NCBI GenBank assembly: GCA_963730915.1 | Contig: CAVSTR010000004.1 | Span: 407,014 to 471,013 of the forward strand | Origin: an uncultured Gemmatimonadales bacterium | GTDB taxonomy: Bacteria; Gemmatimonadota; Gemmatimonadetes; Gemmatimonadales; GWC2-71-9 | Length of the DNA: 64,000 nt | Reading direction: 5' to 3' | Shown here: positions 1 to 64,000 of the stretch, piece after piece | How the letters are laid out: each line of letters opens with the position of its first letter | Position numbering within the stretch: position 1 is the first letter of the stretch | The notes under the pieces: generated by a model | Databases searched by the model: none | Told to the model about the DNA's origin: nothing | Seen by the model: the letters and a program-made list of their open reading frames with translations, nothing else | Made by a program: the position numbers and the translations under genes

Positions 1-513
1 TGCATAGTTCGGATCCCGTGCGATCGCCTCTTCCAGGTATCTCAGCGCCTGCTCTGCCCCTTCCTCGGTCCACCGGGCCAGGCAATGCCTCCCCAGGAGG
101 TAGCGCTGATACGCCTCCACGTCCCGGGTGGGCTCCTTCCGAACTCGCCGGCGCTCCTCGGGGGACAGCTCTGCCTGGAGCGCAGCCGCTATGTGGAGTG
201 CGACATCGGTCTGTATGGCGAAGATGTCGGTCAGCTCGCGATCGTACGTCTCGGCCCAGAGGTGCCGGTCGGACTCCGCCTCGATGAGCTGCGCCACGAT
301 CCGCACCCGGCTCCCCGCTCGGCGCACGCTTCCTTCCAGCAGCGTTGCCACGTCCAGGGTGGACCCGATCTCTCGCAGGCTCTGCTCCCGCTTCTTGAAC
401 GGCATCACCGAGGTCCGCGAGATCACCTTCAGGGAACGGATCTTCGACAGGTGAGCAATCACGTCCTCGGTGATCCCATCGGCGAAGAACTCGTTCTCGG
501 GATCGGTGCTCAT
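1..513 (-). CDS. C-terminal sensor module (TolB-like N-domain followed by TPR-like helices) normally fused to a Ser/Thr kinase; 3' end runs off the window
   Basis: My own minus-strand translation reads MSTDPENEFFADGITEDVIAHLSKIRSLKVISRTSVMPFKKREQSLREIGSTLDVATLLEGSVRRAGSRVRIVAQLIEAESDRHLWAETYDREL... The ORF is missing from the track because it reaches the window edge. The same frame stays open upstream to about 620 (..FQTPKAFADALSTPADGEARPPSVAVLPFLN-MSTDPENEFF), so it overlaps the kinase ORF. Confidence 0.75.
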   Translation of the reverse strand, partial: MSTDPENEFFADGITEDVIAHLSKIRSLKVISRTSVMPFKKREQSLREIGSTLDVATLLEGSVRRAGSRVRIVAQLIEAESDRHLWAETYDRELTDIFAIQTDVALHIAAALQAELSPEERRRVRKEPTRDVEAYQRYLLGRHCLARWTEEGAEQALRYLEEAIARDPNYA

Positions 514-514
514 A

Positions 515-1435
515 TTAAGGAAGGGAAGCACCGCGACCGATGGCGGCCTTGCCTCGCCGTCCGCTGGGGTGGAGAGCGCGTCTGCGAAGGCTTTCGGCGT
601 TTGAAAACCGGTCAGCCGGATCGATTGCGAGCGCCCGGACGATTGCCTGCTCCACCGCCGACGAGACCAGCGGACGCACGCGGCGAAGACGAGGCGGTGG
701 CTCGGTGAAGCGCCTAGCCATCACCGCCATCGGCGAAGCCCCCGTGTGCGGCGGCTCTCCGGCGAGCAGCTCGTAGAGCACGCAACCAAGACTGTAGATG
801 TCACTCCGAGCGTCGAGGATTCGCTCTCCGGCCGCCTGTTCCGGGCTCATGTACGCCGCGGTGCCGAGTGTCATGCCTGTAGCAGTCAGTCTCGACTCGG
901 TTCCGCCCCGCTGCCCCGCCGCCCCGGTGTCAATCGCGATCCCGAAGTCCATCACCATCGCCACTCCTTCATGCAGCAGGATGTTCTCGGGCTTGATGTC
1001 GCGGTGGATCAGGCCGTTGGCATGGGCGTAGTCCAGCGCGGAGGCAACCTGACGCACGAGCCCGATCGCTTCCTCGATGGGGAGTTGTCGTTCGCGGGAG
1101 AGTTTTTGGCGGAGGGACTCACCTCGCACATACGGCATCGAGAACCACAGCAGATCGTCTCCCCCGCCGCTTTCACGCCCGGCAGCGCCGCTATCGTAGA
1201 GCGGCAGGATATGGGGGTGGGTCAGGCCGGCGGCGACGCGGATCTCTCGGCTGAAGCGCTCCTGGCCGAGCAGGATGCCGACTTCGGGGCGAAGCACTTT
1301 GATCGCCACCTTGCGGCGGTGCTTCAGATCGTCGGCCAGGTAAACGTTGGACATCCCGCCCCGGCCGAGCTCGCGCTCGACGGTGTAGCGGCCCGCGAGT
1401 GCGGTGCTGAGGCGGTCTAGCTGTTCGGTAGGCAC
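515..1435 (-). CDS. Ser/Thr protein kinase catalytic domain (ORF ends prematurely after an apparent frameshift near 604-607)
   Basis: Kinase motifs are present: GRGGMSNVYLA..VAIKVL, HRDIKPENILL, DFGIA, and GTAAYMSPEQ for the activation/P+1 loop. The last ~30 codons look out of frame. Confidence 0.9.
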   Translation of the reverse strand: MPTEQLDRLSTALAGRYTVERELGRGGMSNVYLADDLKHRRKVAIKVLRPEVGILLGQERFSREIRVAAGLTHPHILPLYDSGAAGRESGGGDDLLWFSMPYVRGESLRQKLSRERQLPIEEAIGLVRQVASALDYAHANGLIHRDIKPENILLHEGVAMVMDFGIAIDTGAAGQRGGTESRLTATGMTLGTAAYMSPEQAAGERILDARSDIYSLGCVLYELLAGEPPHTGASPMAVMARRFTEPPPRLRRVRPLVSSAVEQAIVRALAIDPADRFSNAESLRRRALHPSGRRGKAAIGRGASLP

Positions 1436-1502
1436 AGGGCCGGCGGCTTCATTATCTCTATTGTGCCTCGAACCGCGTTGGACGGCAACTGTGCTGACGA
1501 CG

Positions 1503-2738
1503 TTAATTCATCAGGACTGTTTTCACCGAGTCCAGTGACCCATCGTTCGGCGCAGGCGTGACGCCGAGCAGATGCGCGAGCAGCGGGTAGAGATGAATGT
1601 TCTGAAAGGGCGGAACGGTGACGCCCTTCCTGAACGCGGGCCCGCGCGCCAGGAAGATCGCGTGCATCGAGGGCGTCTCCGGCGGATAGCCGTGGGCGCC
1701 CCGGGTGAGGCGGCTTCGGATTGCCGCGGGTCCGTGTGTCGTCACCAGCCAGCCCTCGTCGGCAACCGCAATGATTTCGGGTATGCGGGGGTGATTGCCG
1801 TACTGATACGTCGACATGCTCTGCTTGCGATAAGTCCGGAGATGCGACACGCGCGCGAGGGCCTGATACACCGTGTCGCCCGCTCCTGGCGTCGGTGAGA
1901 GTGATAACATCGCGCCCAGATCCACGATGTTTACCGTCGGAGGATCCACGGCATCGTCCAGATAGATGAGGTGGCCGGGCTCGACCCTCGCCATGCCGTG
2001 ATCCGACACCACCACGAGATTCACCCGCCTCTCCAGCCCTCGCTCCCGCACTCCATTCATGATGGCACCCACCGCGCTGTCCACCTGCGCGATCGCGAGG
2101 TCGGTCTCCGGGGCGTCGGGGCCGAACTCGTGGCCCGCGTCGTCCACGTCGCCGAAGTAGACCGTGATCAGCTGTGGCGCCTGATCGGCGGGCAGGGAGA
2201 GCCAGTCGAGCACCTGCGCGACCCGTTCGGCGTTGGGAACGGCGGCATCGAACATCTTGTACCACGTCGGGCGAACGCCCGCGATCGCCACGTCGGAGCC
2301 GGGCCAGAAGTACGTTGCCGCGCGCTTCCGCTGCCGGACCGCCGTCACCCAGATCGGCTCTCCGCCCCACCAGCGCGGGTCGCGCGCCGCGTTACGGTCG
2401 CGCAGGCTGAAGCGGCCGAGCGCAGAGTCCACCATCGTGTTGGAGACGATGCCGTGGTGTTCGGGATAGAGGCCGGTGGCCATGGTGTAGAAATTGGGAA
2501 ATGTCAGGGTGGGAAAGACGGGGATGAGCCAGCGCGCCCGCGCTCCGGTCCGGGCCAGCTCGCGCAGGTGTCGGGCGGCAGCGCGCTCCAGAAAGCTCGG
2601 GTGAAATCCGTCGAGGCCGATGAGGACGACGGTCGAGCCTTCGCTCACCGGTGAGCCGCGAGTCGCGGCCCCGAGGATCAGGAGGACCAGGCCGACTATA
2701 GCAATCCAGCTCTGTGCTCGCCGCACGCTCGCTCTCAT
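1503..2738 (-). CDS. Ectonucleotide pyrophosphatase/phosphodiesterase (alkaline-phosphatase superfamily), secreted
   Basis: N-terminal signal-like hydrophobic segment. NPP-type motifs GLDGFHP, FPTLTFPNFYTMATGLYPEHHGIV and DHGM. Confidence 0.85.
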   Translation of the reverse strand: MRASVRRAQSWIAIVGLVLLILGAATRGSPVSEGSTVVLIGLDGFHPSFLERAAARHLRELARTGARARWLIPVFPTLTFPNFYTMATGLYPEHHGIVSNTMVDSALGRFSLRDRNAARDPRWWGGEPIWVTAVRQRKRAATYFWPGSDVAIAGVRPTWYKMFDAAVPNAERVAQVLDWLSLPADQAPQLITVYFGDVDDAGHEFGPDAPETDLAIAQVDSAVGAIMNGVRERGLERRVNLVVVSDHGMARVEPGHLIYLDDAVDPPTVNIVDLGAMLSLSPTPGAGDTVYQALARVSHLRTYRKQSMSTYQYGNHPRIPEIIAVADEGWLVTTHGPAAIRSRLTRGAHGYPPETPSMHAIFLARGPAFRKGVTVPPFQNIHLYPLLAHLLGVTPAPNDGSLDSVKTVLMN

Positions 2739-2758
2739 CCGTACCTGCAGAGGGCGAC

Positions 2759-3025
2759 CTATTCGATGGTCAGGTTCGCGAAGATGAGAACTTTCCGCTC
2801 CAGGTCAAACGTTGCACTCTTGCTGCGGGCGAGCAGCTTCACCAAGACGTCGGTATCCTCGGCACTCGGGCGAAGCACATACTCATCGGCACCATGGTCC
2901 AGCACAAGCTGGAGGGTGAAAGCTCCAGGACCGCCGCGCTCCATCTCGGTCCAGGAGGCTTGCGCATGGGTCACCTGTCGCACCTGGATCTGGCGTTCGG
3001 CAGGGGTGTTCTCTCGGGGGGACAT
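2759..3025 (-). CDS. Small hypothetical protein (88 aa from the internal ATG)
   Basis: ORF 2759..3079. The ATG at 3025 has a GGAG 7 nt upstream. No family recognised. Confidence 0.45.
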   Translation of the reverse strand: MSPRENTPAERQIQVRQVTHAQASWTEMERGGPGAFTLQLVLDHGADEYVLRPSAEDTDVLVKLLARSKSATFDLERKVLIFANLTIE

Positions 3026-3203
3026 AGATCGCTCCGGGTAATGGTAAGGCGTCCGCGTCTTCGATCGCGAGATACCCAAGCTAGTGGAATTGCTGGTGCC
3101 TTCGATACGCCCGAGACCACATCGATAGGGAGGCTCTCATAGCCGCTATGACCCCGGCTGCTGTCCGGCCGGGGGCGCCACTTGCGCTCCGCGGTCCTTT
3201 TGT

Positions 3204-3221
3204 ATATGATGATCATCATAT
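3204..3221. promoter_or_regulatory. Perfect 18-bp palindrome ATATGATGATCATCATAT, candidate TetR operator overlapping the tetR start codon
   Basis: Read directly from the sequence. A near-identical copy lies at 3856-3875. Confidence 0.7.
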
Positions 3222-3816
3222 GACTACCGCCGCCAAGAGACGTCCCGACCCCAGCCGCAAGGAAGCCACGCACGAGCGCATCGTCGAGGCTGCGGCCCGA
3301 GCCATCCGGCGCAGCGGGTACAACGGCACCGGCGTCGCCGACATCATGAAGGCCGCCGGCCTGACCCATGGCGGCTTCTATGCCCACTTCGACTCGCGCG
3401 AGGCGATGCTGGCGGAGGCAGCCGACCGCGCCGGCGCCGAGAGTGTGGCGACGCTTGAGCGCATGGCCGCAGCCGCACCCCCTGAGAAGGGGCTGCAGAC
3501 GCTGGTGCGGGCCTATCTCTCGAAGGAACACCTCGAACGGGCCGAGACTGGATGCCCGATGGCGGCGCTCGGTTCGGAGATGCCGCGCCAGGCGCCCGAG
3601 GTTCGGCGGGCCGCCACCCGCCGGATCAAGGAAGCGATCGACCTCGTCGCTCGCCAGCTGCCTGACTGGGGCAAGCCGGCCGCGCACGAGCAGGCACTCG
3701 CCACCCTATCCACGATGGTCGGGGCAATGGTGCTGGCCCGCGCAGTCGACGACCCCAAGCTCTCCGACGCCTTTCGCTCGGCGGCGCTGAAGCACTCCAC
3801 CCCTACCAGCTCCTGA
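3220..3816 (+). CDS. TetR/AcrR family transcriptional regulator
   Basis: N-terminal HTH region: ERIVEAAARAIRRSGYNGTGVADIMKAAGLTHGGFYAHFDSREAML. The start is placed at the internal ATG at 3220. Confidence 0.9.
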   Translation: MTTAAKRRPDPSRKEATHERIVEAAARAIRRSGYNGTGVADIMKAAGLTHGGFYAHFDSREAMLAEAADRAGAESVATLERMAAAAPPEKGLQTLVRAYLSKEHLERAETGCPMAALGSEMPRQAPEVRRAATRRIKEAIDLVARQLPDWGKPAAHEQALATLSTMVGAMVLARAVDDPKLSDAFRSAALKHSTPTSS

Positions 3817-3855
3817 CCGCCAATGCACCAGCTACGGAGGTTACGTTCGCACTAG

Positions 3856-3875
3856 AATATGATGTTCATCATATT
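3856..3875. promoter_or_regulatory. Second operator-like palindrome AATATGATGTTCATCATATT upstream of the SDR gene
   Basis: It shares the half-site ATATGATG with 3204-3221 and lies ~40 nt upstream of the ATG at 3917. Confidence 0.65.
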
Positions 3876-3916
3876 TGACTAGACAGCAGTTGACCTCAAC
3901 CGAAAGAGAGCACGGT

Positions 3917-4744
<828 letters not shown>

Positions 4745-4786
4745 TTGGCCCAACCTATTCACGATTACTCCTGAGGAGGACAACCA

Positions 4787-5278
4787 ATGTTCACCAAGAT
4801 TCAGAGTCGCGCACTTGTAGTGCTAGGGCTGGGGCTCTCGCCCGTAGCAAACTCGCTGGGTGGTCAGAGTGTAACAGTCGATGGGCCCAGTCAGGGTAAC
4901 AGGATCGAGCTGTCCTATCACGTGAAGGCCATCAAGCGGGACAGCGCGGGACAGTATACGATGTCGGGTACAGTGAATGGCGAGCTGCAGGGCCGGGCGA
5001 CCCTCGTGTTCGGCTTCGACCAGGGATCATCCGGGCAAGCCGGCAAGGCACCGGTTCATTCCTACTGGGTCGTGGAAGCGGAGCCGGCGTCAGACTCCTT
5101 CAAAGCGGAATTGAGGGGAACTGTCGAGGCGATCTCGGGTCAGACCCACCTGGTCGGCACGATCACTGAAGGCGCCAACAAGGGGCGCCGGGTCGAGACC
5201 AGCAGCCGGCTGCTCAACTTCGGGCCCAACGGTTCGTTGAGTGACATCGACGGCAACATGAACATTGACGGGAAGTAA
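4787..5278 (+). CDS. Hypothetical secreted protein
   Basis: GAGGAGG RBS upstream and an N-terminal signal-like segment MFTKIQSRALVVLGLGL. No family recognised. Confidence 0.6.
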   Translation: MFTKIQSRALVVLGLGLSPVANSLGGQSVTVDGPSQGNRIELSYHVKAIKRDSAGQYTMSGTVNGELQGRATLVFGFDQGSSGQAGKAPVHSYWVVEAEPASDSFKAELRGTVEAISGQTHLVGTITEGANKGRRVETSSRLLNFGPNGSLSDIDGNMNIDGK

Positions 5279-5285
5279 GGAGCGC

Positions 5286-5316
5286 GCCGCCGAGAGTGCA
5301 CCTCGGCGGCGTTTTT
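5286..5316 (+). terminator. Rho-independent terminator
   Basis: GCCGCCGAG / CTCGGCGGC stem, 7-nt loop, then GTTTTT. Confidence 0.75.
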
Positions 5317-5324
5317 GTCTTTCG

Positions 5325-6533
5325 TTAGCGCACAGACCGCAGCCCGGTGCGGACCTCCTGGGTGAAGGACGCCGGCTGCTCCCAGGCCGCGAAGTGCCCG
5401 CCTTTGTCGAGCTTGTTGTAGTGGATGAGCTTGGGATACGCCTTCTCGGTCCAGCTCCGTGGCGCCGGATAGAGCTCGTCAGGATAGACGCTGACGGCAA
5501 CCGGGATGGTGACGCCTTTCACGTTGAAGTACCCCTTGCCGAAATACTCCCAGTAGAGCCGGGCGCCGGATAGGGCCGTGTTCGTCAGCCAGGCGATGGT
5601 AATGTTGTCGAGGACGTCGTCGCGGGTGAGACCCTCGGACTGCCCCTCAAAGACGCGCCTGATGAGCTCGTAGCTGCGCAGGTCGTGATCGAGGAAGTAT
5701 GCCGCCAGTCCAACCGGTGAGTCCGCGATGCCGTACAGCGTCTGCGGCCTGAGCCCCATCTGGAAACCGTAGGCGATTCCCTTCTGATAGACATACTGCA
5801 GACGCTCGTAGGCGACCTTCTCGTCGGCTGAGAGATTCGACGGCGCCGGAGCCCCTGAGAAGGCCATCGCATCGATCTCGGCGGGAAAGATGCCGGGCAT
5901 GTTGGTGTGAATGCCGAGCAGCTCCGGTGGCTTTTGTGCCGCCATCAGGTCTACGATGACTGCCCCCCAATCGCCGCCTTGAGCCGCGAACTTCGTGTAG
6001 CCGAGCCGCTTCATCAGCTCCACCCAGGCACGTGCGATGCGCTCGGGGCCCCAGCCGGTGGTGCTCGGCCGGCCGGAATAGCCGTAGCCGGGCATCGACG
6101 GAACCACCACATGGAAGGCGTCCGACGCGCTCCCACCGTGTGCCGTAGGATTGGTCAGCGGATCGATGATCTTCAGCTGCTCGATGATCGAGCCGGGCCA
6201 GCCGTGGGTGACGATGAGCGGCAGCGCATCCTCATGCTTCGAGCGAACGTGAATGAAGTGGATGTCCAACCCATCTATCCTGGTGATGAAGTTAGGAAGC
6301 GCCTTCAGCCGCGCCTCGCATTTCCGCCAGTCGTACTCTTTTTCCCAATAGCTCGCGAGCGCTCGCATCGTCTCGAGCTGTACGCCCTGCGACTGATCGT
6401 CGACGGTCTCCTTCTCCGGCCAGCGCGTGGCCGCGATGCGCGCACGTAGATCCTCGAGATCCGCCTCGGGCGTTTCGATGGTGAACGGCCGTATCGCCGG
6501 GGCCGCGGCCGGCTTTGCGGTTGCAGTGGCCAT
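5325..6533 (-). CDS. Epoxide hydrolase (alpha/beta hydrolase with EH N-terminal domain)
   Basis: N-terminal domain signature (RPFTI..P.ADLEDLRARIAATRWP, ..YW..EYDWRK.E..LN) followed by HGWPGS. Confidence 0.85.
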   Translation of the reverse strand: MATATAKPAAAPAIRPFTIETPEADLEDLRARIAATRWPEKETVDDQSQGVQLETMRALASYWEKEYDWRKCEARLKALPNFITRIDGLDIHFIHVRSKHEDALPLIVTHGWPGSIIEQLKIIDPLTNPTAHGGSASDAFHVVVPSMPGYGYSGRPSTTGWGPERIARAWVELMKRLGYTKFAAQGGDWGAVIVDLMAAQKPPELLGIHTNMPGIFPAEIDAMAFSGAPAPSNLSADEKVAYERLQYVYQKGIAYGFQMGLRPQTLYGIADSPVGLAAYFLDHDLRSYELIRRVFEGQSEGLTRDDVLDNITIAWLTNTALSGARLYWEYFGKGYFNVKGVTIPVAVSVYPDELYPAPRSWTEKAYPKLIHYNKLDKGGHFAAWEQPASFTQEVRTGLRSVR

Positions 6534-6597
6534 GTGAGTCTCTCTCGGTTTTGGAGTGGTGGTCGGAAATGAGAGCAGGCGATCGCACTTCGCATAA

Positions 6598-6637
6598 CAA
6601 AAAACCGCCGGTTCACCTTGATAGGCGGCTCGGCGGT
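6598..6637 (-). terminator. Possible Rho-independent terminator on the minus strand
   Basis: Minus strand reads ACCGCCGAGCCGCCTATCAAGGTGAACCGGCGGTTTTTTG: a 6-bp GC stem plus a T6 tail. The loop is long. Confidence 0.5.
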
Positions 6638-6640
6638 CTT

Positions 6641-7245
6641 GGGACCTTCGCGGGCGCCACGACGGCGCGGAGGGGGCGAGGACCCGTGGCTTTGCGACAC
6701 CGGCTTTCGCCGGTTGTGCTCTTAGCTATGTGGTGGTGGCGAGGGGTACCATACCGCGCGGTACTGACCTCGTCAATGCTCCATCGTGCGGCTGAAGGTC
6801 AGCTGGTTCATCTTTCCTGCGGCCCTCCGCCTGTGTTCCGTGTCTCCTCTTCCCCGAGAGCAGATCCTTAACTCACTAAATGCGAAGAACGCTGACGATC
6901 TAAGTGCGGGTTTCGGATCGCGGTATTTAACTCGCGCGGTGTTTACTACGACACCCGGGGAAGAGAAGAGCAAGAGCTAGCTAAGCAATATCGGGATCGT
7001 GCCGACCAGGTAGAGGATAAAGGATATTATAGGTTTGCTGCCACCTTGAGACAGTTAGCTGCAGCCTACGAGCGGGATGCCAAGTTAGCTGCCAAGGAAA
7101 CGTTTGACCTCTAGGGACATGGGCCGTGTAGTGCTTGGGTTGCGGCCTATAAACGCGTGTGAACTTTCCAGCTGACTTTGGGTTGACTCCTGAACGGAGT
7201 GCTCGCTCGCGGGCCCACCAAGACTTTGCTGGCAGGTTGAAGGTT
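6641..7245. other. Low-GC (~50%) non-coding or decayed island of unknown nature
   Basis: There are stops in all frames. The only protein-like stretch is a start-less plus-strand reading 6896-7114. The minus strand has a GNRA-capped hairpin ACCGGC-GAAA-GCCGGT. Confidence 0.4.
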
Positions 7246-7265
7246 CTATATAGCCCAGGGACTTC

Positions 7266-9163
7266 CTAGCGATATCCGGCGGCTTGAAGCTGGAACAGCT
7301 CCGAGTACAGTCCTCCCAGCTCCACCAGCGCCTCGTGGGTCCCCTGTTCCACCAGCTCCCCACCCTTCAGCACCAGGATCCGGTCGGCCATCCGAACCGT
7401 CGAGAACCGGTGCGAGATCAGCACCGCCATCCTTCCTTTCGTCAGCTCTGAGAACCTGAGGAACACCTCGTACTCCGCCCGGGCATCCAGTGCCGCGGTG
7501 GGCTCGTCCAGGATCAGGAGCTGCGCGTCCCGCATGTAGGCCCGGGCCAGCGCCACCTTCTGCCACTCGCCGCCCGAGAGATCCACCCCGCCCTCGAACC
7601 GCTTCCCCAGCATCTGGTCGTACTGGCCTGCGAGCCGCTGGGCCACCGAATCGGCCAGGCTCCGCTCCGCCGCGGCCCTGATCGCGGGATCGTCCTCGAT
7701 CCGGGCGATGTTGCCCACGGCGATGTTCTCCTTCAGGGCGAAATCGTAGCGCACGAAGTCCTGGAAGATGACGCCGACGTTCTTCCGCAGGCTGTCGACG
7801 TCGTACTCCCGGAGATCCACGCCGTCGAGCAGGATCCGCCCCTCGTCCGGGTCGTAGAGCCGAGCCAGCAGCTTCACCAGCGTGGTCTTGCCGGCGCCGT
7901 TCTCGCCCACCAGCGCGATCCGCTCGCCCGGCGCCAGCGCGAAGTTGAGATGCCGCACCGCCCAGCTCTCCGCGCGGGGATACTTGAACCCCACACCCTC
8001 GAACACGAAGCCCTGCGTGATCGGCACCGGCACCTGCCGCGCACCCGGATTGCGCCGGATGCTGGGCTCGATGTCGAGGAAGCTGAACAGATCCTCCAGA
8101 TAGAGACTCTGCTCGAACACCTGCGACAGGGAGAGCAGCACCCGCTGGATCAGATCGCGGCTCTGCCGGAACGAGCCGGCGAGGAAGGTCAGAACTCCGA
8201 TGGTGAACACCCCGGCCCGCGACTCGTGCCCGATGACCGTCAAGTAGATGATGACGGCATACGCCCCGTAGTACCCCAGCGTGCCCACGAACGACAGCAA
8301 GGTGGACGCGACGCTCCGCCGGACCGCCAGGTTCCGGTTGGCCCGGTAGAACTCGTCCGACAAGCCGGTCGTACCGCCCGACCAGAAAATCCGACAGCCC
8401 GAAGAGCTTGAGCTCCTTGGCCGAGATGTCGCTGGCGCCGATGTAGCGGAGGTAGTCGAGCTGACGCCGCTCGGGAGTCCATGAATACAGGAGCGAGTAG
8501 CCCAGCGAGGCGAAGTGGGTCTCGCCCAGGAGCGACGGCAGCACCGCGACCACCAGCAACAGCAGCAGCCAGGGTACGTAGACCGTGAGCGCCGCGGCCA
8601 GGGTGATCAGGGTGATCAGGTCCTGCAGCGTCGCCAGCAACATCGTAAACAGGCCGATGCGGCCGACCGTCTGCCGCCGGGCCCGCTCCAGCTTGTCGTA
8701 GATCTCCGCGTCCTCGAACTGCTCCAGGTCGAGATTGGCGGCGTGCTTCATGAGCTGCACGCTGGTCCGGTTGGCGAACAGGTCTCCCAGGAGGCTCTCG
8801 AGCAGGGCCGATACTCGGCTCAATCCTTCGCCCACCAGGGCGATGCCGAGCTCGATGCCGACCAGGATCGCGAGACGGCTCCACGCCGACCTCGCCTCCC
8901 GCCTGCGCCACGTTGATCGAGTGCACCACCTCGTCCACGATGAGCTTCCCGATCCAGAGCACCGCCAGCGGAATGACCGACCGGGCGATCCGCAGCAGAA
9001 GGATTCCGACCACGTAGCCCGGCTTGGTCTCCCACACCATCCGGAGAAGCTTGGGCAGATGCCGAAGCGCCTGGAGCCGCTCGCGCCAGGAGCGGTCCGG
9101 CGCGGCCGGCATGCGTCCGCGTCCGTTGCCGCGAATGACGGGGTGTTGGAGAGGGAGGGACAT
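7266..9163 (-). pseudogene. ABC transporter, fused permease/ATPase (MsbA-like exporter), broken into three frames as assembled
   Basis: TM segments are in ORFs 8240..9163 and 7246..8835. The NBD is in ORF 7266..8363 (GENGAGKTT Walker A, LSGGEWQ signature, LLILDEPT Walker B). Frame changes lie near 8885 and 8360. Confidence 0.85.
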
Positions 9164-9164
9164 A

Positions 9165-9450
9165 CTCTAAAAGTAAGGGGACTAGGACAGGCGTGAGCGG
9201 GAAAAACGAAAACGTGAGCGGGACGAGGAGCAGCGTGAACCCGAGCGGGTACGGGTCACAATATCATCCGAGCGAGTAATCTGGGGGATTGCTTCGGCGC
9301 TCCGCGCCTCGCAATGACTGTTTGGCTGTTCCCGCTTACCGCTCACGTTTGTCCTAGCCCCGCTCACGCTTTTTCATACAGCCCCCCACCGCTCACGTTT
9401 GTCCCTTCGCTTCGCTCAGGGCGTGCCTAGCCCCGCTTACTCTTTTACCT
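9165..9450. repeat. Palindromic cassette A: GTGAGCGG-type left arm, ~65-nt core, CCGCTCAC-type right arm
   Basis: The left arm 9170-9255 is similar to the reverse complement of the right arm 9331-9450. The core 9256-9320 is shared with cassette B. Confidence 0.8.
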
Positions 9451-9485
9451 TAGGTCGTATCAGCTTCCCACCCCAGGAGACCTCC

Positions 9486-10214
9486 ATGGCAGTGAGTGCG
9501 GCGGCAGTACGGACGGCTCGGCGAACTCGGCGCTTCTACGTCGGAATGGCGATCGCCATTACCATCACCGTATTCGTCGGGTTCTCCCGCAGCTATTTCC
9601 TCAAATCATGGTACGGCACGCGGGAGCTGAGCGGCCTGCTCCACGTCCACGGCCTGATCTTCACCGCGTGGGTTCTGTTCTTCCTCTCCCAATCGGTGCT
9701 GGTGGCAACCGGCAGAACGTACCTGCACCGCAGAATGGGTATCGGCGGGGCCGTGCTGGCCGGGCTGGTGGTGATCGTGGGGACTGTGGTCGCGATCCAC
9801 CGGGCCAAGACGGGCGTGTCCCCCATTCCCGGGGTGCCGCCGCTTGGTTTCCTTGCGATTCCTCTTTTCGATATGGTCGTGTTTGCAGTGCTGGTGAGCT
9901 CAGCCATCTACTTCCGTCACCGGCTGGAGGCCCACAAGCGGCTGATGACGTTGTCCATGATCAGCCTGCTTGCGGCTCCGATAGCCCGGATGAACTTTCT
10001 CCCGCTGCCGCCCGGCCCACCCACGTTCTTCGGTCTGGCGGATCTCTTCATCGTGGTCCTGGTGGTGTATGATCTCTCGACTCGAGGGAAGGTACATCCT
10101 GCCACGATCTGGGGCGGGCTTCTCATTGTCGCCTCGCAGCCATTCCGGCTGATGATCTCCGGAACCGCGCCCTGGCTGGCGTTTGCGAGCTGGCTAACGG
10201 GTACTGCAACGTGA
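9486..10214 (+). CDS. Integral membrane protein (about 6 TM), family not recognised
   Basis: AGGAGA RBS 5 nt before the ATG at 9486, then repeated hydrophobic segments. The stop TGA at 10212-10214 lies inside the first GTGAGCGG unit of cassette B. Confidence 0.7.
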   Translation: MAVSAAAVRTARRTRRFYVGMAIAITITVFVGFSRSYFLKSWYGTRELSGLLHVHGLIFTAWVLFFLSQSVLVATGRTYLHRRMGIGGAVLAGLVVIVGTVVAIHRAKTGVSPIPGVPPLGFLAIPLFDMVVFAVLVSSAIYFRHRLEAHKRLMTLSMISLLAAPIARMNFLPLPPGPPTFFGLADLFIVVLVVYDLSTRGKVHPATIWGGLLIVASQPFRLMISGTAPWLAFASWLTGTAT

Positions 10215-10450
10215 GCGGGACAAACAGCGTGAGCGGGACTAGGACGAGCGTAAGCCGTGAGCGGAGAGATAATGTTATCCGAACGAGTGAGCCCGAGGAT
10301 GGCTTCGGGCTGCCCCCTCGCAATGACTCCGTCGTAAACGCCCGCTTACGGCTGCCCTCGTCCCGCTCACGCCTTCAGGCCCCCGCTCACCGCTTACGCT
10401 TGTTCTAGTCCCGCTCACGCTTTTCGTTGACCCCGTTTACCGTTCACGCC
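10205..10450. repeat. Palindromic cassette B (same family as A)
   Basis: 10227-10264 pairs with 10383-10420: of 38 positions, 1 is a mismatch and 2 are G-T. The core is at 10266-10330. Confidence 0.85.
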
Positions 10451-11157
10451 ATGTCGCAAACCGCCCTCATCACCGGCGCCACTGAAGGCATCGGCCGAGC
10501 CACCGCCTTCGCGCTCGCACGCGCCGGATACCGGGTGGGCGTGTGCGCGCGCACCGAGGCCAAGGTCCGGAAGCTGCGTCAAGGAGCTCGATGCCGAAGG
10601 CGTCGAGGCCGCCGGAGCGAGCGCCGACGTAGGCGACCCGGGTCAGGTCGACCGCATGGTGAAGCAGATCACAGGCTCGCTCGGCGAGATCGATGTGCTG
10701 ATCAACAACGCCGGAGTCCTGATCGGAAAGCCGTTCGAGGAGCTGACGCTGGACGAGTGGGACACCACCATGAACACCAACGTCCGGAGCCTCTTCCTGG
10801 TAACCCGAGCAGTGATTCCGGGAATGCGTGAACGGCGGCACGGATCCATCGTGAACGTCGCCAGCCTGGCCGGCCGCAACGGCTTCGTGGGCGGCACCGC
10901 CTACACCGCCTCCAAGCACGCGGTGCTCGGGTTCAGCCGCTCACTCATGCTGGAAGTGCGAAAGGACAACGTCCGCGTGATCGCGGTCTGTCCCGGCTCG
11001 GTGGACACCAGTATGCTGCGCGATCAGCCGATGCTTAAGTCGGAGCCCAGCCGCATCCTCCAGCCCGAGGACGTGGCCGCGGACGATTCTGCAGGCGCTC
11101 ACCCTCCCCGCACGCGCCCTGGTGAGCGAGCTCGACATCCGGCCGACGAATCCGTGA
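10451..11157 (+). pseudogene. SDR family oxidoreductase with two frame changes as assembled
   Basis: ITGATEGIGRATA, NNAG and YTASKHAV are present. Frame changes lie near 10581 and 11080. My re-framed C-terminus reads TILQALTLPARALVSELDIRPTNP*. Confidence 0.8.
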
Positions 11158-11171
11158 GGAGGGGCGGACGA

Positions 11172-11195
11172 GTCGGAGGGTCGGAGGGTCGGAGG
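11172..11195. repeat. Tandem octamer GTCGGAGG x3
   Basis: Read directly from the sequence, immediately after the SDR stop. Confidence 0.8.
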
Positions 11196-11238
11196 GCTGA
11201 CAGGCGAACATAGGATGGTGATATGACGACAACTGCTG

Positions 11239-11463
11239 ATGCCTGCTAACACTTCATCTGTGCTGATCTCCCGCTGCATCTGCAAGGCCACCGAGTTCGC
11301 GGACCTGCTCGGCCCCGCCCGCGAGCACGGCTGGAGCCTGGCCGACCTGGTCCGGGAAACCGGCTGCGGCGGACAGTGCGGCCTCTGCCGTCCCTATATC
11401 AGCCGGATGCTCCGAACCGGCGAGACCGAGTTCCACGAGATCATCACCGAGGAACCCTCCTGA
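11239..11463 (+). CDS. BFD-like (2Fe-2S)-binding domain protein
   Basis: Cys pattern CIC ... CGGQCGLC, typical of bacterioferritin-associated ferredoxin-like domains. Confidence 0.7.
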   Translation: MPANTSSVLISRCICKATEFADLLGPAREHGWSLADLVRETGCGGQCGLCRPYISRMLRTGETEFHEIITEEPS

Positions 11464-11477
11464 CGGCCCGCCCTCAT

Positions 11478-13040
11478 GTGACCGTCCGCCGTCTGGCGGC
11501 TCGGATCGAGCGCTGGTGGCGGCGTCTGTCCTACACCGGCTCGATCGTCGGCGTCGCGATCATCATCGCCTGGCTCGGACTCTGGCTGTTCCGCCAGAAT
11601 GACGAGGTTGGGCTGCTGCTGACCTCGGTGGCGACGCTGCTCACGCTGATCACGTTTCGCCACATCCGGGAGTTGGCCGAAGCCCAGAAGGAGTCGCTCC
11701 AGCGCGCCCTGGCTCAGGCCGATCGGCGGAATCGCGAGCTGGAACGGCTCCGCCATCTGGCTGGAACGCTGCTCGCCGGCGCCGACCTCGAGAGCCTGAT
11801 GAAGGAGGTCGCTCGAACCGCGAGCGAGCTGCTCGAGGCAGACAGCGGCGGCGTCACGCTGGTGGTGGAGGAAGGCCGCTTCCTGCGGTTGATGGCGGCA
11901 TGCGGAACGCTCGAGCCGTTGGTTGGCCTGTTGCTGCCGATGGACGGATCGCTGCTCGGCTACGTGGTGAGCCAGGATACGCCGCTGGTCTCGGATGACA
12001 TGAGCGCCGATCCGCGCAGCTATCACCGCCCCAACATGTCGGTGACGCTGAAGACGGCGGCGATGATTCCGCTTCGGTCAGCCGGGGTGCCCATCGGCAC
12101 GGTGAGCGTCTACAACCGGCGCGACGGCCAGCCGTTCAGCGACCACGATCTCCGCCTGCTCCAGATCCTGGGCGACCAGGTGGTCGTGGGCCTCGACCGC
12201 GCCTCGGTGCTGCAGGAGAGCCGGCGCAACGAGCTCGCGCTGCGCACCAAGAACGTCGAGCTGCAGCGCGCCACCCAGCTCAAGAACGAGTTCCTCACCA
12301 ACATGTCGCACGAGCTGCGTACGCCTCTCAACGCCATCATCGGCTTCTCGGATCTGCTGCTGGACGGCGGTACCGGCGAGCTCAGCAACCCGCAGCGCGA
12401 GTTCACCGAGGCGGTGTCGCGAAACGGCAAGCACCTGCTCTCGCTGATCAACACCGCGCTCGATCTCTCCAAGATCGAAGCCGGCCGGATGACGCTCACC
12501 CTTGCGATGACGGATCTGCGCGAGGCCATCAAGGACGCGGTGGCCGACACGGCCAGCCTCCGGACCGCCAAGCGGCAGGAGTGCACGCTCGAGCTCGACT
12601 CCGACTCGCTGTCGATCCTGGCCGACGGAGGCCGCATTCGTCAGATCCTTTTCAACCTCCTGTCCAACGCGTCGAAGTTCACGGGCGAAGGCGGCAAGAT
12701 CTCGCTTGCGGCGGTGCGGACCAACGTTCCGCTGCGGCAGCCGGCCGAGCGCGCCGGCGAGCGCGCCCGGTTCGTCAATCAGGATGTGGTATGGGTGTCG
12801 GTGTCGGACGAGGGTATCGGCATTAAGCGGGCCGACATGCCCAAGCTGTTTCAGGAGTTCAGCCAGGTGGACAGCTCGTCCAGCCGCCGGGCGCAGGGCA
12901 CCGGCCTGGGGCTCGCCCTCTGCAAGAAGTTCGTGGAGATGCACGGCGGCACCATCGGCGCCGACTCCGTGTTCGGGAAGGGGGCGGCGTTCTGGTTCCT
13001 CCTGCCGGCTGAGGGGCCTGTACGCAGAGCTAATGCATAA
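11478..13040 (+). CDS. Sensor histidine kinase (TM, GAF, HisKA, HATPase_c); no adjacent response regulator
   Basis: H-box MSHELRTPLNAIIGFSDLL and G-box GTGLGLALCKKFVEMHGG. The start is placed at the in-frame GTG at 11478, just after the upstream stop. Confidence 0.88.
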   Translation: MTVRRLAARIERWWRRLSYTGSIVGVAIIIAWLGLWLFRQNDEVGLLLTSVATLLTLITFRHIRELAEAQKESLQRALAQADRRNRELERLRHLAGTLLAGADLESLMKEVARTASELLEADSGGVTLVVEEGRFLRLMAACGTLEPLVGLLLPMDGSLLGYVVSQDTPLVSDDMSADPRSYHRPNMSVTLKTAAMIPLRSAGVPIGTVSVYNRRDGQPFSDHDLRLLQILGDQVVVGLDRASVLQESRRNELALRTKNVELQRATQLKNEFLTNMSHELRTPLNAIIGFSDLLLDGGTGELSNPQREFTEAVSRNGKHLLSLINTALDLSKIEAGRMTLTLAMTDLREAIKDAVADTASLRTAKRQECTLELDSDSLSILADGGRIRQILFNLLSNASKFTGEGGKISLAAVRTNVPLRQPAERAGERARFVNQDVVWVSVSDEGIGIKRADMPKLFQEFSQVDSSSSRRAQGTGLGLALCKKFVEMHGGTIGADSVFGKGAAFWFLLPAEGPVRRANA

Positions 13041-13042
13041 AG

Positions 13043-13082
13043 AGCGTGAGCGGGACAAGGACGAGCGTGAGCGGTAAGCGGG
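13043..13082. repeat. Left arm of cassette C (AGCGTGAGCGGGACAAGGACGAGCGTGAGCGGTAAGCGGG)
   Basis: Reverse complement of 13503-13543, except for one bulge and two G-T pairs. Confidence 0.9.
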
Positions 13083-13145
13083 AAAACGTCACGATCGGCG
13101 CCTGTTTGGAATAAGCGTCAAGAGTGCTTGTGCGTATCGTGACGG

Positions 13146-13502
13146 ATGCGAGACCACAAGTCATTGCATGCATGGCAGGAAGCGCGTGGGGTCGTCCTCG
13201 GTACTATCGAGCTGGCACGTACTAGCTGGAAGCCGTATGCATCAGCTCTCTTTTCTCAGCTTCAGCGGGCATCCTTATCAGTGCAGTTGAACATCGCGGA
13301 GGGATATGCATACGGCCGATCGCGTTCGTTTACACGGCATGTGTCGATCGCCTATGGTTCTGCCGTCGAGACAGGAGAGCTATTGGAGGTCGCGCTGGAT
13401 GCAAAGATCGTGGCGAAAGAAGTAGGAGATCATCTTCTCGAGAGAAACCGCAGGAGTCAGCGACTACTGCTCGGTATGTTGCAAAGAATGAAGGCTACCT
13501 AA
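13146..13502 (+). CDS. Four-helix-bundle protein (23S rRNA intervening-sequence protein family, Avd-like fold)
   Basis: Family hallmarks: LHAWQEARGVV.., LQRASLSVQLNIAEGY, and SIAYGSAVETGELLEVA. Length is 118 aa. Confidence 0.85.
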   Translation: MRDHKSLHAWQEARGVVLGTIELARTSWKPYASALFSQLQRASLSVQLNIAEGYAYGRSRSFTRHVSIAYGSAVETGELLEVALDAKIVAKEVGDHLLERNRRSQRLLLGMLQRMKAT

Positions 13503-13574
13503 CCCTGCTTACCGCTCACGCTTGTCCTTGTCCCGCTTACGCTTTTTTGTCCCTGTCCTAGTCCCGCTCACGCC
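13503..13574. repeat. Right arm of cassette C (CCGCTCAC / CCGCTTAC / GTCCTAG units)
   Basis: Pairs with 13043-13082. Extra units extend to 13574. Confidence 0.9.
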
Positions 13575-13594
13575 ATTCCAGCTATACTGATCCT

Positions 13595-13945
13595 ATGACC
13601 GCGCGACTGATCCAGGCCAAGGCTCTCCTCCTGCTGCTGGTGTTCCTGGCGGCCGGGACCAGCCTGCCCAGCCTGGACGCCCTGGCGTTCCACGGGAACG
13701 CGGCCGGGAGCGAGCGGTCCCGCACTCACATCGAGCCGGCCGGCGGCTGTCTCAGCCACACCGATGGGTGCAGCCTCGGACGCACTGCCTCCGGCTCCGG
13801 AGCGGTCGCCGCGGCTGAACCCGAGTCCCGTCTCGTCCCCACGGACAGTCCGTTCATCCAGCAGTCCCTACCACTCCAGCCAGTCTGCGCCGATACCGGC
13901 GCGCTCCCTCACAGCCGAGCCCCTCCGACTCTCCGCTACGTCTGA
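13595..13945 (+). CDS. Hypothetical small exported protein with His/Cys cluster (possible metal-related)
   Basis: N-terminal hydrophobic segment and the HIEPAGGCLSHTDGC cluster. It lies first in the metal-uptake-like cluster. Confidence 0.5.
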   Translation: MTARLIQAKALLLLLVFLAAGTSLPSLDALAFHGNAAGSERSRTHIEPAGGCLSHTDGCSLGRTASGSGAVAAAEPESRLVPTDSPFIQQSLPLQPVCADTGALPHSRAPPTLRYV

Positions 13946-13993
13946 TCGTTCGCGCCGGTAGCGGCGCGACCCTCTCACGGATCGGAGAACCAC

Positions 13994-15380
13994 ATGCACG
14001 CTTGTGGTCGTACGGCCATTCTGGTGGGCACCTGCTGCCTGGGGCTGGCAATTCCCGCCCGGGCACAGACACCTGCCGCACTGGATTCACTGCGAAGGAG
14101 CCTCACCGCCACGTCGGCTCGAATCGACTCACTCGAGGCCGGTCTGTGTCCCGGTGGCTCGATCAGTCACTTCCGGCGAACCGGCAACGCCGTCACCGAC
14201 AGCATGGCGGCGACGCTGGAGCGGCTGGACCGCCGAGTCGCGGCGCTGCGAGCGAGTCGATGCACCGGCGCTCCGGCTCAGCCGGCGGACACCTCGGACG
14301 ATCTGGCCGCGCTCCGCGCCGCTGCGGCCGCCGCGGCGGGACAACCCGCACCATCCGACACGACCGAAAGAGCCGACACCGTCCCCTCGGCGGAAGCGGC
14401 TCCTCCACAGACAGCGGGGCCGAGGAGCGCCAATCTTCTCAATCCGGAGATCAGCGCCACGGGTGACGTGCGCCTGGTGGCAGCAGAGAACGCCCGCGGT
14501 GAGGCGGTGGCGCGAGAGTTCGAGTTCGCTTTTCAGTCGGCGCTCGATCCCTACTCCAACACCAAGATCTTCCTGGCGGCGAGCGATGAAGGCGTCGAGA
14601 TCGAGGAAGGCTACATCTACTACACCGGACTGCCGGGGCGGCTCCGGCTCGACTTCGGAAAGTTCCGCCAGCAGGTGGGCGACCTCAACCGCTGGCACGG
14701 CCACGCTCTTCCTGAGACCGAATATCCGCTGGTGTATCAGCGCTACTTCTCCGCGGAAGGCCTCGCCGGAGTCGGCCTCTCGCTCTACACCTCGCTCCCC
14801 TTCTCGCTCGGTGGCGCCACCCACGAGGTATGGCTGCAGGGCACCAGCGTCGAGAGCGATCCGCTGTTCGGCGGCGGCCGGGATCTGCTGTTCCTCGGTC
14901 GGCTCCAGAATTTCTGGCAGCTGAGCCGCAGCACCTACGCCCAGGTGGGCATCACCGGACTCGGCGGCGACAACGGAGGTGCGGATCTCAAGAGCCGGAT
15001 GGCAGGACTCGATCTCCGGGTGACCTATCGCCCACCCGAGGCCGCCACCCGCCGCGAGATAACGTTCCGGGCCGAGGGCTACCGGCTCCACACCGATGAT
15101 CTGGGCAATCACCGCGAACCGCTACGGCGGATTTCTCGATCTGTCCGCTCGCCTCACCCGCCGCTGGATACTCGGCGCCCGCTACGACCACGTCGACGCG
15201 CCGAGAGGTCCGGACGATTCCGAATGGCGCGTCACGCCGAACATCACCTGGTGGCAGAGCGAGTTCGTGTACCTCCGGCTCGAGGGCGAGCATCGGAATA
15301 CCGAGCTGGAGGGGAGCCGGAACATGCTGTCGTTGCAGGCGGTGTGGGCCATGGGACCGCATAAGCATGAGACGTATTGA
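13994..15380 (+). pseudogene. Outer-membrane beta-barrel/porin-like protein, one frame change near 15100
   Basis: Signal peptide, coiled-coil N-region, and alternating beta-strand pattern. After re-framing the C-terminus reads ..NMLSLQAVWAMGPHKHETY (ORF 15096..15380). Confidence 0.7.
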
Positions 15381-15590
15381 GGGCGGGGCGGCGGGGCGGC
15401 GGGGCGGCGAGGCGGTAAGGCGCTGAGCGCAACGAAGCGATCTCCAGATGACCAGACTTACTGAAGGAAGGACACCAATATGACGTTCACGATCACTGCT
15501 CATGTCTTGCAGGACTCATCGGACAACCTACTGCCCCGCTGCCCCGCAGCCCCGCTGAGCTTCTGCCCCGCGGCCCCGCGGCCCCGCCTC
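15379..15590. repeat. Palindromic cassette D built from GGGGCGGC-type octamers
   Basis: 15379-15416 is similar to the reverse complement of 15560-15590. The centre contains GCTGAGCGCAACGAAGCGATCTCC. Confidence 0.8.
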
Positions 15591-16574
15591 TCCGGATCGT
15601 CACCTCTCTCACGACCTACGGCGCCATCGCGCGCGAGATCGTGGGCGACCGCGGGACCGTCACCGCGATCGCCCAGGGCGACGAGGACCCGCACTTCGTG
15701 CAGCCGAAGCCGAGCTTCGTTCGGATCCTGCGCGACGCCGATCTGTTTGTCACCACTGGTTTGGATCTGGAGCTGTGGGTGCCGGCGCTGCTGGACCGTG
15801 CGGGCAACCGCAAGATCCTCGATGGCTGCGCCGGGCTACGTGGCTGCGTACCGCGGCATCGACTTGCTCGAGGTGCCGACCTCGCTCAGCCGCTCCCAGG
15901 GTGATATCCACGTGGACGGCAACCCGCACATACACACCGATCCCCTCAACGGGATCATCATCGCCCGGAACATCCTCGCCGGTCTCCAACGAGTGTCGCC
16001 CGGCGACGCGGCGTTCTTCGCCGGCCGCGAGAAAGATTTCGAGCAGCGGGTGCTCGAGGCCACCATGGGTTCAACGCTGGTGTCGGCGCTGACGCCGGGC
16101 ACCGCGTTCGAGCTGCTGCGCACCAATCGGCTGCAGCCGTTTCTCGCGGGCCAGAAGTTCCAGGGAAAGCCGCTCAGTGAGCAGCTCGGCGGCTGGCTCA
16201 AGCAGGCGGAAGTAGTCCGGGGAAAGGAAATGGCCTGCTACCACAAGGAGTGGGCCTACTTCAGCCGCCGGTTCGGGGTCGAGTGCATGACCTTCATCGA
16301 GGCCAAGCCCGGTATCCCGCCCACTCCCCGGCACGTGCAGGAGGTGATCGACCTCATGAAGGAGCGGAAGGTGTCGGCGCTCTTCGCCTCGAACTACTTC
16401 GATCGGAAACAGATCCAGCAGGTGGCCGAGCGTACCGGGGCCCGGGCGGTGATCGTCCCTGAGAACACCGAGGGCGCACCCGGAGTGAAGACCTACTTCG
16501 ATCTCGTGAACACCTGGATCACCAGCCTCACGGCCGCGTTTCGGAATGTCGCCGTACAAACCGGAGCATCCTGA
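15590..16574 (+). pseudogene. ZnuA/TroA-like metal ABC transporter substrate-binding protein, lacking start and signal peptide, one frame change near 15823
   Basis: My re-framed reading is LRIVTSLTTYGAIAREIVGDRGTVTAIAQGDEDPHFVQPKPSF...NRKILDG, then AAPGYVAAYRGIDLLEV..DIHVDGNPHIHTDP. Confidence 0.75.
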
Positions 16575-17432
16575 TGGACCTGAGCCTCTTCCTTCCGCCG
16601 CTCGTGGCGTGTCTCGTCATCGTGGCGATCCACTCGTACCTGGGCCTGCACGTGATCGCGCGAGAGGTGATCTTCGTCGACCTGTCTCTGGCCCAGATGG
16701 CGGCGCTGGGCTCGACCGTCGCCATTCTCGCGGGGAGCCCAGCCCGATTCACCCACCGCTCTGCTCTATGCGCTGGGGTTCACCAGCTCGGCGCCGCCCT
16801 GTTCGCCCTTACGCGCACAGTGGAGAAGGGGCCGGTCCCGCAGGAGGCGATCATCGGCATTGTCTATCGTCATGGCCTCCGCGGCGGCGATCCTCGTGGC
16901 CGATCGGACACCTCGGGGTGGTGAGGCGATCAAGGACATTCTCGTTGGTAGCCTGCTCTGGGTAACCTGGCCGACGATTCTCCGGCTGGCCGGCGATCTA
17001 TGCGCTGGTCGGGAATCTTTCACTGGGTGCTGCGGCGGCGCTTTCTGGCGATCTCGTTCGACCCGGAAAGCAGTGCGGCAAAGGGCTGGCGCATACGCTG
17101 GTGGGATTTCTGGTTCTACCTCTCGTTCGGCATCGTCATCACCTTCTCGGTCCCGATCGCGGGAGTGCTGCTGGTCTTCAGCTTTCTCGTCGTACCCGCG
17201 GCGGTCGCGTTTCAGTTCACCCGAGAGGCACAGCATGCTGGCCGTGATCTCGTGGACCGCCGGTGCCTTGGCCTCCGCGCTGGGGCTGCTGGTCTCGTTC
17301 GAGTACGATCTGCCGACCGGTCCGGTGGTCGTCTGCATGTTCGGATTGGTGTTGCTGGCTGCTTACGTGTCGCGGCGAGTCCTGATGCGAGGAAGCTCAG
17401 AGGTCGGACTTCGGCCCGCGCGGCATGGATGA
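16574..17432 (+). pseudogene. ZnuB-like metal ABC transporter permease with at least five frame changes
   Basis: Protein-like segments alternate between frames: MDLSLFLPPLVACLVIVAIHSYLG.., LGAALFALTR..EAIIGIVY, MASAAAILVADRTP.., FHWVLRRRFLAISFDPE.., and MLAVISWTAGAL..DLPTGPVVV. Confidence 0.75.
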
Positions 17433-19020
17433 GCGAATCACACCCGAGCCGGGTTTTCTGCCGGGCGTAAAGGGAGGCGGCAGCAGGGCGGACCGCCGCA
17501 GCAGCTCGAAGTGCCCGGCGACGATGTTCGCCAGACGATGCGCGGTATCGAGATGCGGCTCGGCCAGCTCCGCGGGTGAGCGGGCGCTGAACACCAGAGC
17601 GCCGTGAGACCTGCCCGCCACCTGGAGAGGAACGATCAGCCGGCTTTCTCCGCGGGCCTGCGAGAGCGCGTGGGGCATCTCGCCTCGAAGTACGCGCGCC
17701 AGCGCAGTTCCGGTTACAGGCACCAGCGGCAGCTCGTGAAGCGAGCGCCGTTCCCCCGGCTGTAGGAGAACCACTCGGTCTCCATCGGTCAGCTTCAACG
17801 CGACCGTGAGCTCGGTGAAGGGCAGCAGGACTGAGCCTTCTTCCGCAATCAGACGGGTAGCGGCCGCCGGATCGGACGTCGTGGCCAGGACAGCGGCGAT
17901 GCGAAAGAGCGCCTCCGCCGATCGGTCGCGCGCTTCGGGAGCAACCTTCGCGGGCTCAGGAGCTGGCGGAGGCGGAGCTTTCGTCACTCGCAGGAACCCA
18001 CCCACCTGCGGAGATACCAGCCCGGCCAGCAGGACCAGTAGTTCGACATCATCGTCGCCATAGATTTCCGGGCCGACGCTGCCCACCAGTAGATATCCCA
18101 CCGATCCTCCGCCCAAGCTCAACCCGGCACCCACCACCGCACGAATATCCGATCCGCCCGCCTCCGCCGCAGTCAGAAATCCGCGGGGCCAGCGCCCATC
18201 CTCGTAGGTATCCGCAACCAGCAGCTCGGGCTGATTGTCGAAGATCGCGGCGATATCCAGATGTTGCCGGCTGATGGTCAGCGATGGGTCGGCCCAGAGC
18301 GCGCCGCCCGCGTGCTCACCCAGGCGGAAGTATTCCTCGGCGGCCGCGTTCGGTACCAGCAACTCGACATGATCGTGCGGAAGCAGCGGAGTCAGCGCCG
18401 CGGCTGATGGCAGCCAGGAATCTTTGAGGAGACGCTACTTCGCGGTTCGCGACCGCGACAGCCTGCAGAAGTCCCGCGATTCGCTCCTGCTGCCGGGACG
18501 ACGCCGACTCGGTGGGAATCCACTGACGAGCGATCCGGCCCAGCATCGGCGCCACACGCTGAGCCACGCACTGCAGCAACACCCGCTCGGCCGCTCCGTA
18601 TCGCTCGGATTGCAGATCCGCGACCAGAAGCAGCGCAACGTCACGCCTGCCGAATCGGATCGGCAGACACGTCACCGAGCCATAGCCGGCAGTGAGTACG
18701 ATTTTCTCGATCTGAGAAATCTGTTCTGAGGTGAGATGAGGCGATGGCAGCGGCACCGGGAGGTCGTCGGCGGCGAGCTCGGCCGGCCCAACCAGGGCCA
18801 CGCCACCTTGCGACGGATACAGCCACAGCGCCATCAGGTCGTGCGGCACTTCCACGGACAGCGTGTTGGACAGCGCCTGATGCCAGGTGGTGAGGGCGAC
18901 TGGATCGACCTGGGCATCTGCTCGAAGGATGGGAACGAGCGGTTCGCTCCCAACAGCTGAGAGCGGATCGTCCACCGGCTCGTCTTCGAGAGAGGGTGCC
19001 ATGCGGCGCTCATAAGGCAT
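17397..19020 (-). pseudogene. Stand-alone multi-GAF-domain protein, one frame change near 18400
   Basis: ORFs 18316..19080 and 17397..18362 join once re-framed (..FLAAISR/ALTPLLPHDHVELLVPNAAAEEYFRL). There are three GAF-like repeats and no output domain. The start codon is uncertain. Confidence 0.6.
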
Positions 19021-19175
19021 GACGTATGCCCCCGCATGCCTGCACTCAACCCTTTCGGGTGTAGGTATTTGCAGTGGCACCTCGGACTGCTCTGGGTGCT
19101 GAGGTCATGGAAGGCTCTGCGTCCTGCCCGCGTGTCTTGCAGCCTGCTGCTTCCAGCGCGTTGACTTGAAAGTAC

Positions 19176-19203
19176 TTGACATACCCCCACCCCCTATGAT
19201 ATT
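19176..19203 (+). promoter_or_regulatory. Candidate cop promoter (TTGACA ... GATATT) with C-tract operator-like element ATACCCCCACCCCCTAT in the spacer
   Basis: Read directly from the sequence. It lies 35 nt upstream of the copZ ATG, and a csoR gene is in the same locus. Confidence 0.5.
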
Positions 19204-19237
19204 CTCAGGTTTGTAATTGCAGATCGGGGGACCTTCA

Positions 19238-19474
19238 ATGCCACACCTGACGCTCCACATTACCGGCATGAGTTGCGGACACTGCCTTCACGCTGTGAAC
19301 GAGGCACTGGCTGCGCATCCGGGAGTACGCCTCGACTCGCTGCGTATGGGCCGCGCCGAGGTCCAGTACGACGAAGGGATAACGACGCCGGCGGCGATCG
19401 AGGCCGCGATTGCTGAGGCCGGTTACAACGCCACTTCGTCAACGCCGCGTGCCCTGAGCGAAGAGCAGAGATGA
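19238..19474 (+). CDS. copZ: Heavy-metal-associated (HMA) copper chaperone
   Basis: GMSCGHC metal-binding motif and a ferredoxin-like fold length. Confidence 0.85.
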   Translation: MPHLTLHITGMSCGHCLHAVNEALAAHPGVRLDSLRMGRAEVQYDEGITTPAAIEAAIAEAGYNATSSTPRALSEEQR

Positions 19475-19563
19475 GTGTGGCCGAGATCATCGTCACCGTC
19501 GCTGGAGTGGTCGCGATCGTCGCGATCCACTACTGGTTTCTGAAGGATGCTAACCAGAGGTAA
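19471..19563 (+). CDS. 30-aa single-TM peptide, start overlapping the copZ stop (ATGA)
   Basis: My own translation: MSVAEIIVTVAGVVAIVAIHYWFLKDANQR*. It is below the ORF-track size cut-off. Confidence 0.45.
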   Translation: MSVAEIIVTVAGVVAIVAIHYWFLKDANQR

Positions 19564-19575
19564 GCAGCCTCACTC

Positions 19576-21919
19576 ATGAGTACCGCGGTTCTGGACACCC
19601 GTAGTTTCCCAGTTTCCGGCATGACCTGCGCTGCGTGCAGCGCACGGGTGCAGCGCGCCCTGGAGAGAGTTCCGGGTGTGAGCGCAGCCAACGTCAACCT
19701 GATGACCGGTTCCGCCACGGTCGAGTTCGACCCGGAGACGGTTGCACCCGAGCAGCTGGTCGAAGTGGTTCGCGCCACCGGGTACGGCGCCGAGCTGCCG
19801 GAGGCCGCAGCGTCCGCGGAAGAGGAGCTGCAGGATCGCGACGAGGTCCAGGCGGAGGAGCTCCGGGTTCTTCGCTGGAAACTGGTGGTCAGCCTCGTTG
19901 CCGCGGCGCTCACGATGGTGTTCAGCATGGTTCTGGCATCGGTGGCACCGGGATCGATGAGCGATCCCCTGATGCAGTTCATGATGCCGGCGACGGATTG
20001 GCTGCTGCAGAGCGTGCCCGGGCTAAACCGGGTCTCCGCTGACAGCTGGCGCTATCTGCTGCTGGGTCTCACCCTGCCCGTGGTCGGCTGGGCCGGACGC
20101 CACTTCTATACCCGGGCATGGTCTGCGTTCCGCCATCACGGTGCGGACATGAACACGCTGATCGCGGTCGGCACCGGGGCCGCTTTTCTCTTCAGTGTTG
20201 CCGCGACGCTCTTCGACGACTGGCTGGCTGCGCGCGGAATCGAGCCGCACGTCTACTACGAGGCCGTCACCTGGATCATCGCGCTCGTTTTGCTCGGAAA
20301 TCTGCTGGAGACGCGCGCCAAGGGGCGTACGTCCGGCGCGCTGCGCCGGTTGATCGGGCTTGAGACCGAGTACGGCGCGGGTGCTGCGAGCGGGGCGGGA
20401 AGAGGAGATCCCTCTATCCGGCCTTCGTGAGGGAGACGAGGTAGTGGTACGGCCGGGTGAAACGATTCCGGCCGACGGCGTGATCCTCCAGGGCAGCAGC
20501 TACATCGACGAGTCGATGCTGACCGGTGAGCCGGTGCCGGTTTCTCGCGGGGCGGGTGATCGGGTGATCGGAGCCACGCTCAATCGGAACGGCGCCTTTC
20601 ATTTCAGCGTCTCTCGCGTCGGCCAGGACACCGTGCTGTCGCAGATCATCCGCCTGGTTCAGCAGGCGCAGGGGTCGAAGGCGCCGATTCAGCGTCTGGC
20701 CGATCGCATCTCCGCGGTCTTCGTTCCGGTAGTTCTCTCTCTCGCCGTCGCGACTTTCGTGCTGTGGTTCGATTTCGGGCCGGAGCCGGCCTATCTGCAC
20801 GGCCTGGTCGCCGCGGTCACAGTGCTCATCATTGCGTGTCCCTGCGCGATGGGTCTCGCGGTACCAACGGCGGTGATGGTCTCGACCGGCCGGGGTGCGG
20901 AGCTCGGTGTTCTCATCAAGAAGGGAGAGGCGCTCGAGCGAACCGGGCATCTCGACGTCCTGGCTTTGGACAAGACCGGCACCGTCACCGAGGGTCGCCC
21001 GGTCGTCGAATCCGTCAGCATCGCGCCGGGAACAGAGATGGACGCGAATACGTTGCTCCAGCTCGCCGCCTCGGTCGAGCGTCTGAGCGAGCATCCCCTT
21101 GCCGAAGCGATCGTCGAGGAAGCGGAGCGGCGGGGCATCGCCGGGCGCGACGTAGTGGACTTTCGAAGTTTCGCCGGCAAGGGTGTCACCGGACTGGTCG
21201 AAGGCCGTCAGGTCGCCGCGGGCAACGCGCTGTTGATGGTGGCGATCGGCGCCGACACCGCCCTGCTGCGGGAAGAGTCGGAGCATCGAACCCGGCGGGG
21301 ACAAACCACGGTGTTCATCGGGGTGGATGGCGAGCTCGCCGGCCTCATCGCGGTCGCGGACCCGATCCGCCTGACGAGCTCGAACGCTGTGAGCCGCCTT
21401 CGCAAACTGGGCCTGGACCTGGTTCTGCTAACCGGCGACGACGACCGCACCGCACGCGCGGTGGGGAAGTCGGTTGGGATCGAGCGGGTCATCGCCGAGG
21501 TATTGCCGGATGAGAAGCTCCGGGTGGTGCGGCGAATCCAGGAAGAGGGCAAGACGGTGGCGCTGGTGGGTGACGGGCTCAACGATGCGCCGGCGCTGGC
21601 CCAGGCCGACATCGGTATCGCGATGGGAACCGGAGTCGACGTCGCGGTAGAGGCGGCCGATATCGTCCTCATGCGGAGCGACTTGCTCGGCGTGGTCGAT
21701 GCAATCCGGCTCTCTCGCCGGACCATGCGCGTGATCCGGCAGAATCTGTTCTGGGCGTTCGTCTATAACGTCATCGGCATTCCCATCGCGGCGGGCGTTC
21801 TATACCCGCGCTTTGGTCTGCTGCTGACACCGGCGATGGCAGCGGCAGCGATGGCGTTGAGCTCGGTCAGCGTTGTGACGAATAGTTTGAGACTGCGGAG
21901 ATACAGGAGTAAAAGGTGA
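19576..21919 (+). pseudogene. copA: Copper-translocating P1B-type ATPase, one frame change at the GGG run 20356-20358
   Basis: N-terminal GMTCAAC HMA domain, CPC ([11 protein letters not shown]), DKTGT, and [10 protein letters not shown]. Removing one G restores ..[22 protein letters not shown].. Confidence 0.9.
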
Positions 21920-21993
21920 AGAGTGAAGAGTGAAACCCACTGTTCACTGTTCACCGCTGACGGTTCACTGTTCACTTTTCACTTTCACCTCAC
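21915..21993. repeat. In-phase heptamer array that switches polarity: 3 x (A/G)GTGAA(G/A), then 8 x TTCACTG-like
   Basis: GGTGAAG AGTGAAG AGTGAAA CCCACTG TTCACTG TTCACCG CTGACGG TTCACTG TTCACTT TTCACTT TCACCTC. The copA stop TGA lies inside the first unit. Confidence 0.85.
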
Positions 21994-22016
21994 GCTGTTT
22001 GACTAAGGAGTTCCCC

Positions 22017-22364
22017 GTGTCCACCGAGACCATTACTTCGCCCTGCGCGTGCGGCGCCCGGCCGGGCGACGGAACTCACGCCGTCGAGGTCGATCCCGAA
22101 GCCAAGCACGCCATCGTCAGTCGACTACGGCGAATCGAGGGTCAGGTTCGGGGGCTCCAGAAGATGGTGGACGAAGAGCGATACTGTGCCGATGTGCTGA
22201 TGCAGCTGTCGTCGGTGCAGGAAGCGTTGCGTGGTGTGGGCCGCGCGCTGCTGGAGAATCACCTGAGACATTGCGCCACCGAGGCGATCCGCTCTGCCGA
22301 CCCCGCGAAGACGGAAGCTATCTACGAGGAGTTGATGGAGCTGATGTATAAGAACGCGAGGTAA
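22017..22364 (+). CDS. csoR: CsoR/RcnR family metal-sensing transcriptional repressor
   Basis: RLRRIEGQVRGLQKMV..RYCADVLMQLSSV..HLRHC. GTG start follows an AAGGAG RBS. Confidence 0.88.
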   Translation: MSTETITSPCACGARPGDGTHAVEVDPEAKHAIVSRLRRIEGQVRGLQKMVDEERYCADVLMQLSSVQEALRGVGRALLENHLRHCATEAIRSADPAKTEAIYEELMELMYKNAR

Positions 22365-22438
22365 GCGGGTAAGCGGGTAAGCGGGTAAGCACGGGTAAGC
22401 GGGTAGCGGAGCTAAGCGGTAAGCGGGTAAGCGGGTAA
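22361..22438. repeat. Tandem octamer array GTAAGCGG, about 9-10 units
   Basis: Read directly from the sequence. The csoR stop TAA lies inside the first unit. Confidence 0.9.
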
Positions 22439-22449
22439 GACGAGAAGGT

Positions 22450-22537
22450 GTCACCCTGAGCGAAGCGAAGGGGCCGGAAAAGTATCCTTCTGGGATACCT
22501 TCGTGCTAACACCCCCGCGTCCTGAACTCAGGGTGAC
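22450..22537. repeat. 88-nt hairpin module GTCACCCTGAG...CTCAGGGTGAC with nested stems
   Basis: The 11-bp terminal inverted repeat encloses inner pairs CGAAGG/CCTTCG and GTATCC/GGATAC. A 19-nt block is identical to 9403-9421 on the opposite strand. Confidence 0.85.
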
Positions 22538-23730
22538 GATTTTCCGATTTTTTCTCTCTTCCGCGCCTTGGCGGCGCCGTCTTTCCCGTCCTTCCCGACC
22601 TTCTTCGACTCTTCCGCCCGCTCATCCCTGAACTTCAGCGCCGCACGATACTCCTTCACCAGTCGCCCCATCATTGCCTCCCGCCGAGCGTACAACCGCT
22701 TGAGCGGACGACTCTCGTGGCGCTCTCTGGCATACGCCGTCAGCAGCGGCAGCCCAATGGAGCTGTCGGTATACACCACCACCGTTCCCGGAAGCTGGTC
22801 CGGATCGATCTTGCCCCAGCTCACCGCTTCAGCGGGGGTGGCGCCTGAAAGGCCGCCAGTGTCGGGACGGGCATCGGTGATCTGCAGGAAGTAGTCGTGG
22901 CCCCGCTCGTCGATGCCGAGCACCTCCTGGATCTGCGGCTCGGTCTGAAGCATGAAGTTCTTGGGGCTGCCTCCGCCGACGATCAAGACTCCGCTCTTGC
23001 CTCCAGACCGCTTGGCCTCCAGCACGATGCTGGCGGTCTCGTTCACATCAGCGCTGACATCGAACCTGAGCTTGCTGCCGGCAAGCGCCTGCTCCGCCAC
23101 GTTCATCCCGATCGAGCTGTCTCCCGGGGAGCTGGTGTAGATCGGCACCTCGAATTCGTGAGCGGCTGAGAGCACCGAGCGCCGGGAGAGGCCGAGCGCG
23201 CGCTCCCGCTCGCGGACGTAGCCACCCAGCAGGTAGTGGTACTCCGCGGAGCTCATCGGTCGCTGGAATTCTTGCCGAGCCGACACCTCGCGAACGAACG
23301 CGTCGGTCGAGAGCAGGACGTTGTAATCGAAGAAGATGTCGTAGATCCGCACCACGCCCTTGTCGCGCAGCTCCACATCGTCGGCGCCGGGAGTGCCGCG
23401 ATGCATCGCGAGGCCCAGTGCGAAATGCGCATCGTGGTAGAGGTTGGCTCCGGTGGAGATGATCCAGTCCACGAAGCCGGACTCCATCAGCGGAATGAGG
23501 CAGCTCATGCCGAGCCCCGCCGGCGTCATCGCACCGGTGAGCGTCATTCCCACGGTGGTGTCCGGCGCGAGCATTCGTTCGGTAAACAGCTGACAGCCCT
23601 CCCTCAGGCGGCCCGCGTTGTACGCCAGGAAGGCGTTGTCGATCAGCTCCGCGACGGTTTCCCTGCCGGTCGTTGCCTTTGGATCGATCCGCTGGCCGCG
23701 CAGGTACTTCGCGGAAGGTCGGCTGTTCAT
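22528..23730 (-). CDS. Deoxyhypusine synthase-like (homospermidine synthase-like) protein with Lys-rich C-terminal tail
   Basis: DHS family blocks: [28 protein letters not shown]. Start placed at the ATG at 23730, which overlaps the upstream stop. Confidence 0.85.
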
Positions 23731-24479
23731 CGCTTCTCGTTCCGCGCCTCGATCACGATCCGCGTTGCCTCCGCTGGGTCGTCGGTGATCCGGAAAAGCA
23801 GCAGGTCGCGGGCGTCGATCTTCCCCTCCGCTGCCACGGTCCGCTCGAGCCACTCGGCCATGCCGCTCCAATACTTCTTGCCCATGAGAATGACGGGGAA
23901 GTGTTTGACCTTGCCGGTCTGGATCAGGGTCAACGCTTCGAACAGCTCGTCCAGCGTGCCGTATCCCCCGGGAAATACGATGAAGGCCGTCGCATACTTC
24001 ACGAACATCGTCTTCCGGACGAAGAAGAACTTGAAGTTGAGGCTTCGGGTGAGATACGCGTTGGACCCCTGCTCGAACGGCAGCTCGATGTTACAGCCGA
24101 TCGAGAGACCGCCAGCTTCCTTCGCTCCACGGTTCGCCGCTTCCATGATGCCCGGGCCACCCCCGGTGATCACGCATATGCCTGCTTTCGCCAGCAGGCG
24201 GGCGGTGTCTACCGCGGACTGGTATTCGGGACTGTCGGGCTTGGTTCGCGCCGATCCGAAGATGGACACACCGTCACGAACATCGGCCAGGTTGTCGAAG
24301 CCCCAGACGAACTCCCCCATGATCCGGAGCACCCGCCATGGATCGGAGACAAGAAGCTGTTCCTTGTCACGGCCGGACCTGGGCTGCGGCCCCTCGAGGA
24401 GGGTCTCGTCCTCGGTGGGACGCTTGTTGTCGTCCATCGTACGATATGGGCTATTGGTCATGGCACGCATGGGTGTCAT
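23727..24479 (-). CDS. LOG family protein (TIGR00730-type, cytokinin riboside 5'-monophosphate phosphoribohydrolase-like)
   Basis: [14 protein letters not shown] and [12 protein letters not shown] motifs. Confidence 0.88.
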
Positions 24480-24549
24480 AGGGTGCGGAATATACCAATT
24501 ATACTTGGCGCATGTCCCGCCCTTGGCTGTCGCTGACTGGCCGGCTCAT

Positions 24550-24774
24550 GTGGCGAGGGCGTACTCAGCCCGCGCCTGGGGCTGGACCTGCTGCAGCACG
24601 GCGTGGGCCTTCCGCCGCAGGCGTTGGTGGGCAAGCCCGCCGTATTTGCCGCTGCCGGACCGAGTCTACCTCCGGTGGCGGATGTATACGGCGTACGGGA
24701 ACGAAGATGCGGTTCCACCGGTTGAAGATGTAGTGCGCTTCGCGCGGTGGCGGCGCGAGACCATGGGGCTCTAG
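24550..24774 (+). CDS. Possible small conserved hypothetical protein
   Basis: This is the only part of the long ORF 23236..24774 that is not antisense to a real gene. The tail ..PPYLPLPDRVYLRWRMYTAYGNED.. looks protein-like. The start is uncertain. Confidence 0.35.
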   Translation: MARAYSARAWGWTCCSTAWAFRRRRWWASPPYLPLPDRVYLRWRMYTAYGNEDAVPPVEDVVRFARWRRETMGL

Positions 24775-24790
24775 AGGTGAGAGGTAACCG

Positions 24791-26131
24791 GTGATAAGGG
24801 AGAGGGGAGCAGTGGTTAACAGTGGGACTTCCGGATCCACGCTGCCCCACGTCCTCATCCTGGGGGGCGGCTTTGCCGGGCTGTATGCGGCCCAGGCGCT
24901 CAAGCGCGCTCCGGTCCGGGTCACCCTCGTGGATCGCCGGAATCATCACCTCTTCCAGCCCATGCTGTACCAGGTGGCAACGGCCGCGTTGAACCCCAGC
25001 GACATCGCCGCGCCCATTCGCTCGGTACTCCGAGACACCAGACCAACACCGAGGTGCTCCTCGGCGAGGTGGAATCCATCGATCCGGCCGATCGCCGGGT
25101 GGTGCTCACCGACGGCGCGGACTCCACCTACGACTACCTGATCGTGGCGACCGGCGCCCGCCACTCCTACTTCGGCCACGACGAGTGGGAGAGTTCTGGC
25201 ACCGGGTCTCAAGAGCATCGAGGACGCCGTCACGATTCGGCAGCGGGTACTGCTCGCGTTCGAGAAGGCCGAGCGGGAGCCGGACCCGGTGCGTCGCCAG
25301 GCGCTGCTGACGTTCGTGGTCATCGGTGGGGGTCCGACCGGCGTCGAAATGGCCGGAGCGGTGGCCGAGCTGCGGCGGTACGCGCTCCGGCGCGACTTCC
25401 GGCGGATCGACCCACCGATGCAACCGTGCTCCTCCTCGAGGGCGGCAGCCGGCTGCTCACCTCCTATCCGCCCAGCCTCAGCGACAAGGCCAAACAGGAG
25501 CTCCGCCGCCTTGGCGTCGAGGTCCGAACCGAGACACTGGTCACCAACATCCGACCCGGATCAGTCTCCGCGGCGGGGTGGACCATCCCCACGCAGACGG
25601 TGATCTGGGCCGCCGGCAACGTCGCCAGCCCCATCCTCCAGAGCCTCGGCACTCCCGCTCGACCGCGCCGGTCGCGCCATCGTCGAGCCCGACTGCACCA
25701 TCCCCGGGCACCCCGAGATCTTCGTCCTCGGCGATGCCGCGCTGTTCGATCACCAGGAAGGCGGACCGCTTCCGGGAATCTGCCCCGTCGCCATTCAGAT
25801 GGGCGAGTACGCCGCGCGCACGATCGAGGGCGATCTCGAAGGCCGGCCCCGCCGGGCCTTCAACTACTGGGATAAGGGACAGCTGGCAGTGATTGGCCGT
25901 GGCCATGCCGTCGCGGACATCTGGAAGCTTCACTTTGCCGGCTTCCTCGCGTGGGTCATCTGGACCTTCGTCCATATTTTCTTCCTGATCGGGTTCCGCA
26001 ACCGGATACTCGTGATGATCCAGTGGGCCTGGTCGTACCTGACATATGGCCGGGGCGCCCGGATCATCACGCTGGAGGAGAGTCCGGTCATGGCCACAGC
26101 CGGCATTGGGACTGCCGCCCGGGCATCATGA
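24791..26131 (+). pseudogene. ndh: Type II NADH:quinone oxidoreductase (NDH-2) with four frame changes
   Basis: GGGFAG dinucleotide motif, [14 protein letters not shown], and LGD. Frame changes lie near 25035, 25195, 25411-25413 and 25654-25656. Confidence 0.85.
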
Positions 26132-27069
26132 GCCTGGAAGCAGCGGTCAGGACGCGTGCGCAGGAGCTTGGATTCATCGCCTGCGGCATCACTCATCCCG
26201 GTCCCAGCCGCTATGGCGACCAGCTGGATGACTGGCTCGCGAAGGGGTACGCCGGCACGATGCGGTACCTGCACCGGCAGGCAGCTCGTCGAAAGGAGCC
26301 GCAGCGGATCGTTCCGGAGGCGCGCTCGGTTGTCGTTGTGCTGGATAACTACTACTCGGCCGAGCGGTCGGCGGATACTTCGCCGCCTCGAATAGCAAAG
26401 TATGCGCGAGGCGAGGATTACCATCGGGTCACCGGCGCACGCTTGGAGCGGCTCGCGAACTTCCTCACCGGGCATGGCGCCCGACTGAGTCACACGTTCG
26501 CCGATGCCGGGCCGGTACCCGAGCGGGAGCTGGCACAGCGCGCCGGCCTCGGCTGGATCGGCAAGAATACCATGCTGGTTCGACCCGACGCGGGCTCCTT
26601 TTTCTTCATCGGATCCATCTTTACCGATCTGCCGCTCCGTTGGGATCAACCGTTCGAGCTGGATCGCTGTGGCACTTGTACCCGCTGCCTCGATGCCTGT
26701 CCCACCGACGCATTCATGGCGCCCCGCGTGCTCGACGCCACGCGCTGCATTTCCTATCTGACCATCGAACAGAAAGGTCCCATCCCCGACGAGCTGGCCG
26801 ACGAATTCCAAGGTTACGCCTTCGGCTGCGACATCTGCAACGACGTGTGCCCCTGGAATCAGCGGTTCTCGACCGAGACCGGCGTTCCCGAGTTCCAACC
26901 GGGAGATAGCCTCGAGGGGCTCCATCCGGATCTGTTCGAAGACATGACCCAGGAAGATTTCGATCGCCGATTCGCCCACACACCGCTCGAACGGCCCGGC
27001 CTGGCCGGCATGCGCCGCAACTTTCGGGCAGCATACCGATCAGCCCCGAGTGTGTCGCGGGTAGAATGA
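26128..27069 (+). CDS. queG: Epoxyqueuosine reductase
   Basis: CGTCTRCLDACPT and CDICNDVCPWN ferredoxin-type motifs plus the QueG N-terminal region. The ATG overlaps the ndh stop. Confidence 0.88.
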   Translation: MSLEAAVRTRAQELGFIACGITHPGPSRYGDQLDDWLAKGYAGTMRYLHRQAARRKEPQRIVPEARSVVVVLDNYYSAERSADTSPPRIAKYARGEDYHRVTGARLERLANFLTGHGARLSHTFADAGPVPERELAQRAGLGWIGKNTMLVRPDAGSFFFIGSIFTDLPLRWDQPFELDRCGTCTRCLDACPTDAFMAPRVLDATRCISYLTIEQKGPIPDELADEFQGYAFGCDICNDVCPWNQRFSTETGVPEFQPGDSLEGLHPDLFEDMTQEDFDRRFAHTPLERPGLAGMRRNFRAAYRSAPSVSRVE

Positions 27070-27521
27070 GCCAGCATCTTCGGCGGCTACTGCGGTACGA
27101 TGGGTGGGCCAACCAGGAGACCGTCCAGTCGCTACGAGACCGCCCGCCCGAGCGGAGCCTTCGGTGGATGGCGCACATCGTTGGCGCGGAGTATCTGTGG
27201 CTGGCCCGGCTCGAAGGCAAGCCGGCTCCGATGGCTGTTTGGCCCGAGCTGGGAGTCGATGCGTGTCGTGAGAAGGTGACGGCACTGGCCCGGCTCTGGC
27301 CCGAGTTCCTGGAGGCACATCGAACCTCCCTGGGCGACACCGTCTCCTATGTCAACACCAAGGGTGAGGCCTGGACCAGTACGGTCGAGGAGATTCTCAC
27401 CCATGTCACCGTCCACTCGGCGTACCATCGGGGGCAGATCGCCTCGGACGTTCGACAAGCGGGTATGGCGCCGGCATTCACCGACTACATCCATGCGGTG
27501 CGGCAGGGGTTCGTTCCATGA
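27066..27521 (+). CDS. DinB family protein
   Basis: DinB-like four-helix pattern: YDGWAN.., ..HVTVHSAYHRGQI. Confidence 0.8.
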   Translation: MSQHLRRLLRYDGWANQETVQSLRDRPPERSLRWMAHIVGAEYLWLARLEGKPAPMAVWPELGVDACREKVTALARLWPEFLEAHRTSLGDTVSYVNTKGEAWTSTVEEILTHVTVHSAYHRGQIASDVRQAGMAPAFTDYIHAVRQGFVP

Positions 27522-27739
27522 GCTCGCCGTCCGCGGGGTCCCTGCTGATCGTGCTGGGTCTTGGGCTGGTCGTGGTCGGGTTGCTGGTGACGATGGGCGG
27601 CTTCGGCTGGTTCGGGCGTCTTCCCGGAGACATCCGGATCGAGCGCGACACTATGCGGATCTACATCCCGTTTGCCTCGATGATTCTGATCTCGGTGGTC
27701 CTGAACCTGATTTTCTACCTGGTCCGGCGTTTCTTCTGA
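27518..27739 (+). CDS. DUF2905-like small membrane protein
   Basis: GRLPGDIRIER..IYIPFASMILISVVLNLIF. Confidence 0.75.
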   Translation: MSSPSAGSLLIVLGLGLVVVGLLVTMGGFGWFGRLPGDIRIERDTMRIYIPFASMILISVVLNLIFYLVRRFF

Positions 27740-27741
27740 CG

Positions 27742-28248
27742 ATGAGCAAGCACCCGGCTCCGCGCAGGCAGGCTCCGATCCTCGGCACTCATCCGGCGCC
27801 CCAGGTCGAGCGTCTCCGAGCGTTGAGCCGGTTGCTCGATAGCGCCTTTGTAATTCCGGGAACACCCTACCGGTTCGGGCTCGATGCTGTGATCGGCCTG
27901 GTTCCAGGATTGGGAGACGTGGTAAGCGCGGTGTTCTCCGGATACCTGGTGCTCCAGGCCTCCCGGCTGGGTGCACCGAGATCGGTCGTCAGCCGAATGA
28001 TCGCGAACATCGCTCTCGACACGGCAGTCGGCTGGGTTCCGCTTCTGGGTGATCTGTTCGACGTCGCCTGGAAATCGAACAACCGGAACATGGCCCTCTT
28101 GGAGCAACACCTCCAGCAGCCCGCTGCCGCCCGGAGAGGTAGCCGCATGGCGCTCCTGCTGATCAGCGCCGTGTTGCTCGTGTTCCTCACAGGAGCTGTG
28201 GTGCTCGGCGTGCTCCTCACGAAACTCATTCTCGCTCAGCTGCATTGA
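27742..28248 (+). CDS. DUF4112-like membrane protein
   Basis: RFGLDAVIGLVPGLGDVVSAVFS...DTAVGWVPLLGDLFDVAWKSNNRN. Confidence 0.75.
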   Translation: MSKHPAPRRQAPILGTHPAPQVERLRALSRLLDSAFVIPGTPYRFGLDAVIGLVPGLGDVVSAVFSGYLVLQASRLGAPRSVVSRMIANIALDTAVGWVPLLGDLFDVAWKSNNRNMALLEQHLQQPAAARRGSRMALLLISAVLLVFLTGAVVLGVLLTKLILAQLH

Positions 28249-28256
28249 AGGCTACC

Positions 28257-28676
28257 ATGATTCCCCGATTGCACAGTATCGCCATTTTCGTCCAGGACAT
28301 TGGCCGCTCGGTAGAGTTTTACCGCGACAAGCTCGGCCTGCCTCTCACGAAGCAGGGCTCCTTCGGTGCCGAGTTCTTGGAAGGCGACACTCATATCAGC
28401 GTCCATCCGGCCGTGCACAAGGATGCCAAGTCCCTCGTCGGGCGTCATACGGGGATCACACTGTTCGTTCCGGATCTGCTGCACTACTGCGGTGTCCTGC
28501 ACGATCGCGGCGTCCGGTTTACGACGGAGCCCACGCAACAATCGTGGGGCATAATGGCCATGGTGGCCGATCCCGACGGAAACGTGCTGGCACTATGGGA
28601 AGACAAGATGCCGGACGAGGGAGAGCATGCCCACGCGCATCAGGAGCCGATGGATCAGGCCGACGGCATGGCGTGA
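28257..28676 (+). CDS. VOC/glyoxalase family protein
   Basis: Glyoxalase-fold N-terminus (LHSIAIFVQDIGRSVEFYRDKLGL) and ..DPDGNVLALWE. Confidence 0.8.
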   Translation: MIPRLHSIAIFVQDIGRSVEFYRDKLGLPLTKQGSFGAEFLEGDTHISVHPAVHKDAKSLVGRHTGITLFVPDLLHYCGVLHDRGVRFTTEPTQQSWGIMAMVADPDGNVLALWEDKMPDEGEHAHAHQEPMDQADGMA

Positions 28677-29122
28677 CCCTGCTGCCGTGATCGGAATCGG
28701 TCTTCCACCATCTGGGCCTGTTGTTCCATACCGTACGACGTGAATGGCTTGCCGGGCTCGACCTGATAGTCGTACGGGCTGGAGCCGATACCCAGCTTTC
28801 GGTAGAACAGATGGCGGAGCTGCTCCAAAGCCCCACGGGCGAAGTAACGGACCGGCCCCCACCTCTGGTATTGACCGCAGTGAGTCAGCTCGTGAGCCAG
28901 CACTGCAAGATTGTCGTCATGACCATCGGGGATGAACACTCGGTTTCCCAGCGCGATGGCACGTCCTCGACTGGCGACAAGAACTATGAGTCGCGCAAGG
29001 CCTGCCACACCCCTGCAGTTCGACCCATACACGCACACCCGCGAACAATCGAAGGCGAACGGTATGCATTCCTGGAGTCGTACACTCTCGTGATCGGCCA
29101 CGCTGCGCACGCCATTCTTCAT
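28655..29122 (-). CDS. DUF4157-like putative zinc metallopeptidase domain protein
   Basis: HELTHCGQYQ motif in the usual DUF4157 context. Start placed at the internal ATG at 29122. Confidence 0.6.
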   Translation of the reverse strand: MKNGVRSVADHESVRLQECIPFAFDCSRVCVYGSNCRGVAGLARLIVLVASRGRAIALGNRVFIPDGHDDNLAVLAHELTHCGQYQRWGPVRYFARGALEQLRHLFYRKLGIGSSPYDYQVEPGKPFTSYGMEQQAQMVEDRFRSRQQGHAMPSA

Positions 29123-29124
29123 GA

Positions 29125-30228
29125 CTACTCGGCGAGAAACTCTCCGACTGGTGCGAGCGACGCGATGTGATCGCACGCAATCTTGATGGTGGCCATCATC
29201 GGCACCGCCAGGATCGCCCCGGGGATACCCCACAAATACCACCAGAAAATCAGGCCGATGAACACAGCCACCGTGTTGAGTCGCATTCGGCGGCCCAGAA
29301 TCATCGGTGTGATCAGATTGCCTTCCAGGATGTTGATGACGGTGAATACCACCGGGACGAGCAAGGCCTCGGTTGCATTATCGAAGGCGAGAAAGGCCGC
29401 CAGCGTCAGGATGACGGTGTTGACCAGCCCTCCGATGTAAGGCACGAAGTTGAGCACCCCCGCAACAACACCCCATAGTACCGGATTCGGCATCCCGACC
29501 AACCACAGGGCGATTCCGGTAGCAACACCCACGCCGACGTTGATTATGGTGGTGGTGACGAGATACAGCGAGATTTGCGCTTGCGTGTCACGTACGATGT
29601 GCACCGCGGTCTTCTTGTCCTTGAGCTGCGGGAGCACCGCGACCAGCTTCTGGAGAAAAAGATCGCCTGAAGCAAGGAGGAAGTAGGTCAGAAAGATGAT
29701 CACCATGAGGGTGCTCAGAAGTGCCGTCGTTCCTCCGAAAACTTGTTTCGTGAGACTCGGGCCCTTGATCTCCACCTGGGGAGTCTTCTTGTCGAGATCC
29801 GTGGCCTCCTCCACCTGCTCCGCTGCCTGGCTGACCTTTTCAACCGGCTTCCGCAGTGGCTGGATCTTGCGTTCCAGTGTCGCCATGCTCTCCGGAGCTC
29901 GCGCTATCCAGGCGGTCGCCGCCGGCGCCAAGCGGTAGGCGCCAAAGACCACCACGCCGAGGAACACCAGAATCACAAGGCCGGCACCTAGCGCTTCGGG
30001 GAAGTGAAGATATTTCCGCATGGAGACCACTAGCGGACTGAGCAGCAGATTCAACAATATCGAAAGCACGATCGGCAGAATGAAGCTCTGGGCGATATGC
30101 AGCGTATACAGTATCGCCAGGAGGGCGAGCAGGAGCAGGGCAACGTGGCGCACATCGGCGCCGTCGCCCAACAAGCTGGCGGGCTCTTCCTCCTTGGCCG
30201 GCGGAGCTCCGCTTTCGGGATCGGTCAT
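29125..30228 (-). CDS. AI-2E family transporter (PerM/UPF0118)
   Basis: Multi-TM protein with the typical C-terminal block GLIFWWYLWGIPGAILAVPM. Confidence 0.8.
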   Translation of the reverse strand: MTDPESGAPPAKEEEPASLLGDGADVRHVALLLLALLAILYTLHIAQSFILPIVLSILLNLLLSPLVVSMRKYLHFPEALGAGLVILVFLGVVVFGAYRLAPAATAWIARAPESMATLERKIQPLRKPVEKVSQAAEQVEEATDLDKKTPQVEIKGPSLTKQVFGGTTALLSTLMVIIFLTYFLLASGDLFLQKLVAVLPQLKDKKTAVHIVRDTQAQISLYLVTTTIINVGVGVATGIALWLVGMPNPVLWGVVAGVLNFVPYIGGLVNTVILTLAAFLAFDNATEALLVPVVFTVINILEGNLITPMILGRRMRLNTVAVFIGLIFWWYLWGIPGAILAVPMMATIKIACDHIASLAPVGEFLAE

Positions 30229-30324
30229 ACGAGCCTGAGGGGCATGGCGTTCCCATCTCTCCGCTTCACTGTGTACTGTTCACCGTCACGCGGGTGGGCA
30301 TCCTTACAGTCGGAATAGAGTAGA

Positions 30325-31092
30325 ATGCCGCGACTCTGGCAAACCGTCATCTCGATCTGGGCCTGGCTGGTTCTGGTCGTCTGCATCCTGCTCTGGTTTC
30401 CGATCGTCCTGGTGGCACGACTGCTCACCGCTCCCTTCGATTCCGGCCGCTACGTCCCGGGGCTGATCTTCCGTAAAATTGCCGTCGCCATGGCATCGGT
30501 GAACCCCCTGTGGCACTTCCGCTATTCGGGAGCCCTGCCTCCGGACCCGCGAAGGCCCTACGTGGTCGTCTCGAACCATGAATCGTTCAGCGACATCCTT
30601 CTGATCAGCCATCTGCCCTGGGAGATGAAATGGCTCTCGAAGGCAGAGCTCTTTCGCATCCCCATCATGGGATGGATGATGTGGCTGGTGGGCGACATTC
30701 CCGTCAAGCGAGGGTTCGGTCCCAGCGCTCTCGAAGCGATGGCTCGCTGCAGGAAAGCGCTCGAGAGCAGGGTTTCCGTCATGATCTTTCCCGAGGGGAC
30801 CCGCTCGAAGACCGCGGAGCTGCTCCCGTTCAAGGATGGCGCGTTCCGCCTGGCGATCGAGGCCGGAGTTCCCATTCTACCGCTGGCGGTATCGGGCACG
30901 AGTACGGCGCTTCGAAAGCACGACTGGCGGTTCGGGAAATCAGTCGCCGAGGTCAGGGTACTGCCGGCAGTGCAGACAGAGGGTCTGCAGCTGGCTGATG
31001 TGCCGGCGCTGAAGAATCGGGTCCGAGCCATGATCGTCGAAGCCCGTGATGTGCTCGCAGCCAACCGCAGGGATCTCGGCAAACCGGCGTAG
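30325..31092 (+). CDS. plsC: 1-acyl-sn-glycerol-3-phosphate acyltransferase family protein
   Basis: NHESFSD (HX4D) and FPEGTRS motifs. Confidence 0.85.
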   Translation: MPRLWQTVISIWAWLVLVVCILLWFPIVLVARLLTAPFDSGRYVPGLIFRKIAVAMASVNPLWHFRYSGALPPDPRRPYVVVSNHESFSDILLISHLPWEMKWLSKAELFRIPIMGWMMWLVGDIPVKRGFGPSALEAMARCRKALESRVSVMIFPEGTRSKTAELLPFKDGAFRLAIEAGVPILPLAVSGTSTALRKHDWRFGKSVAEVRVLPAVQTEGLQLADVPALKNRVRAMIVEARDVLAANRRDLGKPA

Positions 31093-31097
31093 ACGAC

Positions 31098-32006
31098 TCA
31101 GCGGCCCAGATCGCCGGGAGCGCGCACCCGCCCCACTGCGCCCGCCAGTGCCAGGAGCGTGAGGGCGTATGGAAGCATCAGGAACAGTTGGTATGGCACG
31201 GCGAGGTCCAGCGCCTGGAAGAGGTACTGAAGCGCGATGGTCACGCCGAGGAAGAGGGAGCCAAGCGCGACACCGGCCGGATGCCAGCGGCCCAGCACCA
31301 CGATGGCGATCGCGACGTAGCCGCGGCCCGCGGTCATCCCTTCGGCAAAGCTGCCCACCTGAGCCAACACGAGACTCGCACCGGCCAATCCCGCAAATCC
31401 GCCTCCCACAACAGTAGCGGCCGAGCGAATCATCCTCGTGGGAACGCCGGCTGCCTGGGCCATGGCACCCGACTCACCGGTCGCACGAAGCGCCAGTCCT
31501 ATCCGCGTTCGAAACAGCATCCACCACACCAGCGGCAACGCCGCAAAGGCGATGTAGGTCGGAGCCGGCTGAGCGAACAGCGCCGGCCCGAGTACGGGAA
31601 TGCGAGAGAGGCCCGGAATCGAGAGCGGTGGAAGTGTCGGGATGCTCAGCCCGGCGCCACTCATCCCGTAAACCTGGCGATAGATGGTGCCGGTGAGTCC
31701 GAGTGCGGCAAGTGTTATGGCGGTCCCGGTGATGATCTGGTCGGCACGGGCACCAATCGCCAGCAAAGCGAACGCGACGGCCAGAATCATCCCCGCGGCG
31801 AGAGCACACAGGACGCCGGCCCAGGGTCCCCACGCCGTCGCACCGAGCGTCGCCGCGAGCGCACCGGCCAGCATCATGCCTTCGATGCCCAGGTTGATCA
31901 CGCCTGCCCGCTCGGTAACCGTCTCGCCGGTTGCGGCCAGCATGAGCGGCGTGGCGACTCGCACGGCCGCGGCAAGAAATCCGCCGACCACCACGAGGAT
32001 GTCCAT
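31098..32006 (-). CDS. ABC transporter permease (BMP/nucleoside-type importer)
   Basis: Multi-TM protein, contiguous with the partner permease and ATPase. Confidence 0.8.
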   Translation of the reverse strand: MDILVVVGGFLAAAVRVATPLMLAATGETVTERAGVINLGIEGMMLAGALAATLGATAWGPWAGVLCALAAGMILAVAFALLAIGARADQIITGTAITLAALGLTGTIYRQVYGMSGAGLSIPTLPPLSIPGLSRIPVLGPALFAQPAPTYIAFAALPLVWWMLFRTRIGLALRATGESGAMAQAAGVPTRMIRSAATVVGGGFAGLAGASLVLAQVGSFAEGMTAGRGYVAIAIVVLGRWHPAGVALGSLFLGVTIALQYLFQALDLAVPYQLFLMLPYALTLLALAGAVGRVRAPGDLGR

Positions 32007-33065
32007 TCAGGCGGAAGCCCGAGGTGTGATCCTTCTGCGCACCGCACCTCGTAGGCGGATCCAGCCTCCGGGCGGCGCCGTTGCCAGCAGTGCGATGATG
32101 ATGATGATGGCTTCGACCACGTTGACCGTCACTGCCGGAACTCCGGCTTCCCGCTGCATCGCGCCGGCACCGGCCTGCAGCGCGCCGAACAGGATACCCG
32201 CGAGTACGACCCCGGCCGGATGCAGACCGCCGAGCAGTGCCACCGCGATTCCGGTGAAGCCATAGCCCGGAGAAAGATTCTGAAAGAGCGCGTAGGAAAC
32301 GCCGCTGACTTCTACGCCGCCGGCAAGCCCTGCGATTGCTCCCGAGAGCAATAGCGCCACCGCACCCATGCGCTGGCTATCGATGCGCCCGCTGACCTCA
32401 GCTGCTTTGGGACCCAGACCCACCGCACGCAACCGGAACCCCCACAGGGTCCGCGCGAAGATGTACCAGAGGATCACTCCGGCGAGTAAGGCGATCACCA
32501 AACCTGCGTGCAGTCTGGAGCCGGGAAGGAGGAGGGGAAGGCGCGCGGCCTCGGGAATCGCTTCGCTCTGAGGGTAGATGCGCTCTCGCTCCTGCAGCGG
32601 ACCCTGTACCATCAGGCTCACGAGCGATACGGCTATGAAGTTCAGCAAGAGGGTGCTGATCACCTCCAGCACACCGTAGCGCAGCTTCAGCCAGACCGGG
32701 ATGACCACCCACAAGAGCCCGGCTATCGCTGCGGCAATGAGCAGGAGCGCGACAGCGACGATTTTCGGAGCCGCTCCAAGCTGCAATCCGACCCACGTGG
32801 CGGCTATCGCACCGGCGTAGAACTGGCCCTCCGCACCGATGTTGAGTGCGCCGCCCCGAAACGCGATGGCAATGCCCAGGCCTATGAGAATCAGGGGTAC
32901 CGCACGGACCAGTGTCGCCGAAGTGAATGCATCCCAGGAGCCGAAGGAGCCCGACCACAGCGCTCCGAGCGATATTGCGGAATCAAAACCTGCCAACTGC
33001 AGGCCGATGATGAGCGCAGCGAGACCCAGAGCAACGGCGGCAACTGCAGAGTAGAGCGGCTTCAC
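32007..33065 (-). CDS. ABC transporter permease (BMP/nucleoside-type importer)
   Basis: Multi-TM protein with a 4-nt overlap with the ATPase gene. Confidence 0.8.
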   Translation of the reverse strand: MKPLYSAVAAVALGLAALIIGLQLAGFDSAISLGALWSGSFGSWDAFTSATLVRAVPLILIGLGIAIAFRGGALNIGAEGQFYAGAIAATWVGLQLGAAPKIVAVALLLIAAAIAGLLWVVIPVWLKLRYGVLEVISTLLLNFIAVSLVSLMVQGPLQERERIYPQSEAIPEAARLPLLLPGSRLHAGLVIALLAGVILWYIFARTLWGFRLRAVGLGPKAAEVSGRIDSQRMGAVALLLSGAIAGLAGGVEVSGVSYALFQNLSPGYGFTGIAVALLGGLHPAGVVLAGILFGALQAGAGAMQREAGVPAVTVNVVEAIIIIIALLATAPPGGWIRLRGAVRRRITPRASA

Positions 33066-34528
33066 ACCTCCGGTCCGGGATGAAGCATCATGGTCCCGAT
33101 CTCTGCTCGCGAAGCCTGGGGCGGCACCTCCCTGATTACGCCTCTCGTGACAACGACGATCCGGTCTGCCAACTCCATCACCTCGTCCAGGTCGGCGGAG
33201 TGGAAGAGCACGGAGGCTCCAGCTGCTGCCGCGGAGCGGAGCCGGGCGTGCACGTCCCGTGTTGCCCGTATATCGAGCCCGCGGGTCGGGTTCTCGGCAA
33301 CGACCACGGCGGGAGCTTGAAACAGCTCTCGAGCGACGACGAGCTTCTGCTGGTTACCCCCGCTCAGGGCGCCGGCACGCGTGCGCGCACCGGTCGATAC
33401 GATGTCGAGATCCTGGAGTAGCTTGACCGTGGTGCGCTCCGCTTCTGCCCAGTCTACCCGTCCCTTCCGTATCCAGGGTACATGCTCGCCGAGCCCGAGC
33501 ACCACGTTCTCGGTGAGAGTGAAGGAGGAGATCAGGCCTTCGGATGTACGGTCCTCCGGAATGAAGCCGACGGGCTGAGAGACCTGGAGCTTGCCACGGA
33601 GAGGAACGATGCGACCGGCAACCGCACGCAGCAGCTCTCGCTGGCCATTTCCCTCGATCGCCGCGACCCCAACCACTTCACCTGCACGCACTGAAAGCGT
33701 GGCGTGTCGAATCGCGATGCCATAGCCACTTTCCCTCGAGAGCTCCAACGAGTCGCAGCGTATTGTCTCCTGTGCAACCGTGCCGGCAGAGCGCGGAGCG
33801 GGCTCAGGGGATACAGCTGCTCCTTCTCCAATCATTGCTCGCGCCAGCGACGCCACGGTTTGGTCTCCAGTCGTGCTGGTCAGTACAACCGAGCCCTGCC
33901 GCAAAACCGTGATCCGGTCAGAGGCACGAAGGGCCTCGTCCAGCTTGTGTGTGATCAACACTGCTGCGCCACCGCGGGCGGTAAAGGCGCGAATCATCTC
34001 GAGGAGTTCCTCGGCTTCGGGCGGCGCGAGTACCGCGGTAGGCTCATCGAGCAACAGAATCACGGCGTCGGTGGCCAGTGCTTTCACCACCTCGAGCCGC
34101 TGCTTGAGCGACGCCGATAGTCGTCCGGCACGCTGATCCGGATCCAACGGCAGCCCCATGCGCTCACTCAGATCGCGGGTCCGCTCCCGGATCTCACTCG
34201 GCACCACCCGCCATCCAGCGGTCAAAGCCACGTTCTCGGCGACGGTCAGCGCAGGGATCGAAGTGAAATGCTGGTGAACCATCCCAATCCCAAACGAACG
34301 AGCGGAACGGGGGGTGCTGATGCGCCGGCTGGTCCCGTTCAGTCGAATTCCACCCGCATCGGCACGCTGGAGCCCGTAGGCAACGTGCATGAGCGTGGAT
34401 TTGCCCGCGCCGTTTTCACCAAGGAGCGCGTGAACCTCCCCGGGGTGCAGGAGAAAGTCGACCCCGCGCAGTGCATGCACGGGGCCGAAGCGCTTATGGA
34501 TTCCGGTAAGCTCCAGTAAGGACGTCAC
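33062..34528 (-). CDS. ABC transporter ATP-binding protein with duplicated NBDs
   Basis: GENGAGKST Walker A, LLLDEPT Walker B, and a second signature LSGGNQQK. Confidence 0.88.
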   Translation of the reverse strand: MTSLLELTGIHKRFGPVHALRGVDFLLHPGEVHALLGENGAGKSTLMHVAYGLQRADAGGIRLNGTSRRISTPRSARSFGIGMVHQHFTSIPALTVAENVALTAGWRVVPSEIRERTRDLSERMGLPLDPDQRAGRLSASLKQRLEVVKALATDAVILLLDEPTAVLAPPEAEELLEMIRAFTARGGAAVLITHKLDEALRASDRITVLRQGSVVLTSTTGDQTVASLARAMIGEGAAVSPEPAPRSAGTVAQETIRCDSLELSRESGYGIAIRHATLSVRAGEVVGVAAIEGNGQRELLRAVAGRIVPLRGKLQVSQPVGFIPEDRTSEGLISSFTLTENVVLGLGEHVPWIRKGRVDWAEAERTTVKLLQDLDIVSTGARTRAGALSGGNQQKLVVARELFQAPAVVVAENPTRGLDIRATRDVHARLRSAAAAGASVLFHSADLDEVMELADRIVVVTRGVIREVPPQASRAEIGTMMLHPGPEV

Positions 34529-35326
34529 TCAGAGCCCGGTTGGGTGATCGTGGAAATCCCAATCGATGTCGAACTGCTCGGCCAGATGTGATGCCATGGC
34601 CTGAACACCGAGCGTCTCGGTGGCATAGTGTCCCGCATAGATCACATTGAGACCCCACTCCATGGCATCGAAGTAGCTATGGTGGGGACCCTCGCCCGTG
34701 ATGAAGGTGTCGAGTCCGGCGTCGCGAGCGGCCGCAATCATGCTGCCGGCGGCTCCAGTGATGATCCCGATCCGTCCGGGCTTCTCGGGCCCGCCGGCGA
34801 TCAGAGTGGCGCTGCCTTTGAGCGTACGCAGCACGCGGTCCAGCTCCAGAGCCAGAGCTTCTCGCGAATTCAGACTGGGTGGACTCTGTCCCCAGACTCC
34901 AATTGCCAGACCACGATACTCCCCGAACCATCCTTCCACTCGCATCCCCAGCCGCTCGGCGAGCACGGCGTTGTTTCCGACTTCCGGATGCACGTCCAGT
35001 GGGTTATGTGCCGCGTACAGAGGAATGTCGTGATCGAGAAGCCCGGCGAGGCGCCGGTAGCGCCGGCCGGTCACAGGAACGCTGCCATCCCAGAACAGGC
35101 CATGATGGACCAGGAGCAGTGGCGGAGCCTCGGTGGGTTCCAGGGCGGCAATCACGCCATCGATGGTTGCCTGGGAGGCGTCCACCGCAGCCACGATCGA
35201 TCCGATCATCCCTGTGTTTTCGACTTGAAGGCCGTTGAACGCCCTGGGATCATCCGGTATTTCCCTGATCCGCAGATACTGATCCAGGTATGCCGCCACA
35301 TCGGACAGAGGAACACCTGCGGGCAT
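34529..35326 (-). CDS. Nif3-like dinuclear metal centre protein
   Basis: Nif3 family blocks: VHHGLFW, AHNPLD, and a C-terminal HYATE. Confidence 0.8.
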   Translation of the reverse strand: MPAGVPLSDVAAYLDQYLRIREIPDDPRAFNGLQVENTGMIGSIVAAVDASQATIDGVIAALEPTEAPPLLLVHHGLFWDGSVPVTGRRYRRLAGLLDHDIPLYAAHNPLDVHPEVGNNAVLAERLGMRVEGWFGEYRGLAIGVWGQSPPSLNSREALALELDRVLRTLKGSATLIAGGPEKPGRIGIITGAAGSMIAAARDAGLDTFITGEGPHHSYFDAMEWGLNVIYAGHYATETLGVQAMASHLAEQFDIDWDFHDHPTGL

Positions 35327-35331
35327 CTTTC

Positions 35332-36360
35332 CTATCCCTCCATGCTCCGAGGTCGAGGTGCGGCAATCAGGGTTCCCGCGATGAGCGAGTCCGACGCAGC
35401 CTTCATCCTGTCACGCAGGCGACTCGGAATCAGGCTATCGAGCCTCGGATTGGACCGGTAGGCGACCACACTGTCCCTCAGCCCAAAGATCCGCGTGCGC
35501 GCCTCAAAGTGGCCCGATCGTACCTCCGAAGCCACCAGGAGGAAGGCGCGCGGAAGATCGATCACGGCACTACCCAGCACCCGATCCTCGGCTAGTGCAG
35601 TCTGATCGGCATTCGCCCCGAACACGTACACCCCGCGATGCTCCTTGGCGGCCTGGAAAAGCCCCAACGCTGCTGCGTCGGCATTGTGGTGGAACATGTC
35701 GGCGCCTGCTCTGATGAGCGCCACCGCTGCTTCCCGCCCGGCGGCGGCATCGTCGAAGCTGTTTAGATAGATCTCCCGACTCTGGATTCGCGGGTTCACC
35801 GACCGAGCGCCGTTCCTCCAGCCCTGGTAGGCGGCCTTGATAGGCGGGAGCTCTATGCCACCGATGAAGCCGAGAATGTTGCTCCGGGTCAGCCCACCGG
35901 CGACCATGCCCGCGAGATAGCTCGCCTCTTCGAGCCGAAAGATGAGGGGCACGACGTTTCCGCGAGTTCTTCTTCCTGAGGTAACGATGATGACCGTCTT
36001 GGGATAGTCCCGGGAGATCCGCTCCGCGGCATCTTGAAATTCGAAGCCGTGCGCAAAGACAAGGTCGTAGCCTTGGGCCGCGTAGGTTCGGAGAGCTTCG
36101 CTCTGTTCGGAGGGGGTACGTGCCTCGATATGGCTGGTCTGAACTCGAAGGGAATCCTGGATTCGCACCAACCCCTGGTAGGCTGCTGAATTCCAGGCAG
36201 CGTCGGCCACGGAGCCGGGCGTGATCAGGGCGACACGCATCCCACCAGTGTCAGGCGCAGAGCAGGAGGCTAAGGACACCAACAGTACAGCGTAGATGCA
36301 TCCAAGCCGCACTGTCGCCCTCAAACTTTTTATTTCCACAGACTTAGGTGGCTTTATCAA
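35332..36360 (-). CDS. BMP family ABC transporter substrate-binding lipoprotein
   Basis: Lipobox-like LVSLASC and a BMP-type fold pattern. Confidence 0.8.
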   Translation of the reverse strand: MIKPPKSVEIKSLRATVRLGCIYAVLLVSLASCSAPDTGGMRVALITPGSVADAAWNSAAYQGLVRIQDSLRVQTSHIEARTPSEQSEALRTYAAQGYDLVFAHGFEFQDAAERISRDYPKTVIIVTSGRRTRGNVVPLIFRLEEASYLAGMVAGGLTRSNILGFIGGIELPPIKAAYQGWRNGARSVNPRIQSREIYLNSFDDAAAGREAAVALIRAGADMFHHNADAAALGLFQAAKEHRGVYVFGANADQTALAEDRVLGSAVIDLPRAFLLVASEVRSGHFEARTRIFGLRDSVVAYRSNPRLDSLIPSRLRDRMKAASDSLIAGTLIAAPRPRSMEG

Positions 36361-36783
36361 CTATTGTGGGGAATTTTCGCCCGACTCGGACCTTTTCGCC
36401 GCGTCCATCTTGACCTCACCGGTAATCCGAGCCCCTTCAATGATGGAGATTCGCGGCGTGAGGATATCGCCAGCCACCATAGCAGTGGCGAGAAGTTCGA
36501 CCCGTTCTCGGGCGTGGATGGCGCCGCTCACCTGACCTGCGATGACCGCCTCCTGGGTATGGAGATCACCTTCGATCACAGCTCCTTGGGATACCAGCAC
36601 CTGGGCCCCGACGCGCACAGTTCCACGCACTCGTCCTTCAACCCGGACCACGCCCTCTGTCTCCAGGTCGCCTATTACTGTCATGTCGCTGGCGATGATC
36701 GAGAACGGTATCTGGTCGGTCTTGCGCCGCCGCAGCTCATTTCCCTCTTCATCACGCGCGGCATTGCTGAAAATTCCCATCAA
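36361..36783 (-). CDS. Bactofilin (polymer-forming cytoskeletal protein)
   Basis: Repetitive beta-helix pattern: IGDLETEGVVRVEGRVRGTVRVGAQVLVSQGAVIEGDLH.. Confidence 0.85.
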   Translation of the reverse strand: MMGIFSNAARDEEGNELRRRKTDQIPFSIIASDMTVIGDLETEGVVRVEGRVRGTVRVGAQVLVSQGAVIEGDLHTQEAVIAGQVSGAIHARERVELLATAMVAGDILTPRISIIEGARITGEVKMDAAKRSESGENSPQ

Positions 36784-37574
36784 CCACCCTCCTTCACCAA
36801 GGTCTGTGGATCCAGGGACAACCCGCGCTGCCTGATTTCGAAGTGGAGATGTGGGGCTGTGGACCGGCCAGTGTTGCCGCTCAGGCCAATGACCTGCTGC
36901 GGGCCAACACTGTCATTAGCTGCCACCAAGATGCGTGAGAGGTGTCCGTACATCGTTTGGTACCCGTCCAAGTGCTCCAGCAATACGAATAGCCCGTATT
37001 CTGGATCCTCTCCCCGCTGGCGCACCACTGCGCCACCGGACGCGCGGACCAAACTTCCCACGGGCACCGCGATATCGATGCCCGGGTGCGCCTCGTCTCG
37101 ACCGCCTGCTTTCACCTGACCCCGAGTGACGTAGCCGGTTTCATCCAGAGGCCAATGCTGTGGTACTCCTACTCCGATACTGAGCGGCCTTCGAGCGCCC
37201 GCCAGTCGGGCGCGGATGGGCGGCGCGACGGGAAGGGAGGAGGCTATAGTGAGCGGATCCCGGATAATTGTACCGCCCAGCATCTGACGCACCTGGGCAT
37301 ATCGCGATTCGACGCTGTCCAGGGCCGCCGACAACTCTCGGACCTTGGCGTTTTCCGCCCGCAGCCGCGCCAGCTCCCGCTCCATGCCTGGAACCCGGGC
37401 GGCGGCTCGGAGGGTGGGGCCATAGAGAGCCGCCAGCAGGACTAGCAATACTCCGAAAGCGGCGAGCGACCAGGCTCCAAACTTCACCACCCAGAGGCGA
37501 ACACGATAGCTCTTCGTCCTCGTCGTCCCGTCCTTTTGAATCAGGAGGGTGACGAAGCGCGGCCGCCTCTTCAC
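36780..37574 (-). CDS. M23 family metallopeptidase (LytM-like)
   Basis: HPGIDIA ... GNTGRSTAPHLHFEI. Confidence 0.88.
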   Translation of the reverse strand: MKRRPRFVTLLIQKDGTTRTKSYRVRLWVVKFGAWSLAAFGVLLVLLAALYGPTLRAAARVPGMERELARLRAENAKVRELSAALDSVESRYAQVRQMLGGTIIRDPLTIASSLPVAPPIRARLAGARRPLSIGVGVPQHWPLDETGYVTRGQVKAGGRDEAHPGIDIAVPVGSLVRASGGAVVRQRGEDPEYGLFVLLEHLDGYQTMYGHLSRILVAANDSVGPQQVIGLSGNTGRSTAPHLHFEIRQRGLSLDPQTLVKEGG

Positions 37575-38467
37575 CCTGCGAATGGTTCACCCAGGATCAG
37601 CTCGAGCACACGAGCGAGATCGTCGTTGGAGTAGTAGCTGATGCTCAGGAAGCCGCGGCCCCTGCGGCGGGCGGTCACACGGACATCGGTGCCCAGCCGC
37701 TTTCGGAGGGCATCTTCGACGCGCCGGACGTCTGCGGTAGGCATTTTTTGAGGAGCACGGGTGCGCGTACCATTGGAGGGCAAGAGGACTGGAGCCGACG
37801 ACGTCTCTCCCCGAGCACGTGCCTCCATATCACGCACCGACCATCCCTGACTCACTGCTTCCTGAGCGAGCCGGATAACCTCGGGCTCCGTTTCCACTGC
37901 CAGGAGCGCGCGTGCGTGGCCTTCTGAGAGCTTGCCCTGTTGCACGAGTGCTTTCACCTCATCGGGAAGCTTCAGGAGTCGGAGAAGATTCGCCACGGTA
38001 GAGCGGTTCCGCCCCACCAGGCGCGCGATCTCTGACTGCGGCAGCTTGAATTCCTCGCCCAGGCGCTGGTAGCCGGCTGCCTCGTCGATGGGGGTGAGAT
38101 CGTTGCGCTGCAGATTCTCAATGAGAGCGAGGGTAAGGAGGGTTTGGTCATCCACGTCCTTGACGACGGCAGGGATCTTTGCCCAACCCAAACGCTGAAT
38201 TGCCCGCCAGCGGCGCTCACCCGCAATGAGCTCGAACTTTCCATTCTTCGGTCGGACAATGACCGGCTGCAACAGACCCGAGGCCTCTATCGAGGCAGTC
38301 AGCTCAACCAGGGCCTCCTCATTTATCTCGGTGCGCGGCTGATACGGATTGGGAAGAAGGCTGCTGAGGGGAAGCTCCCGCAGCGCTCCTTCCGCCTGCG
38401 CCTGCTCCTTCGACACAGTACCCAGCAATGCCTCGAGGCCACGACCCAAACGCTTCGTTTCGCTCAT
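37571..38467 (-). CDS. parB: Chromosome partitioning protein ParB
   Basis: RGLEALLG, NPYQPR, and the GERRWRA box. Confidence 0.92.
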   Translation of the reverse strand: MSETKRLGRGLEALLGTVSKEQAQAEGALRELPLSSLLPNPYQPRTEINEEALVELTASIEASGLLQPVIVRPKNGKFELIAGERRWRAIQRLGWAKIPAVVKDVDDQTLLTLALIENLQRNDLTPIDEAAGYQRLGEEFKLPQSEIARLVGRNRSTVANLLRLLKLPDEVKALVQQGKLSEGHARALLAVETEPEVIRLAQEAVSQGWSVRDMEARARGETSSAPVLLPSNGTRTRAPQKMPTADVRRVEDALRKRLGTDVRVTARRRGRGFLSISYYSNDDLARVLELILGEPFAG

Positions 38468-39282
38468 GCTGTCACCTCGGGAATGGGAGTCGGCGCCTCT
38501 TCAACAGCACCTGGATTCTCGACTCTACGCATCAACTCCTGCGTCACCGACAGGTAACTCTTGGCGCCCACTGACTGGACGTCGTACAGGAGAATCGGCT
38601 TACCAAAACTCGGAGCTTCGGCCAGCCTCACATTTCTGGGAATCGGGGTCATAAAGACCTTCGCCCCGAAGTATTCCTTCGCGTCTTCGGCCACCTGCCG
38701 GCAGAGATTGAGCCTGGAATCGTACATGGTCAACAGGACTCCACTGATGGCGAGTCCAGGATTGAAGTTTTGTTGCACCAGACGCACGGTGTTGAGCAGC
38801 TGCGAGATTCCTTCCAACCCGTAGTACTCGCATTGAATCGGAATCAATACTGCGTTGGCGGCGGCGAGAACGTTCAGGGTGAGCAAGCCAAGCGAGGGAG
38901 GACAGTCGACGACGATGTAGTCGTACGAGTCCTGTAGCTGATCCAGCACATGGCGCAGCATTGCCTCACGATTGTCGCGCTCGACGAGCTGCAGCTCGGC
39001 GCCTACCAGGTCCTGCGTCGCCGGCAGCACGGAGAGAAACGGCAGAGCCCCGATCGAAAGTATGGAGTCAGCCGCGGGCCGGCCTTCTACCAGCGATTCG
39101 TACAGCGATAGCTCAACGGTCTCTTTGGCGATACCGACGCCGCTGGTTGCGTTGCCTTGCGGGTCCGCGTCGAGGAGTAATGTGCGTCGTTCGGCCATGG
39201 CGAGAGATGCCGCCACATTGACGGCGGTAGTCGTCTTGCCGACGCCGCCCTTTTGGTTCGCGATTGCTATGACATGGGCCAT
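38464..39282 (-). CDS. parA: Chromosome partitioning ATPase ParA/Soj
   Basis: Deviant Walker A: NQKGGVGKTTT. Confidence 0.92.
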   Translation of the reverse strand: MAHVIAIANQKGGVGKTTTAVNVAASLAMAERRTLLLDADPQGNATSGVGIAKETVELSLYESLVEGRPAADSILSIGALPFLSVLPATQDLVGAELQLVERDNREAMLRHVLDQLQDSYDYIVVDCPPSLGLLTLNVLAAANAVLIPIQCEYYGLEGISQLLNTVRLVQQNFNPGLAISGVLLTMYDSRLNLCRQVAEDAKEYFGAKVFMTPIPRNVRLAEAPSFGKPILLYDVQSVGAKSYLSVTQELMRRVENPGAVEEAPTPIPEVTA

Positions 39283-39431
39283 GATAGCGTTAGCCTCTAA
39301 AATGTTGTTATACCAGCACTTGACAGCTAACGGTGCGGCAGAGATGAATGACGAATCCCGATGTGACGTAGGAACAGCCCGAATATAGGTTTTTGTACGC
39401 TACGTGCAATGTTCTGCGCTCGGCGAGTATC

Positions 39432-39445
39432 GTTTCACGTGAAAC
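39432..39445. promoter_or_regulatory. parS centromere-like site (GTTTCACGTGAAAC)
   Basis: Matches the core of the canonical tGTTtCACGTGAAAca palindrome. Confidence 0.8.
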
Positions 39446-39744
39446 GGAACAGACCTCTGCGAAATTAAATCCTCTAGCCGTACACTTGAGCGAGAACGCG
39501 TTACGGCCCAGAGATCACTAACGAGGAACCAAAGGGGCCAAGATGCCTTGAAGCGGTTGCTGCGCTGCCACCCTGTAATCTCAGACATCACACCCTCGTC
39601 GAAAGTCGGACACAACGGGGCCGGTTAGACGTCGTCCTCCTTCCAACTCTTCTGATCGATGCAGGGTTGCTGTAAGGAGCGAAGGTATGGGACGAATGCG
39701 GGAGCTGCTCAACGACGGTATGGAACTACAGCGCGGTGCCGAAC

Positions 39745-39759
39745 TGTTTCACGTGAAAC
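39745..39759. promoter_or_regulatory. parS site (TGTTTCACGTGAAAC) overlapping the mnmG stop
   Basis: Same palindrome; it lies at the 3' end of mnmG. Confidence 0.8.
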
Positions 39760-41632
39760 TGGCGGGCTGCTCCTCCGGAAGTTTACGACGGGTGATTTCC
39801 ATCAGGAGGTTCTGAAGATCGCTGGGTGAGATCCCTGGGATTCTGCTGGCTTGCCCCAGTGTCAGCGGCTGCTGGACTTGGAGTCGCTCGCGGGCTTCGT
39901 ACGCCAGAGAAGAGAGGCCCAGATAGTCGATTCCAGGTGGCAACACGAACTGATCCAACTGCGCCAATCGGTCAGCGCTCGATCGCTCTTTGAGTAGGTA
40001 TCCGGCGTATTTGAATTCGATGTCTGCGGAAGCTACGGCCTCGTCCGAGGAATTGATCCCGACAGTTCGGAGGATAGCGGCCAACGGAACCTCCGGGCGC
40101 CGAGCCAGCTCCGAAAGCCGGAGTGGTGTGCCGAGCTGCGAAGAGTTGCAGCACTCGAGTAACCCGTGAGCTTCCGCGGGCGAGATCGATGTACCTTGTG
40201 CCAGATCTCGAAGTTCGTCCTCGGCGTTCATCCGAGCGGTCGCGACCTCCAGTTCCTCTGTCGTCAGCAGGCCGATTCTCTCGGCAAGCGGCGCCAGCCG
40301 CCTCAGCGCATTGTCCTGACGGAGGAGGAGGCGGTACTCAGATCTCGAGGTGAACAGCCGATAGGGTTCATCCACACCACGTGTCACAAGGTCGTCTATC
40401 ATGACGCCCAGGAAGGCTTCGTCCCGGCGGAGCACCACAGAATCCGTACCTAGTGCAGTTGCGGCAGCATTCAAACCCGCGATTGCTCCCTGCCCAGCAG
40501 CTTCCTCGTATCCCGTCGTGCCGTTCACCTGCCCGGCCAGGAACAAACCAGCGACCTGCTTCGACTCCAGCGTGGGCTTGAGGTGGATCGGTGGGAAGTA
40601 GTCGTACTCTATGGCGTACCCGGGCCGAGTCATGACCGCGGATTCGAGTCCGGCGATCGAGTGCAAGAATTCCAGTTGCACATCGGGTGGAAGAGACGTG
40701 GACAAGCCGTTCACATACATCTCGGACGTATCGAGCCCTTCGGGTTCCAGGAAGACCTGATGCTCCGGAGCGTCCGGGAACTTGACAATCTTATCCTCGA
40801 TGGAGGGACAGTATCGCGGGCCGCGTCCGCTGATCGCACCGCCGTAGAGAGCCGACTTCTGAAGATGCCGGAGAACGATCTCACGGAGCTCAGCACCTGT
40901 GCGTGTTAGGTAGCAGGGTAACTGGGAAGGATGGTGAGCACGCTCGAAGAATGAGAACCAGAACGACCCCTGATCTCCTTCCTGTCGCTGAAAGTTCGCC
41001 AGATCTATTGAACGCCCATCAATGCGTGGCGGCGTGCCCGTTTTAAAGCGTGCCATTTCGAACCCGAAGTCCTGAAACTGCTGCGCAAGCTCTGTTGACG
41101 GTGCCTCTCCAGCACGGCCGGCGGGGATTTCTGCATCTAAGCCCATGTGGATGCGGCCTCTGAGAAATGTTCCCGCAGTGAGGACCACAGCCGCAGCCTG
41201 GAAGATCCTACCGTCCAACGTTACGACACCATCAATACAGTTTTCGGACAGTCGGAGGCGTGCGACCGTACCCTGGGCAAAGGTTAGTTCCGATTGACGT
41301 TCGAGAAGCGCTCGAACTGCGCGACGGTAGAGCCCTCGGTCACACTGGGCTCGAGGCGACCAAACGGCGGGCCCCTTCGAGCGGTTTAGCATCCGGAACT
41401 GGATTCTCGAGCGATCCGTCGCCCGGCCCATAATTCCGCCGAGCGCATCTACCTCCCGCACGACGGTGCCCTTGGCAATCCCGCCGATCGCGGGATTGCA
41501 CGACATCTGACCTATGGTTTCGAGATTCTGGGTGAGCAGAAGCGTCTTGGCACCGCGGCGGGCGGCAAGAGTCGCCGCCTCGGCCCCAGCGTGGCCGCCA
41601 CCGATGACGATGACGTCGAACCGGGGGTTCAT
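39749..41632 (-). CDS. mnmG: tRNA uridine 5-carboxymethylaminomethyl modification enzyme MnmG (GidA)
   Basis: [16 protein letters not shown] and MSCNPAIGG. Start placed at the internal ATG at 41632. Confidence 0.92.
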
Positions 41633-41687
41633 AATGGATCTGCCTGGCTGGGAGTAGTCATCCACTACAGGGCTGCAAGCCCCGGCT

Positions 41688-41966
41688 TCACACCATCGAT
41701 CCCAATCGCGTGATCCGTACGACTTGTTCGGCCGGGATGACCAGGTGCTTGTGATCCGTTCGAATTCCGAACTTCGCGCTCTTGCTCACGTACTCGTCCC
41801 TCGAGCCACCGGCGGTGCTATCGTGCACTCCTACGTCCAGCATGTGCACTCCGCGCTCATCCTCGCTGTCGTATCGCCCAACGTATGTCAGCGGTCCATG
41901 CGTCTCGACCACGACGGTAATACCATGCAGCTCCGAGTGTCCGGGATGGAAAACATGTCCCGACAT
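41688..41966 (-). CDS. Small hypothetical protein (92 aa)
   Basis: Has a 1-nt overlap with the upstream bacilliredoxin gene. No family recognised. Confidence 0.55.
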
Positions 41967-42397
41967 CAGGCTACGGGGGCGCCGAAGAACCGATCGAACG
42001 CCGCGGTGAGATCGGCAGCAATAGCCTGAGGAGACCTGCCTTCGATCTGGTGGCGGTGAACGAAATGCACGACCTCTCCGTCCCGAAGGAGTGCCATGGA
42101 TGGACTGCTGGGCTGATACTCACCGAAATACTGACGGGCACGGGCGACCGCATCGAGATCCTGGCCGGCGAAGACAGTCACTATCTGTTGTGGTAGAACG
42201 TTGTGTCGAAGCGCCAGGGCCAGGGCCGGCCGAGCGTTGCCGGCAGCACAGCCACACACCGAGTTGACGAAAACCAGCATCGACCCCTTCTGGTCTCCGA
42301 TTACGTCATCGACTTCCGCGGCGCTGGTGAGCTCCTTTGCGCCCATCCGAGTCATTTCGGTACGCATGGGGGCAACGAGGGCGGGATTATACGGCAT
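41966..42397 (-). CDS. Bacilliredoxin family protein (YphP/YqiW, DUF1094)
   Basis: FVNSVCGCAAGNARP with the CGC redox motif. Confidence 0.8.
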   Translation of the reverse strand: MPYNPALVAPMRTEMTRMGAKELTSAAEVDDVIGDQKGSMLVFVNSVCGCAAGNARPALALALRHNVLPQQIVTVFAGQDLDAVARARQYFGEYQPSSPSMALLRDGEVVHFVHRHQIEGRSPQAIAADLTAAFDRFFGAPVA

Positions 42398-42457
42398 CTC
42401 TTTGCTTCCTCTTCTTATAGTAGGCAGGGAGCAGACACTCCCCTCCAGTAGTTCAGT

Positions 42458-42907
42458 TTACTCCGTGGATACCACGGCGTCGGGCTGTTCCAGTGCTGCC
42501 TTCAATGCGTGCCAGGACAGGCTAGCGCATTTCACCCTGATCGGGAATTCAGACAACCCGGAGAACACCGCCAGCTTGCCCAGGGTTTCCGCTTCCTGCT
42601 GATCCAGCGTCCCAGTCACCAGACTCCGAAACCGCTCGAAGAGTGCCTCAGCCTCCGCCTGGGACTTGCCCTTCACAGCTGCGGTCATGAGTGAAGCCGA
42701 AGCCTTGGATATGGCGCACCCCGACCCCTGGAACGCGGCATCTTGAATCTTTCCGTCTTCCATTCTGAGCCAAACCGTCAGCCGGTCCCCACACAACGGA
42801 TTGTTGCCCTCAGCTCGGCGATTTGCGTCGACCATGCGCCGAAAGTTCTGCGGAGCACGGTTATGGTCCAGGATCATCTCTTGATACAAGCCAGCTAGAC
42901 TCGCCAT
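42458..42907 (-). CDS. sufU: SUF system NifU-type Fe-S scaffold/sulfur acceptor
   Basis: NPLCGD, GSGCAIS, and a C-terminal conserved Cys. Confidence 0.85.
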   Translation of the reverse strand: MASLAGLYQEMILDHNRAPQNFRRMVDANRRAEGNNPLCGDRLTVWLRMEDGKIQDAAFQGSGCAISKASASLMTAAVKGKSQAEAEALFERFRSLVTGTLDQQEAETLGKLAVFSGLSEFPIRVKCASLSWHALKAALEQPDAVVSTE

Positions 42908-44169
42908 TAACCAAACATCTTCTTGACAGTTCCAAGCCCAGTTACCAACGCATCCACTTCTTCGAGCGTGTTATAGAAGGCAAAGGATGCGCGGGCGGTT
43001 GCGGGGACACCGAATCGTTCCATCACTGGTTGGGCACAGTGGTGACCGGCACGTATGGCGATCCCCTCATTGTCCAGGATAGTTCCGATGTCATGAGGAT
43101 GAGCCTCATTCATAACAAAGCCAAGCACTCCGGCCTTGTGTTCCGCTGTGCCGATGATCCTGAGCCCCTCAATTTCACTTACCCGCTCGGTGGCATAGGC
43201 CAAGAGCTCATGTTCCCAAGACCCGATCCTCTCCAATCCTAGGGATTCGACATACTTCAGCGCAGCACCGAGCCCGGCAATCTGGGCGATCATCGGAGTG
43301 CCGGCCTCGAACTTTGCCGGAAGCGGTGCCCACGTCGACCCCTGTAAGGAAACTGTCGCGATCATGTCCCCGCCGCCCTGATATGGGGGCATCCGCTCTA
43401 ACAGATCTTCGCGACCATAGAGTACGCCAACGCCGGTGGGTCCAAACAGCTTGTGCCCGGAGAAGACGTAGAAATCGCAGTCCAGGTCCTGGACATCCAC
43501 GGACAGGTGCGGCGCGGCCTGCGCACCGTCAACCAACACTGGGATGCCCCGCTCGTGGGCCAACGCGACGATCGCCTTGACAGGATTGATCGTACCGAGA
43601 GCATTCGAGAGGTGAACCACTGCCACCAGTCTGGTGCGGGGTGTCAGGAGCTCCTCCAGCTCGGCCACGTCCAACTCACCCCGATCATTGATAGAGGCGG
43701 CTTTCAATTCCGCGCCTGTCTGCTCGCAGAGGAGCTGCCACGGAACGATGTTGGAGTGATGCTCCATCGCTGTGATTACGATGTCATCACCCGACTTCAG
43801 CTGCGGCCTACCATAACTCTGCGCAACGAGGTTAATGCCCTCGGTCGTCCCTTTGGTGAAGATGACTTGGCGGCTGGAAGGTGCGTTGATGAACCGGGTG
43901 ACATCCTCTCGCACTTCATCATACGCCGCAGTGGCTCTTTCACTGAGGTAGTGCACCCCCCGGTGAATATTGGCGTTCTCCGCCGTGTAGAAGCGGGTAA
44001 CTGCGTCGATGACACTTTGCGGCTTCTGACTCGTTGCCGCGTTATCGAGATAGACCAGGGGCTTCCCTCGAATTGTCCGGCCAAGGATGGGGAAGTCGGC
44101 TCGGACCCGCTCGAGATCGAACGGCGGCGACGAGCGGCCAATCAGCGGCGCTGCTGCCGCTGGGGTCAC
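42907..44169 (-). CDS. sufS: Cysteine desulfurase, SufS subfamily
   Basis: PLP Lys context SGHKL and active-site HHCAQP. Confidence 0.9.
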
Positions 44170-45473
44170 AGGGCCACCAGGCGTTCACGGACCAGTCGTT
44201 CCAGTTCCTCGCGGACAGGTTCCAGAGCCACCTCGGATGTCACCTCGGCTGCGAAGGCGTAGGTAAGAAGGAGCTGCGCTACGGCGGATGGCAGGCCACG
44301 GCTCCGGGCGTAGAAGAGCGCGATGTCATCGAGCCGTCCTACCGTTGCCCCATGGGTGCATTTCACGTCATCCGCAAAAATCTCGAGCTGCGGCTTCGTG
44401 TCTACCTTCGCTTCATCGCTGAGCAGCAGGTTCCGGTTTGTCTGCTTTGCATCGGTCTTCTGCGCCTCAGGCTTGACGAACACCTTCCCGTTGAACACGG
44501 CCCGGGAGTGCCCATCCAGGACGCCTTTGTAAACCTCCCAGCTTCGGCAATTCGGCTGATTGTGATGGATTGCGGTGTGGTTATCCACCACCTGGTGCCC
44601 GCGAGTGAGGTAGAGCCCGTACATGAGGGTCTCGACGTTCTCACCGTTGAGCCGCGCCGTGAGATTGTGCCGAGCCAGGGCTCCGCCCATAGCCAGGGAG
44701 AAGGACCGGTAATGACTGTCGCGGTCCTGTTCCACGTGTGTCAGCCCGACGTGATAGGCCCGCTCGCTCTCTCGTTGGATCCGGGTGTGTTCGATCCAGG
44801 AGTTCGCGCCCGCCACGACTTCGGTTACCGCATTGGTCCAGTAACTGACTCCCTCAGCCAGCGTCACGTAGCTCTCGATGACGGACGCCCGTGCACCCGC
44901 TTCGACAACGAGCAGGTTGCGAGGATGAGTCACCGCGCCGGCAGCCTTGGATGTGCTGACGAAGACCATGTGGACTGGACGTGCCAATTCGACGTTACGC
45001 GGAACGTGCAAAAAGCCGCCCTCACGCATGAACGCCGTGCTGAGAGCCGTAAACGGACTCGCCTCGATCGGTGCGTGCCGAGCGAGGTGTCGCTCGAGGA
45101 ACTGACTGTCTGACCTGAGTGCCTCGGACAGACTTCCAACCCGAATGCCGTGATCGAGCATGCTCGTGGAGCTCAACGCTTGGCTGAATGCCCCGTCCAC
45201 GAACACCAGGGTTGTCCATTCCGGGTGACCGAAAATGAAGGGCGCGAGGTCCTTGCGGGTAACGTCATGAGCCGAACCGCTGGAATGCCGCCAGGATGCC
45301 TTTGCGATCGGGGCGATCGGCGTGAAGCGCCATTCCTCGTCTCGACTCGTCGGAAATCCCGTGAGCGCAAACCGATCGATTGCAGACCGGCGCAATGCGT
45401 CGAGCCACTCTGGGGCGTCAGGGGTGGCGGTGCCCTCCCGGGTGCCGAAGTCCTGCAGGTAAGCCTGGGTCAC
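44166..45473 (-). CDS. sufD: Fe-S cluster assembly protein SufD
   Basis: SufBD beta-helix C-terminal block (GATVGRLD). The GTG start overlaps the sufC stop. Confidence 0.85.
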
Positions 45474-46240
45474 AAAGCCGCCCCAACCTCCTGCTCCAGC
45501 CACTCGTAGCCCTTGGCCTCCAGCTCGAATGCCAGGTCTTTGCCACCTGACTTCACGATCCTGCCGCCCGACAGAACGTGAACTCGATCAGGGACGATGT
45601 AGTTGAGGAGCCTCTGATAGTGGGTCACCACGATGGTAGCCCTGTCCGGCCGTCGAAGGGTGTTTACCCCGCTGGCAACGATCCGGAGGGCGTCGATATC
45701 CAGTCCCGAGTCGGTCTCATCCAGGATTGCGAGCGTCGGCTCGAGAACAGCCATTTGGAGGATTTCGTTTCGCTTTTTTTCGCCGCCAGAAAACCCTGAA
45801 TTCACGGCGCGGCTCATGATCTCGGGTCCCCATTCCACCAACCGCAGCTTGTCCTCCAGCAGGTCCAGAAAGTCCATCGAGTCTACTTCCTCGAGCCCTT
45901 TAGCCTTCCGGATCTCGTTGTATGCGGCGCGCAGGAAGTAGGCATTGCTGATTCCGGGAATCTCCACCGGATACTGAAACGCCAGAAAGACTCCCGCCTG
46001 AGCCCGCTCTTCCGGATCCATGTCGAGGAGGTCCTGGCCCAGATACCGGACCTCTCCAGCGGTAACCTCATACGCAGGGTGCCCAGCCAGCACTTGAGCC
46101 AGGGTGCTCTTTCCTGATCCGTTGGGCCCCATAACCGCGTGGACCTCTCCGGCATTCACGGTCAAGTCAATGCCTTTGAGAATTTCCTTCTCGCCGGCGT
46201 TGGCCCGAAGGCCTCGTATCTCGAGCAATGTCTTCTCCAT
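45470..46240 (-). CDS. sufC: Fe-S cluster assembly ATPase SufC
   Basis: GPNGSGKST, SGGEKKR, ILDETDSGLD. Confidence 0.92.
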   Translation of the reverse strand: MEKTLLEIRGLRANAGEKEILKGIDLTVNAGEVHAVMGPNGSGKSTLAQVLAGHPAYEVTAGEVRYLGQDLLDMDPEERAQAGVFLAFQYPVEIPGISNAYFLRAAYNEIRKAKGLEEVDSMDFLDLLEDKLRLVEWGPEIMSRAVNSGFSGGEKKRNEILQMAVLEPTLAILDETDSGLDIDALRIVASGVNTLRRPDRATIVVTHYQRLLNYIVPDRVHVLSGGRIVKSGGKDLAFELEAKGYEWLEQEVGAAL

Positions 46241-46241
46241 T

Positions 46242-47677
<1,436 letters not shown>

Positions 47678-47681
<4 letters not shown>

Positions 47682-48403
47682 GCGCTCTCCTGAGACTCGG
47701 AGGAAAGACGAGACGTCTCGTCCGCCCCCGCTGAACCTGCATTGCCGAAGTGCACGCGGTACTCGCATGCGCTGCAGCCACTCAAGATGTGTCCACGGCG
47801 GTCCACATCCGCACCGAGTGCCGCCGCGAGGAACCTCGCCTCAGCGGCACAGATCTCTGGGAATCGTTCGGCTACTGCCTGCACCGCACAATTGTGCTCG
47901 ATGAGAGTACCGCCATCACCGGAAGCAGTACCCTCCGCCATGTATCCTTCGTCCGACAGCAGCTTGGCCACAGCCGCCATCCGCTCGGATGGTGGGGCTC
48001 CGGCGAGCTCCTGGCCGAGGCGATGAGCCAGGGCATCGTAGCGTGCTTCGAGCACTGCCACGGCTGATTCACGGCCGTCTCTCCGGACCACGTAGTCGAG
48101 TAGCTCGGTCAGCGTGGCTTCGTATCGTCTAGGAAAGAGCGCCTCACCGGCGGGGCTCAAACGATAGGCGAAAGTTGGAGCGCCGACCCCTCTGTGCTCC
48201 CGCTCATACTCCACCAGCGAATCTGCCTCTAACTCTTTGAGGTGGTGCCGTACGGCGTTCAGGGATGTTCCCAACCGGGTCGCAAGCTCCTTGGCCGTAA
48301 GGCGATTGGCTCTCTTTAGTTCAATGAGAACCATGCCCCGCGCGCCGCGGAGTCCGATAGGCAATGAGCCGCTGAAGGGGACTGCTGACGGATGAGCGTC
48401 CAT
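47678..48403 (-). CDS. sufR: SufR-like winged-helix (ArsR/DeoR-type) regulator with C-terminal Cys cluster
   Basis: HTH region [26 protein letters not shown]-terminal cysteines [17 protein letters not shown]. It is the first gene of the suf operon. Confidence 0.7.
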
Positions 48404-48634
48404 GAAGCGAAATCATAAGTGATTTAGTCGGGATTGTCAATTCGCGTGGAAAGTTGGTGTGAACTCCTAAGCTACGTAGCTCTATTTACTTAACTAGCGT
48501 AAGCTGCCATCCGATCGTGTGCGCTGGAAGGCGGTTAAGTAGTAGTGATTCAAACTCCCTCTGGTCCACCGCAGTACTTTTTCACATATTCCGGCAGAGG
48601 CTGTCCTCTGAACACCAGCTCCGCCAAGGGAAAA

Positions 48635-49204
48635 ATGACCATCCACCGCATCCGGCTTCTCGGTGATCCCATCCTCCGGGCCAAATGCGAGCCCATTACC
48701 AAGCCAAAGTCCACCGCGGTCCGGGTCATCATGGACGATATGCGAGAGACGCTTCGGGATTGGCAATCGCGTTTCGGGAGCGGGCGAGCGATCGCAGCGC
48801 CCCAAATCGGGGCACCGGTACGCATGGTCTATGTCGAGATGGATCAGCCGTGGACGCTGATAAATCCCGAGATCGTGGACATCGGGAACGAGGACTTCGA
48901 GGTCTGGGATGACTGCTTCTCCTTCCCGAACCTCCTGGTCAGGGTTTCGAGGGCGTACAGGATCAGGGTCAGATATCAGGATTTAAAGGGAGAGTGGACT
49001 GAAGTGGAGGTCGAGGGTGACCGGGCAGAGCTCCTCCAACACGAGATCGACCATATAGATGGCGTGCTCGCAGTTGATCGGCCACACGGCCTTGACCCCT
49101 TTTGCCTGCGTGAAGAATGGCATCGGCTGCACGGCCCGAACGGACGGTACGGCCCACCGGAGCCGAGATCCGAATCGTACGCCAGTCAGCTCATGGACGG
49201 CTGA
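48635..49204 (+). CDS. def: Peptide deformylase
   Basis: GRAIAAPQIG, a DDCFSFP variant of the EGCLS motif, and HEIDH. Confidence 0.88.
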   Translation: MTIHRIRLLGDPILRAKCEPITKPKSTAVRVIMDDMRETLRDWQSRFGSGRAIAAPQIGAPVRMVYVEMDQPWTLINPEIVDIGNEDFEVWDDCFSFPNLLVRVSRAYRIRVRYQDLKGEWTEVEVEGDRAELLQHEIDHIDGVLAVDRPHGLDPFCLREEWHRLHGPNGRYGPPEPRSESYASQLMDG

Positions 49205-49216
49205 CTAGGAGGGGCC

Positions 49217-51271
49217 TTAGAACCACCTTCCCAGCCGGACGAACACGGCGCCCCGTCCCGTACTCGCCACTCCATACTCGACCCGCACCGGTCCGACCGG
49301 CGTGTGAGCTCCTACACCCGCTCGGACCCCTGTTAGCCATCCGGCCGATTGCACGAGGGATCCTCCGTTTCCGGTCCGGCCAGTGACCAATTCCACGCGG
49401 GCCACAAATGGCCCCGTGAGATCATAGGTCAGCATCAACCCCACCAGCGCCTCTCGATCGCCACGGCGCTCCCCCAGGTGCAGGCCCGGGAAACCGTCCT
49501 CACCGCCGAGCGCGAATTCGGATTGCAAGGGCAGTCCATCTCCCCAGCCCAGTCGGAGTCGGGGTAGGATCTGGAATCGGCCGCGACGGAGGGATCCAGT
49601 AAACTGCGCTGAGGCCTTATGGTAAACACCGGTCCACAACAATCCGGCCTGTACCAACGGGATCCGCGAAGGACTGACTTTCATCGCGCGCACTTCCAGG
49701 CCTGCGGTAGATAGGTCCCTCCCCGGCTCATGCCATGCGTGCCCTATCAGTCCGGCTCCCAGCTCCCAATCCGGGTGGAGGGCTCGTTCCAAGCCAAGAA
49801 ATACAAGTGCTTCGCGGGCGTGGCCGGAGCTCAGCTCGTCACCTTCTGAGCTGAATCGACGGACCTGATCCAGCGCAAAGCGCGCCGTGAGCGTTGGCGT
49901 CATGAGCTGTCGGCCCAGTTGATAACTCCTTCTGACGCCGAGCAACAGCTCCTGCCGGAAGTCACCCAGGAGCAGCGCCGTACTGCCTTCGAGAGCAAGA
50001 TCGAAGAGTCGCTGCTCCACAGCGCCTGCCCACATGCGGCCACCCAACTCGTTGTCATAGGCGAGCCCAAGGCCCACCACTCGTCGTGCCGCGCGCTGAA
50101 CCGTGACGTGGAAGGAGACGGAATCGCCGGCCCCTCGAGGAGAAAGCCAGACCGTTCGAAACGCATCCGACTGACCCAAGTTTTGAATGCGGCCCCTCAG
50201 GAGTGAGACATCCAGTGTGTCGTTCGCTTCGAGTCCGAGAAGCCTCCTGAGGGCGAGGCGCTCAGATGCGTTGGAGCTTGCGAATGTCAGACTGCTCGTT
50301 CGGACAGGAAGTGCGGGGGGCGCCTCCCGAGCTGGTGCACTGCGAACGCAGGTTGCACGCGGCAGCACCGTGTCTGCCGCGGCCACGCCGTTGCGTATCA
50401 ACTGATCAACTCGCGCGGGGGAGAAGTTCAGGCTGGTGAAGCCGTCCACCATCGGCCGGACAAGTACGTCACCTTGCCGCAGGGAATCCCCTGGTTGGTG
50501 AAAAAGAAACCCGAGGAGACGGTCAGCGAGAACGAGGGGTGAATAAAGATCCAGGGAATCTGATAATTGCTCGGTAGCGTCCGAGACGATGACTCGCTCG
50601 GCGCCTGCCTGTCGGGCCACCGCTATGGGTATGTTGGCCGACAGCCCTCCATCCGCGAGCAGTCTGCCATCCAGTGACTCGGGGGAAAAGATGAGAGGGA
50701 TGGCAAAGCTCGCCCTGACGGCCTGGGCCAGGTCCCCTCTGGCAATTACAACAGCCTGCCGGTCCGCCAAATCTGTGGCCACGGCACGAAACGGGGTCGG
50801 CAATGCGTCGAAGTCCCCGCGTGCGAGCAGGTTGCCCCTGAGCATCGCAGCATTGACCAACGCGTTGACCTCCGGCTCGCGAATGCTCGCTGTCTGCAGA
50901 ATGAAGCGGCCGGTGCCTTGCTCCAGTAGTATGAGCGGCTGAACAAGGCCGAGCGATCGCGGCGCTCTCGGCTGATACGTTCGAAACAGACCGCCGATCG
51001 GGAGGGCTCTGGCGAGCGAATCGATCTCACGTGCCGTGTAGCCGCTGGCGTACATGCCGCCGATCATAGCTCCCATGCTGGTGCCCACGACGAGATCGGG
51101 GCGTATTCCCAGACTGTCCAGTACACGGAGCACCCCGATGTGGGCCAGGCCCTTGGCACCGCCACCGGACAGAACCAGCGCTGTTCTCGGTGGAGAGCAC
51201 GCCTGCGCCGTGAGCGGCCGCGGTGCCAGGAGAAATGCGAGCAGGAGCGTGAGGCGCGACATGAAGAGCAA
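49217..51271 (-). CDS. Patatin-like phospholipase fused to a surface-antigen (Omp85-type) beta-barrel (PlpD-like)
   Basis: Signal peptide, GGGAKG, GTSMG, DGG, and a C-terminal beta-barrel ending in ..RLGRWF. Confidence 0.85.
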   Translation of the reverse strand: MLFMSRLTLLLAFLLAPRPLTAQACSPPRTALVLSGGGAKGLAHIGVLRVLDSLGIRPDLVVGTSMGAMIGGMYASGYTAREIDSLARALPIGGLFRTYQPRAPRSLGLVQPLILLEQGTGRFILQTASIREPEVNALVNAAMLRGNLLARGDFDALPTPFRAVATDLADRQAVVIARGDLAQAVRASFAIPLIFSPESLDGRLLADGGLSANIPIAVARQAGAERVIVSDATEQLSDSLDLYSPLVLADRLLGFLFHQPGDSLRQGDVLVRPMVDGFTSLNFSPARVDQLIRNGVAAADTVLPRATCVRSAPAREAPPALPVRTSSLTFASSNASERLALRRLLGLEANDTLDVSLLRGRIQNLGQSDAFRTVWLSPRGAGDSVSFHVTVQRAARRVVGLGLAYDNELGGRMWAGAVEQRLFDLALEGSTALLLGDFRQELLLGVRRSYQLGRQLMTPTLTARFALDQVRRFSSEGDELSSGHAREALVFLGLERALHPDWELGAGLIGHAWHEPGRDLSTAGLEVRAMKVSPSRIPLVQAGLLWTGVYHKASAQFTGSLRRGRFQILPRLRLGWGDGLPLQSEFALGGEDGFPGLHLGERRGDREALVGLMLTYDLTGPFVARVELVTGRTGNGGSLVQSAGWLTGVRAGVGAHTPVGPVRVEYGVASTGRGAVFVRLGRWF

Positions 51272-51367
51272 AACTAAGGGTGAGCGTCGGCCCTTGCGTC
51301 CTCACAGCACACTTCGTATACCTTTTCGAGTGCGAAGTCGGCTCTCACGAAGGGGAGGAGTGGTAGC

Positions 51368-51631
51368 ATGACGTATGTGATCGTCGAGGCATGTATCGGG
51401 GTGAAGGATCGGGCCTGCGTGGACGTATGTCCGGTGGACTGCATCTACGAGGGCGAAGATCAGCTTTACATCCACCCTGATGAATGCATCGACTGCGGCG
51501 CCTGCGAGCCAGAGTGCCCGGTCACGGCCATCTTCCCGGAGGAGGACGTGCCACCCGACATGGTTACGTTCGTCGAGAAGAACAAGGAAGTGTTCAACAG
51601 CGAGAATCCCCCGGGTCGGCCGAAACGGTAG
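51368..51631 (+). CDS. Ferredoxin (4Fe-4S dicluster type)
   Basis: [17 protein letters not shown] and [12 protein letters not shown]. Confidence 0.88.
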
Positions 51632-51677
51632 GGTGAGACGCCGGACGACAGACGCTAGTCGTTACTCTCAATAGAAC

Positions 51678-51709
51678 CACCCTTCTCGGCAGGATGAGGA
51701 GGGTGTTTT
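51678..51709 (+). terminator. Rho-independent terminator after the ferredoxin gene
   Basis: CACCCTTCTC / GAGGAGGGTG stem, 8-nt loop, then TTTT. Confidence 0.7.
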
Positions 51710-51766
51710 GCTTGTTCTAAGTGATGTGAACTGGGGTCTGGCGTCTTGCGGCTGGACAGAAAGGAG

Positions 51767-51801
51767 CCCCGGGATCGAACTGCTTGGCCGCGATCCCGGG
51801 G
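51767..51801 (-). terminator. Strong hairpin downstream of the minus-strand hydrolase gene
   Basis: 11-bp stem CCCCGGGATCG / CGATCCCGGGG. The T tail is weak. Confidence 0.45.
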
Positions 51802-51865
51802 CCGTGCTGCGTGGGAAGAGCTTCTGTACTCGGCGGTAACTGCCGCCAGAGTATAAACGCACCAG

Positions 51866-53086
51866 TCACCCAGAAGGTTTCACCACCACAGATCCCAGAA
51901 AGCTTTCCAGTGCTTCGGTGGTGGCGCGAGGCTGTTCCACAGGAGGCAGGTGGCCCGCTCCTGGTATGATGGCGAGCTCGGCACCCGGAATGGCTTCCGC
52001 CATGGCTTGGGCCAGCGGATGAGGGGTCAGGGCGTCGGCTTCACCCACGACCACGAGCGTTGGAACCCCACTCAAGGTTCGGAGCAAGCCCTCACTTCCC
52101 TCGCGATCGCGCATGGCTGACAGGGCACCCACGATGCCTGGTACCGGTGTCCGCCCCATCAACGTGCGCAGTGATTCTGCCAGCTCCGGCCGGCTCCCGA
52201 GTGTGCCTGCGGCCAGCATTTTCGGGAGCATCGCATCCGCGATTGCTGCAGCTCCCCTCTCTCGAGCCATGGATGCGGCTGCATCACGCGCCCGGCGGGT
52301 TTCCGGTGGATCTGCATCCGCCCTGGTGTCCATGAGGATCAAACCGCGCACGCGTGCCCGCTGCTGGCGCACGAACTCCAGCGCGACGTAGCCACCCATC
52401 GACAGGCCGCAGAGTATGACGTCGTCCACTCCAAGCACGTCCAGCAAGGCAGCCAAATCGGCGGCGTAGATCGACATGCTGTAGCCCAGGTCGGGGGCAT
52501 CGGATTGGCCCATGCCACGAAGATCGGGAGCTACCCGTCGGAACCCATCCAGGTTCTCGATCTGATCACGCCAGATGGTACGGTCGAGCGGATAGCCATG
52601 GATGAAGAGAATTGCGGGCCCATCACCTCGCACCTCCACCGCCAGATTGACCCCGTTGACCGTTATGCGCTGCACGTCCGAGTCACCCCGGCGGGCGTTC
52701 ATATACTCGCGGAACTGCTGCGGGACAGGCGTGGGCCGCCCTTGCGGGTCGATGCATACGAATACGAATTCTGCCGCGGCGATCAGCGTGTCGTCACGTA
52801 CGCGGCGAGCAGTCTGGCGCATGGTAAAGCTGGTGCGCCCCACATGGGTGAGCAGCTGCTGAAACCGCAGGACGTCTCCGGGGAACGCCGCGGCTCGATA
52901 ATCGATTACCGTTTTCCGCAGTGCCGGCCACGAATTGCTTCTCGTGAACACGTCCATCCCCGGCCCGCCACGGAGCATCTCCCACCGGGCTCGCTCGAAG
53001 AGGCTGAGAAACGATGCCTGGTTGAGGTGACCGAACGCATCGCATTCATCGGGATAGACAACGAGGTCGATCTCTGGAGTGGACAT
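51866..53086 (-). CDS. Fusion protein: 4HBT-type acyl-CoA thioesterase plus alpha/beta hydrolase
   Basis: N-terminal hot-dog region (YPDECDAFGHLNQASF). C-terminal HGYPLD..GLSMGGY nucleophile elbow. Start placed at the internal ATG at 53086. Confidence 0.8.
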   Translation of the reverse strand: MSTPEIDLVVYPDECDAFGHLNQASFLSLFERARWEMLRGGPGMDVFTRSNSWPALRKTVIDYRAAAFPGDVLRFQQLLTHVGRTSFTMRQTARRVRDDTLIAAAEFVFVCIDPQGRPTPVPQQFREYMNARRGDSDVQRITVNGVNLAVEVRGDGPAILFIHGYPLDRTIWRDQIENLDGFRRVAPDLRGMGQSDAPDLGYSMSIYAADLAALLDVLGVDDVILCGLSMGGYVALEFVRQQRARVRGLILMDTRADADPPETRRARDAAASMARERGAAAIADAMLPKMLAAGTLGSRPELAESLRTLMGRTPVPGIVGALSAMRDREGSEGLLRTLSGVPTLVVVGEADALTPHPLAQAMAEAIPGAELAIIPGAGHLPPVEQPRATTEALESFLGSVVVKPSG

Positions 53087-53209
53087 GCCGGTAACATACG
53101 GGATGAACGTGAAGGACGGAAAGGCAGCAGGCAGGCCGTCGTGATAACTTGAAAGCGTCCCCGGGGCCACCGCCCCCTTTTGACGTCTCGTCCTTGTCGA
53201 CTTCCCGCC

Positions 53210-53380
53210 ATGAAACCAGCCACAGACTATATTCGCCACGCTGCGCGCCTGGCCCGGAAACTCCAGATGGATGCCGCCATGGGCGGCTCCCCTCAGCCGG
53301 ATGCCGAGTTCTACAAGGCTCTTTCGAAGGCAATGGATGAAATCGCTGCAGGGCTCGAGTTGGTCGGAAAACCCGATTGA
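53210..53380 (+). CDS. Possible small hypothetical protein (56 aa)
   Basis: ORF with helical-looking sequence. No family recognised. Confidence 0.35.
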   Translation: MKPATDYIRHAARLARKLQMDAAMGGSPQPDAEFYKALSKAMDEIAAGLELVGKPD

Positions 53381-53416
53381 ACGCGTGCAAGACACTGAGT
53401 CTGGTACCCTGACAGC

Positions 53417-54589
53417 GTGAGCGCCGCTCCTCTGTCAGCAGACGCATCGAAGCCCCGGGTTCGCCTGGTCCAAACCCAGACCGAGCTGGAAGGCCTTTTT
53501 CAGCGATTCAGCCGCGAGCCCCTCCTCGCGGTCGATACCGAAGCCGCAAGCTTCCATCGTTTCCACGATCGCATCTACCTGTTGCAGCTCTCGTCCAGGC
53601 ACGAGACGGCCGTCGTCGACCCGCTCGCAGTTACCAGCCTCGAGCCACTTGCCGCCGTGCTCCGTAATCCCGAAGTCGAGATCGTTTTCCACGATGCGGA
53701 CTATGACTTGAGACTGCTGCGGACGGAGTATGGATTCGCGGCCAACAACCTCTTCGACACCCGGATCGCCGCGCAGCTGCTCAACGAGCCGGGGGTCGGG
53801 TTAGCGGCGCTCCTGGAGAAATTTTTCGGAGTTCGACTCGATAAGCGATTCCAGCGGGCAGACTGGTCGGCAAGGCCACTCTCGCCGGAGATGCTGGAGT
53901 ACGCTGCGGCCGACACGCATTACCTCCCCGCGCTGCGCGACCTTCTTCGGGCCCGGCTGCAGGAAACCGGGCGCTTGGAATGGGCCCTCGAGGAGTTTGG
54001 GTTGGCAACCGCCGCTCGGCGTCTGCCGTCCGATGCTGAGGAGCCGGGATACCTTCGGCTCAAAGGCGCCAAGGCCATGCCGGGCAGGGCCCTGGCTGTG
54101 CTAAGAGAGCTCTACGAGTGGCGGGATCAGCTGGCACGGCGCAGCGACAAGGCCGCATTCCGAATACTGAACAACGAACCGATGCTCTACATGGCAAAGG
54201 CGCCGCCGCGGGATATGACAGAGCTCAAAGCAGTTCGCGGGATTGGCGGTGACCAAGCCGAGCGACGCGGACAGGAGATTCTGGCAGCGGTCGAGCGGGG
54301 GCTCTCCGTACCGGATGCTGAGCTGCCGCGAGTCGAACGGATCGCGCGCCGCCCACCGGATGCAGCGTACGAAGCGCGGCTCGATCGGCTGAAGCTCCTC
54401 CGAAATCAGATAGCCGTTCGTTTCGCCGTGGCACCGGGGGTGCTCTGCCCCAACGGCACCCTGGAGGCAATTGCACGGCTCAACCCATCAACGCTCGAAC
54501 AACTTGCGGAGGTGCCCGAGCTCAGACGCTGGCAGCTCGGTGAGTTCGGTGAGGAGCTTCTTCGGGCGGTGCAGACACCGCGCGGCTGA
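53417..54589 (+). CDS. rnd: Ribonuclease D (DEDDy 3'-5' exonuclease plus HRDC)
   Basis: LAVDTEA, HDADYDL, YAAADTHYL, and an HRDC-like C-terminal half. Confidence 0.85.
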   Translation: MSAAPLSADASKPRVRLVQTQTELEGLFQRFSREPLLAVDTEAASFHRFHDRIYLLQLSSRHETAVVDPLAVTSLEPLAAVLRNPEVEIVFHDADYDLRLLRTEYGFAANNLFDTRIAAQLLNEPGVGLAALLEKFFGVRLDKRFQRADWSARPLSPEMLEYAAADTHYLPALRDLLRARLQETGRLEWALEEFGLATAARRLPSDAEEPGYLRLKGAKAMPGRALAVLRELYEWRDQLARRSDKAAFRILNNEPMLYMAKAPPRDMTELKAVRGIGGDQAERRGQEILAAVERGLSVPDAELPRVERIARRPPDAAYEARLDRLKLLRNQIAVRFAVAPGVLCPNGTLEAIARLNPSTLEQLAEVPELRRWQLGEFGEELLRAVQTPRG

Positions 54590-54594
54590 AATGG

Positions 54595-54903
54595 TCAGAA
54601 GCCGAGGAAGGTTCGCACCCGGGGATCCATCTTCTCCGGCGTCCAGTAGGGATCCCAGACCAGCTCGACCTCGACCGACTGCACGCCTTCCATATCGCCC
54701 ACCACGCGCTTGACGTCGGCAATGATTTCGGCTCCAGCAGGACAGCCGGGTGATGTCAGCGTCATCTGCACATGTACGTTCCCGGCGTCATCCACGTCGA
54801 CCTCATAGACCAGGCCTATGTCGATGATGTTCAGGTTGAGCTCCGGATCCTTTACCGCGCGGATGGCTTTCCGGATGGCTTCAGCAGTGGGAATAGCGGA
54901 CAT
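54595..54903 (-). CDS. DUF59/MIP18 family Fe-S assembly-related protein (SufT-like)
   Basis: V.DPELNLNIIDIGLVY ... TLTSPGCP. Confidence 0.8.
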   Translation of the reverse strand: MSAIPTAEAIRKAIRAVKDPELNLNIIDIGLVYEVDVDDAGNVHVQMTLTSPGCPAGAEIIADVKRVVGDMEGVQSVEVELVWDPYWTPEKMDPRVRTFLGF

Positions 54904-54965
54904 GGAAGGCTCGAGTCACATGAACTGTGAACAGGCAGCGGATACCTCAAGATAACGCGTCTAGC

Positions 54966-56150
54966 TCAGCACTCCGCAACCAGATCCTGCTGACACACGG
55001 GCGGAACGAGGCGAATGGCGGCGTCAGACAGTGACGTCCTGACCGTACGTAAGGCGTGATGTGAGTTGCCCGTCCGGGGATCGAACGTGCCGTTCGTCAG
55101 GAAGACAAGGAACAGGTCATGCGCAGGATCTATCCAGATCTCGGTGCCGGTAAAGCCGGTGTGTCCATAGGCGGAGGGGCTGATGAGAGTACCGAAGAGG
55201 CTCGGCTGCTTGCCGTCGAGCTCCGGAGTATCCCAGCCGAGGAGTCGGGGGCCGCTGTTGGTGCCACGGGTGAGAAAGCGGCGTATCGTGGCTGGACTCA
55301 CCCAAGGCCCGCGGGGGCCCACCCCATTGCGCAACCATACCTGGGCATAGCGCGCCAGATCCATTCCGGTGGTAAAGATCCCCGCGTGACCCGCTGCGCC
55401 GCCGAGCATGGCAGCGTTTGGATCGTTCACCTGACCCTGCACTGGCTGACCGCGCCACACTGCCGTAGGCACCGCCTGCCGACGGGCGGCGGCACTCAGG
55501 TGATAAGAGCTGGCCGATAGCCCCAGAGGCTCGAAGACTTCCTGCGCAACCAACTGCTCCAGCGGGAGCCCGGACAGATTCTCCAGAAGGACCCCGAGAA
55601 GTATGGCATTGAGGTCGCTATACACGGCCTTGTCCCCCGGCTCCCGTACCAGCTGCTCTGCATACAGCAGGGACAGCGCCGCCTCACGCTTCTTTGCCAA
55701 CTTGAAGAACGGCACATAGGCCCGGAGCCCGCTGGTATGGTCCAGCAGCATCCGCACAGTCACCTGGTCTTTCGCTCCACCGGCAAAGCGCGGCAGGTAC
55801 TGTCGGACAGGCGCGTCGAGACTCAGCCGGTTCCTGTCTGCCAGGCGCATTGCCGCGCTGGTGGTTCCCATGACTTTGGTGATGGATGCGATATCCCATA
55901 AGGTGGAGTCCGGCGTAGGGACCGAGGACTTTGGGCTCCAGGTGAAATGACCGTAGCCTCGAGCGTACAGCACCGAGTCTCTCCGGCCGATCACCACGAC
56001 CGCGCCCGGATAAATCCCCTGCCTTATGCCCTGCCGGACGATCGCGTCGATCTGGTCGATGGATTGAGCGTGCGCGTGCGCGCTGGCCATCATCAGCAGT
56101 TGGGCCGCAATCAGCCACCGAGCTGTTGCGCGGGCAGCGTGCACACTCAC
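54966..56150 (-). CDS. Serine hydrolase, beta-lactamase/PBP family
   Basis: Signal peptide and an SxxK motif (ASITK). Confidence 0.8.
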   Translation of the reverse strand: MSVHAARATARWLIAAQLLMMASAHAHAQSIDQIDAIVRQGIRQGIYPGAVVVIGRRDSVLYARGYGHFTWSPKSSVPTPDSTLWDIASITKVMGTTSAAMRLADRNRLSLDAPVRQYLPRFAGGAKDQVTVRMLLDHTSGLRAYVPFFKLAKKREAALSLLYAEQLVREPGDKAVYSDLNAILLGVLLENLSGLPLEQLVAQEVFEPLGLSASSYHLSAAARRQAVPTAVWRGQPVQGQVNDPNAAMLGGAAGHAGIFTTGMDLARYAQVWLRNGVGPRGPWVSPATIRRFLTRGTNSGPRLLGWDTPELDGKQPSLFGTLISPSAYGHTGFTGTEIWIDPAHDLFLVFLTNGTFDPRTGNSHHALRTVRTSLSDAAIRLVPPVCQQDLVAEC

Positions 56151-56908
56151 GGAGCTGCTCCCGGTTCCCGAACTGGTCCGGGTTGAAGCTGATAGAGTAC
56201 CTGAGCCGTCCGACGATCCCTGGGCGAGAGCACCTCCGTCTGGGTGGCAGGAAACATCACGTCGTTGGAATCCGCCGAGTGGGGCAAACCCAATGCATGG
56301 CCGACTTCATGCGCCGCCACGGAGAGCAAAGCGCGGTCAGGTAAGGGAAAGCCATTGGTAGTACGGACCGCTAGTGTGATCATCGCCCGACGCACTCTGC
56401 CGGCCTGATCCCACGTCAGGTCAGTCTGGCCCGCGCGATCGAGCGGGAAGTTGTTGATCCAGTGCACTACGATCTCCGCCGCCGCCGTGTCTTGCACCAT
56501 ATCGAACCGTACGCCCATTCCGGTGTTCTCCCACCGATTCAAGGCGTCCAAGAAAAAGCGGCCCATACGGGGGTTGTAGTCAGGAGGTCCACCTTCCACC
56601 AAAGAGACCTTGAGCGGAACCCCACCGCGATCGGGCCAGCGGCGGATCACTGAATCCCTCACGATCATCGAATCGAGGTACGTTCTGCCGGCCTCGCGGC
56701 TGAGCTGTTGCCGAAGAGCAAGCCGAGTCAGGCGATCACTGCTGGGGACGTCCGATTGTCCGGCTTCAACGGCGGCGGCCGCCGTCGACTCAAGCTCGGT
56801 GCCTACCCTCGCCTCGTCTACCGTGGAGGCCAGCGCCTTGGACACCCGGTCCGCCACGACCATGGCAAAGAGCCCGAATGTGACGATCGGAAGTACTGCC
56901 GACCTCAT
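56147..56908 (-). CDS. Matrixin-like zinc metalloprotease
   Basis: HEVGHALGLPHS. Start placed at the internal ATG just before the hydrophobic segment. Confidence 0.8.
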   Translation of the reverse strand: MRSAVLPIVTFGLFAMVVADRVSKALASTVDEARVGTELESTAAAAVEAGQSDVPSSDRLTRLALRQQLSREAGRTYLDSMIVRDSVIRRWPDRGGVPLKVSLVEGGPPDYNPRMGRFFLDALNRWENTGMGVRFDMVQDTAAAEIVVHWINNFPLDRAGQTDLTWDQAGRVRRAMITLAVRTTNGFPLPDRALLSVAAHEVGHALGLPHSADSNDVMFPATQTEVLSPRDRRTAQVLYQLQPGPVREPGAAP

Positions 56909-57007
56909 AGATCTCCAGTACGTGGATTCGCTTGGCGATGGCAAGTCTAGGGAATGACGGGCAACCTGAACCGTCGCCCACTGATGCAATTTCTGAGCAC
57001 AACTGTG

Positions 57008-59950
57008 TCAGCTCTTGGCCTCGAGCCAGTTTGGCCCGGTACCGATGTCCACAACCAGGGGTACTCGAAGCGGAGTGACATTTTCCATCTGTTCCCGCAC
57101 CAGCTCCGCCAATGTTTGCAGCTCCTCGGGCGGAGCCTCGAAGACCAGCTCGTCATGCACCTGGAGCAGCATCCTGGCCTGCAACCCTCGTTCGCGGATA
57201 GCTCTGTGAATGCGAACCATGGCCAGCTTGATCAGGTCGGCGGCAGAGCCCTGTAATGGCGAATTCTGCGCGTTTCGCTCGCCATATGCGCGCTGATTGA
57301 AGTTCCGTTCCTTGATCTCGGGGATGTACCGGCGGCGTTTGAAGAGAGTCTCTACGTATCCCTGCCTGCGAGCGAGCTCCACTTGCCGGTCCAGGAAGGC
57401 ACGCACTCCCGAGAACCTCTCGAAGTAGCGAGTGATGAACTCCTTGGCGTCGTCGATTGAGATGCCAAGCTGGCGGCTGAGTGCAAACGGCCCCTGTCCA
57501 TAGATGGTGGCGAAGTTGATCGTCTTGGCCCGGGCTCGCATGTCGGCGGTTACCTCCGCCACTGGCACGTTGAATATCAGTGCCGCCGTCTGCCGGTGGA
57601 TATCGCCTCCCTGTCGGAAAGCCTCGATGAAGGCGGGATCCTCCGACAGGTGCGCCATGATCCGTAGCTCGATCTGGCTGTAATCCGCAACCAGAAACAC
57701 CCATCCCGCCCGAGGGATAAATCCGGCCCGAATCGCTTCGCCCCTCGGCGTCCTGATGGGAATGTTCTGGAGGTTTGGCTCGGCCGAGCTGAGCCGGCCT
57801 GTTGCTGCACCCGCCTGGTTGAAGCTGGTGTGAATTCGTCCAGTAGTCCGGTTTATCCGCAGCGGCAATGCGTCTACATACGTGCCCTTCAGCTTCTGCA
57901 GCTCGCGATACTCCAGAATCAGCTGTGGAAGCTCATGCCCCATCGCTGCGAGCTGTTCCAGTACGTCGGCGTCGGTGGAGGGACCTGTCTTTGTCTTCTT
58001 CAGCACCGGCAGCTGCTGCTTCTCGAACAGAATGCTGGCAAGCTGCCGGGGTGAATTGAGGTTTACATCGGTGCCGGCAACGCGAGCAATGTCTTCGTCG
58101 AGCCGCTGCAGGTCTCTCCCCAGCTCATCACTCAACTGCTGGAAGAGAGCACGGTCAATTGTGATCCCCTCCCACTCCATATCGACCAGCACCTCCAGCA
58201 GAGGCATCTCGATCTCGAGGAGCAGCGGCTCGAGCTGCATTTCGGCAAGCATCGGTTGGAAGAACTGGTGTAATCCCAATACGGTTGCGCTGTCCATCCC
58301 GCAGTAGTTGGCCGCCTGAGGTACCGCCACCTCCGCAAACGAGATCTCGGCTTTGCCCTTTCCCGTCATCTCCTGATAGGTCTGAAGAGCCCGGCCCAGA
58401 TGTTCCAGGCACAGTGTATCGATAGCGTGAGAACGCCGACCAGGATCCAGGACGAAGCTCTCGAGCAGCGAGTCATATGCGACCCCGGCCAGCTCGACAC
58501 CGGCACGACGCAATACCTGCCAATCGAACTTGATGTTGTGCCCTGCCTTGGCCACAGCCGGATCGGTGAGTAGCTCGTATAAAGTGGCACTCGCGGCGGC
58601 AGTGAGGGGCGGAAGGTTGCGGACCGAGGTAGAGGCGTCGCTCCCCACGCCGAGGGAACCGAGCGATCCAGTACCGGCATCGCGGTGGCCGAATGGCAGA
58701 TACCAGACCTCTTCCGGACTTGCCGCAAGCGAAAGCCCCACCAGCTCTCCCTCATGGGGTTCCGGAGAGGTGGTCTCCGTACTGAGGCCTACAATGGGGG
58801 CCTCTCGCAGCCGGGTGACGAGGGCCGGGAGCTCGGCCGGGTCGTCGAGCACCGTGACCGTGGCGGTGGCGGGGCCCGACAGATCGGAGAGGGTGAGCCA
58901 GGATTCCGCGGAGAACGATGCGTCATCGTCAACAGCGAGAGTGGCGAGTGGCGGCTGCGCCTGCAGCTCTACCGCGTGCTTCGACTCGGCGGACAGGAGG
59001 TCGGGATACTGTGATTCCCGCGGGTCGGAGCTCGGTGATGATCCTCCCTGCCCCGTCAGCTTTCGAGCCAGGGCGAAGAACTCCAGCTCGGTGAGTATAC
59101 GGATGATCGCTTCGCGATCCGGCTCATGGGGAACGAGCGCGCCTGCATCCAGTGCTACGGGCACATCGCGCTTGATCGTGACCAATTCCCGGGACAGACG
59201 TGCACTGTCCGCCTGTGTGAGCAGCGCCTCCCGAGGTCTCTTGGCTGTTATTTCGCCGGCGCGCGCCAGGATGGTGTCGAGATCTCCGTACTCGGCCAGC
59301 AGCTTCTGCGCGCCCTTTTCACCGATGCCCTTCACCCCGGGGATGTTATCGGAGGAGTCGCCGACCAGTGCCAGGAAATCGACCACCTGCCGAGGCTCGA
59401 CTCCGAGTCGCTCGGAGGCATTGCCCAGGTCGACCCAGGTTTCGTCCACAGCGGCCGGCCCGCCGCGGCCCGGGTTGAGCAGGGCGACCCGAGGTCCCAC
59501 CAACTGGTAGAAGTCCTTGTCCCCCGAAACGATCACCACCTGCAGCCCGCGCTCCGCCCCCGTCGCCGCCAACGTTCCAATGACGTCGTCAGCTTCGTAT
59601 CCTGGAACCGTGATCAACGGGATGCCGAACGCATCCAGCAACTGCCTGACCCGGTGAACCGCGCGATCGAAGTCTGCCTGGAGCTCGTTGTCGAGCTTTT
59701 CGCGCGTGGACTTGTAATCCGCGTAGCGCTGCTCCCGAAAGGACGTGCCCGCATCGTTGATCCAGGCGACGTAATCGGGACGGTACTTCTCCCGCAGCCG
59801 CATCAGGAAATTCACGATACCCAGTGCGGCGGAGGTATTTTCGCCCTTGGCAGTCCGGAGCGGGCGCGCGATCATCGCGAAGAACGCGCGATAGATGAGA
59901 GCGTAGCCGTCGATGAGGAAAAGCTGAGGCGGATTGTGATTCGGGGCCAT
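57008..59950 (-). CDS. polA: DNA polymerase I
   Basis: 5'-nuclease N-terminus (LIDGYALIYRAFFA). Family A pol motifs DYSQIELR, RRxAKTINFxxIYG and QVHDELV. Confidence 0.95.
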   Translation of the reverse strand: MAPNHNPPQLFLIDGYALIYRAFFAMIARPLRTAKGENTSAALGIVNFLMRLREKYRPDYVAWINDAGTSFREQRYADYKSTREKLDNELQADFDRAVHRVRQLLDAFGIPLITVPGYEADDVIGTLAATGAERGLQVVIVSGDKDFYQLVGPRVALLNPGRGGPAAVDETWVDLGNASERLGVEPRQVVDFLALVGDSSDNIPGVKGIGEKGAQKLLAEYGDLDTILARAGEITAKRPREALLTQADSARLSRELVTIKRDVPVALDAGALVPHEPDREAIIRILTELEFFALARKLTGQGGSSPSSDPRESQYPDLLSAESKHAVELQAQPPLATLAVDDDASFSAESWLTLSDLSGPATATVTVLDDPAELPALVTRLREAPIVGLSTETTSPEPHEGELVGLSLAASPEEVWYLPFGHRDAGTGSLGSLGVGSDASTSVRNLPPLTAAASATLYELLTDPAVAKAGHNIKFDWQVLRRAGVELAGVAYDSLLESFVLDPGRRSHAIDTLCLEHLGRALQTYQEMTGKGKAEISFAEVAVPQAANYCGMDSATVLGLHQFFQPMLAEMQLEPLLLEIEMPLLEVLVDMEWEGITIDRALFQQLSDELGRDLQRLDEDIARVAGTDVNLNSPRQLASILFEKQQLPVLKKTKTGPSTDADVLEQLAAMGHELPQLILEYRELQKLKGTYVDALPLRINRTTGRIHTSFNQAGAATGRLSSAEPNLQNIPIRTPRGEAIRAGFIPRAGWVFLVADYSQIELRIMAHLSEDPAFIEAFRQGGDIHRQTAALIFNVPVAEVTADMRARAKTINFATIYGQGPFALSRQLGISIDDAKEFITRYFERFSGVRAFLDRQVELARRQGYVETLFKRRRYIPEIKERNFNQRAYGERNAQNSPLQGSAADLIKLAMVRIHRAIRERGLQARMLLQVHDELVFEAPPEELQTLAELVREQMENVTPLRVPLVVDIGTGPNWLEAKS

Positions 59951-59959
59951 GCAGGAAAA

Positions 59960-60008
59960 TAAGCGGAAGCGGAAAACCGTGAGCGGGGACGCTTCCGTTA
60001 CCGGCTTA
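59960..60008. repeat. Mini cassette of the AAGCGG/GTGAGCGG family
   Basis: TAAGCGGAAGCGGAAAACCGTGAGCGGGG faces CGCTTCCGTTACCGGCTTA. GGAAGCG/CGCTTCC and TAAGC/GCTTA pair. Confidence 0.6.
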
Positions 60009-60025
60009 CTGCGTATCGCTCCCGT

Positions 60026-61363
60026 TCAGCCTTGTCTACGCACCCGATTCACGGTACGCTCGAACTCCGCACGAGAGCCGGGCGTCAGACGAAGCCGGCC
60101 AAAACCGGTCTCATCCTGAAAGAACAGTGAGAGGCGATGACTGAGATAGGTCCAGCGAACTACCCGGCCGGCGGTGCCTGGGCTGGTTTCGATCGTCTCA
60201 TCTGGAGGTCCCAGTGCAATGAAGACTTCCCCTCGATCAGTGCGCCAGCCGGTGGTGCCCTCATCGGTGAAGCGCGAATTGGCCGCACTGATGCGTCCGA
60301 AGTACTGGTTCAGCGCCTCGTTCTCGGGAGTCGTCTTGTTGGGATCGGTGGCGGCGTAGAACTCCTTCCACAGACGTGACCGCTCGCCGGCCGGAGCCTT
60401 GCGCATCGCGTTTACCCGATCGCTTTCGCCGAAGTAGCGCAGTAGATCCAGCATCTCGTCGAAGTTGGTGATCACCCATGCCTGGGAGAACGACACCAGC
60501 GCCGAAGCACTGCGCTGAGCCGCACCAGTTCCTACTGCCAGCTTGAGCTCGCCAAGCGAGATACTGTCGGGTGCCAGACGGATGACCTGACTCTCCACCG
60601 CCCGGCCGCCTCTGAATCGGAGAGAGTCGGTATAAATCACGTTCTGCTGCTCGTCCTGGACCTGGAAAGGCACCGTGGTCGCCTCAGGGAAATTGTATCC
60701 CTCCACATAGGCGAGAAGAGTATCGGCGCCGTATCCTACTGCTCCCCGGGAGTTGAGCACGACTGAGAGCGGATCCGTCAACGCGCCCCGTCCGGTAGCC
60801 TGATACGCAAGTATGGGGGCCGACGTTGTTCCCGGCTTGAAGGAGGGTGCCGTGTATTCAGCCTCTGCCCTGCTCTCGGCCGTCGAGCCGGCATCCCGAA
60901 CCGTCACCTGGACCTTGTATTTGCCTGGTGTTAGGCGGAGAATTTGTTGGAAGAGAATGCTCTCTTCGGCGCGCAAGGTTTCCTGGAACGTGGGAACCCT
61001 GACGACCTCGTCTCGTGCCAGGTCGATCGATCTGGCGCCTTCCTGCTGGAAGGATATGGTGACGCGGTAGCGGGCGACGAAGAGATTTCCCTCCCGCTGG
61101 AATGCCAGCGCCCTGTTCTCCAGGGAGAGACCCAGCGCCGTTATTACCGAGTCGGCAGGACCGGCCGCAAAGGCTACGGTTCCCACAAAAGGAAGCGGCT
61201 CCGCCGCAGCGAGGCGGCCGAGCCGTTGATAGAAACTCGAGACATTCATCAGCTGGGTGAGCTGGTCGGCAGGAGCGGGGCCATCCTGGCTTCCGACTCG
61301 TTTCCAGCTCCCGCATCCCAGGGCGGCTGCGGCAATCAGAACTGCTAGGACCAGCCGACCCAT
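60026..61363 (-). CDS. GWxTD domain-containing protein
   Basis: GWRTDRGEVFIALGPPDE near the C-terminus, plus a signal/lipobox-like N-terminus. Confidence 0.85.
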   Translation of the reverse strand: MGRLVLAVLIAAAALGCGSWKRVGSQDGPAPADQLTQLMNVSSFYQRLGRLAAAEPLPFVGTVAFAAGPADSVITALGLSLENRALAFQREGNLFVARYRVTISFQQEGARSIDLARDEVVRVPTFQETLRAEESILFQQILRLTPGKYKVQVTVRDAGSTAESRAEAEYTAPSFKPGTTSAPILAYQATGRGALTDPLSVVLNSRGAVGYGADTLLAYVEGYNFPEATTVPFQVQDEQQNVIYTDSLRFRGGRAVESQVIRLAPDSISLGELKLAVGTGAAQRSASALVSFSQAWVITNFDEMLDLLRYFGESDRVNAMRKAPAGERSRLWKEFYAATDPNKTTPENEALNQYFGRISAANSRFTDEGTTGWRTDRGEVFIALGPPDETIETSPGTAGRVVRWTYLSHRLSLFFQDETGFGRLRLTPGSRAEFERTVNRVRRQG

Positions 61364-61511
61364 GAGTCACCCCTAGGAGAACCGCCGTGGATTTGCAGCG
61401 TGCAGGTGGGCGAACGTTAGTGGCGCGAGGCAAGAGGCGTCAAGCGTGTTGCAGCGATGGAGGCGGCTCCAACTTGCTGCCTTCTCATGGATTAACTAGC
61501 TTGGCCTCTGC

Positions 61512-62411
61512 ATGAACGGAGACACGCTGGTCGGTCGGACAGTCGCCGGATACCACCTCAAGCGATATGTCGGCGAAGGCGGCACAGCGACCGTCTATCG
61601 CGCCGAGCACCCGGAACGTGGTACGGCGGCAGTGAAGATCCTTCGCTCCCGCCTGTCGGGAGACCCGGTTGCCGTCAAGCGATTCCTTCGGGAAGCGGAA
61701 TATGGTGCCCGCGTCACCCACCCCAACATTGTCAGAGCTTACGACTACGGGCAAACAGACGGCCTCCACTATCTGGCGCTCGAGTGGGCCGAGGGTGAAC
61801 CGCTAGCGGAGTTCGTCAACCGGTCGGGACAGCTTGCGCCGCCACTCGTGGCCAAGATCGTCGAGCAAATCGGAGCCGCTCTCACGGCGGCCCACCAGGC
61901 CGGCATCATTCACCGCGATCTCAAACCAGCCAACATCATGTACAACCCGGCCGAGCAGACTGCCAAGCTGCTCGACTTCGGCATAGCCCGCGACTCGGAC
62001 TCCAGCCCGGAAGAGCGTCTGACGCGGGCCGGCTTCTTCGTGGGAACACTCCAATATGTGGCCCCGGAGACCCTGAGTGGCGAGCTGGTGAAGGAACAGG
62101 CGGACGTTTACAGCCTCGCTACCATCACCTATTACCTGTTGACCGGATGCCTGCCATTCAATGGCAAGAGTCCACGTGAGTTGTTTCAGCAACTACTAAC
62201 GCAAGCTCCTGTGCCGCTTAATGAAGCACGAAAGGGATTGCGCTTTTCTCACGCCATTGAAGCCACTGTGATGAAAGGGTTGGAGCGAGACCTTTCCAAG
62301 CGCTGCAAATCAGTGGACGAGTTTGCAAAAGCCTTCTGCGCTGCGGCTCGGGAGGAAGCGCCGAAACGCACAGGCTTCCTGACGGGACTCTTCCGCAAGG
62401 GTAGCCCGTGA
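61512..62411 (+). CDS. Ser/Thr protein kinase (catalytic domain only)
   Basis: GEGGTATVY..AVKIL, HRDLKPANIM, DFGIA, GTLQYVAPE. Confidence 0.9.
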   Translation: MNGDTLVGRTVAGYHLKRYVGEGGTATVYRAEHPERGTAAVKILRSRLSGDPVAVKRFLREAEYGARVTHPNIVRAYDYGQTDGLHYLALEWAEGEPLAEFVNRSGQLAPPLVAKIVEQIGAALTAAHQAGIIHRDLKPANIMYNPAEQTAKLLDFGIARDSDSSPEERLTRAGFFVGTLQYVAPETLSGELVKEQADVYSLATITYYLLTGCLPFNGKSPRELFQQLLTQAPVPLNEARKGLRFSHAIEATVMKGLERDLSKRCKSVDEFAKAFCAAAREEAPKRTGFLTGLFRKGSP

Positions 62412-62959
62412 CCGATCGGGAGTCGCTTCGCCGGCTGCTCCTGGAGCGCTCTGTTCGCCGCGGTGACTTCGTTCTGGCATCAGGTCAACGATCTTCCTAC
62501 TACATAGACTGTCGGCTCGCGACGATGTCGGCGCCTGGGATGGTGCTGATCGGTCGCCTTGGACTGTCTGCGATTGCGGCGGCCGGGTGGCGCCCGGCGG
62601 CAGTCGGCGGGCTTACCATGGGGGCTGATCCTGTTGCCTATGCAGTGGCAGCGGCAAGCTTCGGCACCGACTCGCCGGTCGATGCGTTTAGCGTGCGCAA
62701 GGAATCAAAGGATCACGGCACGGGCCGCATGATCGAAGGGAACTTCGAGCCTGGGATGGCGGTGGTGGTGGTCGAAGACGTGATCACCTCCGGCGGCTCC
62801 GCACGGAAGGCGGCGGCGGCAGTAGAAAGCGCCGGCGGCAGAGTCTTGGGTATTCTCGCGGTGGTCGACCGTGAGGAGGGGGGCAGGGTGACACTCGAAG
62901 GCGAGGGGCGGGCCGTCGTAGCGCTGACCACAGCCACCGAGCTCGGCCTGAACCGGTGA
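62408..62959 (+). CDS. pyrE: Orotate phosphoribosyltransferase
   Basis: PRPP-binding motif VVVVEDVITSGGS, with the usual length and N-terminal pattern. Confidence 0.88.
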   Translation: MTDRESLRRLLLERSVRRGDFVLASGQRSSYYIDCRLATMSAPGMVLIGRLGLSAIAAAGWRPAAVGGLTMGADPVAYAVAAASFGTDSPVDAFSVRKESKDHGTGRMIEGNFEPGMAVVVVEDVITSGGSARKAAAAVESAGGRVLGILAVVDREEGGRVTLEGEGRAVVALTTATELGLNR

Positions 62960-63354
62960 AGCGAGGCAAGATCAGCCGTTTAGTCCCTGCACTCGCGGCG
63001 CTCGCAGCGTTTCTGTGGGCAGCGAAGTCAGCCCACGATTCCTCGATGCCTGAGTTCAAGGTGTACGATGGCTACTGGATGATGCTGGGAGCGGCGCTTG
63101 CGGTCGGCTTTGTCGCTCCCATGGTGTGGCGCTGGCCGCGCGAACGATCGCTTCCTCTGGTGGTGATCGCTTCGGTCGTCGGAAGCGTGGTGCCTCTTAT
63201 GATCTCCGCCCTGACGCATAACCTTCCCATCATGGCTCGGCTGCGCGGCTCCTGGATGCTGGCCGGGGCAGACCTGGTGGGCCCGGCCGTGATAGTCGGC
63301 TTCACGTGCCTGTGGCTTGCTGTCCGAGATGAAGCACCCGGGAGGCAACGCTGA
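62956..63354 (+). CDS. Hypothetical membrane protein (4 TM)
   Basis: Hydrophobic segments and a 4-nt overlap with pyrE. Confidence 0.6.
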   Translation: MKRGKISRLVPALAALAAFLWAAKSAHDSSMPEFKVYDGYWMMLGAALAVGFVAPMVWRWPRERSLPLVVIASVVGSVVPLMISALTHNLPIMARLRGSWMLAGADLVGPAVIVGFTCLWLAVRDEAPGRQR

Positions 63355-63401
63355 ACAGAGACATTCTGGCCATCTATCTCAACGATCATCTTGCCGGCTC
63401 G

Positions 63402-63833
63402 GTGGCGGCACTCGAAGTGGTGGACCGCCTCATCCGGCTGTCCCAGGGGACGGATCGCGAACATCTGTTTCGCGGCCTCAGGGCCGAGATCGAAGAGGAT
63501 CAGCAGATCGTCAAGCTCTTGATCCGGAGTATGGGCGGCAAGGAGAGCAAGATGCGAAAGGCCGCGGCATGGCTAACCGAGAAGGTCGGTGAGGCCAAGC
63601 TCGAGTGGGACGACAGCGGAAATGGCCAGCTTCGGCTGCTCGAAGCGCTCGAGACTTTGGGATTGGGGATCCAAGGCAAGATGGGCTTGTGGCGGGCACT
63701 GAGCGCTGCGTCGAGCCAGGAACCCGAGATTGCGAAACTGGATCTGGCTCGGCTCGAGCGCCGCGCTCGCGATCAATTCGAGAGGGTAGAGGCCCAGCGC
63801 CTCCTCGTCGCGCGGGCGGCCTTCGGAGTCTAG
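63402..63833 (+). CDS. Hypothetical helical protein; the true start probably lies upstream (open frame from 63333)
   Basis: ORF track entry. The in-frame upstream codons read ..LNRDILAIYLNDHLAGS-VAALEVV and look like part of the protein. Confidence 0.55.
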   Translation: MAALEVVDRLIRLSQGTDREHLFRGLRAEIEEDQQIVKLLIRSMGGKESKMRKAAAWLTEKVGEAKLEWDDSGNGQLRLLEALETLGLGIQGKMGLWRALSAASSQEPEIAKLDLARLERRARDQFERVEAQRLLVARAAFGV

Positions 63834-63858
63834 TATCACCCTGCGCCGAGGAGGCGGT

Positions 63859-64000
63859 ATGGATGAGGATGTCTTCAACCTGGAGCTCAGAAAATTTCTC
63901 AAACGCTTCGGTGTGACGGCGCAGCGCGAAATCGAGAAAGCTGTCGCAACCGCGTTGGAGCAGGGAGCTCTGACCGGGAACGAGGTTCTGGCAGTCCACG
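63859..64000 (+). CDS. Small hypothetical protein, 3' end off the window
   Basis: GAGGAGG RBS. My own translation: MDEDVFNLELRKFLKRFGVTAQREIEKAVATALEQGALTGNEVLAVH.. Confidence 0.5.
   Translation, partial: MDEDVFNLELRKFLKRFGVTAQREIEKAVATALEQGALTGNEVLAVH

Follow-up and report, generated by a model that had tools for sequence, protein, structure and literature searches.

Two hairpin cassettes, A and B, which lie on either side of a membrane-protein gene in a 64-kb stretch of Gemmatimonadales DNA (hereafter the window), are probably copies, partly decayed and devoid of ORFs, of two kinds of selfish DNA that hairpins enclose, with one kind nested in the other. The outer layer consists of inverted arms built from tandem units, which are the characteristic flank of gene cassettes of the PF05635 (IVP/Avd-like) family. 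The arm hairpin carries at its apex the inner layer, which would be a truncated Ssn-type element made of half a central hairpin and one terminal module. The cassettes are most likely relics, and neither a small RNA gene nor a transposon carrying the membrane-protein gene.

Anatomy of the cassettes

All the structural features of A (9165-9450) and B (10205-10450) that an earlier note on this DNA had described were found where it placed them (Table 1). In both cassettes alike, the left arms carry the units GTGAGCGG, GTAAGCGG and CTAGGAC on the plus strand and the right arms carry their complements, with A-runs before left-arm units and T-runs after several right-arm units. The window contains 22 copies of GTGAGCGG against 5.4 expected, a number reached in 0 of 100 shuffles, and 15 of the 22 fall within A, B and a third cassette, C. 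The stem of B was also as claimed: between 10227-10264 and 10383-10420 there are 35 Watson-Crick pairs, two G-T pairs and one C-C mismatch, and at its full extent the stem joins 10220-10264 with 10383-10427 (45 nt, 89%). Whole-cassette folds gave z-scores of -4.9 (A) and -9.5 (B) on the plus strand and of -5.5 (A) and -6.9 (B) on the minus strand, which is of equal quality.

The cassettes fit tightly between genes. The left arm of A begins 9 nt past the start codon of the ABC exporter (9163, minus strand), and A occupies the entire divergent promoter spacer of 322 nt between this gene and the membrane-protein gene, in agreement with the earlier description. The TGA stop codon of the membrane-protein gene falls within the first GTGAGCGG unit of cassette B. 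Because the right arm of B reaches the ATG of the SDR gene, no space is left for a Shine-Dalgarno spacer. In addition, a stretch of the right arm of A (9389-9440) is 94% identical to positions 5818-5869 of the related locus L002, where it is located in the other spacer, that is, at the site corresponding to B.

Table 1. Positions of the cassettes and their parts in the window
Feature	Position	Strand	Description	Score
Cassette A, left arm	9172..9252		CTAGGAC / GTGAGCGG(GAC) units, A-rich linkers	
A interior, left block ACAATATCATCCGAGCGAGT	9258..9277	+	left half of central hairpin (ATCCGAACGAGT-loop-ACTCGTTCGGAT)	
A SRM-like module, intact	9283..9321	-	A-GTCATTGC-GA-GGCGC GGA GCGCC-GAA-GCAATCC	
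Cassette A, right arm	9332..9446		unit complements plus T-runs	
Mini-module remnant nested in A right arm	9403-9425	-	CCCTGAGCGAAGCGAAGGG	
Bracketed hydrophobic-protein gene, 242 aa	9486..10214	+	no Pfam family	
Cassette B, left arm	10208..10264			
B interior, left block ATAATGTTATCCGAACGAGT	10269..10288	+	same central-hairpin half, truncated as in A	
B SRM-like module, degraded	10294..10330	-		model R1 22.9 bits, E 1e-3
Cassette B, right arm	10341..10450		extends to SDR gene ATG (10451)	
Cassette C	13040..13575		same arm units as A/B around PF05635 gene	fold z -7.3
PF05635 (23S_rRNA_IVP) gene in cassette C, 118 aa	13146-13502	+		Pfam E 4.4e-19
Further ORF-less hairpin cassette	15375..15595		arm units differ: GGCGGGGC left, CTGCCCCG right	fold z -3.9

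A hairpin module in the shared core

The interiors of A and B are about 80-95 nt long and show no IVP similarity. They share the core of ~65 nt that had been noticed previously: 9260-9297 and 10271-10308 are 76% identical, and CCTCGCAATGACT is the same in both copies. In full elements, an inverted module lies on each side of the central hairpin; loci L147-L149 show the A/B interior in its full form, and in A the right half of the central hairpin is deleted. Given that A and B have one truncation in common, they are local paralogues, and the pair is the product of local duplication or conversion. The exact 65-nt core of the A/B type had 0 matches in the genome contig collection, which evidently does not contain the window's own genome. 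The earlier note would have abandoned the core if it occurred nowhere else and showed no covariation, or if its two copies were a local duplication without independent occurrences; half of this applies, to the exact core and to the pair, yet the components of the core are widespread.

On its right, the core consists of a single hairpin module, GATTGCTTCGG-[covarying hairpin]-CCTCGCAATGAC, with the grammar Y-GTCA-P1-GA-[P2 hairpin]-GA(A)-P1'-TC. Among the matches listed, the module is present at >120 loci across phyla. Watson-Crick pairing at positions 1-4 of P2 was 83/76/69/66%, compared with 36/34/28/29% after the halves had been re-dealt. The module occurs independently many times and its stem covaries; by this check, which the earlier note itself had proposed, this part of the core is a genuine repeat. 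Inverted doublets hold 65% of the modules, most often spaced by 14-18 nt, and a doublet folded as a four-way junction (z about -8 on both strands). There were no target-site duplications, the direct-repeat matches at 54 module pairs being at chance level. The types of spacer in which modules lie (tandem, convergent or divergent) occurred at background proportions, as far as crude gene calls allow.

Within the window, A and B are the only matches to model R1. The A module scored 47.3 bits (E 7e-10) and also fits the strict grammar. The B module has a P1 mismatch (GCCA for GCAA) and one broken P2 pair, giving two non-standard pairs. The module count is low, with two in the window and eight in 414 kb of Gemmatimonadota loci, and few other modules of the TTGC type occur among the Gemmatimonadota loci sampled. 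A looser grammar (N4-GA-x-GAA-N4') gave 23 matches against 10.8 expected and was dropped because it is non-specific. A hammerhead or kink-turn was also considered for the GA/GAA loop and was rejected by reasoning, since the core nucleotides are missing. A search of the literature for the module sequence strings returned only primer coincidences.

We also considered whether the modules could be REP/REPIN elements mobilized by RAYT, a Y1 HUH transposase. They resemble REP, BIME and REPIN sequences in being short imperfect palindromes that follow a conserved 5' tetranucleotide (PMC3116915, PMC2817692), in forming intergenic mosaics and inverted doublets that lack a target-site duplication, and in the recognition of a single-stranded DNA hairpin. 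However, the gene that the modules bracket encodes a GIY-YIG/Ssn nuclease instead of a Y1 transposase: GIY-YIG was the sole recurrent family in the ORFs adjoining 242 modules, and no Y1 (RAYT) transposase was found beside them. Moreover, the module sequence is near-identical across phyla, unlike that of REPs, and its copies are few here. A REP/REPIN origin is therefore very unlikely.

Relation of the module to the Ssn system

In all eight loci examined (L110, L141, L344, L346, L347, L350, L351 and L022), which come from genomes other than that of the window, modules bracket GIY-YIG genes of ~95 aa. Of these loci, L344 (Fibrobacter) and L347 (Rhodospirillales) are of the TTGC type. The GIY-YIG protein of L110 has 50% identity (E 9e-17) to the ssnA locus of N. 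gonorrhoeae, where the gene is 94 aa long and has NTS copies all around it. Since the module brackets GIY-YIG genes and one of their products matches ssnA, the module can be assigned to the published Ssn-related motif (SRM/NTS; Chenal et al. 2025), of which it represents a variant that lies outside the published search pattern. The SRM/NTS repeat (NTS-dRS3 in Neisseria) is bound and cut as single-stranded DNA, in one orientation, by single-domain GIY-YIG Ssn nucleases, the substrate being ssDNA and not RNA (PMC11893778). The published share of Ssn genes that SRM bracket is 42-71%. Both repeats are oriented hairpins of 20-50 nt that start with (C)GTCATT and end with AATCYRG, both flank a ~94-aa GIY-YIG gene on its two sides in the fashion of an insertion sequence, and both have ORF-less copies dispersed in intergenic DNA across phyla. 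In A, the minus strand reads AGTCATTGC...GCAATCCCCCAG, as expected of an oriented SRM repeat; the ends of the L008 module copies are GCAATCCAG, and the NTS in L352 reads CGTCATTCCCGCGCAGGCGGGAATCTAG. The module differs from SRM/NTS in that its stem is broken by a GA/GA(A) internal loop and in having a freely varying second hairpin that is able to host further modules (nesting). The copies in A and B differ further, being solo, truncated, few and inside the arms of another element.

The published SRM pattern, HGTCWYN(0-2)YYVSBRHN(0-5)WNVSBRGN(0-2)RNCYNB, matched 0 of the 127 canonical modules, although it matched the NTS control, and in the window it gave 0 matches against 1.0 expected from shuffles. 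It misses a large cross-phylum subtype whose stem is interrupted and whose second hairpin varies, and therefore SRM censuses and catalogues of Ssn specificity are incomplete. The Ssn/SRM system was described only recently, and the core provides a link from it to a Gemmatimonadales genome. A PDB sequence search with a GIY-YIG protein as query gave no match.

The earlier note had listed a remnant of a lost passenger among the possible identities of the core. This came close: Ssn-type GIY-YIG cassettes have the module as their terminal repeat, and at the orthologous A-site the relative L022 keeps a frameshifted GIY-YIG gene between modules. Some findings sit uneasily with the reading of A and B as nested copies of selfish DNA, among them the low copy number of the module, the failure of the published SRM pattern and the result of a tblastn search, which found no ssn or GIY-YIG homologue in the 64-kb window.

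The arms resemble those of PF05635 gene cassettes

The common arm units place A and B in one family with the ORF-bearing cassette C, as previously claimed. The PF05635 ORF is missing from the loops of A and B, and only C encodes an IVP protein. Inverted tandem-unit arms flank 45 of the 52 IVP loci of Gemmatimonadota, with units of 7-8 nt that vary by genome, and the same design is found in Patescibacteria and Bacteroidales. At the C-site, the window and L002 carry arms plus an IVP gene, which is inverted in L002, and L004 has an empty spacer of 16 nt. When the arm pattern GTGAGCGGGACNAGGAC was searched for in genome contigs, the matches listed were mostly chance occurrences in high-GC coding DNA, and only L155, L178, L189 and L224 among them were useful.

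PF05635 proteins are encoded by the 23S rRNA intervening sequences of Leptospira, Coxiella and others, and to our knowledge IVP proteins have no known mobility function. Like cassette C, these intervening sequences have an inverted-flank stem and a small gene for a four-helix bundle in the loop, and the long inverted-flank stem is present in A, B and C. By contrast, the cassettes here lie between protein-coding genes, their arms are arrays of 7-8-nt tandem units, and the window contains no rRNA, so that the insertion into 23S rRNA helix 25 or 45 seen in rRNA intervening sequences does not apply. We know of no function for this very large family outside diversity-generating retroelements, whose Avd protein offers another comparison (PMC10053308); A and B differ from both systems in having no gene, and no reverse transcriptase lies nearby. 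Literature searches on PF05635, TIGR02436 and ‘four helix bundle protein’ turned up nothing about flanking repeats. The SRM part of the cassettes is already known; the IVP-arm architecture and the insertion at the hairpin apex appear to be undescribed so far.

Another likeness is to the short tandemly repeated repetitive (STRR) heptamers of cyanobacteria, which reportedly go back to Mazel in 1990 and, with nested small dispersed repeats, to Elhai in 2008. These too are intergenic 7-nt tandem arrays, accompanied by small hairpin elements nested in one another. In the cassettes, however, the arrays form inverted pairs around a gene or its remains, and the likeness is one of description.

The two spacers in related genomes

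The bracketed 242-aa gene is conserved and syntenic in Gemmatimonadales. The earlier note had asked whether it is absent or differently located in relatives; in at least nine of them it is neither, the ABC-membrane-SDR synteny being retained while the spacers vary. This gene order is kept in L001, L002, L004, L005, L010, L013 and L022; L003 and L006 have extra genes inserted and retain the ABC, membrane and SDR neighbors, and in L008 and L009 the SDR gene also follows the membrane gene.

These results bear on whether the membrane-protein gene belongs to a composite mobile element with A and B as its ends. The cassettes do flank the gene, with their cores in direct orientation on either side of it in the window and in L008. 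However, the synteny across relatives, the fact that each cassette is a closed hairpin by itself, and the lack of both a transposase and a target-site duplication make this composite element hardly credible.

In the relatives, the contents of the same two spacers range over arms alone, SRM of other types, the remnant of a GIY-YIG gene and an IVP gene. At the B-site, only the arms are present in L006, a further 45 nt in L010, and a module pair of ~135 nt at the hairpin apex in L005. The insertions sit exactly at the apex. This series of orthologous spacers (empty, arms only, arms plus modules, arms plus gene, inverted gene) provides natural before and after states, which are useful for working out how elements enter hairpins.

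We also considered that the modules of A and B might be live targets of an Ssn encoded elsewhere, whose cutting of ssDNA would modulate recombination or transformation across the membrane gene, as in the NTS-gene-NTS arrangement of Neisseria. There, NTS cluster at membrane-protein genes, and NTS in donor DNA reduce its integration (PMC11893778). In L008 as in the window, modules in one orientation surround the membrane gene (in L001 a single one is present, at the B-site), the A module is intact, and, as noted above, TTGC-type modules are otherwise scarce; the apparent enrichment at the membrane gene is, however, biased because the sample of loci was chosen around that gene. Against this proposal, the P1 and P2 pairs of the B module are broken, the window holds no ssn gene, and the closer relatives L002 and L022 have other fillings at the A and B sites. 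On balance, a working pair of this kind would be unlikely. Pure decay does not explain the same-orientation modules on either side of one gene in the window and in L008.

Evidence bearing on a role in RNA

Alternatively, the arms could act as long double-stranded stems in read-through transcripts, serving as RNase III sites, as terminators or insulators, or as a regulatory or small RNA that carries the core. The A and B folds are very stable, and the cassettes span the distance from a stop codon to the next start codon. The A-runs ahead of left-arm units and the T-runs behind right-arm units are in line with this idea, and the minimal version in L178 resembles a bidirectional terminator. In addition, the first IVP genes to be discovered lay in stem-loops of rRNA, which RNase III excises.

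Nevertheless, both strands fold equally well, and read-through would not be expected at A, which is located in a divergent promoter spacer. The earlier note had stated that G-U pairs arise only in plus-strand RNA. This fails as a general rule: in 46 IVP cassettes there were 103 sense and 97 antisense wobble mismatches, a comparison confounded by the ability of the interior to change its orientation between the arms, and transversions (228) were as frequent as transitions. A scan for intrinsic terminators found none in 9000-10600, because the loops are too long. No Rfam 15 family was reached by the window, the canonical doublets or L001, at the gathering score or at permissive E-values; the sub-threshold matches were spurious long-hairpin microRNA models far below threshold and one Acido-Lenti-1 match in L001. 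Ssn, moreover, works on ssDNA. Action at the RNA level is thus improbable. The idea of the core as a small RNA, put forward in the earlier note, fared no better, given that no Rfam family matches, that the wobble pairs of the IVP cassettes show no strand bias, that the ~70-nt cores, when folded alone, do not surpass shuffles (z about -1) and that the module of B has broken pairs.

A model for the origin of the nested cassettes

If A and B are indeed nested relics of selfish DNA, then their spread would have taken place at the level of DNA. It would likely have begun with breaks or ssDNA events at the hairpins, followed by copying from a filled site, for which the arms or modules may supply the homology. 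Arms and IVP gene would be gained or lost jointly, the unit occupying the gap from one gene's stop codon to the start codon of the next. In this genome, local conversion between the two neighboring spacers could have produced A and B, which would now be relics with at most side effects, such as hairpins at gene boundaries and possible Ssn targets if a cognate Ssn is encoded elsewhere.

The arms suggest the testable idea that PF05635 genes travel as hairpin-bounded cassettes. More speculatively, and with the chances rather against it, PF05635 genes in inverted 7-8-nt tandem arrays might constitute a second, undescribed class of hairpin-bounded selfish cassette that crosses phyla and is gained or lost as a stop-to-start-codon unit. 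The apex of its hairpin would be a preferred landing site for Ssn/SRM elements, and nested mosaics such as A and B would arise through breakage directed by ssDNA hairpins and copying, and not by transposition. Mosaics of this kind explain many of the spurious small ORFs and hypervariable intergenic spacers in genome annotation. The further ORF-less cassette of the window (Table 1), whose arm units differ from those of A, B and C, likewise contains a partial module (CTGAGCGCAACGAAGCGATC).

Cassettes A and B share their arms with cassettes of IVP genes

The unit layout described in the earlier note for A and B, with GTGAGCGG, GTAAGCGG and CTAGGAC in the left arms and complementary units in the right arms, was borne out. 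The window has 22 copies of GTGAGCGG where 5.4 would be expected, and the majority lie inside three cassettes. The stem of B also pairs as claimed (35 Watson-Crick, two G-T and one C-C among 38 positions), and both interiors hold a common core in the same orientation, with 76% identity over 38 nt and an exact 13-mer. The opposite strands of A and B fold as well as the plus strands. The idea that G-U pairs mark one strand did not generalise: arm mismatches of the IVP cassettes show no sense-strand preference (wobble, 103 sense and 97 antisense; transversions, 228).

Features of the window
Feature	Position (strand)	Description	Score
c-di-GMP-I riboswitch aptamer	6621-6730 (-)	upstream of minus-strand gene ending near 6533	47.3 bits (gathering score 35)
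ABC exporter	7246-9163 (-)	two overlapping ORFs, different frames	
Cassette A	9165-9450	ORF-less hairpin, inverted unit-built arms	fold z against shuffles -4.9
Module of A		intact	47.3 bits, E 7e-10
Cassette B	10205-10450	ORF-less hairpin, inverted unit-built arms	fold z against shuffles -9.5
Module of B		broken pairs	22.9 bits, E 1e-3
SDR	10451-11213 (+)	two overlapping ORFs, different frames; one base more than L002 near 10577	
Cassette C	13040-13575	arm units as in A and B; encloses 118-aa PF05635 gene	
ORF-less hairpin	15375-15595	GGCGGGGC/CTGCCCCG arms, partial module	z -3.9
Plain hairpin	21900-22000	GTGAAGA/TTCACTG heptamers	z -4.8
One-sided GGTAAGCG array	22360-22545	9.8 copies, then GTCACCCTGAGCGAAGCGAAGGGG...CAGGGTGAC hairpin; between convergent genes	

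The gene in cassette C belongs to the 23S rRNA intervening sequence protein (IVP) family, which is kin to Avd (PMC10053308). Inverted arms of 7-8-nt tandem units enclose 45 of its 52 Gemmatimonadota relatives with sufficient flank, and the units vary by genome (GGTGAGCG, GGTGAACG, GTGAAGA, GGTGAGAG, GATAGAC and others). Such arms also surround IVP genes at one Patescibacteria and three Bacteroidales loci (L335, 1455-1490 and 1880-1910; flanks of L336, L337 and L339), with units including (CAGTTCA)n, (TGTTGAAC)n and (TTGTTGAT)n; this design therefore extends beyond Gemmatimonadota. We then compared the spacer of cassette C among related loci (L numbers). The window and L002 carry arms and gene, L022 holds repeat debris only, and L004 (4626-4653) is empty, with 16 nt from the histidine-kinase stop to the next ATG and no arms. 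Thus, arms and IVP gene are gained or lost as one unit, and the interior is able to flip: in the orthologous cassette of L002 (8496-9066), the gene, 86% identical to that of cassette C, lies in the opposite orientation within the same arms, which indicates that recombination between the inverted arms inverted the interior.

The core contains a variant of the Ssn-related motif

A profile scan and a check for compensatory changes both upheld the right part of the core, which recurs across phyla with a covarying stem. Among the matches listed, the pattern GATTGCTTCGG-N(0-30)-CCTCGCAATGAC (the module) is found at more than 120 loci in Chloroflexota, Bacteroidota, Pseudomonadota, Helicobacter, Omnitrophota, Planctomycetota, Patescibacteria, Nitrospirota, Lachnospiraceae and others, isolate genomes included. 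Its variable insert is a hairpin with covarying pairs (Watson-Crick at positions 1-4, 83/76/69/66% versus 36/34/28/29% with the halves re-dealt), and compensating changes in the outer stem separate related module types (TTGC/GCAA, TCCT/AGGA, TTCT/AGAA and CCCT/AGGG). For 65% of modules an inverted partner lies 14-18 nt upstream, and the doublet folds as a four-way junction on either strand (z about -8). Sequence beyond the Y-GTCA...TGAC-R ends is random, and a search for target-site duplications at module pairs found none. In L008 and L001, modules are nested within the inner hairpin of other modules. A covariance model trained on 102 copies gave exactly two matches in the window, in A and B, and no Rfam family matched.

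Modules also occur, unannotated in the records, on plasmids of Methylosinus trichosporium OB3b (L340) and Calothrix (L341) and in uncultured gut phage contigs (MT835503, MT839991 and MT835476). RNase III genes adjoin the module at two of at least 120 loci (L113, 6528-7268; L114, 1107-1811), which may be chance.

An inverted module pair brackets every small GIY-YIG gene examined (8/8: L110, L141, L344 from Fibrobacter, L346 from Spirochaetales, L347 from Rhodospirillales, L350 from Uhrbacteria, L351 from Brachyspira, and L022 with the TCCT type), with 7-40 nt from the left module to the ATG and the right module at the stop or directly beyond it. The L110 protein is 50% identical (E 9e-17) to that of the Neisseria gonorrhoeae ssnA locus, where the 94-aa gene has copies of CGTCATTCCCGC...GCGGGAATCTAG all around. 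It has been reported that Ssn nucleases, single-domain GIY-YIG proteins of ~94 aa, bind and cut hairpin repeats in single-stranded DNA only and in one orientation; that these repeats (NTS in Neisseria, SRM in other organisms) bracket ssn genes in the fashion of insertion-sequence ends and reduce integration of transforming DNA; and that Neisseria NTS cluster near membrane-protein genes (Chenal et al. 2025, PMC11893778). Like the NTS, the module ends in GTCATT and AATCYRG; unlike the published SRM, it has an internal GA/GA(A) loop and a second hairpin that is free to vary. Scans with the published degenerate SRM pattern gave 0/127 modules and no match in the window. The module is a variant of the Ssn-related motif, a subtype outside the published definition.

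Origin of cassettes A and B

The block ACAATATC(AT)CCGA(G/A)CGAGT, in the left part of the core, was found in three metagenome contigs only. In these, two inverted modules enclose a central hairpin, ATCCGAACGAGT-loop-ACTCGTTCGGAT, whose left half is this block. The octamer-unit arms that surround the complete element in L147 and L148 reach from a stop codon nearly to the next ATG. Both A and B lack the right half of this hairpin and the left module, a common truncation. The expectation that the core occurs elsewhere held for the right-part module and failed for the exact 65-nt core, which is absent from the genome collection. Given the shared truncation and this absence, A and B are local paralogues as a pair, most simply explained by conversion between two neighbouring spacers. 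The pattern recurs in L008, with a complete copy to either side of the membrane gene.

The two cassettes had been likened to the ends of a composite element carrying the membrane gene. The window is from a Gemmatimonadales genome, and all 24 of the nearest relatives of the membrane gene lie in Gemmatimonadales MAGs. Synteny contradicts the composite element: ABC exporter, membrane gene and SDR are adjacent in L001, L002, L004, L005, L010, L013 and L022, with extra genes inserted among them in L003 and L006. What varies by genome is the content of the two spacers: left units only; arms only; arms with 45 nt; arms with a pair of modules, ~135 nt in all, placed exactly at the apex of their hairpin (L006/L010/L005 alignment); modules of the TCCT, TTCT or CCCT type; a GIY-YIG gene with a frameshift; or an IVP gene. 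Over 52 nt, the right arm of A matches part of the L002 spacer between membrane gene and SDR at 94% identity, which shows exchange between sites. No evidence of any sort favoured the core as a small RNA.

The best reading of A and B is as nested relics, in which the apex of an IVP-type arm hairpin would have taken up an Ssn/SRM element, most of which was lost afterwards. From apex insertion, the lack of target-site duplications and interior inversion, we infer that hairpin-directed breakage with copying from an occupied site would drive the spread, rather than cut-and-paste transposition. Alternatively, and less probably, the modules may be live Ssn targets bracketing the membrane gene; the module of A is intact, and the arrangement recurs in L008. 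The SRM/Ssn layer was already described in 2025; the subtype beyond the published pattern, its occurrence in Gemmatimonadota and the nesting are new. For the tandem-unit arms of IVP genes, present in at least three phyla, our literature searches found no prior description.

Other observations

The Gemmatimonadota sample has few TTGC-type modules (8 in 414 kb). In three genomes most of them lie beside the membrane-protein gene (A and B of the window; L008, 4613-4753 and 5783-5890; L001, 3250-3314), an apparent enrichment in a sample biased towards this locus. Each of these copies carries T after ...AATGAC, a position at which 94% of copies in other phyla carry A or G. The ~250-nt hairpin-rich filling between membrane gene and SDR in L001 includes a sub-threshold match to the Acido-Lenti-1 RNA motif (3149-3185; 27.9 bits, gathering score 37; E 2e-4 in a 451-nt search).

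At 10430-10453, the SDR ATG abuts the right arm of B without a Shine-Dalgarno spacer, as in the orthologues of L001, L004-L006, L008 and L010, and TAGTAT or TACTAT lies 6-7 nt 5' of the ATG in several orthologues; a leaderless mRNA whose -10 box lies in the arm end would fit this context. The split ORFs of the ABC exporter and SDR are probably long-read assembly errors or pseudogenes; the related MAGs are MFD nanopore bins.

Follow-up and report, generated by a model that had tools for sequence, protein, structure and literature searches.

The window analysed in this study (the whole 64,000-nt stretch of Gemmatimonadales DNA) contains eight loci for which the original prediction had proposed a common design, i.e. 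intergenic arrays of tandem 7-8 nt units facing their reverse complements. Once the genes had been set by homology and synteny, all seven clustered loci were found to lie at gene junctions, as proposed, with the qualification that the right arm of locus 15379-15594 lies inside the znuA gene. The starts of the arrays coincide exactly with upstream stop codons. When the fold of each locus was compared with that of shuffled sequence (z values; 200 shuffles for 9165-9450 and 59960-60008), five of the eight loci proved to be significant hairpins with short-repeat arms. Two others (11158-11196 and 22360-22439) are tandem only, with no matching partner, and the last (59960-60008) is not significant, and so the claim of eight inverted loci holds for five. 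The repeated units are strongly over-represented: GTRAGCGG occurs 19 times (3.3 expected), CCGCTYAC 15 times (3.5 expected), and strict 7/8-nt arrays number five, whereas 100 dinucleotide shuffles gave 0.01 on average. The window shows apparent frameshifts, and therefore the exact unit counts given below may contain errors.

The complete element (13039-13573, plus strand; fold z = -5.7) follows a histidine-kinase gene and precedes a small ORF. It consists of (i) a left arm (13039-13086), built on the 21-nt unit GCGTGAGCGGGACnAGGACrA, (ii) a variable leader (13087-13145), (iii) a gene of 118 amino acids (13146-13502, plus strand) placed in the loop, and (iv) a right arm (13503-13573), the two arms being 91% complementary over 44 nt. 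It is flanked by the kinase stop codon (13038-13040) on one side and by a TATACT box, preceding the next gene (ATG 13595), on the other. The enclosed protein matched PF05635 (E = 4e-19, 69 bits; cut-off 33.8), TIGR02436 (E = 2e-18, 66.6 bits; cut-off 24) and the S23p structure PDB 2GSC (E = 3e-6), and it is, as judged from these matches, a 23S rRNA intervening sequence (IVS) protein (IVP) with a four-helix bundle fold. Its gene is the only ORF of the element and the only PF05635/TIGR02436 ORF within the window; no ORF remnant was found in the other loci, and the window contains no rRNA. The protein has no PADLOC match. Its dN/dS values (0.06-0.14) reveal strong purifying selection.

Two ORF-less hairpins of the plus strand precede this element. 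The first (9165-9450; z = -4.8, with 0/200 shuffles as good) separates the divergent genes of up307 (minus strand, start codon 9163) and a 271-aa membrane protein (ATG 9487). Its left arm (approx. 9178-9238) carries GTGAGCGG at 9193 and 9214, its core (9256-9318) is a degenerate "type B" palindrome (GGATTGCTTCGG..CCTCGCAATGAC), and its right arm (approx. 9321-9445) carries CCGCTYAC at 9332, 9339, 9360, 9389 and 9433. The second (10205-10450; z = -9.3, arms of 45 nt, 89% complementary) fills the junction between the membrane-protein gene and an SDR gene (ATG 10452), and the upstream stop codon TGA (10212-10214) is held by its first GTGAGCGG unit. It is composed of a left arm (10209-10264), a type B half-core (10265-10341) and a right arm (10342-10448), and the cores of the two loci are 78% identical over 60 nt. 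At both, as in the complete element, the GTRAGCGG units are mostly 21 nt apart within the higher-order unit given above, and the plain tandem 8-mers originally described for 9165, 10205 and 13039 were therefore not confirmed.

The remaining loci, also on the plus strand, are more varied. A solo tandem array (GGAGGGTC x4.8; 11158-11196) begins at the SDR stop codon (TGA 11156-11158), and no inverted partner of it was found within the window. A short hairpin (21915-21993; z = -3.4), in which (GTGAAGA)x2.7 faces heptamers of the (TTCACTG) type, lies between a P-type ATPase gene, whose stop codon TGA (21917-21919) falls in the first unit, and the gene of a CsoR-like repressor. The region 22360-22603 is a composite of three parts: (i) a tandem array of GGTAAGCG x9.8 (22360-22439) with the CsoR stop codon TAA (22362-22364) in its first unit, (ii) a separate small "type A" palindrome, GTCACCCTGAGCGAAGCGAAGG...CTCAGGGTGAC (22450-22537), and (iii) a pyrimidine array of CCGTCCTTC x3 (22577-22603), which has no match to the left array; the region as a whole folds no better than shuffles (z = -0.2). 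A possible degenerate mini copy (AAGCGG, GTGAGCGG ... CCGGCTTAC) is located at 59960-60008, and its fold is not significant (z = -1.6; 12/200 shuffles fold equally well). A further array, at 903-926 inside a kinase gene, is unrelated.

The hairpin at the p456/znuA junction (15379-15594, plus strand; z = -3.7; GGGGCGGC vs GCCCCGC) has a left array of four GGGGCGGC units (15382-15415), a loop containing the ribosome-binding region and start codon of znuA (ATG 15480), and a right array of CTGCCCCG/CGGCCCCG (15531-15594) situated within the N-terminal linker coding region of znuA. The junction is TGAnATG, with no insert, in the relatives L100, L103 and L104, and it contains inserts built of other 8-mers in L081 (GCGGGACA), L084 and L092 (AGCGGGTA) and L093 (GGCGGACG). 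The right arm changes together with the left array and, since this arm is part of the host coding sequence, the hairpin was not delivered as a ready-made two-armed insert.

Comparison of the kinase site in related genomes identified 13 orthologous contigs with an empty site, in which the kinase stop codon is followed directly by the next gene (mostly within about 15-20 nt) and both the arms and the IVP gene are missing. At this site the element is present in the closest relatives only, and two other lineages carry different small palindromes instead. Downstream of an unrelated gene there is an IVP of 89% identity whose arms are laid out in the same way. The whole arm-gene-arm unit has thus been copied to new intergenic sites, which, together with the conservation of arms within a clade (see below), contradicts the earlier proposal of a generating mechanism "rather than simple copy-paste". 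No target-site duplication was found when filled and empty sites were compared, the left end overlapping the host stop codon, and neither a transposase nor another mobility signature of the element was found.

The arrays also change in place. Between two contigs that are 99.7% identical, the sole indel in 3565 nt is one 8-nt GGGTAAGT unit of an array; arrays therefore gain and lose whole units, and the slippage that had been suggested is directly observed. Larger differences were observed in the close relative L081, where the site orthologous to 9165 has an intact type B palindrome between arms of (GTGAGCG)x6, that of 11158 has a full hairpin ((GTGAACA)x4(GTGAACG)x2 ... GTTCACC/GTTTACC), that of 21915 has GTGAACG/GTAAAAG vs (CCCGTTC)x5, and that of 22360 is occupied by a second IVP gene, its arms being GACGGAGA / CCTCCGCC. 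Only the small cores of types A and B have a conserved, REP-like palindromic sequence. In a relative with a 90% identical flanking protein the ORF-less arrays are unrelated (e.g. GTCGGAGG vs GTGAACA). Unrelated units at orthologous sites are poorly explained by drift alone, and repeated replacement or de novo growth must therefore be added.

Among 67 related Gemmatimonadales loci (those with both flanks present), 61 have an IVP gene enclosed by 7-8 nt units arranged as an inverted repeat. The median score of arm complementarity is 53, compared with 21 for permuted partners and 17 for the direct orientation, and compensatory unit changes on both arms were found across the 61 loci. The claim that the architecture is kept and the unit sequence varies is upheld among the window loci, among these 67 loci and at the orthologous sites in a close relative. 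Units vary between loci and largely track the protein tree: sister proteins have a common unit, and single-base steps separate the units along the tree. The arm located 5′ of the IVP gene is purine-rich. Within a protein clade the arms are 75-91% identical, in comparison with 29-71% for 4-fold sites and 20-67% for the leader, i.e. arm sequence is conserved beyond neutral sites. There is no G-U excess among arm mismatches on the sense strand (122 of the G-T type vs 118 of the A-C type), and therefore a DNA-level constraint fits as well as selection acting on RNA. Crude gene calls (n=56) place the IVP gene between convergent genes in 30/56 cases and between divergent ones in 5/56. Many IVP homologues are found on contigs of < 1 kb.

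Outside the main Gemmatimonadales set we analyzed 17 loci (from Nostocales, Pseudanabaena, Picosynechococcus, Geminocystis, Stanieria, Riemerella, Gemmatirosa and Azospirillum), and in 16 of them 7-8 nt arrays lie beside the IVP gene. The Azospirillum locus (L174) is within the LSU rRNA and represents a genuine 23S IVS whose arms have a period of 7 nt and resemble those of the window. The cyanobacterial IVP genes analysed are flanked by STRR-like heptamers (GTAGGGA, GGGAACA, GGTGACA, CAGGAGT). Across the phyla a period of 7 nt is retained together with a purine-rich 5′ arm, but the sequence is not. The IVS of Coxiella contains, at an RNase III site, two to three GACAGAT repeats and a degenerate GACAGAA copy, with a GACAGAT copy number that varies among strains (PMC4990558). 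The design of a gene with heptamer arms therefore recurs in at least four phyla, being present in Gemmatimonadota, Cyanobacteria, Bacteroidota and a true alphaproteobacterial 23S rRNA IVS. The two likenesses named in the original prediction, rRNA IVS stems and cyanobacterial STRR heptamers, are thus both well founded, the former also through the protein predicted from the loop of 13039-13573. In cyanobacteria, such elements occur inside CRISPR-Cas operons.

The closest known counterparts are the 23S rRNA IVSs with an S23p/IVP ORF, described in Leptospira and Coxiella burnetii (PMC4990558). They share with the present elements the gene family (PF05635/TIGR02436), the layout (long terminal inverted repeats with a small ORF in their loop) and, as in Coxiella, tandem heptamers of variable copy number in the 5′ arm, to which the 7-8 nt arrays correspond. 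However, they reside in helix 25 or 45 of 23S rRNA, whereas the window elements lie between protein-coding genes and have many ORF-less relatives. Moreover, the Coxiella ORF is reported to be decaying (PMC4990558), in contrast to the selected IVP described here.

REP/BIME and REPIN-RAYT systems (PMC3116915) likewise form abundant extragenic hairpins at gene ends, with mosaics of repeat types at junctions and presence/absence at orthologous sites, and in REPIN-RAYT a protein-coding "master" copy is flanked by repeats that are also scattered without the gene. REPs, however, keep a family-wide sequence of 20-40 nt, whereas here the arms of 7-8 nt units differ by locus, even in one genome, and the REPIN-RAYT protein is a Y1 (IS200-like) transposase, in contrast to the predicted four-helix bundle. 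No RAYT was found near the seven loci, the neighbours of which are all assigned or syntenic host genes.

Cyanobacterial STRR heptamers were reportedly described by Mazel et al. in 1990, and the long heptanucleotide simple-sequence repeats of prokaryotes by Mrazek et al. in 2007. By definition, STRRs are particular sequences (CCCCAGT, TTGGTCA, CAACAGT) repeated directly in tandem in Nostocales/heterocystous cyanobacteria. The arrays described here are likewise tandem 7-nt repeats, mostly intergenic and changing by slippage, but their units (GTGAGCG, GTGAAGA, GGGGCGGC and others) are not those that define STRRs, and they occur in a Gemmatimonadales genome. Inverted pairing of arrays, an enclosed gene and occurrence in Gemmatimonadota are absent from the STRR descriptions in the literature searched.

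Three further types of element were considered. MITEs are also short, non-coding and insertion-polymorphic, with terminal inverted repeats and an apparent derivation from, or relation to, a coding element; an identity with them was rejected because there is no target-site duplication and no transposase-bearing parent, and because the arms are internally repetitive with a changing unit. The Avd protein of diversity-generating retroelements is a homologous four-helix bundle of the same Pfam family (PF05635 is mentioned in PMC10053308), but neither a reverse transcriptase nor a template/variable repeat pair is present at the loci examined, whose neighbours include a kinase gene, small ORFs and znuA. 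A CRISPR array, with its repeats of 20-50 nt and unique spacers, is ruled out by the 7-8 nt units, which adjoin one another or recur every 21 nt with conserved sequence in between.

We consider it probable that the loci are IVS-type hairpin elements and their ORF-less relatives, residing between protein-coding genes, which spread by copying and whose arms evolve in place. In this view the complete form is a 118-codon IVP gene enclosed by a long inverted repeat, and in the ORF-less relatives similar arms surround a small palindromic core or the start codon of a host gene, or enclose nothing. Replication slippage may spread unit changes within an arm, and intrastrand template switching (quasipalindrome correction) may copy them onto the other arm under selection for pairing; the stem and the 7-nt period would therefore persist while the unit sequence drifts. 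As in rRNA IVSs, RNase III would be expected to cut the transcribed stem, which would free the IVP mRNA and make the element nearly harmless to an operon or rRNA containing it. Copies that lack the ORF might act like REP/BIME hairpins, as mRNA ends or processing sites. Nothing points to the array-building enzyme suggested earlier, and a dedicated one is not needed. The purine-rich 5′ arm is conserved, yet it is not accounted for by slippage and pairing.

An alternative to which we attach a low probability is that the IVP recognises its own heptamer arrays (in a sequence- or register-specific manner, as DNA or RNA) for mobility, self-regulation, or array building or maintenance. This would be a partnership like that of RAYT and REPIN without the transposase fold, the ORF-less arrays being non-autonomous dependants. 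Such recognition is consistent with the purifying selection on the protein, with the tracking of its tree by the unit, with the conservation of the arm unit where neutral sites are saturated, and with the features retained across phyla (the 7-nt period and purine-rich 5′ arm, but not the sequence). The homologue Avd is a nucleic-acid-binding pentamer serving the reverse transcriptase of diversity-generating retroelements, which also speaks for this possibility. Among 41 ORF-less arrays located ≤3 kb from an IVP gene, 17 have a unit in common with it, against 6.9 expected (p < 0.0005); however, the other 24 are unlike any nearby IVP arm, and at least four unit types coexist in the window with a single IVP gene. 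Arg106 is invariant in all 33 proteins with C at position 6 of the unit, and its loss accompanies all three independent sister-pair changes from GCG to GAG, but this signal amounts to three contrasts, and the columns differing in all three pairs (five seen) are about as numerous as chance predicts (3-4). Joint inheritance of the gene and its arms also explains the tracking of the tree, and sequence-specific binding is not known for any member of the IVP family. It is doubtful that the IVP reads tandem heptamers in register and maintains or mobilises its own arms, as a transposase-free mobile system and a source of STRR-like heptanucleotide repeats. If it did, IVP elements would be the heptamer source in Cyanobacteria, Gemmatimonadota and other phyla, including those seeding rRNA intervening sequences.

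Still less likely, in our opinion, is that the hairpin arrays belong to the host, serving as terminators, as mRNA stabilisers or in translational control, as around the znuA start. They would have arisen in place through slippage and inverted duplication, and their loops would be preferred insertion sites for the small type A/B palindromes and the IVP gene, as secondary invaders. ORF-less hairpins do outnumber the IVP-bearing ones and have more varied units, the content enclosed by the same arms may be an IVP gene or a palindrome of either type, and both the exact start of arrays at upstream stop codons and the znuA right arm, changing with its left array within host coding sequence, fit an origin in place. 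Very small mobile repeats in Nostoc were reportedly described by Elhai et al. in 2008, a description that is not evidence for insertion into heptamer arrays. On the other hand, arms and gene were copied together to an unrelated site and are missing together from the empty sites, and they recur jointly in distant phyla and in rRNA, where a pre-existing host heptamer hairpin is unexpected. Moreover, a terminator scan of the region revealed no excess of terminator-like sites (7 vs 6.9 expected).

The view that the arrays are functionless, slippage-prone simple-sequence repeats, whose inversion and link to a gene are incidental, would accord with the one-unit indel between near-identical strains and with a genome survey summarised in PMC4679880, where heptanucleotides are the commonest long simple-sequence repeats in most prokaryotes and are attributed to polymerase slippage, but it is very improbable, being already contradicted by arms that pair far better than permuted or direct controls and better than shuffles, by the compensatory changes on both arms at 61 loci, by the association with one gene family in four phyla, and by the conservation of the unit beyond neutral sites.

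The reading of these loci as IVS-type elements bears on two puzzles of about thirty years' standing, namely the nature and spread of ORF-bearing 23S rRNA intervening sequences and the existence of bacterial genomes rich in tandem heptanucleotides. Our results suggest that IVS elements and heptamer repeats are two faces of one type of element: a small conserved gene in a heptamer-array stem, which is far commoner between ordinary genes than within rRNA and leaves many ORF-less hairpins behind. This predicts RNase III processing at operon junctions, binding of the protein to its cognate arrays, and a correlation of array load with IVP gene content across genomes. Short-read assemblies are broken by these hairpins. 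The hairpins provide upstream genes with stop codons, may surround start codons (as in znuA) and are located in CRISPR-Cas operons of cyanobacteria, and they are therefore relevant to annotation and to the reading of gene regulation in soil Gemmatimonadota.

The array locus at 13039–13573 was found to enclose an ORF (13146–13502; 118 aa) encoding a four-helix-bundle protein of the type found in 23S rRNA intervening sequences (IVSs) (PF05635, E = 4e-19; TIGR02436 'four helix bundle protein', E = 2e-18), whose nearest solved structure is XCC0516 (2GSC). The association of arrays with four-helix-bundle ORFs, which the original prediction proposed to check, was seen at this locus. The gene, referred to below as IVP, is the only one in the window, and tblastn with 16 diverse IVPs detected no remnants of the ORF in the other loci; these ORF-less loci did not arise by simple internal deletion.

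More than 1,200 homologues of the window IVP were identified, the closest being 72–93% identical and, where the source was named, from Gemmatimonadales; a genome scan yielded 80 loci, all but one of them in Gemmatimonadota. Many of the close homologues are located on contigs of 500–1000 nt (homologue hit table), which suggests that repeat-armed elements break short-read metagenome assemblies.

Alignment of the 200–220 nt upstream of each IVP gene with the reverse-complemented downstream flank revealed inverted repeats built from tandem 7–8 nt units in 61 of the 67 usable loci, with a median complementarity score of 53 for true pairs, 21 for right arms taken from other loci and 17 for the direct orientation. 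The units are of many kinds (including GTGAGCG, GTGAACG, GTGAAGA, GTGAGAG, GTGAGGA, GTGAGAA, GTGACAG, GTGAGCA, GGTAGCTA, GGGGAAC, GGGAGCA and GCGAAAA), and the proposal that the architecture is kept while the unit varies is therefore well founded. In the IVP protein tree, sister loci have the same unit, single-base steps separate the units of different clades, and GTGAGCG recurs in several clades. The 5′ arm (sense strand of the IVP gene) is 76% purine.

Readings of the loci as CRISPR arrays, DGRs or classical MITEs were rejected, since the defining features of these systems were not found. A permissive scan of 9000–23000 gave no credible Rfam family, PADLOC returned no match for two IVP proteins, and a terminal recognition motif (AAMAGCGTGA / TCACGCTKTT) was present in only about a third to half of the loci. 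Some right arms terminate in GCTTTT; a terminator scan revealed no excess of terminator-like sites (7 versus 6.9 expected).

Within the window, Tandem Repeats Finder called period 7–8 arrays at 11158–11196 (unit GGAGGGTC, 4.8 copies), 15382–15415 (GGCGGGGC, 4.2 copies), 15531–15587 (CTGCCCCG, 7.1 copies), 21916–21934 (GTGAAGA, 2.7 copies), 21938–21988 (CACTGTT, 7.4 copies) and 22360–22439 (GGTAAGCG, 9.8 copies). Strict 7/8-nt arrays numbered five, compared with a mean of 0.01 over 100 shuffles. At 9165, 10205 and 13039 the 8-mers are not strictly tandem; they mostly recur every 21 nt as part of a larger repeat unit, GCGTGAGCGGGACnAGGACrA. GTRAGCGG occurs 19 times (3.3 expected) and its complement 15 times (3.5 expected), nearly always within the named loci. 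Three copies of CCGCCCCG at 903–926 lie inside the coding region of a Ser/Thr protein kinase (minus strand); this array does not belong to the element family.

The inverted-repeat finder detected arms of 38–45 nt, 74–91% complementary, at 9191/9332, 10220/10383 and 13039/13504, and arms of 24–30 nt at 15382/15565. Five loci folded better than dinucleotide shuffles (z = −4.8 at 9165, −9.3 at 10200, −5.7 at 13036, −3.7 at 15375 and −3.4 at 21905); 22355–22620 (z = −0.2) and 59950–60020 (z = −1.6) folded no better. The original prediction of at least eight inverted-array loci, with arms that pair better than shuffled controls, thus holds for five; two further arrays have no matching partner, and the supposed mini copy at 59960–60008 is unsupported.

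All seven clustered loci (9165–9450, 10205–10450, 11158–11196, 13039–13573, 15379–15594, 21915–21993 and 22360–22603) coincide with gene junctions that were established from homology and synteny, an approach used in place of a formal boundary-enrichment test, the GC-frame gene finder having given only 57% coding in the window. The order of the flanking genes is up307, membrane protein, SDR, histidine kinase, p116, p456 and znuA and, further along, ATPase, CsoR-like and homospermidine synthase. Three upstream genes terminate in the first repeat unit (TGA 10212–10214, TGA 21917–21919 and TAA 22362–22364), and the SDR stop codon, inferred by homology (TGA 11156–11158), adjoins the array at 11158; period-7 units of the form GTGAnnn or GTAAnnn provide a stop codon in all frames.

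The SDR gene appears frameshifted (split into 10427–10831 and 10656–11213, with an extra +1 shift near 11090 relative to the related contig L081), as does znuA (15480–16574), the N-terminal part of which is out of frame with the remainder. Either assembly indel errors or pseudogenes would account for this, and the exact unit counts in the window therefore need caution. In the related contig L082, the whole SDR gene is bracketed by complementary 8-mer arrays approx. 700 nt apart (upstream CTACCGCC/TTACCGCC at 1–80, downstream GGTAAGGC/GGTACGGC at 783–819), so that the right arm at one junction corresponds to the left array at the junction that follows. The sole Rfam match in the window at the gathering threshold is a c-di-GMP-I riboswitch (6621–6730, minus strand), which scores 47.3 bits against a gathering score of 35.

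A metagenome scan with the histidine kinase adjacent to IVP recovered the orthologous neighborhood in about 40 contigs. The IVP gene was present at this site only in the two closest, L081 (kinase 90% identical) and L160, and the site was empty in 13 others, in which p116 starts directly after the kinase stop codon, mostly within approx. 15–20 nt (…TGAGTATACTC…ATG). Two further lineages carry other small palindromes at the kinase/p116 point: the one in L119, GTCATTGCGAGG…CGAAGCAATCC, is the motif of the cores in window loci 9165 and 10205, and the one in L130, GTCATCCTGAGCGCAGCGAAGGATC, belongs to the family found at 22450–22537. A conserved TATACT box precedes the ATG of the small gene downstream of the kinase by approx. 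7 nt (window 13581–13597; orthologous sites in L082–L118), a spacing that fits the promoter of a leaderless mRNA; the insertion point of the IVP element is immediately upstream of this box.

An IVP 91% identical to that of the window was found at the kinase site, and another, 89% identical and flanked by arms of the same layout, downstream of an unrelated Mur-ligase-like gene, which indicates that the arm-gene-arm unit was copied whole. The original prediction had, as speculation, favored a generating mechanism over simple copy-paste; its argument against copying failed, and slippage, one of the mechanisms that it named, was seen in the one-unit indel described below. Neither a target-site duplication nor a transposase was seen at the compared insertion sites. 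By crude gene calls, the IVP gene lies between convergent genes in 30 of 56 cases and between divergent genes in 5.

Variation in unit number, for which the original prediction proposed a comparison of strains, was observed directly: two contigs (L092 and L102) that are 99.66% identical over 3,565 nt differ by a sole indel, which corresponds precisely to one GGGTAAGT unit of the array following the kinase stop codon. The window and L081 have arrays at the same junctions, with different units: at up307/membrane protein a 21-nt GCGTGAGCGGGAC… unit versus pure (GTGAGCG)x6; at SDR/kinase GTCGGAGG versus a (GTGAACA)x4 hairpin; at p456/znuA GGGGCGGC versus GCGGGACA; at ATPase/CsoR-like GTGAAGA versus GTGAACG with (CCCGTTC)x5; and at CsoR-like/homospermidine synthase a GGTAAGCG array plus palindrome versus a second IVP gene with GACGGAGA / CCTCCGCC arms.

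The p456/znuA junction reads TGAnATG without an insert in three relatives, and contains an insert of approx. 100–150 nt with differing 8-mers in the window and six related contigs, seven sequences in all. The right array at this junction falls within the part of znuA that codes for the Pro/Ala linker, and it varies in step with the left array, which indicates that arms can expand and be matched to each other in situ. A search of 669 kb from relatives yielded 163 arrays of period 6–9; for about two-thirds of them an inverted partner lies no more than 900 nt away, and many lack an ORF and are built of unrelated units. Among ORF-less arrays at most 3 kb from an IVP gene, 17 of 41 share the unit of the IVP arms (6.9 expected by chance).

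Two families of small palindromes occur at or in these arrays. Type A (GTCATCCTGAGCGnAGCGAAGGATC ... GATCCTTCGCTnCGCTCAGGATGAC; window 22450–22537, L034:72-140, L076:914-990, L130:292-361 and L084:4194) occurs in multiple copies among Gemmatimonadales contigs; about half of them have a heptamer or octamer array no more than 150 nt away, and for several the distance is at most approx. 20 nt. Type A matched no Rfam family. Type B (GTCATTGCGAGG..CGAAGCAATCC / GGATTGCTTCGG..CCTCGCAATGAC; window 9256–9318 and 10280–10327, L081:3467-3560 and 4484-4575, L087:18-99, L119:499-614) lies centrally between arms of the GTGAGCG type, in the place otherwise taken by the IVP gene, and its sequence is conserved without covariation, as in REP-like repeats.

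The IVP protein is under constraint, with dN/dS of 0.06–0.14 where dS was measurable. Between the window, L162, L161 and L081, the left arm is 76–91% and the right arm 75–80% identical, compared with 29–71% for 4-fold degenerate sites and 20–67% for the leader (left arm to start codon). Judged from these alignments, in which repetitive arms align easily, the unit type is kept within a clade beyond neutral expectation. A conserved leader RNA was rejected, as the leader is unconserved even between orthologous elements. Arm mismatches are mostly transitions, evenly split between those G-U-compatible on the sense strand (122) and on the antisense strand (118); with no sense-strand excess, the mismatches do not show constraint on a sense RNA.

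A search for specificity residues gave a sole weak candidate, R106 (window 13461–13463), which is invariant in 33 proteins with a GTGAxCx arm unit and replaced in three independent lineages shifted to GTGAGAG. This residue may be a specificity contact or its co-variation with the arms a coincidence; it is a weak hint that the protein may recognize its arms.

The same arrangement was encountered in other phyla. A tblastn search of plasmids with two IVPs identified homologues in Nostoc, Calothrix, Anabaena, Trichormus, Aulosira, Pseudanabaena, Picosynechococcus, Geminocystis, Stanieria, Riemerella, Gemmatirosa and Azospirillum, and in 16 of the 17 loci read, 7–8 nt arrays adjoin the gene. Most are inverted with a purine-rich 5′ side, e.g. 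GTAGGGA x8 and TCCCTAC x5 in Nostoc edaphicum, GGGAACA and TGTTCCC x7 in Nostoc C052, GGTGACA and CTGTCAC in Anabaena 90, GGGAAAA and TTTTCCC in Geminocystis, and GGTTTAA and ACCTTGA in Riemerella; Pseudanabaena, with directly oriented arrays, is an exception. In cyanobacterial plasmids, the IVP gene and its heptamer arms also occur inside CRISPR-Cas operons (between cas6 and cas4 in L164 and L167, between cas10 and cmr3 in L170), a position which may explain 23S_rRNA_IVP in surveys of cas-associated genes.

Because it lies within LSU rRNA (model positions 824–1714), the Azospirillum locus is a classical IVS, with the arms CAGAGGA CGGATGA CAGAGGA CGGAGGA and TCCGTCC TCTGTCT TCTGTCA TCCGTCT. 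In the Coxiella IVS, the S23p ORF is preceded by 2–3 tandem GACAGAT heptamers and one degenerate copy, GACAGAA; the heptamer number differs between strains, and RNase III cuts at the first repeat (PMC4990558). Both comparisons made in the original prediction, rRNA IVSs and cyanobacterial heptamer repeats, thus proved apt.

The ingredients are known separately: IVSs with an S23p ORF, STRR and heptanucleotide repeats, and REP-like hairpins. In the literature searched, which included few subscription journals, so that an earlier report is possible, we found no description of IVP genes as generally lying inside heptamer-array stems, of IVP elements as insertion-polymorphic and intergenic in Gemmatimonadota, or of a link between IVP genes and STRR-like cyanobacterial arrays.

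The excess of heptanucleotide repeats in prokaryotes has been put down to polymerase slippage (survey summarized in PMC4679880), which would explain period 7 without a special enzyme. Slippage does not explain the conserved purine-rich 5′ arm, the complete replacement of units seen between orthologous ORF-less sites or how the elements move. We interpret the loci as IVS-type elements together with relatives that lack the ORF. The arm-gene-arm unit is copied as one piece, repeat units are added and lost in situ, and the two arms change in a compensatory manner; by extension from established quasipalindrome mutagenesis, one arm would be corrected against the other by template switching, and the hairpins may, by analogy with rRNA IVSs, be processed by RNase III.

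Follow-up and report, generated by a model that had tools for sequence, protein, structure and literature searches.

The locus described here raises the question of whether a gene of the kind found in the intervening sequences (IVSs) of 23S rRNA, together with the hairpin that encloses it, can form a discrete unit elsewhere in a bacterial genome. Knowledge of rRNA intervening sequences with S23p/four-helix-bundle (4HB) ORFs goes back to the early 1990s, and the family is also scattered in bacterial genomes as a "four helix bundle protein" that lacks an explanation. To our knowledge there is no accepted origin or function for rRNA IVSs and their S23p ORFs. The initial annotation of the window, that is, the whole 64-kb stretch of Gemmatimonadales DNA that was analysed, proposed an IVS-like, possibly mobile cassette outside rRNA, of which it knew no formal description. 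The analysis presented below supports this proposal: the window holds no rRNA, the arms of the hairpin are conserved and the locus shows an allelic series; no description of this architecture outside rRNA was found in the searchable literature. The reading that we favour, with a probability of about 0.6, is that of a discrete "IVS-type" hairpin cassette outside rRNA, composed of a functional gene for a 4HB protein in the XCC0516/S23p/Avd superfamily, a promoter-bearing leader and two inverted arrays (typically of 7-nt units, about five in each), which is inherited, lost, replaced and duplicated as a whole.

As annotated, the element lies between a histidine kinase gene and a metal-uptake cluster. 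The upstream neighbour encodes a GAF/HisKA/HATPase_c kinase, and the left arm begins inside its stop codon (TAA, 13038-13040). A 116-aa protein, a porin-like protein, ZnuA and an ABC-3 permease are encoded downstream. An Rfam search of the whole window at the gathering threshold gave no rRNA, the single match being a c-di-GMP-I riboswitch, and a search of positions 9000-14000 at E ≤ 5 left the elements unmatched and returned just two unrelated sub-threshold matches. The 23S sarcin-ricin or PTC signatures were absent from all of the approximately 150 fetched loci. The coordinates of the features are collected in Table 1.

Table 1. Parts of the element and related repeats, in coordinates of the window
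Feature	Position	Strand	Remarks
left (5') arm	13039..13082	+	purine-rich array, units GCGTGAGCGG / GGGACAAGGAC / GTAAGCGGG
leader, left arm to ATG	13083..13145	+	local 9-bp stem 13087-13095 / 13136-13144; -10-like box
four-helix-bundle protein gene, 118 aa	13146..13502	+	PF05635 / TIGR02436; purifying selection
right (3') arm	13504..13547	+	pyrimidine-rich, complements left arm; T6 run 13543-13548 at end
outer extra right-arm unit	13554..13575	+	TGTCCTAGTCCCGCTCACGCC; cassette outer boundary (alignment with L074, L172)
ORF-less hairpin A	9177..9400	.	arms of cassette unit type; ~100-nt loop with small GTCATTGCGAGG...CGAAGCAATC stem-loop
ORF-less hairpin B	10207..10434	.	arms 10220-10264 / 10383-10427, 45 nt, 89 % complementary
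related composite	22358..22620	.	(GGTAAGCG)n array, inner palindrome GTCACCCTGAGCGAAGCGAAGGGG...CTCAGGGTGAC, pyrimidine-rich array non-complementary to the first

The two arms constitute a gapless inverted repeat of 44 nt that is 91 % complementary, with 40 Watson-Crick and 4 G·T positions. Their local-alignment score of 68 (z = 19.5 in comparison to shuffled sequences) can be set against a 99th percentile of 28 at random positions in related contigs. The arms had originally been placed at 13043-13082 and 13503-13543, within 1-4 nt of those found here; the bulge assumed in the stem proved unnecessary, and G faces T at four positions, not two. In all four of these non-Watson-Crick positions the G is in the left arm and the T in the right one, giving four G·U pairs on the plus strand, none on the minus strand and no mismatches of any other kind. 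The same left arm was found in the orthologues L074, L077 and L047. The outer extra unit is the counterpart of the sole right arm in L074, and its positions 13555-13573 pair with 13044-13062 (19 nt, 95 %).

The strand asymmetry of the window copy is real. The region 13030-13590 folded with -241.5 kcal/mol on the plus strand (z -6.2) and -195.8 kcal/mol on the minus strand (z -2.7); the stem alone gave -88.8 vs -73.7 kcal/mol, the remaining strand difference being due to the coding interior. The initial annotation took the stem to be a feature of plus-strand RNA, the strand that also encodes the ORF. A stem selected as a plus-strand helix co-transcribed with the ORF, for instance in mRNA stabilisation or processing, would account for the fact that all four mismatches are G·U pairs on the ORF strand, where the stem is more stable by 15 kcal/mol and the whole region by 46 kcal/mol. 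However, most of this energy difference is supplied by the coding interior, four transitions in the same direction are non-significant when taken alone (two-sided p ~0.125), and the G/A alternation (GTGAGCGG/GTAAGCGG) is a polymorphism that the arrays show generally. When G·U pairs were counted across the family, 158 fell on the ORF strand and 156 on the opposite one, and the idea of a plus-strand bias throughout the family was discarded. Hairpins A and B, which fold equally on both strands, are likewise neutral. The cassette is also flipped relative to its neighbours at an orthologous locus, and a promoter-like box lies beyond the left arm. Selection for a strand-specific structured RNA is therefore highly improbable, and the plus-strand interpretation was given up. 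Since the family shows no G·U strand bias, the complementarity of the arms could be kept purely by gene conversion at the DNA level, without selection for an RNA stem.

The promoter-like box is the hexamer TATCGT at 13135-13140, which resembles a -10 motif and is situated 5 nt ahead of the ATG. The arrangement AGTGCTTG..TATnnT is kept among close relatives, and A at -11/-10 and T at -7/-6 recur before the ATG throughout the family. A TAnnnT box 6-12 nt before the ATG was present at 49 of 112 loci vs 3 of 112 in a control interval. The stretch from the left arm to the ATG was examined for a fold shared across the family, and no common one emerged; only the -10-like box and an ATTGG motif at -42..-38, the other family-wide leader signal, were found. 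TATCGT is probably an internal promoter and the mRNA leaderless or near-leaderless, as the conserved box implies that the ORF mRNA would start downstream of the left arm. If it does begin there, the left arm is absent from it and the stem is irrelevant for the ORF's own transcript.

The product of the ORF matched PF05635 in a profile search (E 4e-19, 69.1 bits, cutoff 33.8) as well as TIGR02436 (E 2e-18, 66.6 bits, cutoff 24). The dN/dS values of the ORF were 0.05-0.14, which indicates a functional gene under purifying selection. The AF2 monomer model (pLDDT 91.4) has predicted helices at residues 4-26, 30-56, 60-85 and 91-117; a Foldseek search with this model gave TM scores of 0.80-0.86 to 2GSC (XCC0516) and 2RLD (BT_0352). 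The family motif GxxRxxxSxxxNxxE (PMC3936711) was recognised in the form R-x3-S-x3-N-x2-E, with R41, S45, N49 and E52 invariant in the alignment and Q38 standing for the leading G in this clade. The PF05635-type family comprised 2,327 clusters at 50 % identity (E ≤ 0.001). Searches of PADLOC, PHROGs, GenBank phages and IMG/VR returned zero matches, hence no sign of a link to defence systems or phages.

To see whether the 4HB ORFs of relatives also carry inverted arrays, a check suggested at the outset, approximately 140 relatives were compared. Hybridisation of 220-nt flanks with RNAduplex gave long global pairings with poor discrimination, so strict local alignment was used instead. Inverted oligomer arrays surrounded the ORF in 130 of the 135 testable relatives in Gemmatimonadota, and the 99th percentile of the empirical inverted-flank background was exceeded at 63 of 66 loci from genomes and 67 of 69 from metagenomes; direct repeats in the flanks, used as the control, stayed at the background level. 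The architecture is thus conserved in about 130 relatives. The metagenome scan, performed with a diverse alignment and one peptide pattern, returned the same clade only and so added loci and no phylogenetic breadth. Outside Gemmatimonadota, in a small sample, arms were present at four of six cyanobacterial plasmid copies and also at copies from Bacteroidales and Patescibacteria.

The arrays have a period of 7 in 92 of 123 arms, with a median of 4.7 units per arm, and their polarity is strict, the purine-rich array being always 5'. The sequence of the unit depends on the lineage and changes in step on both sides of the ORF. The k-mer cosine of the arms follows the identity of the 4HB proteins, from 0.03 at <40 % to 0.57 at >80 %, and divergent copies within one genome have unrelated arms. 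These data bear on the objection that an ordinary host gene happens to stand among generic REP/STRR-like intergenic repeats (terminators, mRNA stabilisers or products of slippage), in which case there would be neither a cassette nor any mobility. Hairpins that lack an ORF and solitary arrays, both of the cassette unit type, do occur nearby in the window and at many loci, short hairpins turn over fast, the A-runs and T-runs at the outer ends of the arms resemble bidirectional terminators, and a Xanthomonas genome contains ~70 convergent heptamer array pairs, most of them away from 4HB genes (PMC4692102). Yet random positions in the same contigs are almost never bracketed in the way that 130 of 135 4HB genes are, and the type of arm tracks the lineage of the ORF, not the host genome. 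Moreover, the similarity between paralogues stops exactly at the outer edges of the arms, orthologous sites exist that are empty of both ORF and arms, and different sets of arms and ORF are found in near-identical backgrounds. Generic repeats are consequently an unlikely explanation.

The states of the locus itself speak for the cassette as a discrete unit. Similarity between the window and the paralogue L075, which lies at a Mur-ligase locus, is confined to 13045-13545, and this marks the cassette as such a unit. In the gap between the kinase gene and the small gene, the window and L072-L085 have the full cassette in forward orientation, and L047 has it full and inverted. L173 has an ORF-less hairpin at this site, L172 an internally deleted remnant that retains ORF nt 4-77 and is a genuine remnant of the ORF, and in L174-L176 the gap is empty, both ORF and arms being missing. 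The same sequence in all relatives, with no sign of insertion, had been named as the outcome that would speak against a cassette; empty, full, inverted, deleted and ORF-less states were seen instead. ORF-less hairpins with cassette arms therefore exist, and at least one of them arose by internal deletion. Replacement was observed between L128 and L141, where flanks 94-99 % identical and identical junctions enclose cassettes of opposite orientation with different arms and ORFs 73 % identical; L117 vs L156 is a second case. The cassette is thus gained and lost, internally deleted and replaced at fixed junctions. Replacement could be explained by horizontal transfer followed by homologous recombination in the flanks.

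Inversion was verified in two pairs, the window vs L047 and L029 vs L034, with the breakpoints in the arms; in the latter pair the flanks are ~90 % and the interior 84 % identical. The arms hence recombine as DNA, flipping the interior. Inverted repeats flanking a segment that exists in both orientations are the arrangement of a programmed, phase-variable switch, in which the arms would be the sites of a site-specific invertase and flipping would toggle the 4HB gene or its neighbours. Both orientations do occur at orthologous sites: 90 pairs with homologous flanks had opposite orientation vs 217 with the same. But only one true inversion was found among the 26 pairs with flanks ≥90 % identical, so flipping is slow, and the examined loci have no adjacent recombinase gene. 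The arms differ among the cassettes of one genome, contrary to what a single dedicated invertase would need, and the apparent promoter of the ORF lies within the flipped segment, so that inversion would not switch the ORF. A programmed switch is in consequence very unlikely.

The closest known counterpart of the cassette is the 23S IVS with an S23p/PF05635 ORF (Leptospira, Coxiella, Brucella), in which the protein is homologous and a long terminal stem carries the ORF in its loop. The same arrangement of long terminal inverted repeats enclosing an ORF was found here, with arms of 44 nt in the window and arrays in 130 of 135 relatives. The likeness to IVS architecture noted at the outset agrees with a genuine IVS, since the stem of the Coxiella IVS contains tandem heptamers, GACAGAT in 3-4 copies, just upstream of the S23p ORF; the RNase III cuts in it have been mapped and the first repeat is cleaved (PMC4990558). 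The number of stem heptamers varies between Coxiella strains (PMC4990558), and versions with and without the ORF coexist, as they do for the cassette. Unlike the 23S IVS, the cassette is located outside rRNA, either in between protein-coding genes or at their ends, in both orientations and with its own promoter-like box. Excision by RNase III has been shown for rRNA IVSs (PMC4990558) and may be ascribed to the cassette by analogy.

Free-standing PF05635/TIGR02436 genes (XCC0516, BT_0352 and "23S_rRNA_IVP" in cas loci, PMC3936711) belong to the same family, share the fold and are likewise lone small genes wedged among unrelated ones. The reports on them treat the gene alone, and inverted arrays or gain, loss, inversion and replacement are undescribed there. 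XCC0516 of Xanthomonas adjoins a GGGAATC array (PMC4692102 supplement), and cyanobacterial 4HB genes are framed by STRR-like heptamer arrays. The cyanobacterial STRR and Xanthomonas GGGAATC repeats (PMC4692102) resemble the cassette arms in being intergenic tandem 7-nt units, G-rich on one strand, often in convergent pairs capable of forming a stem-loop and variable in length between close relatives. Their description was that of generic SSRs forming G-quadruplexes, unconnected with any gene family (PMC4692102), whereas the cassette arrays come in pairs on either side of a particular gene and have a unit that varies together with its lineage.

The cassette has terminal inverted repeats and multiple dispersed copies, as does a MITE. 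Hairpin MITEs processed by RNase III, such as the Correia elements of Neisseria and ERIC, are multi-copy, their terminal inverted repeats (TIRs) fold in read-through transcripts, they are tolerated within operons and their presence differs between strains. Their TIR sequence is defined, their TA target is duplicated and they lack an ORF, whereas the arms of the cassette are tandem oligomers, there is no signal of target-site duplication (TSD) and the usual cargo is a conserved ORF.

A related four-helix-bundle fold is found in Avd of diversity-generating retroelements (DGRs), a protein that assembles as a pentamer (PMC10053308). This kinship in structure and sequence (4DWL, TM 0.75-0.82; 8UB7 was also matched; PMC10053308) favours a retroelement-linked module in which the 4HB protein would partner a reverse transcriptase (RT) encoded elsewhere, with heptamers arising by templating or slippage and spread proceeding via an RNA hairpin intermediate. 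The strict polarity of the tandem repeats, the lack of a TSD in the comparison described below and the fact that the cassette can be transcribed as a hairpin would fit such a module. On the other hand, the surroundings of the examined copies contained neither an RT nor a template/variable repeat pair nor any further part of a DGR; in the interval 12800-13800 in particular there was no TR/VR-type direct repeat. In sequence and structure the protein is much nearer to 2GSC and 2RLD, which are non-DGR members, than it is to Avd, and PADLOC, PHROG and viral searches were empty. A retroelement origin is thus quite unlikely. For Avd genes, framing by inverted arrays is unreported.

For the IVS-type cassette, mobility is inferred from distribution only, since there is no TSD, no adjacent transposase, integrase or RT and no viral carrier. 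Matches resembling a TSD were distributed as in a mismatched-flank control, the fuzzy boundaries of the arrays leaving room for short TSDs; no transposase, integrase, recombinase or reverse transcriptase was found among the neighbours at the examined loci, and GenBank phages and IMG/VR yielded no carrier. As to its mode of action, transcription through the cassette on either strand would let the arms pair as dsRNA, in a stem 30-45 bp long or longer. By analogy to rRNA IVSs, this stem would be expected to be a substrate for cutting by RNase III, and such cutting would make insertion tolerable between or inside transcription units. The ORF would be expressed from its internal promoter whatever its orientation. 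More speculatively, a putatively pentameric protein might bind the approximately five-unit arrays of its own cassette and aid its maintenance or spread.

A broader generalisation is possible, though rather doubtful. PF05635 genes with inverted heptamer arrays may constitute pan-bacterial, self-contained and replaceable hairpin cassettes, of which rRNA IVSs would be the copies that landed in rRNA, orphan STRR and GGGAATC arrays the ORF-less relics, and "23S_rRNA_IVP" genes in CRISPR-cas operons hitch-hikers instead of cas accessories; a pentameric protein recognising its own approximately five units could promote maintenance or spread without a transposase or target duplication. Heptamer repeat arrays in several phyla would then share one explanation. 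As non-rRNA copies with IVS architecture are discrete units with empty, flipped, deleted and swapped alleles, the old puzzle of the IVS comes within reach of tests by comparative genomics and simple biochemistry. Caution is also advised against taking 4HB genes for functional partners of the operons that host them, for example in cas loci, and the cassettes naturally supply operons with long dsRNA or with sequence able to form cruciforms.

Two minor observations were made. According to a GC-phase caller that had been validated, the ORFs are mostly antisense to or convergent with their neighbours and never in divergent gaps, a tentative result as an ORF-based cross-check miscalled known cases. 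The second concerns the ORF-less hairpins of the window. Hairpins A and B are 77 % identical, loop included, and their loops were considered as remnants of the 4HB ORF; this was rejected, as they carry a separate REP-like palindrome module that is also found away from arrays. Hairpin A is mostly missing in L047 and hairpin B differs there, and the comparison of the two loci shows rapid turnover of the short hairpins.

The hairpin and its ORF, which the initial annotation had described accurately to a few bases, were confirmed as gapless arms of 44 nt around a 118-aa ORF. The encoded protein is a genuine PF05635/TIGR02436 member. The stop codon of the upstream GAF/HisKA/HATPase_c kinase gene contains the start of the left arm, the next gene starts at 13595, and an Rfam search of the 64-kb window revealed no rRNA. 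At all four non-Watson-Crick positions in the arms a G of the left arm faces a T of the right arm. Folding of 13030-13590 as RNA gave -241.5 kcal/mol for the + strand versus -195.8 kcal/mol for the - strand. The stem contributes only 15 kcal/mol to this difference (-88.8 versus -73.7 kcal/mol) and the coding interior the remainder.

Features of the cassette, of the other hairpins and repeats, and of related loci (L-numbers denote fetched loci of relatives)
Feature	Position	Strand	Description
Left arm	13039-13082		44 nt; gapless inverted repeat, 91% complementary to right arm
Right arm	13504-13547		44 nt; partner of left arm
118-aa ORF in loop	13146-13502	+	PF05635 '23S_rRNA_IVP', E 4e-19; TIGR02436 'four helix bundle protein', E 2e-18
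Hairpin A	~9177-9400		ORF-less; GCGTGAGCGG/GGGAC-type units
Hairpin B	~10207-10434		ORF-less; GCGTGAGCGG/GGGAC-type units
Fourth composite	22358-22620		(GGTAAGCG)n array of ~10 units, inner palindrome GTCACCCTGAGCGAAGCGAAGGGG...CTCAGGGTGAC, then pyrimidine-rich array
REP-like palindromes (GTCATCCTGAGCGAAGCGAAGGA)	window 22450; L047:3914/3971; L076:3131/3211; L172:5441; L173:3420/3499, 5426; L176:802/885, 5431/5489		
Array-framed four-helix-bundle gene	L167:1263-1956; L170:1280-1971		cyanobacterial plasmids; between cas6 and cas4, type I-D CRISPR-cas
c-di-GMP-I riboswitch aptamer	6621-6730	-	full length
SAM-IV riboswitch-like match	9068-9181	+	sub-threshold
Porin-like gene	13994-15380		downstream of cassette

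Judged from its sequence, with dN/dS of 0.05-0.14 against three relatives, the four-helix-bundle (4HB) gene is functional. For its protein, AlphaFold confidently predicts a four-helix bundle (pLDDT 91) with 2GSC and 2RLD as the best structural matches (TM 0.80-0.86), the Avd proteins of diversity-generating retroelements (DGR; 4DWL, 8UB7) being more distant. Among 112 unique upstream regions A prevailed at -11/-10 and T at -7/-6, with ATTGG at -42..-38; TAnnnT was present in 49/112 of them versus 3/112 in a control window, and Shine-Dalgarno-like motifs were nearly absent (2/112). This upstream box looks like a promoter for a leaderless or very short-leader mRNA beginning downstream of the left arm, and the 4HB gene is probably self-expressed. 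Tentatively, strands assigned with a validated GC-phase caller, a second method being unreliable, place the ORF mostly antisense to its neighbours or convergent with them, and in no case in a divergent gap.

More than 1,200 homologues of the ORF were found in databases, the closest in Gemmatimonadales metagenome-assembled genomes. For 71 genomic and 80 metagenomic loci, the 250 nt upstream were aligned to the reverse complement of the 250 nt downstream and compared with an empirical background of 560 random positions from the same contigs. Inverted flanks exceeded the 99th percentile in 63/66 genome and 67/69 metagenome loci, which makes the arms a property of the family; a direct-repeat control stayed at the background level. 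The arms are tandem oligomers of period 7 in 92/123 cases (medians 35 nt and 4.7 units), and the 5' arm is a purine-rich array in all loci but five. The unit is lineage-specific (GGTGAAC, GTGAAGA, GGTGAGC, CGATAGA, GGGAGAA, GGTGAGG and others) yet always identical in both arms of a locus, which amounts to co-variation on a large scale. Since the k-mer cosine of the arms climbs with 4HB protein identity (0.03 at <40%, 0.57 at >80%) and divergent 4HB copies within one genome often have unrelated arms, the arms follow the lineage of the ORF and not the host genome. A very long array at L009:5643-5909 (215 matching k-mers over ~270 nt), aligned arms of 137 nt in L101 and another 4HB-like ORF, on the opposite strand, enclosed by ~90-nt GGGGAAACG arrays (L032:4480-5450) indicate that arms expand and contract greatly.

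The cassette forms a distinct unit whose evolutionary history is dynamic. In a paralogous copy, L075, located after a Mur ligase gene at an unrelated locus and encoding a protein 89% identical, the match to the window is limited to 13045-13545, i.e. arm, interior and arm. The orthologous gap between the kinase and small-protein genes was traced in relatives located through the downstream porin-like gene, where it occurs in empty, ORF-less, deleted, full and inverted states. The site is empty in three genomes (porin identity 68-72%), where the TATACT box and the ATG of the small gene follow the kinase stop codon by 1-20 nt. L173 (porin 76%) has an ORF-less loop within the same arms. L172 (porin 80%) carries a dead, internally deleted cassette, of which a single unit of the left arm, nucleotides 4-77 of the ORF and the outer right arm are left. 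The full forward cassette is present in the window, L072-L074 and L076-L085, and L047 carries a full cassette with unchanged arms and the entire interior inverted.

In the window (13583-13597), 6 nt separate the TATACT box from the start codon of the small gene (13595), an arrangement that suggests leaderless transcription of this gene. The box is kept in the empty-site relatives, a single base after the kinase stop codon (L174-L175 gaps), which makes plain that the uninterrupted junction is tight.

A second inversion was found between L029 and L034, whose flanks are ~90% identical in reverse while the interior is forward, with breakpoints within the arms. L128 and L141 have flanks 94% and 98-99% identical and identical junctions but differ in their arms, their 4HB genes (73% identical) and their orientation, which is opposite; this is a cassette replacement, and L117 versus L156 is a second case. 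Across locus pairs with homologous flanks the orientation was the same in 217 and opposite in 90. Where flank identity was 90% or more (26 pairs), a single pair was truly inverted and three were replacements, so inversion and replacement proceed on an evolutionary time scale and are not rapid. An upstream FeS-cluster ORF (nth/mutY-like, ...GECPVRAVC...) runs into the left arm (L128:300-360; L141 reverse complement:1330-1380; L032:4700-4790); its last few codons and stop come from the array and differ among cassette alleles.

Outside Gemmatimonadota, the one Patescibacteria locus among those fetched had arms too, as did the Bacteroidales loci. Clear inverted heptamer arrays (TAGGGAG, GGGTGTA, AGGTGAC and AGCTTTT types) framed 4/6 cyanobacterial plasmid copies, which lie between cas6 and cas4 in two genera (the type I-D loci of Pseudanabaena and Anabaena sp. 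90) or between ribonucleotide reductase (RNR) subunits. '23S_rRNA_IVP' genes have been reported within cas loci (PMC3936711); this association may be due to inserted cassettes and not to a role in cas. For Xanthomonas XCC0516, the founding member with a crystal structure (PDB 2GSC), the supplement of PMC4692102 lists a GGGAATC-type array of four units that overlaps the start region of the gene and is 6 nt away from the gene next to it; that paper draws no connection between array and protein family. In Coxiella the stem of the 23S rRNA intervening sequence (IVS) contains GACAGAT heptamers in tandem, three to four of them, directly before the S23p ORF; their number differs among strains, and the first one is where RNase III cuts (PMC4990558). 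Heptamer-array arms are thus common to rRNA and non-rRNA copies.

That the arms act on the level of DNA is demonstrated by the inversion breakpoints lying in them; intra-element recombination would also keep the arms matched. The idea that the stem is tied to the RNA of the ORF strand has no generality: mismatches summed over 129 loci were G·U-capable in 158 cases on the ORF strand and 156 on the other, and GTGAGCGG/GTAAGCGG alternation is a common polymorphism of the arrays. Since an inverted repeat is the same on both strands, every transcript that runs through the cassette, whichever its direction, would fold into a stem at least 30-45 bp long. Judging by rRNA IVSs, this stem would be an RNase III substrate, and cutting would account for tolerated insertions within rRNA and within operons such as cas6/cas4, the RNR subunits or cmr3/cmr2 (PMC3936711). 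That the pentameric protein family matches arms of ~5 heptamers is speculation.

The cassette resembles an rRNA IVS in its build and probably in its working but, lacking the defining location in rRNA, falls outside the strict definition of an IVS. A DGR was ruled out as the cassette has neither RT nor TR/VR, a classical MITE since an ORF is carried and no target-site duplication was found at the cassettes, and an invertase switch since there is no recombinase and flipping is slow. No transposase, integrase or RT was adjacent in the window and orthologous loci examined, and neither defence or phage profile matches nor viral copies of the cassette were found. The interpretation offered by the initial annotation is partly supported overall, and its core, an IVS-like, possibly mobile cassette not restricted to rRNA, emerges considerably strengthened; its reading of the stem as plus-strand RNA does not hold. 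Free-standing PF05635 genes were already known in CPR rRNA insertions (bioRxiv 10.1101/2024.02.27.582315) and heptamer arrays in Xanthomonas and cyanobacteria (PMC4692102); full-text searches of the openly accessible literature turned up no paper linking the two or reporting how the cassette behaves. The finding joins rRNA IVSs, orphan 4HB genes and heptamer arrays, three oddities that had been described apart, and concrete tests follow from joining them.

The units of the cassette arms also build hairpins A and B, which share 77% identity, loops included, and show no strand preference in folding. They lie on either side of a 271-aa membrane-protein gene and are largely missing or different in the orthologous L047. 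In the fourth composite the pyrimidine-rich array is not complementary to the (GGTAAGCG)n array, so that the polarity is cassette-like without arm complementarity. None of these hairpins, the cassette or the composite matched an Rfam family, nor did a distinct family of REP-like palindromes (5-bp stem, GAGCGnAGCGA loop, approximate consensus as tabulated). The 26 matches to the latter, from 12 sources, form inverted pairs spaced by 50-80 nt, some nested in oligomer-array hairpins and some alone, e.g. in the porin-znuA gap.

A frameshift near 15100 affects the porin-like gene that follows the cassette: frame 15096-15377 corresponds to residues 374-462 of orthologue P0140 at 83% and the annotated frame ends in non-homologous sequence, which reflects either a sequencing error or a pseudogene. 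The SAM-IV riboswitch-like match directly upstream of hairpin A (25.7 bits versus a gathering score of 38, E 0.18) is probably due to chance. The c-di-GMP-I riboswitch aptamer scored 47.3 bits versus a gathering score of 35.
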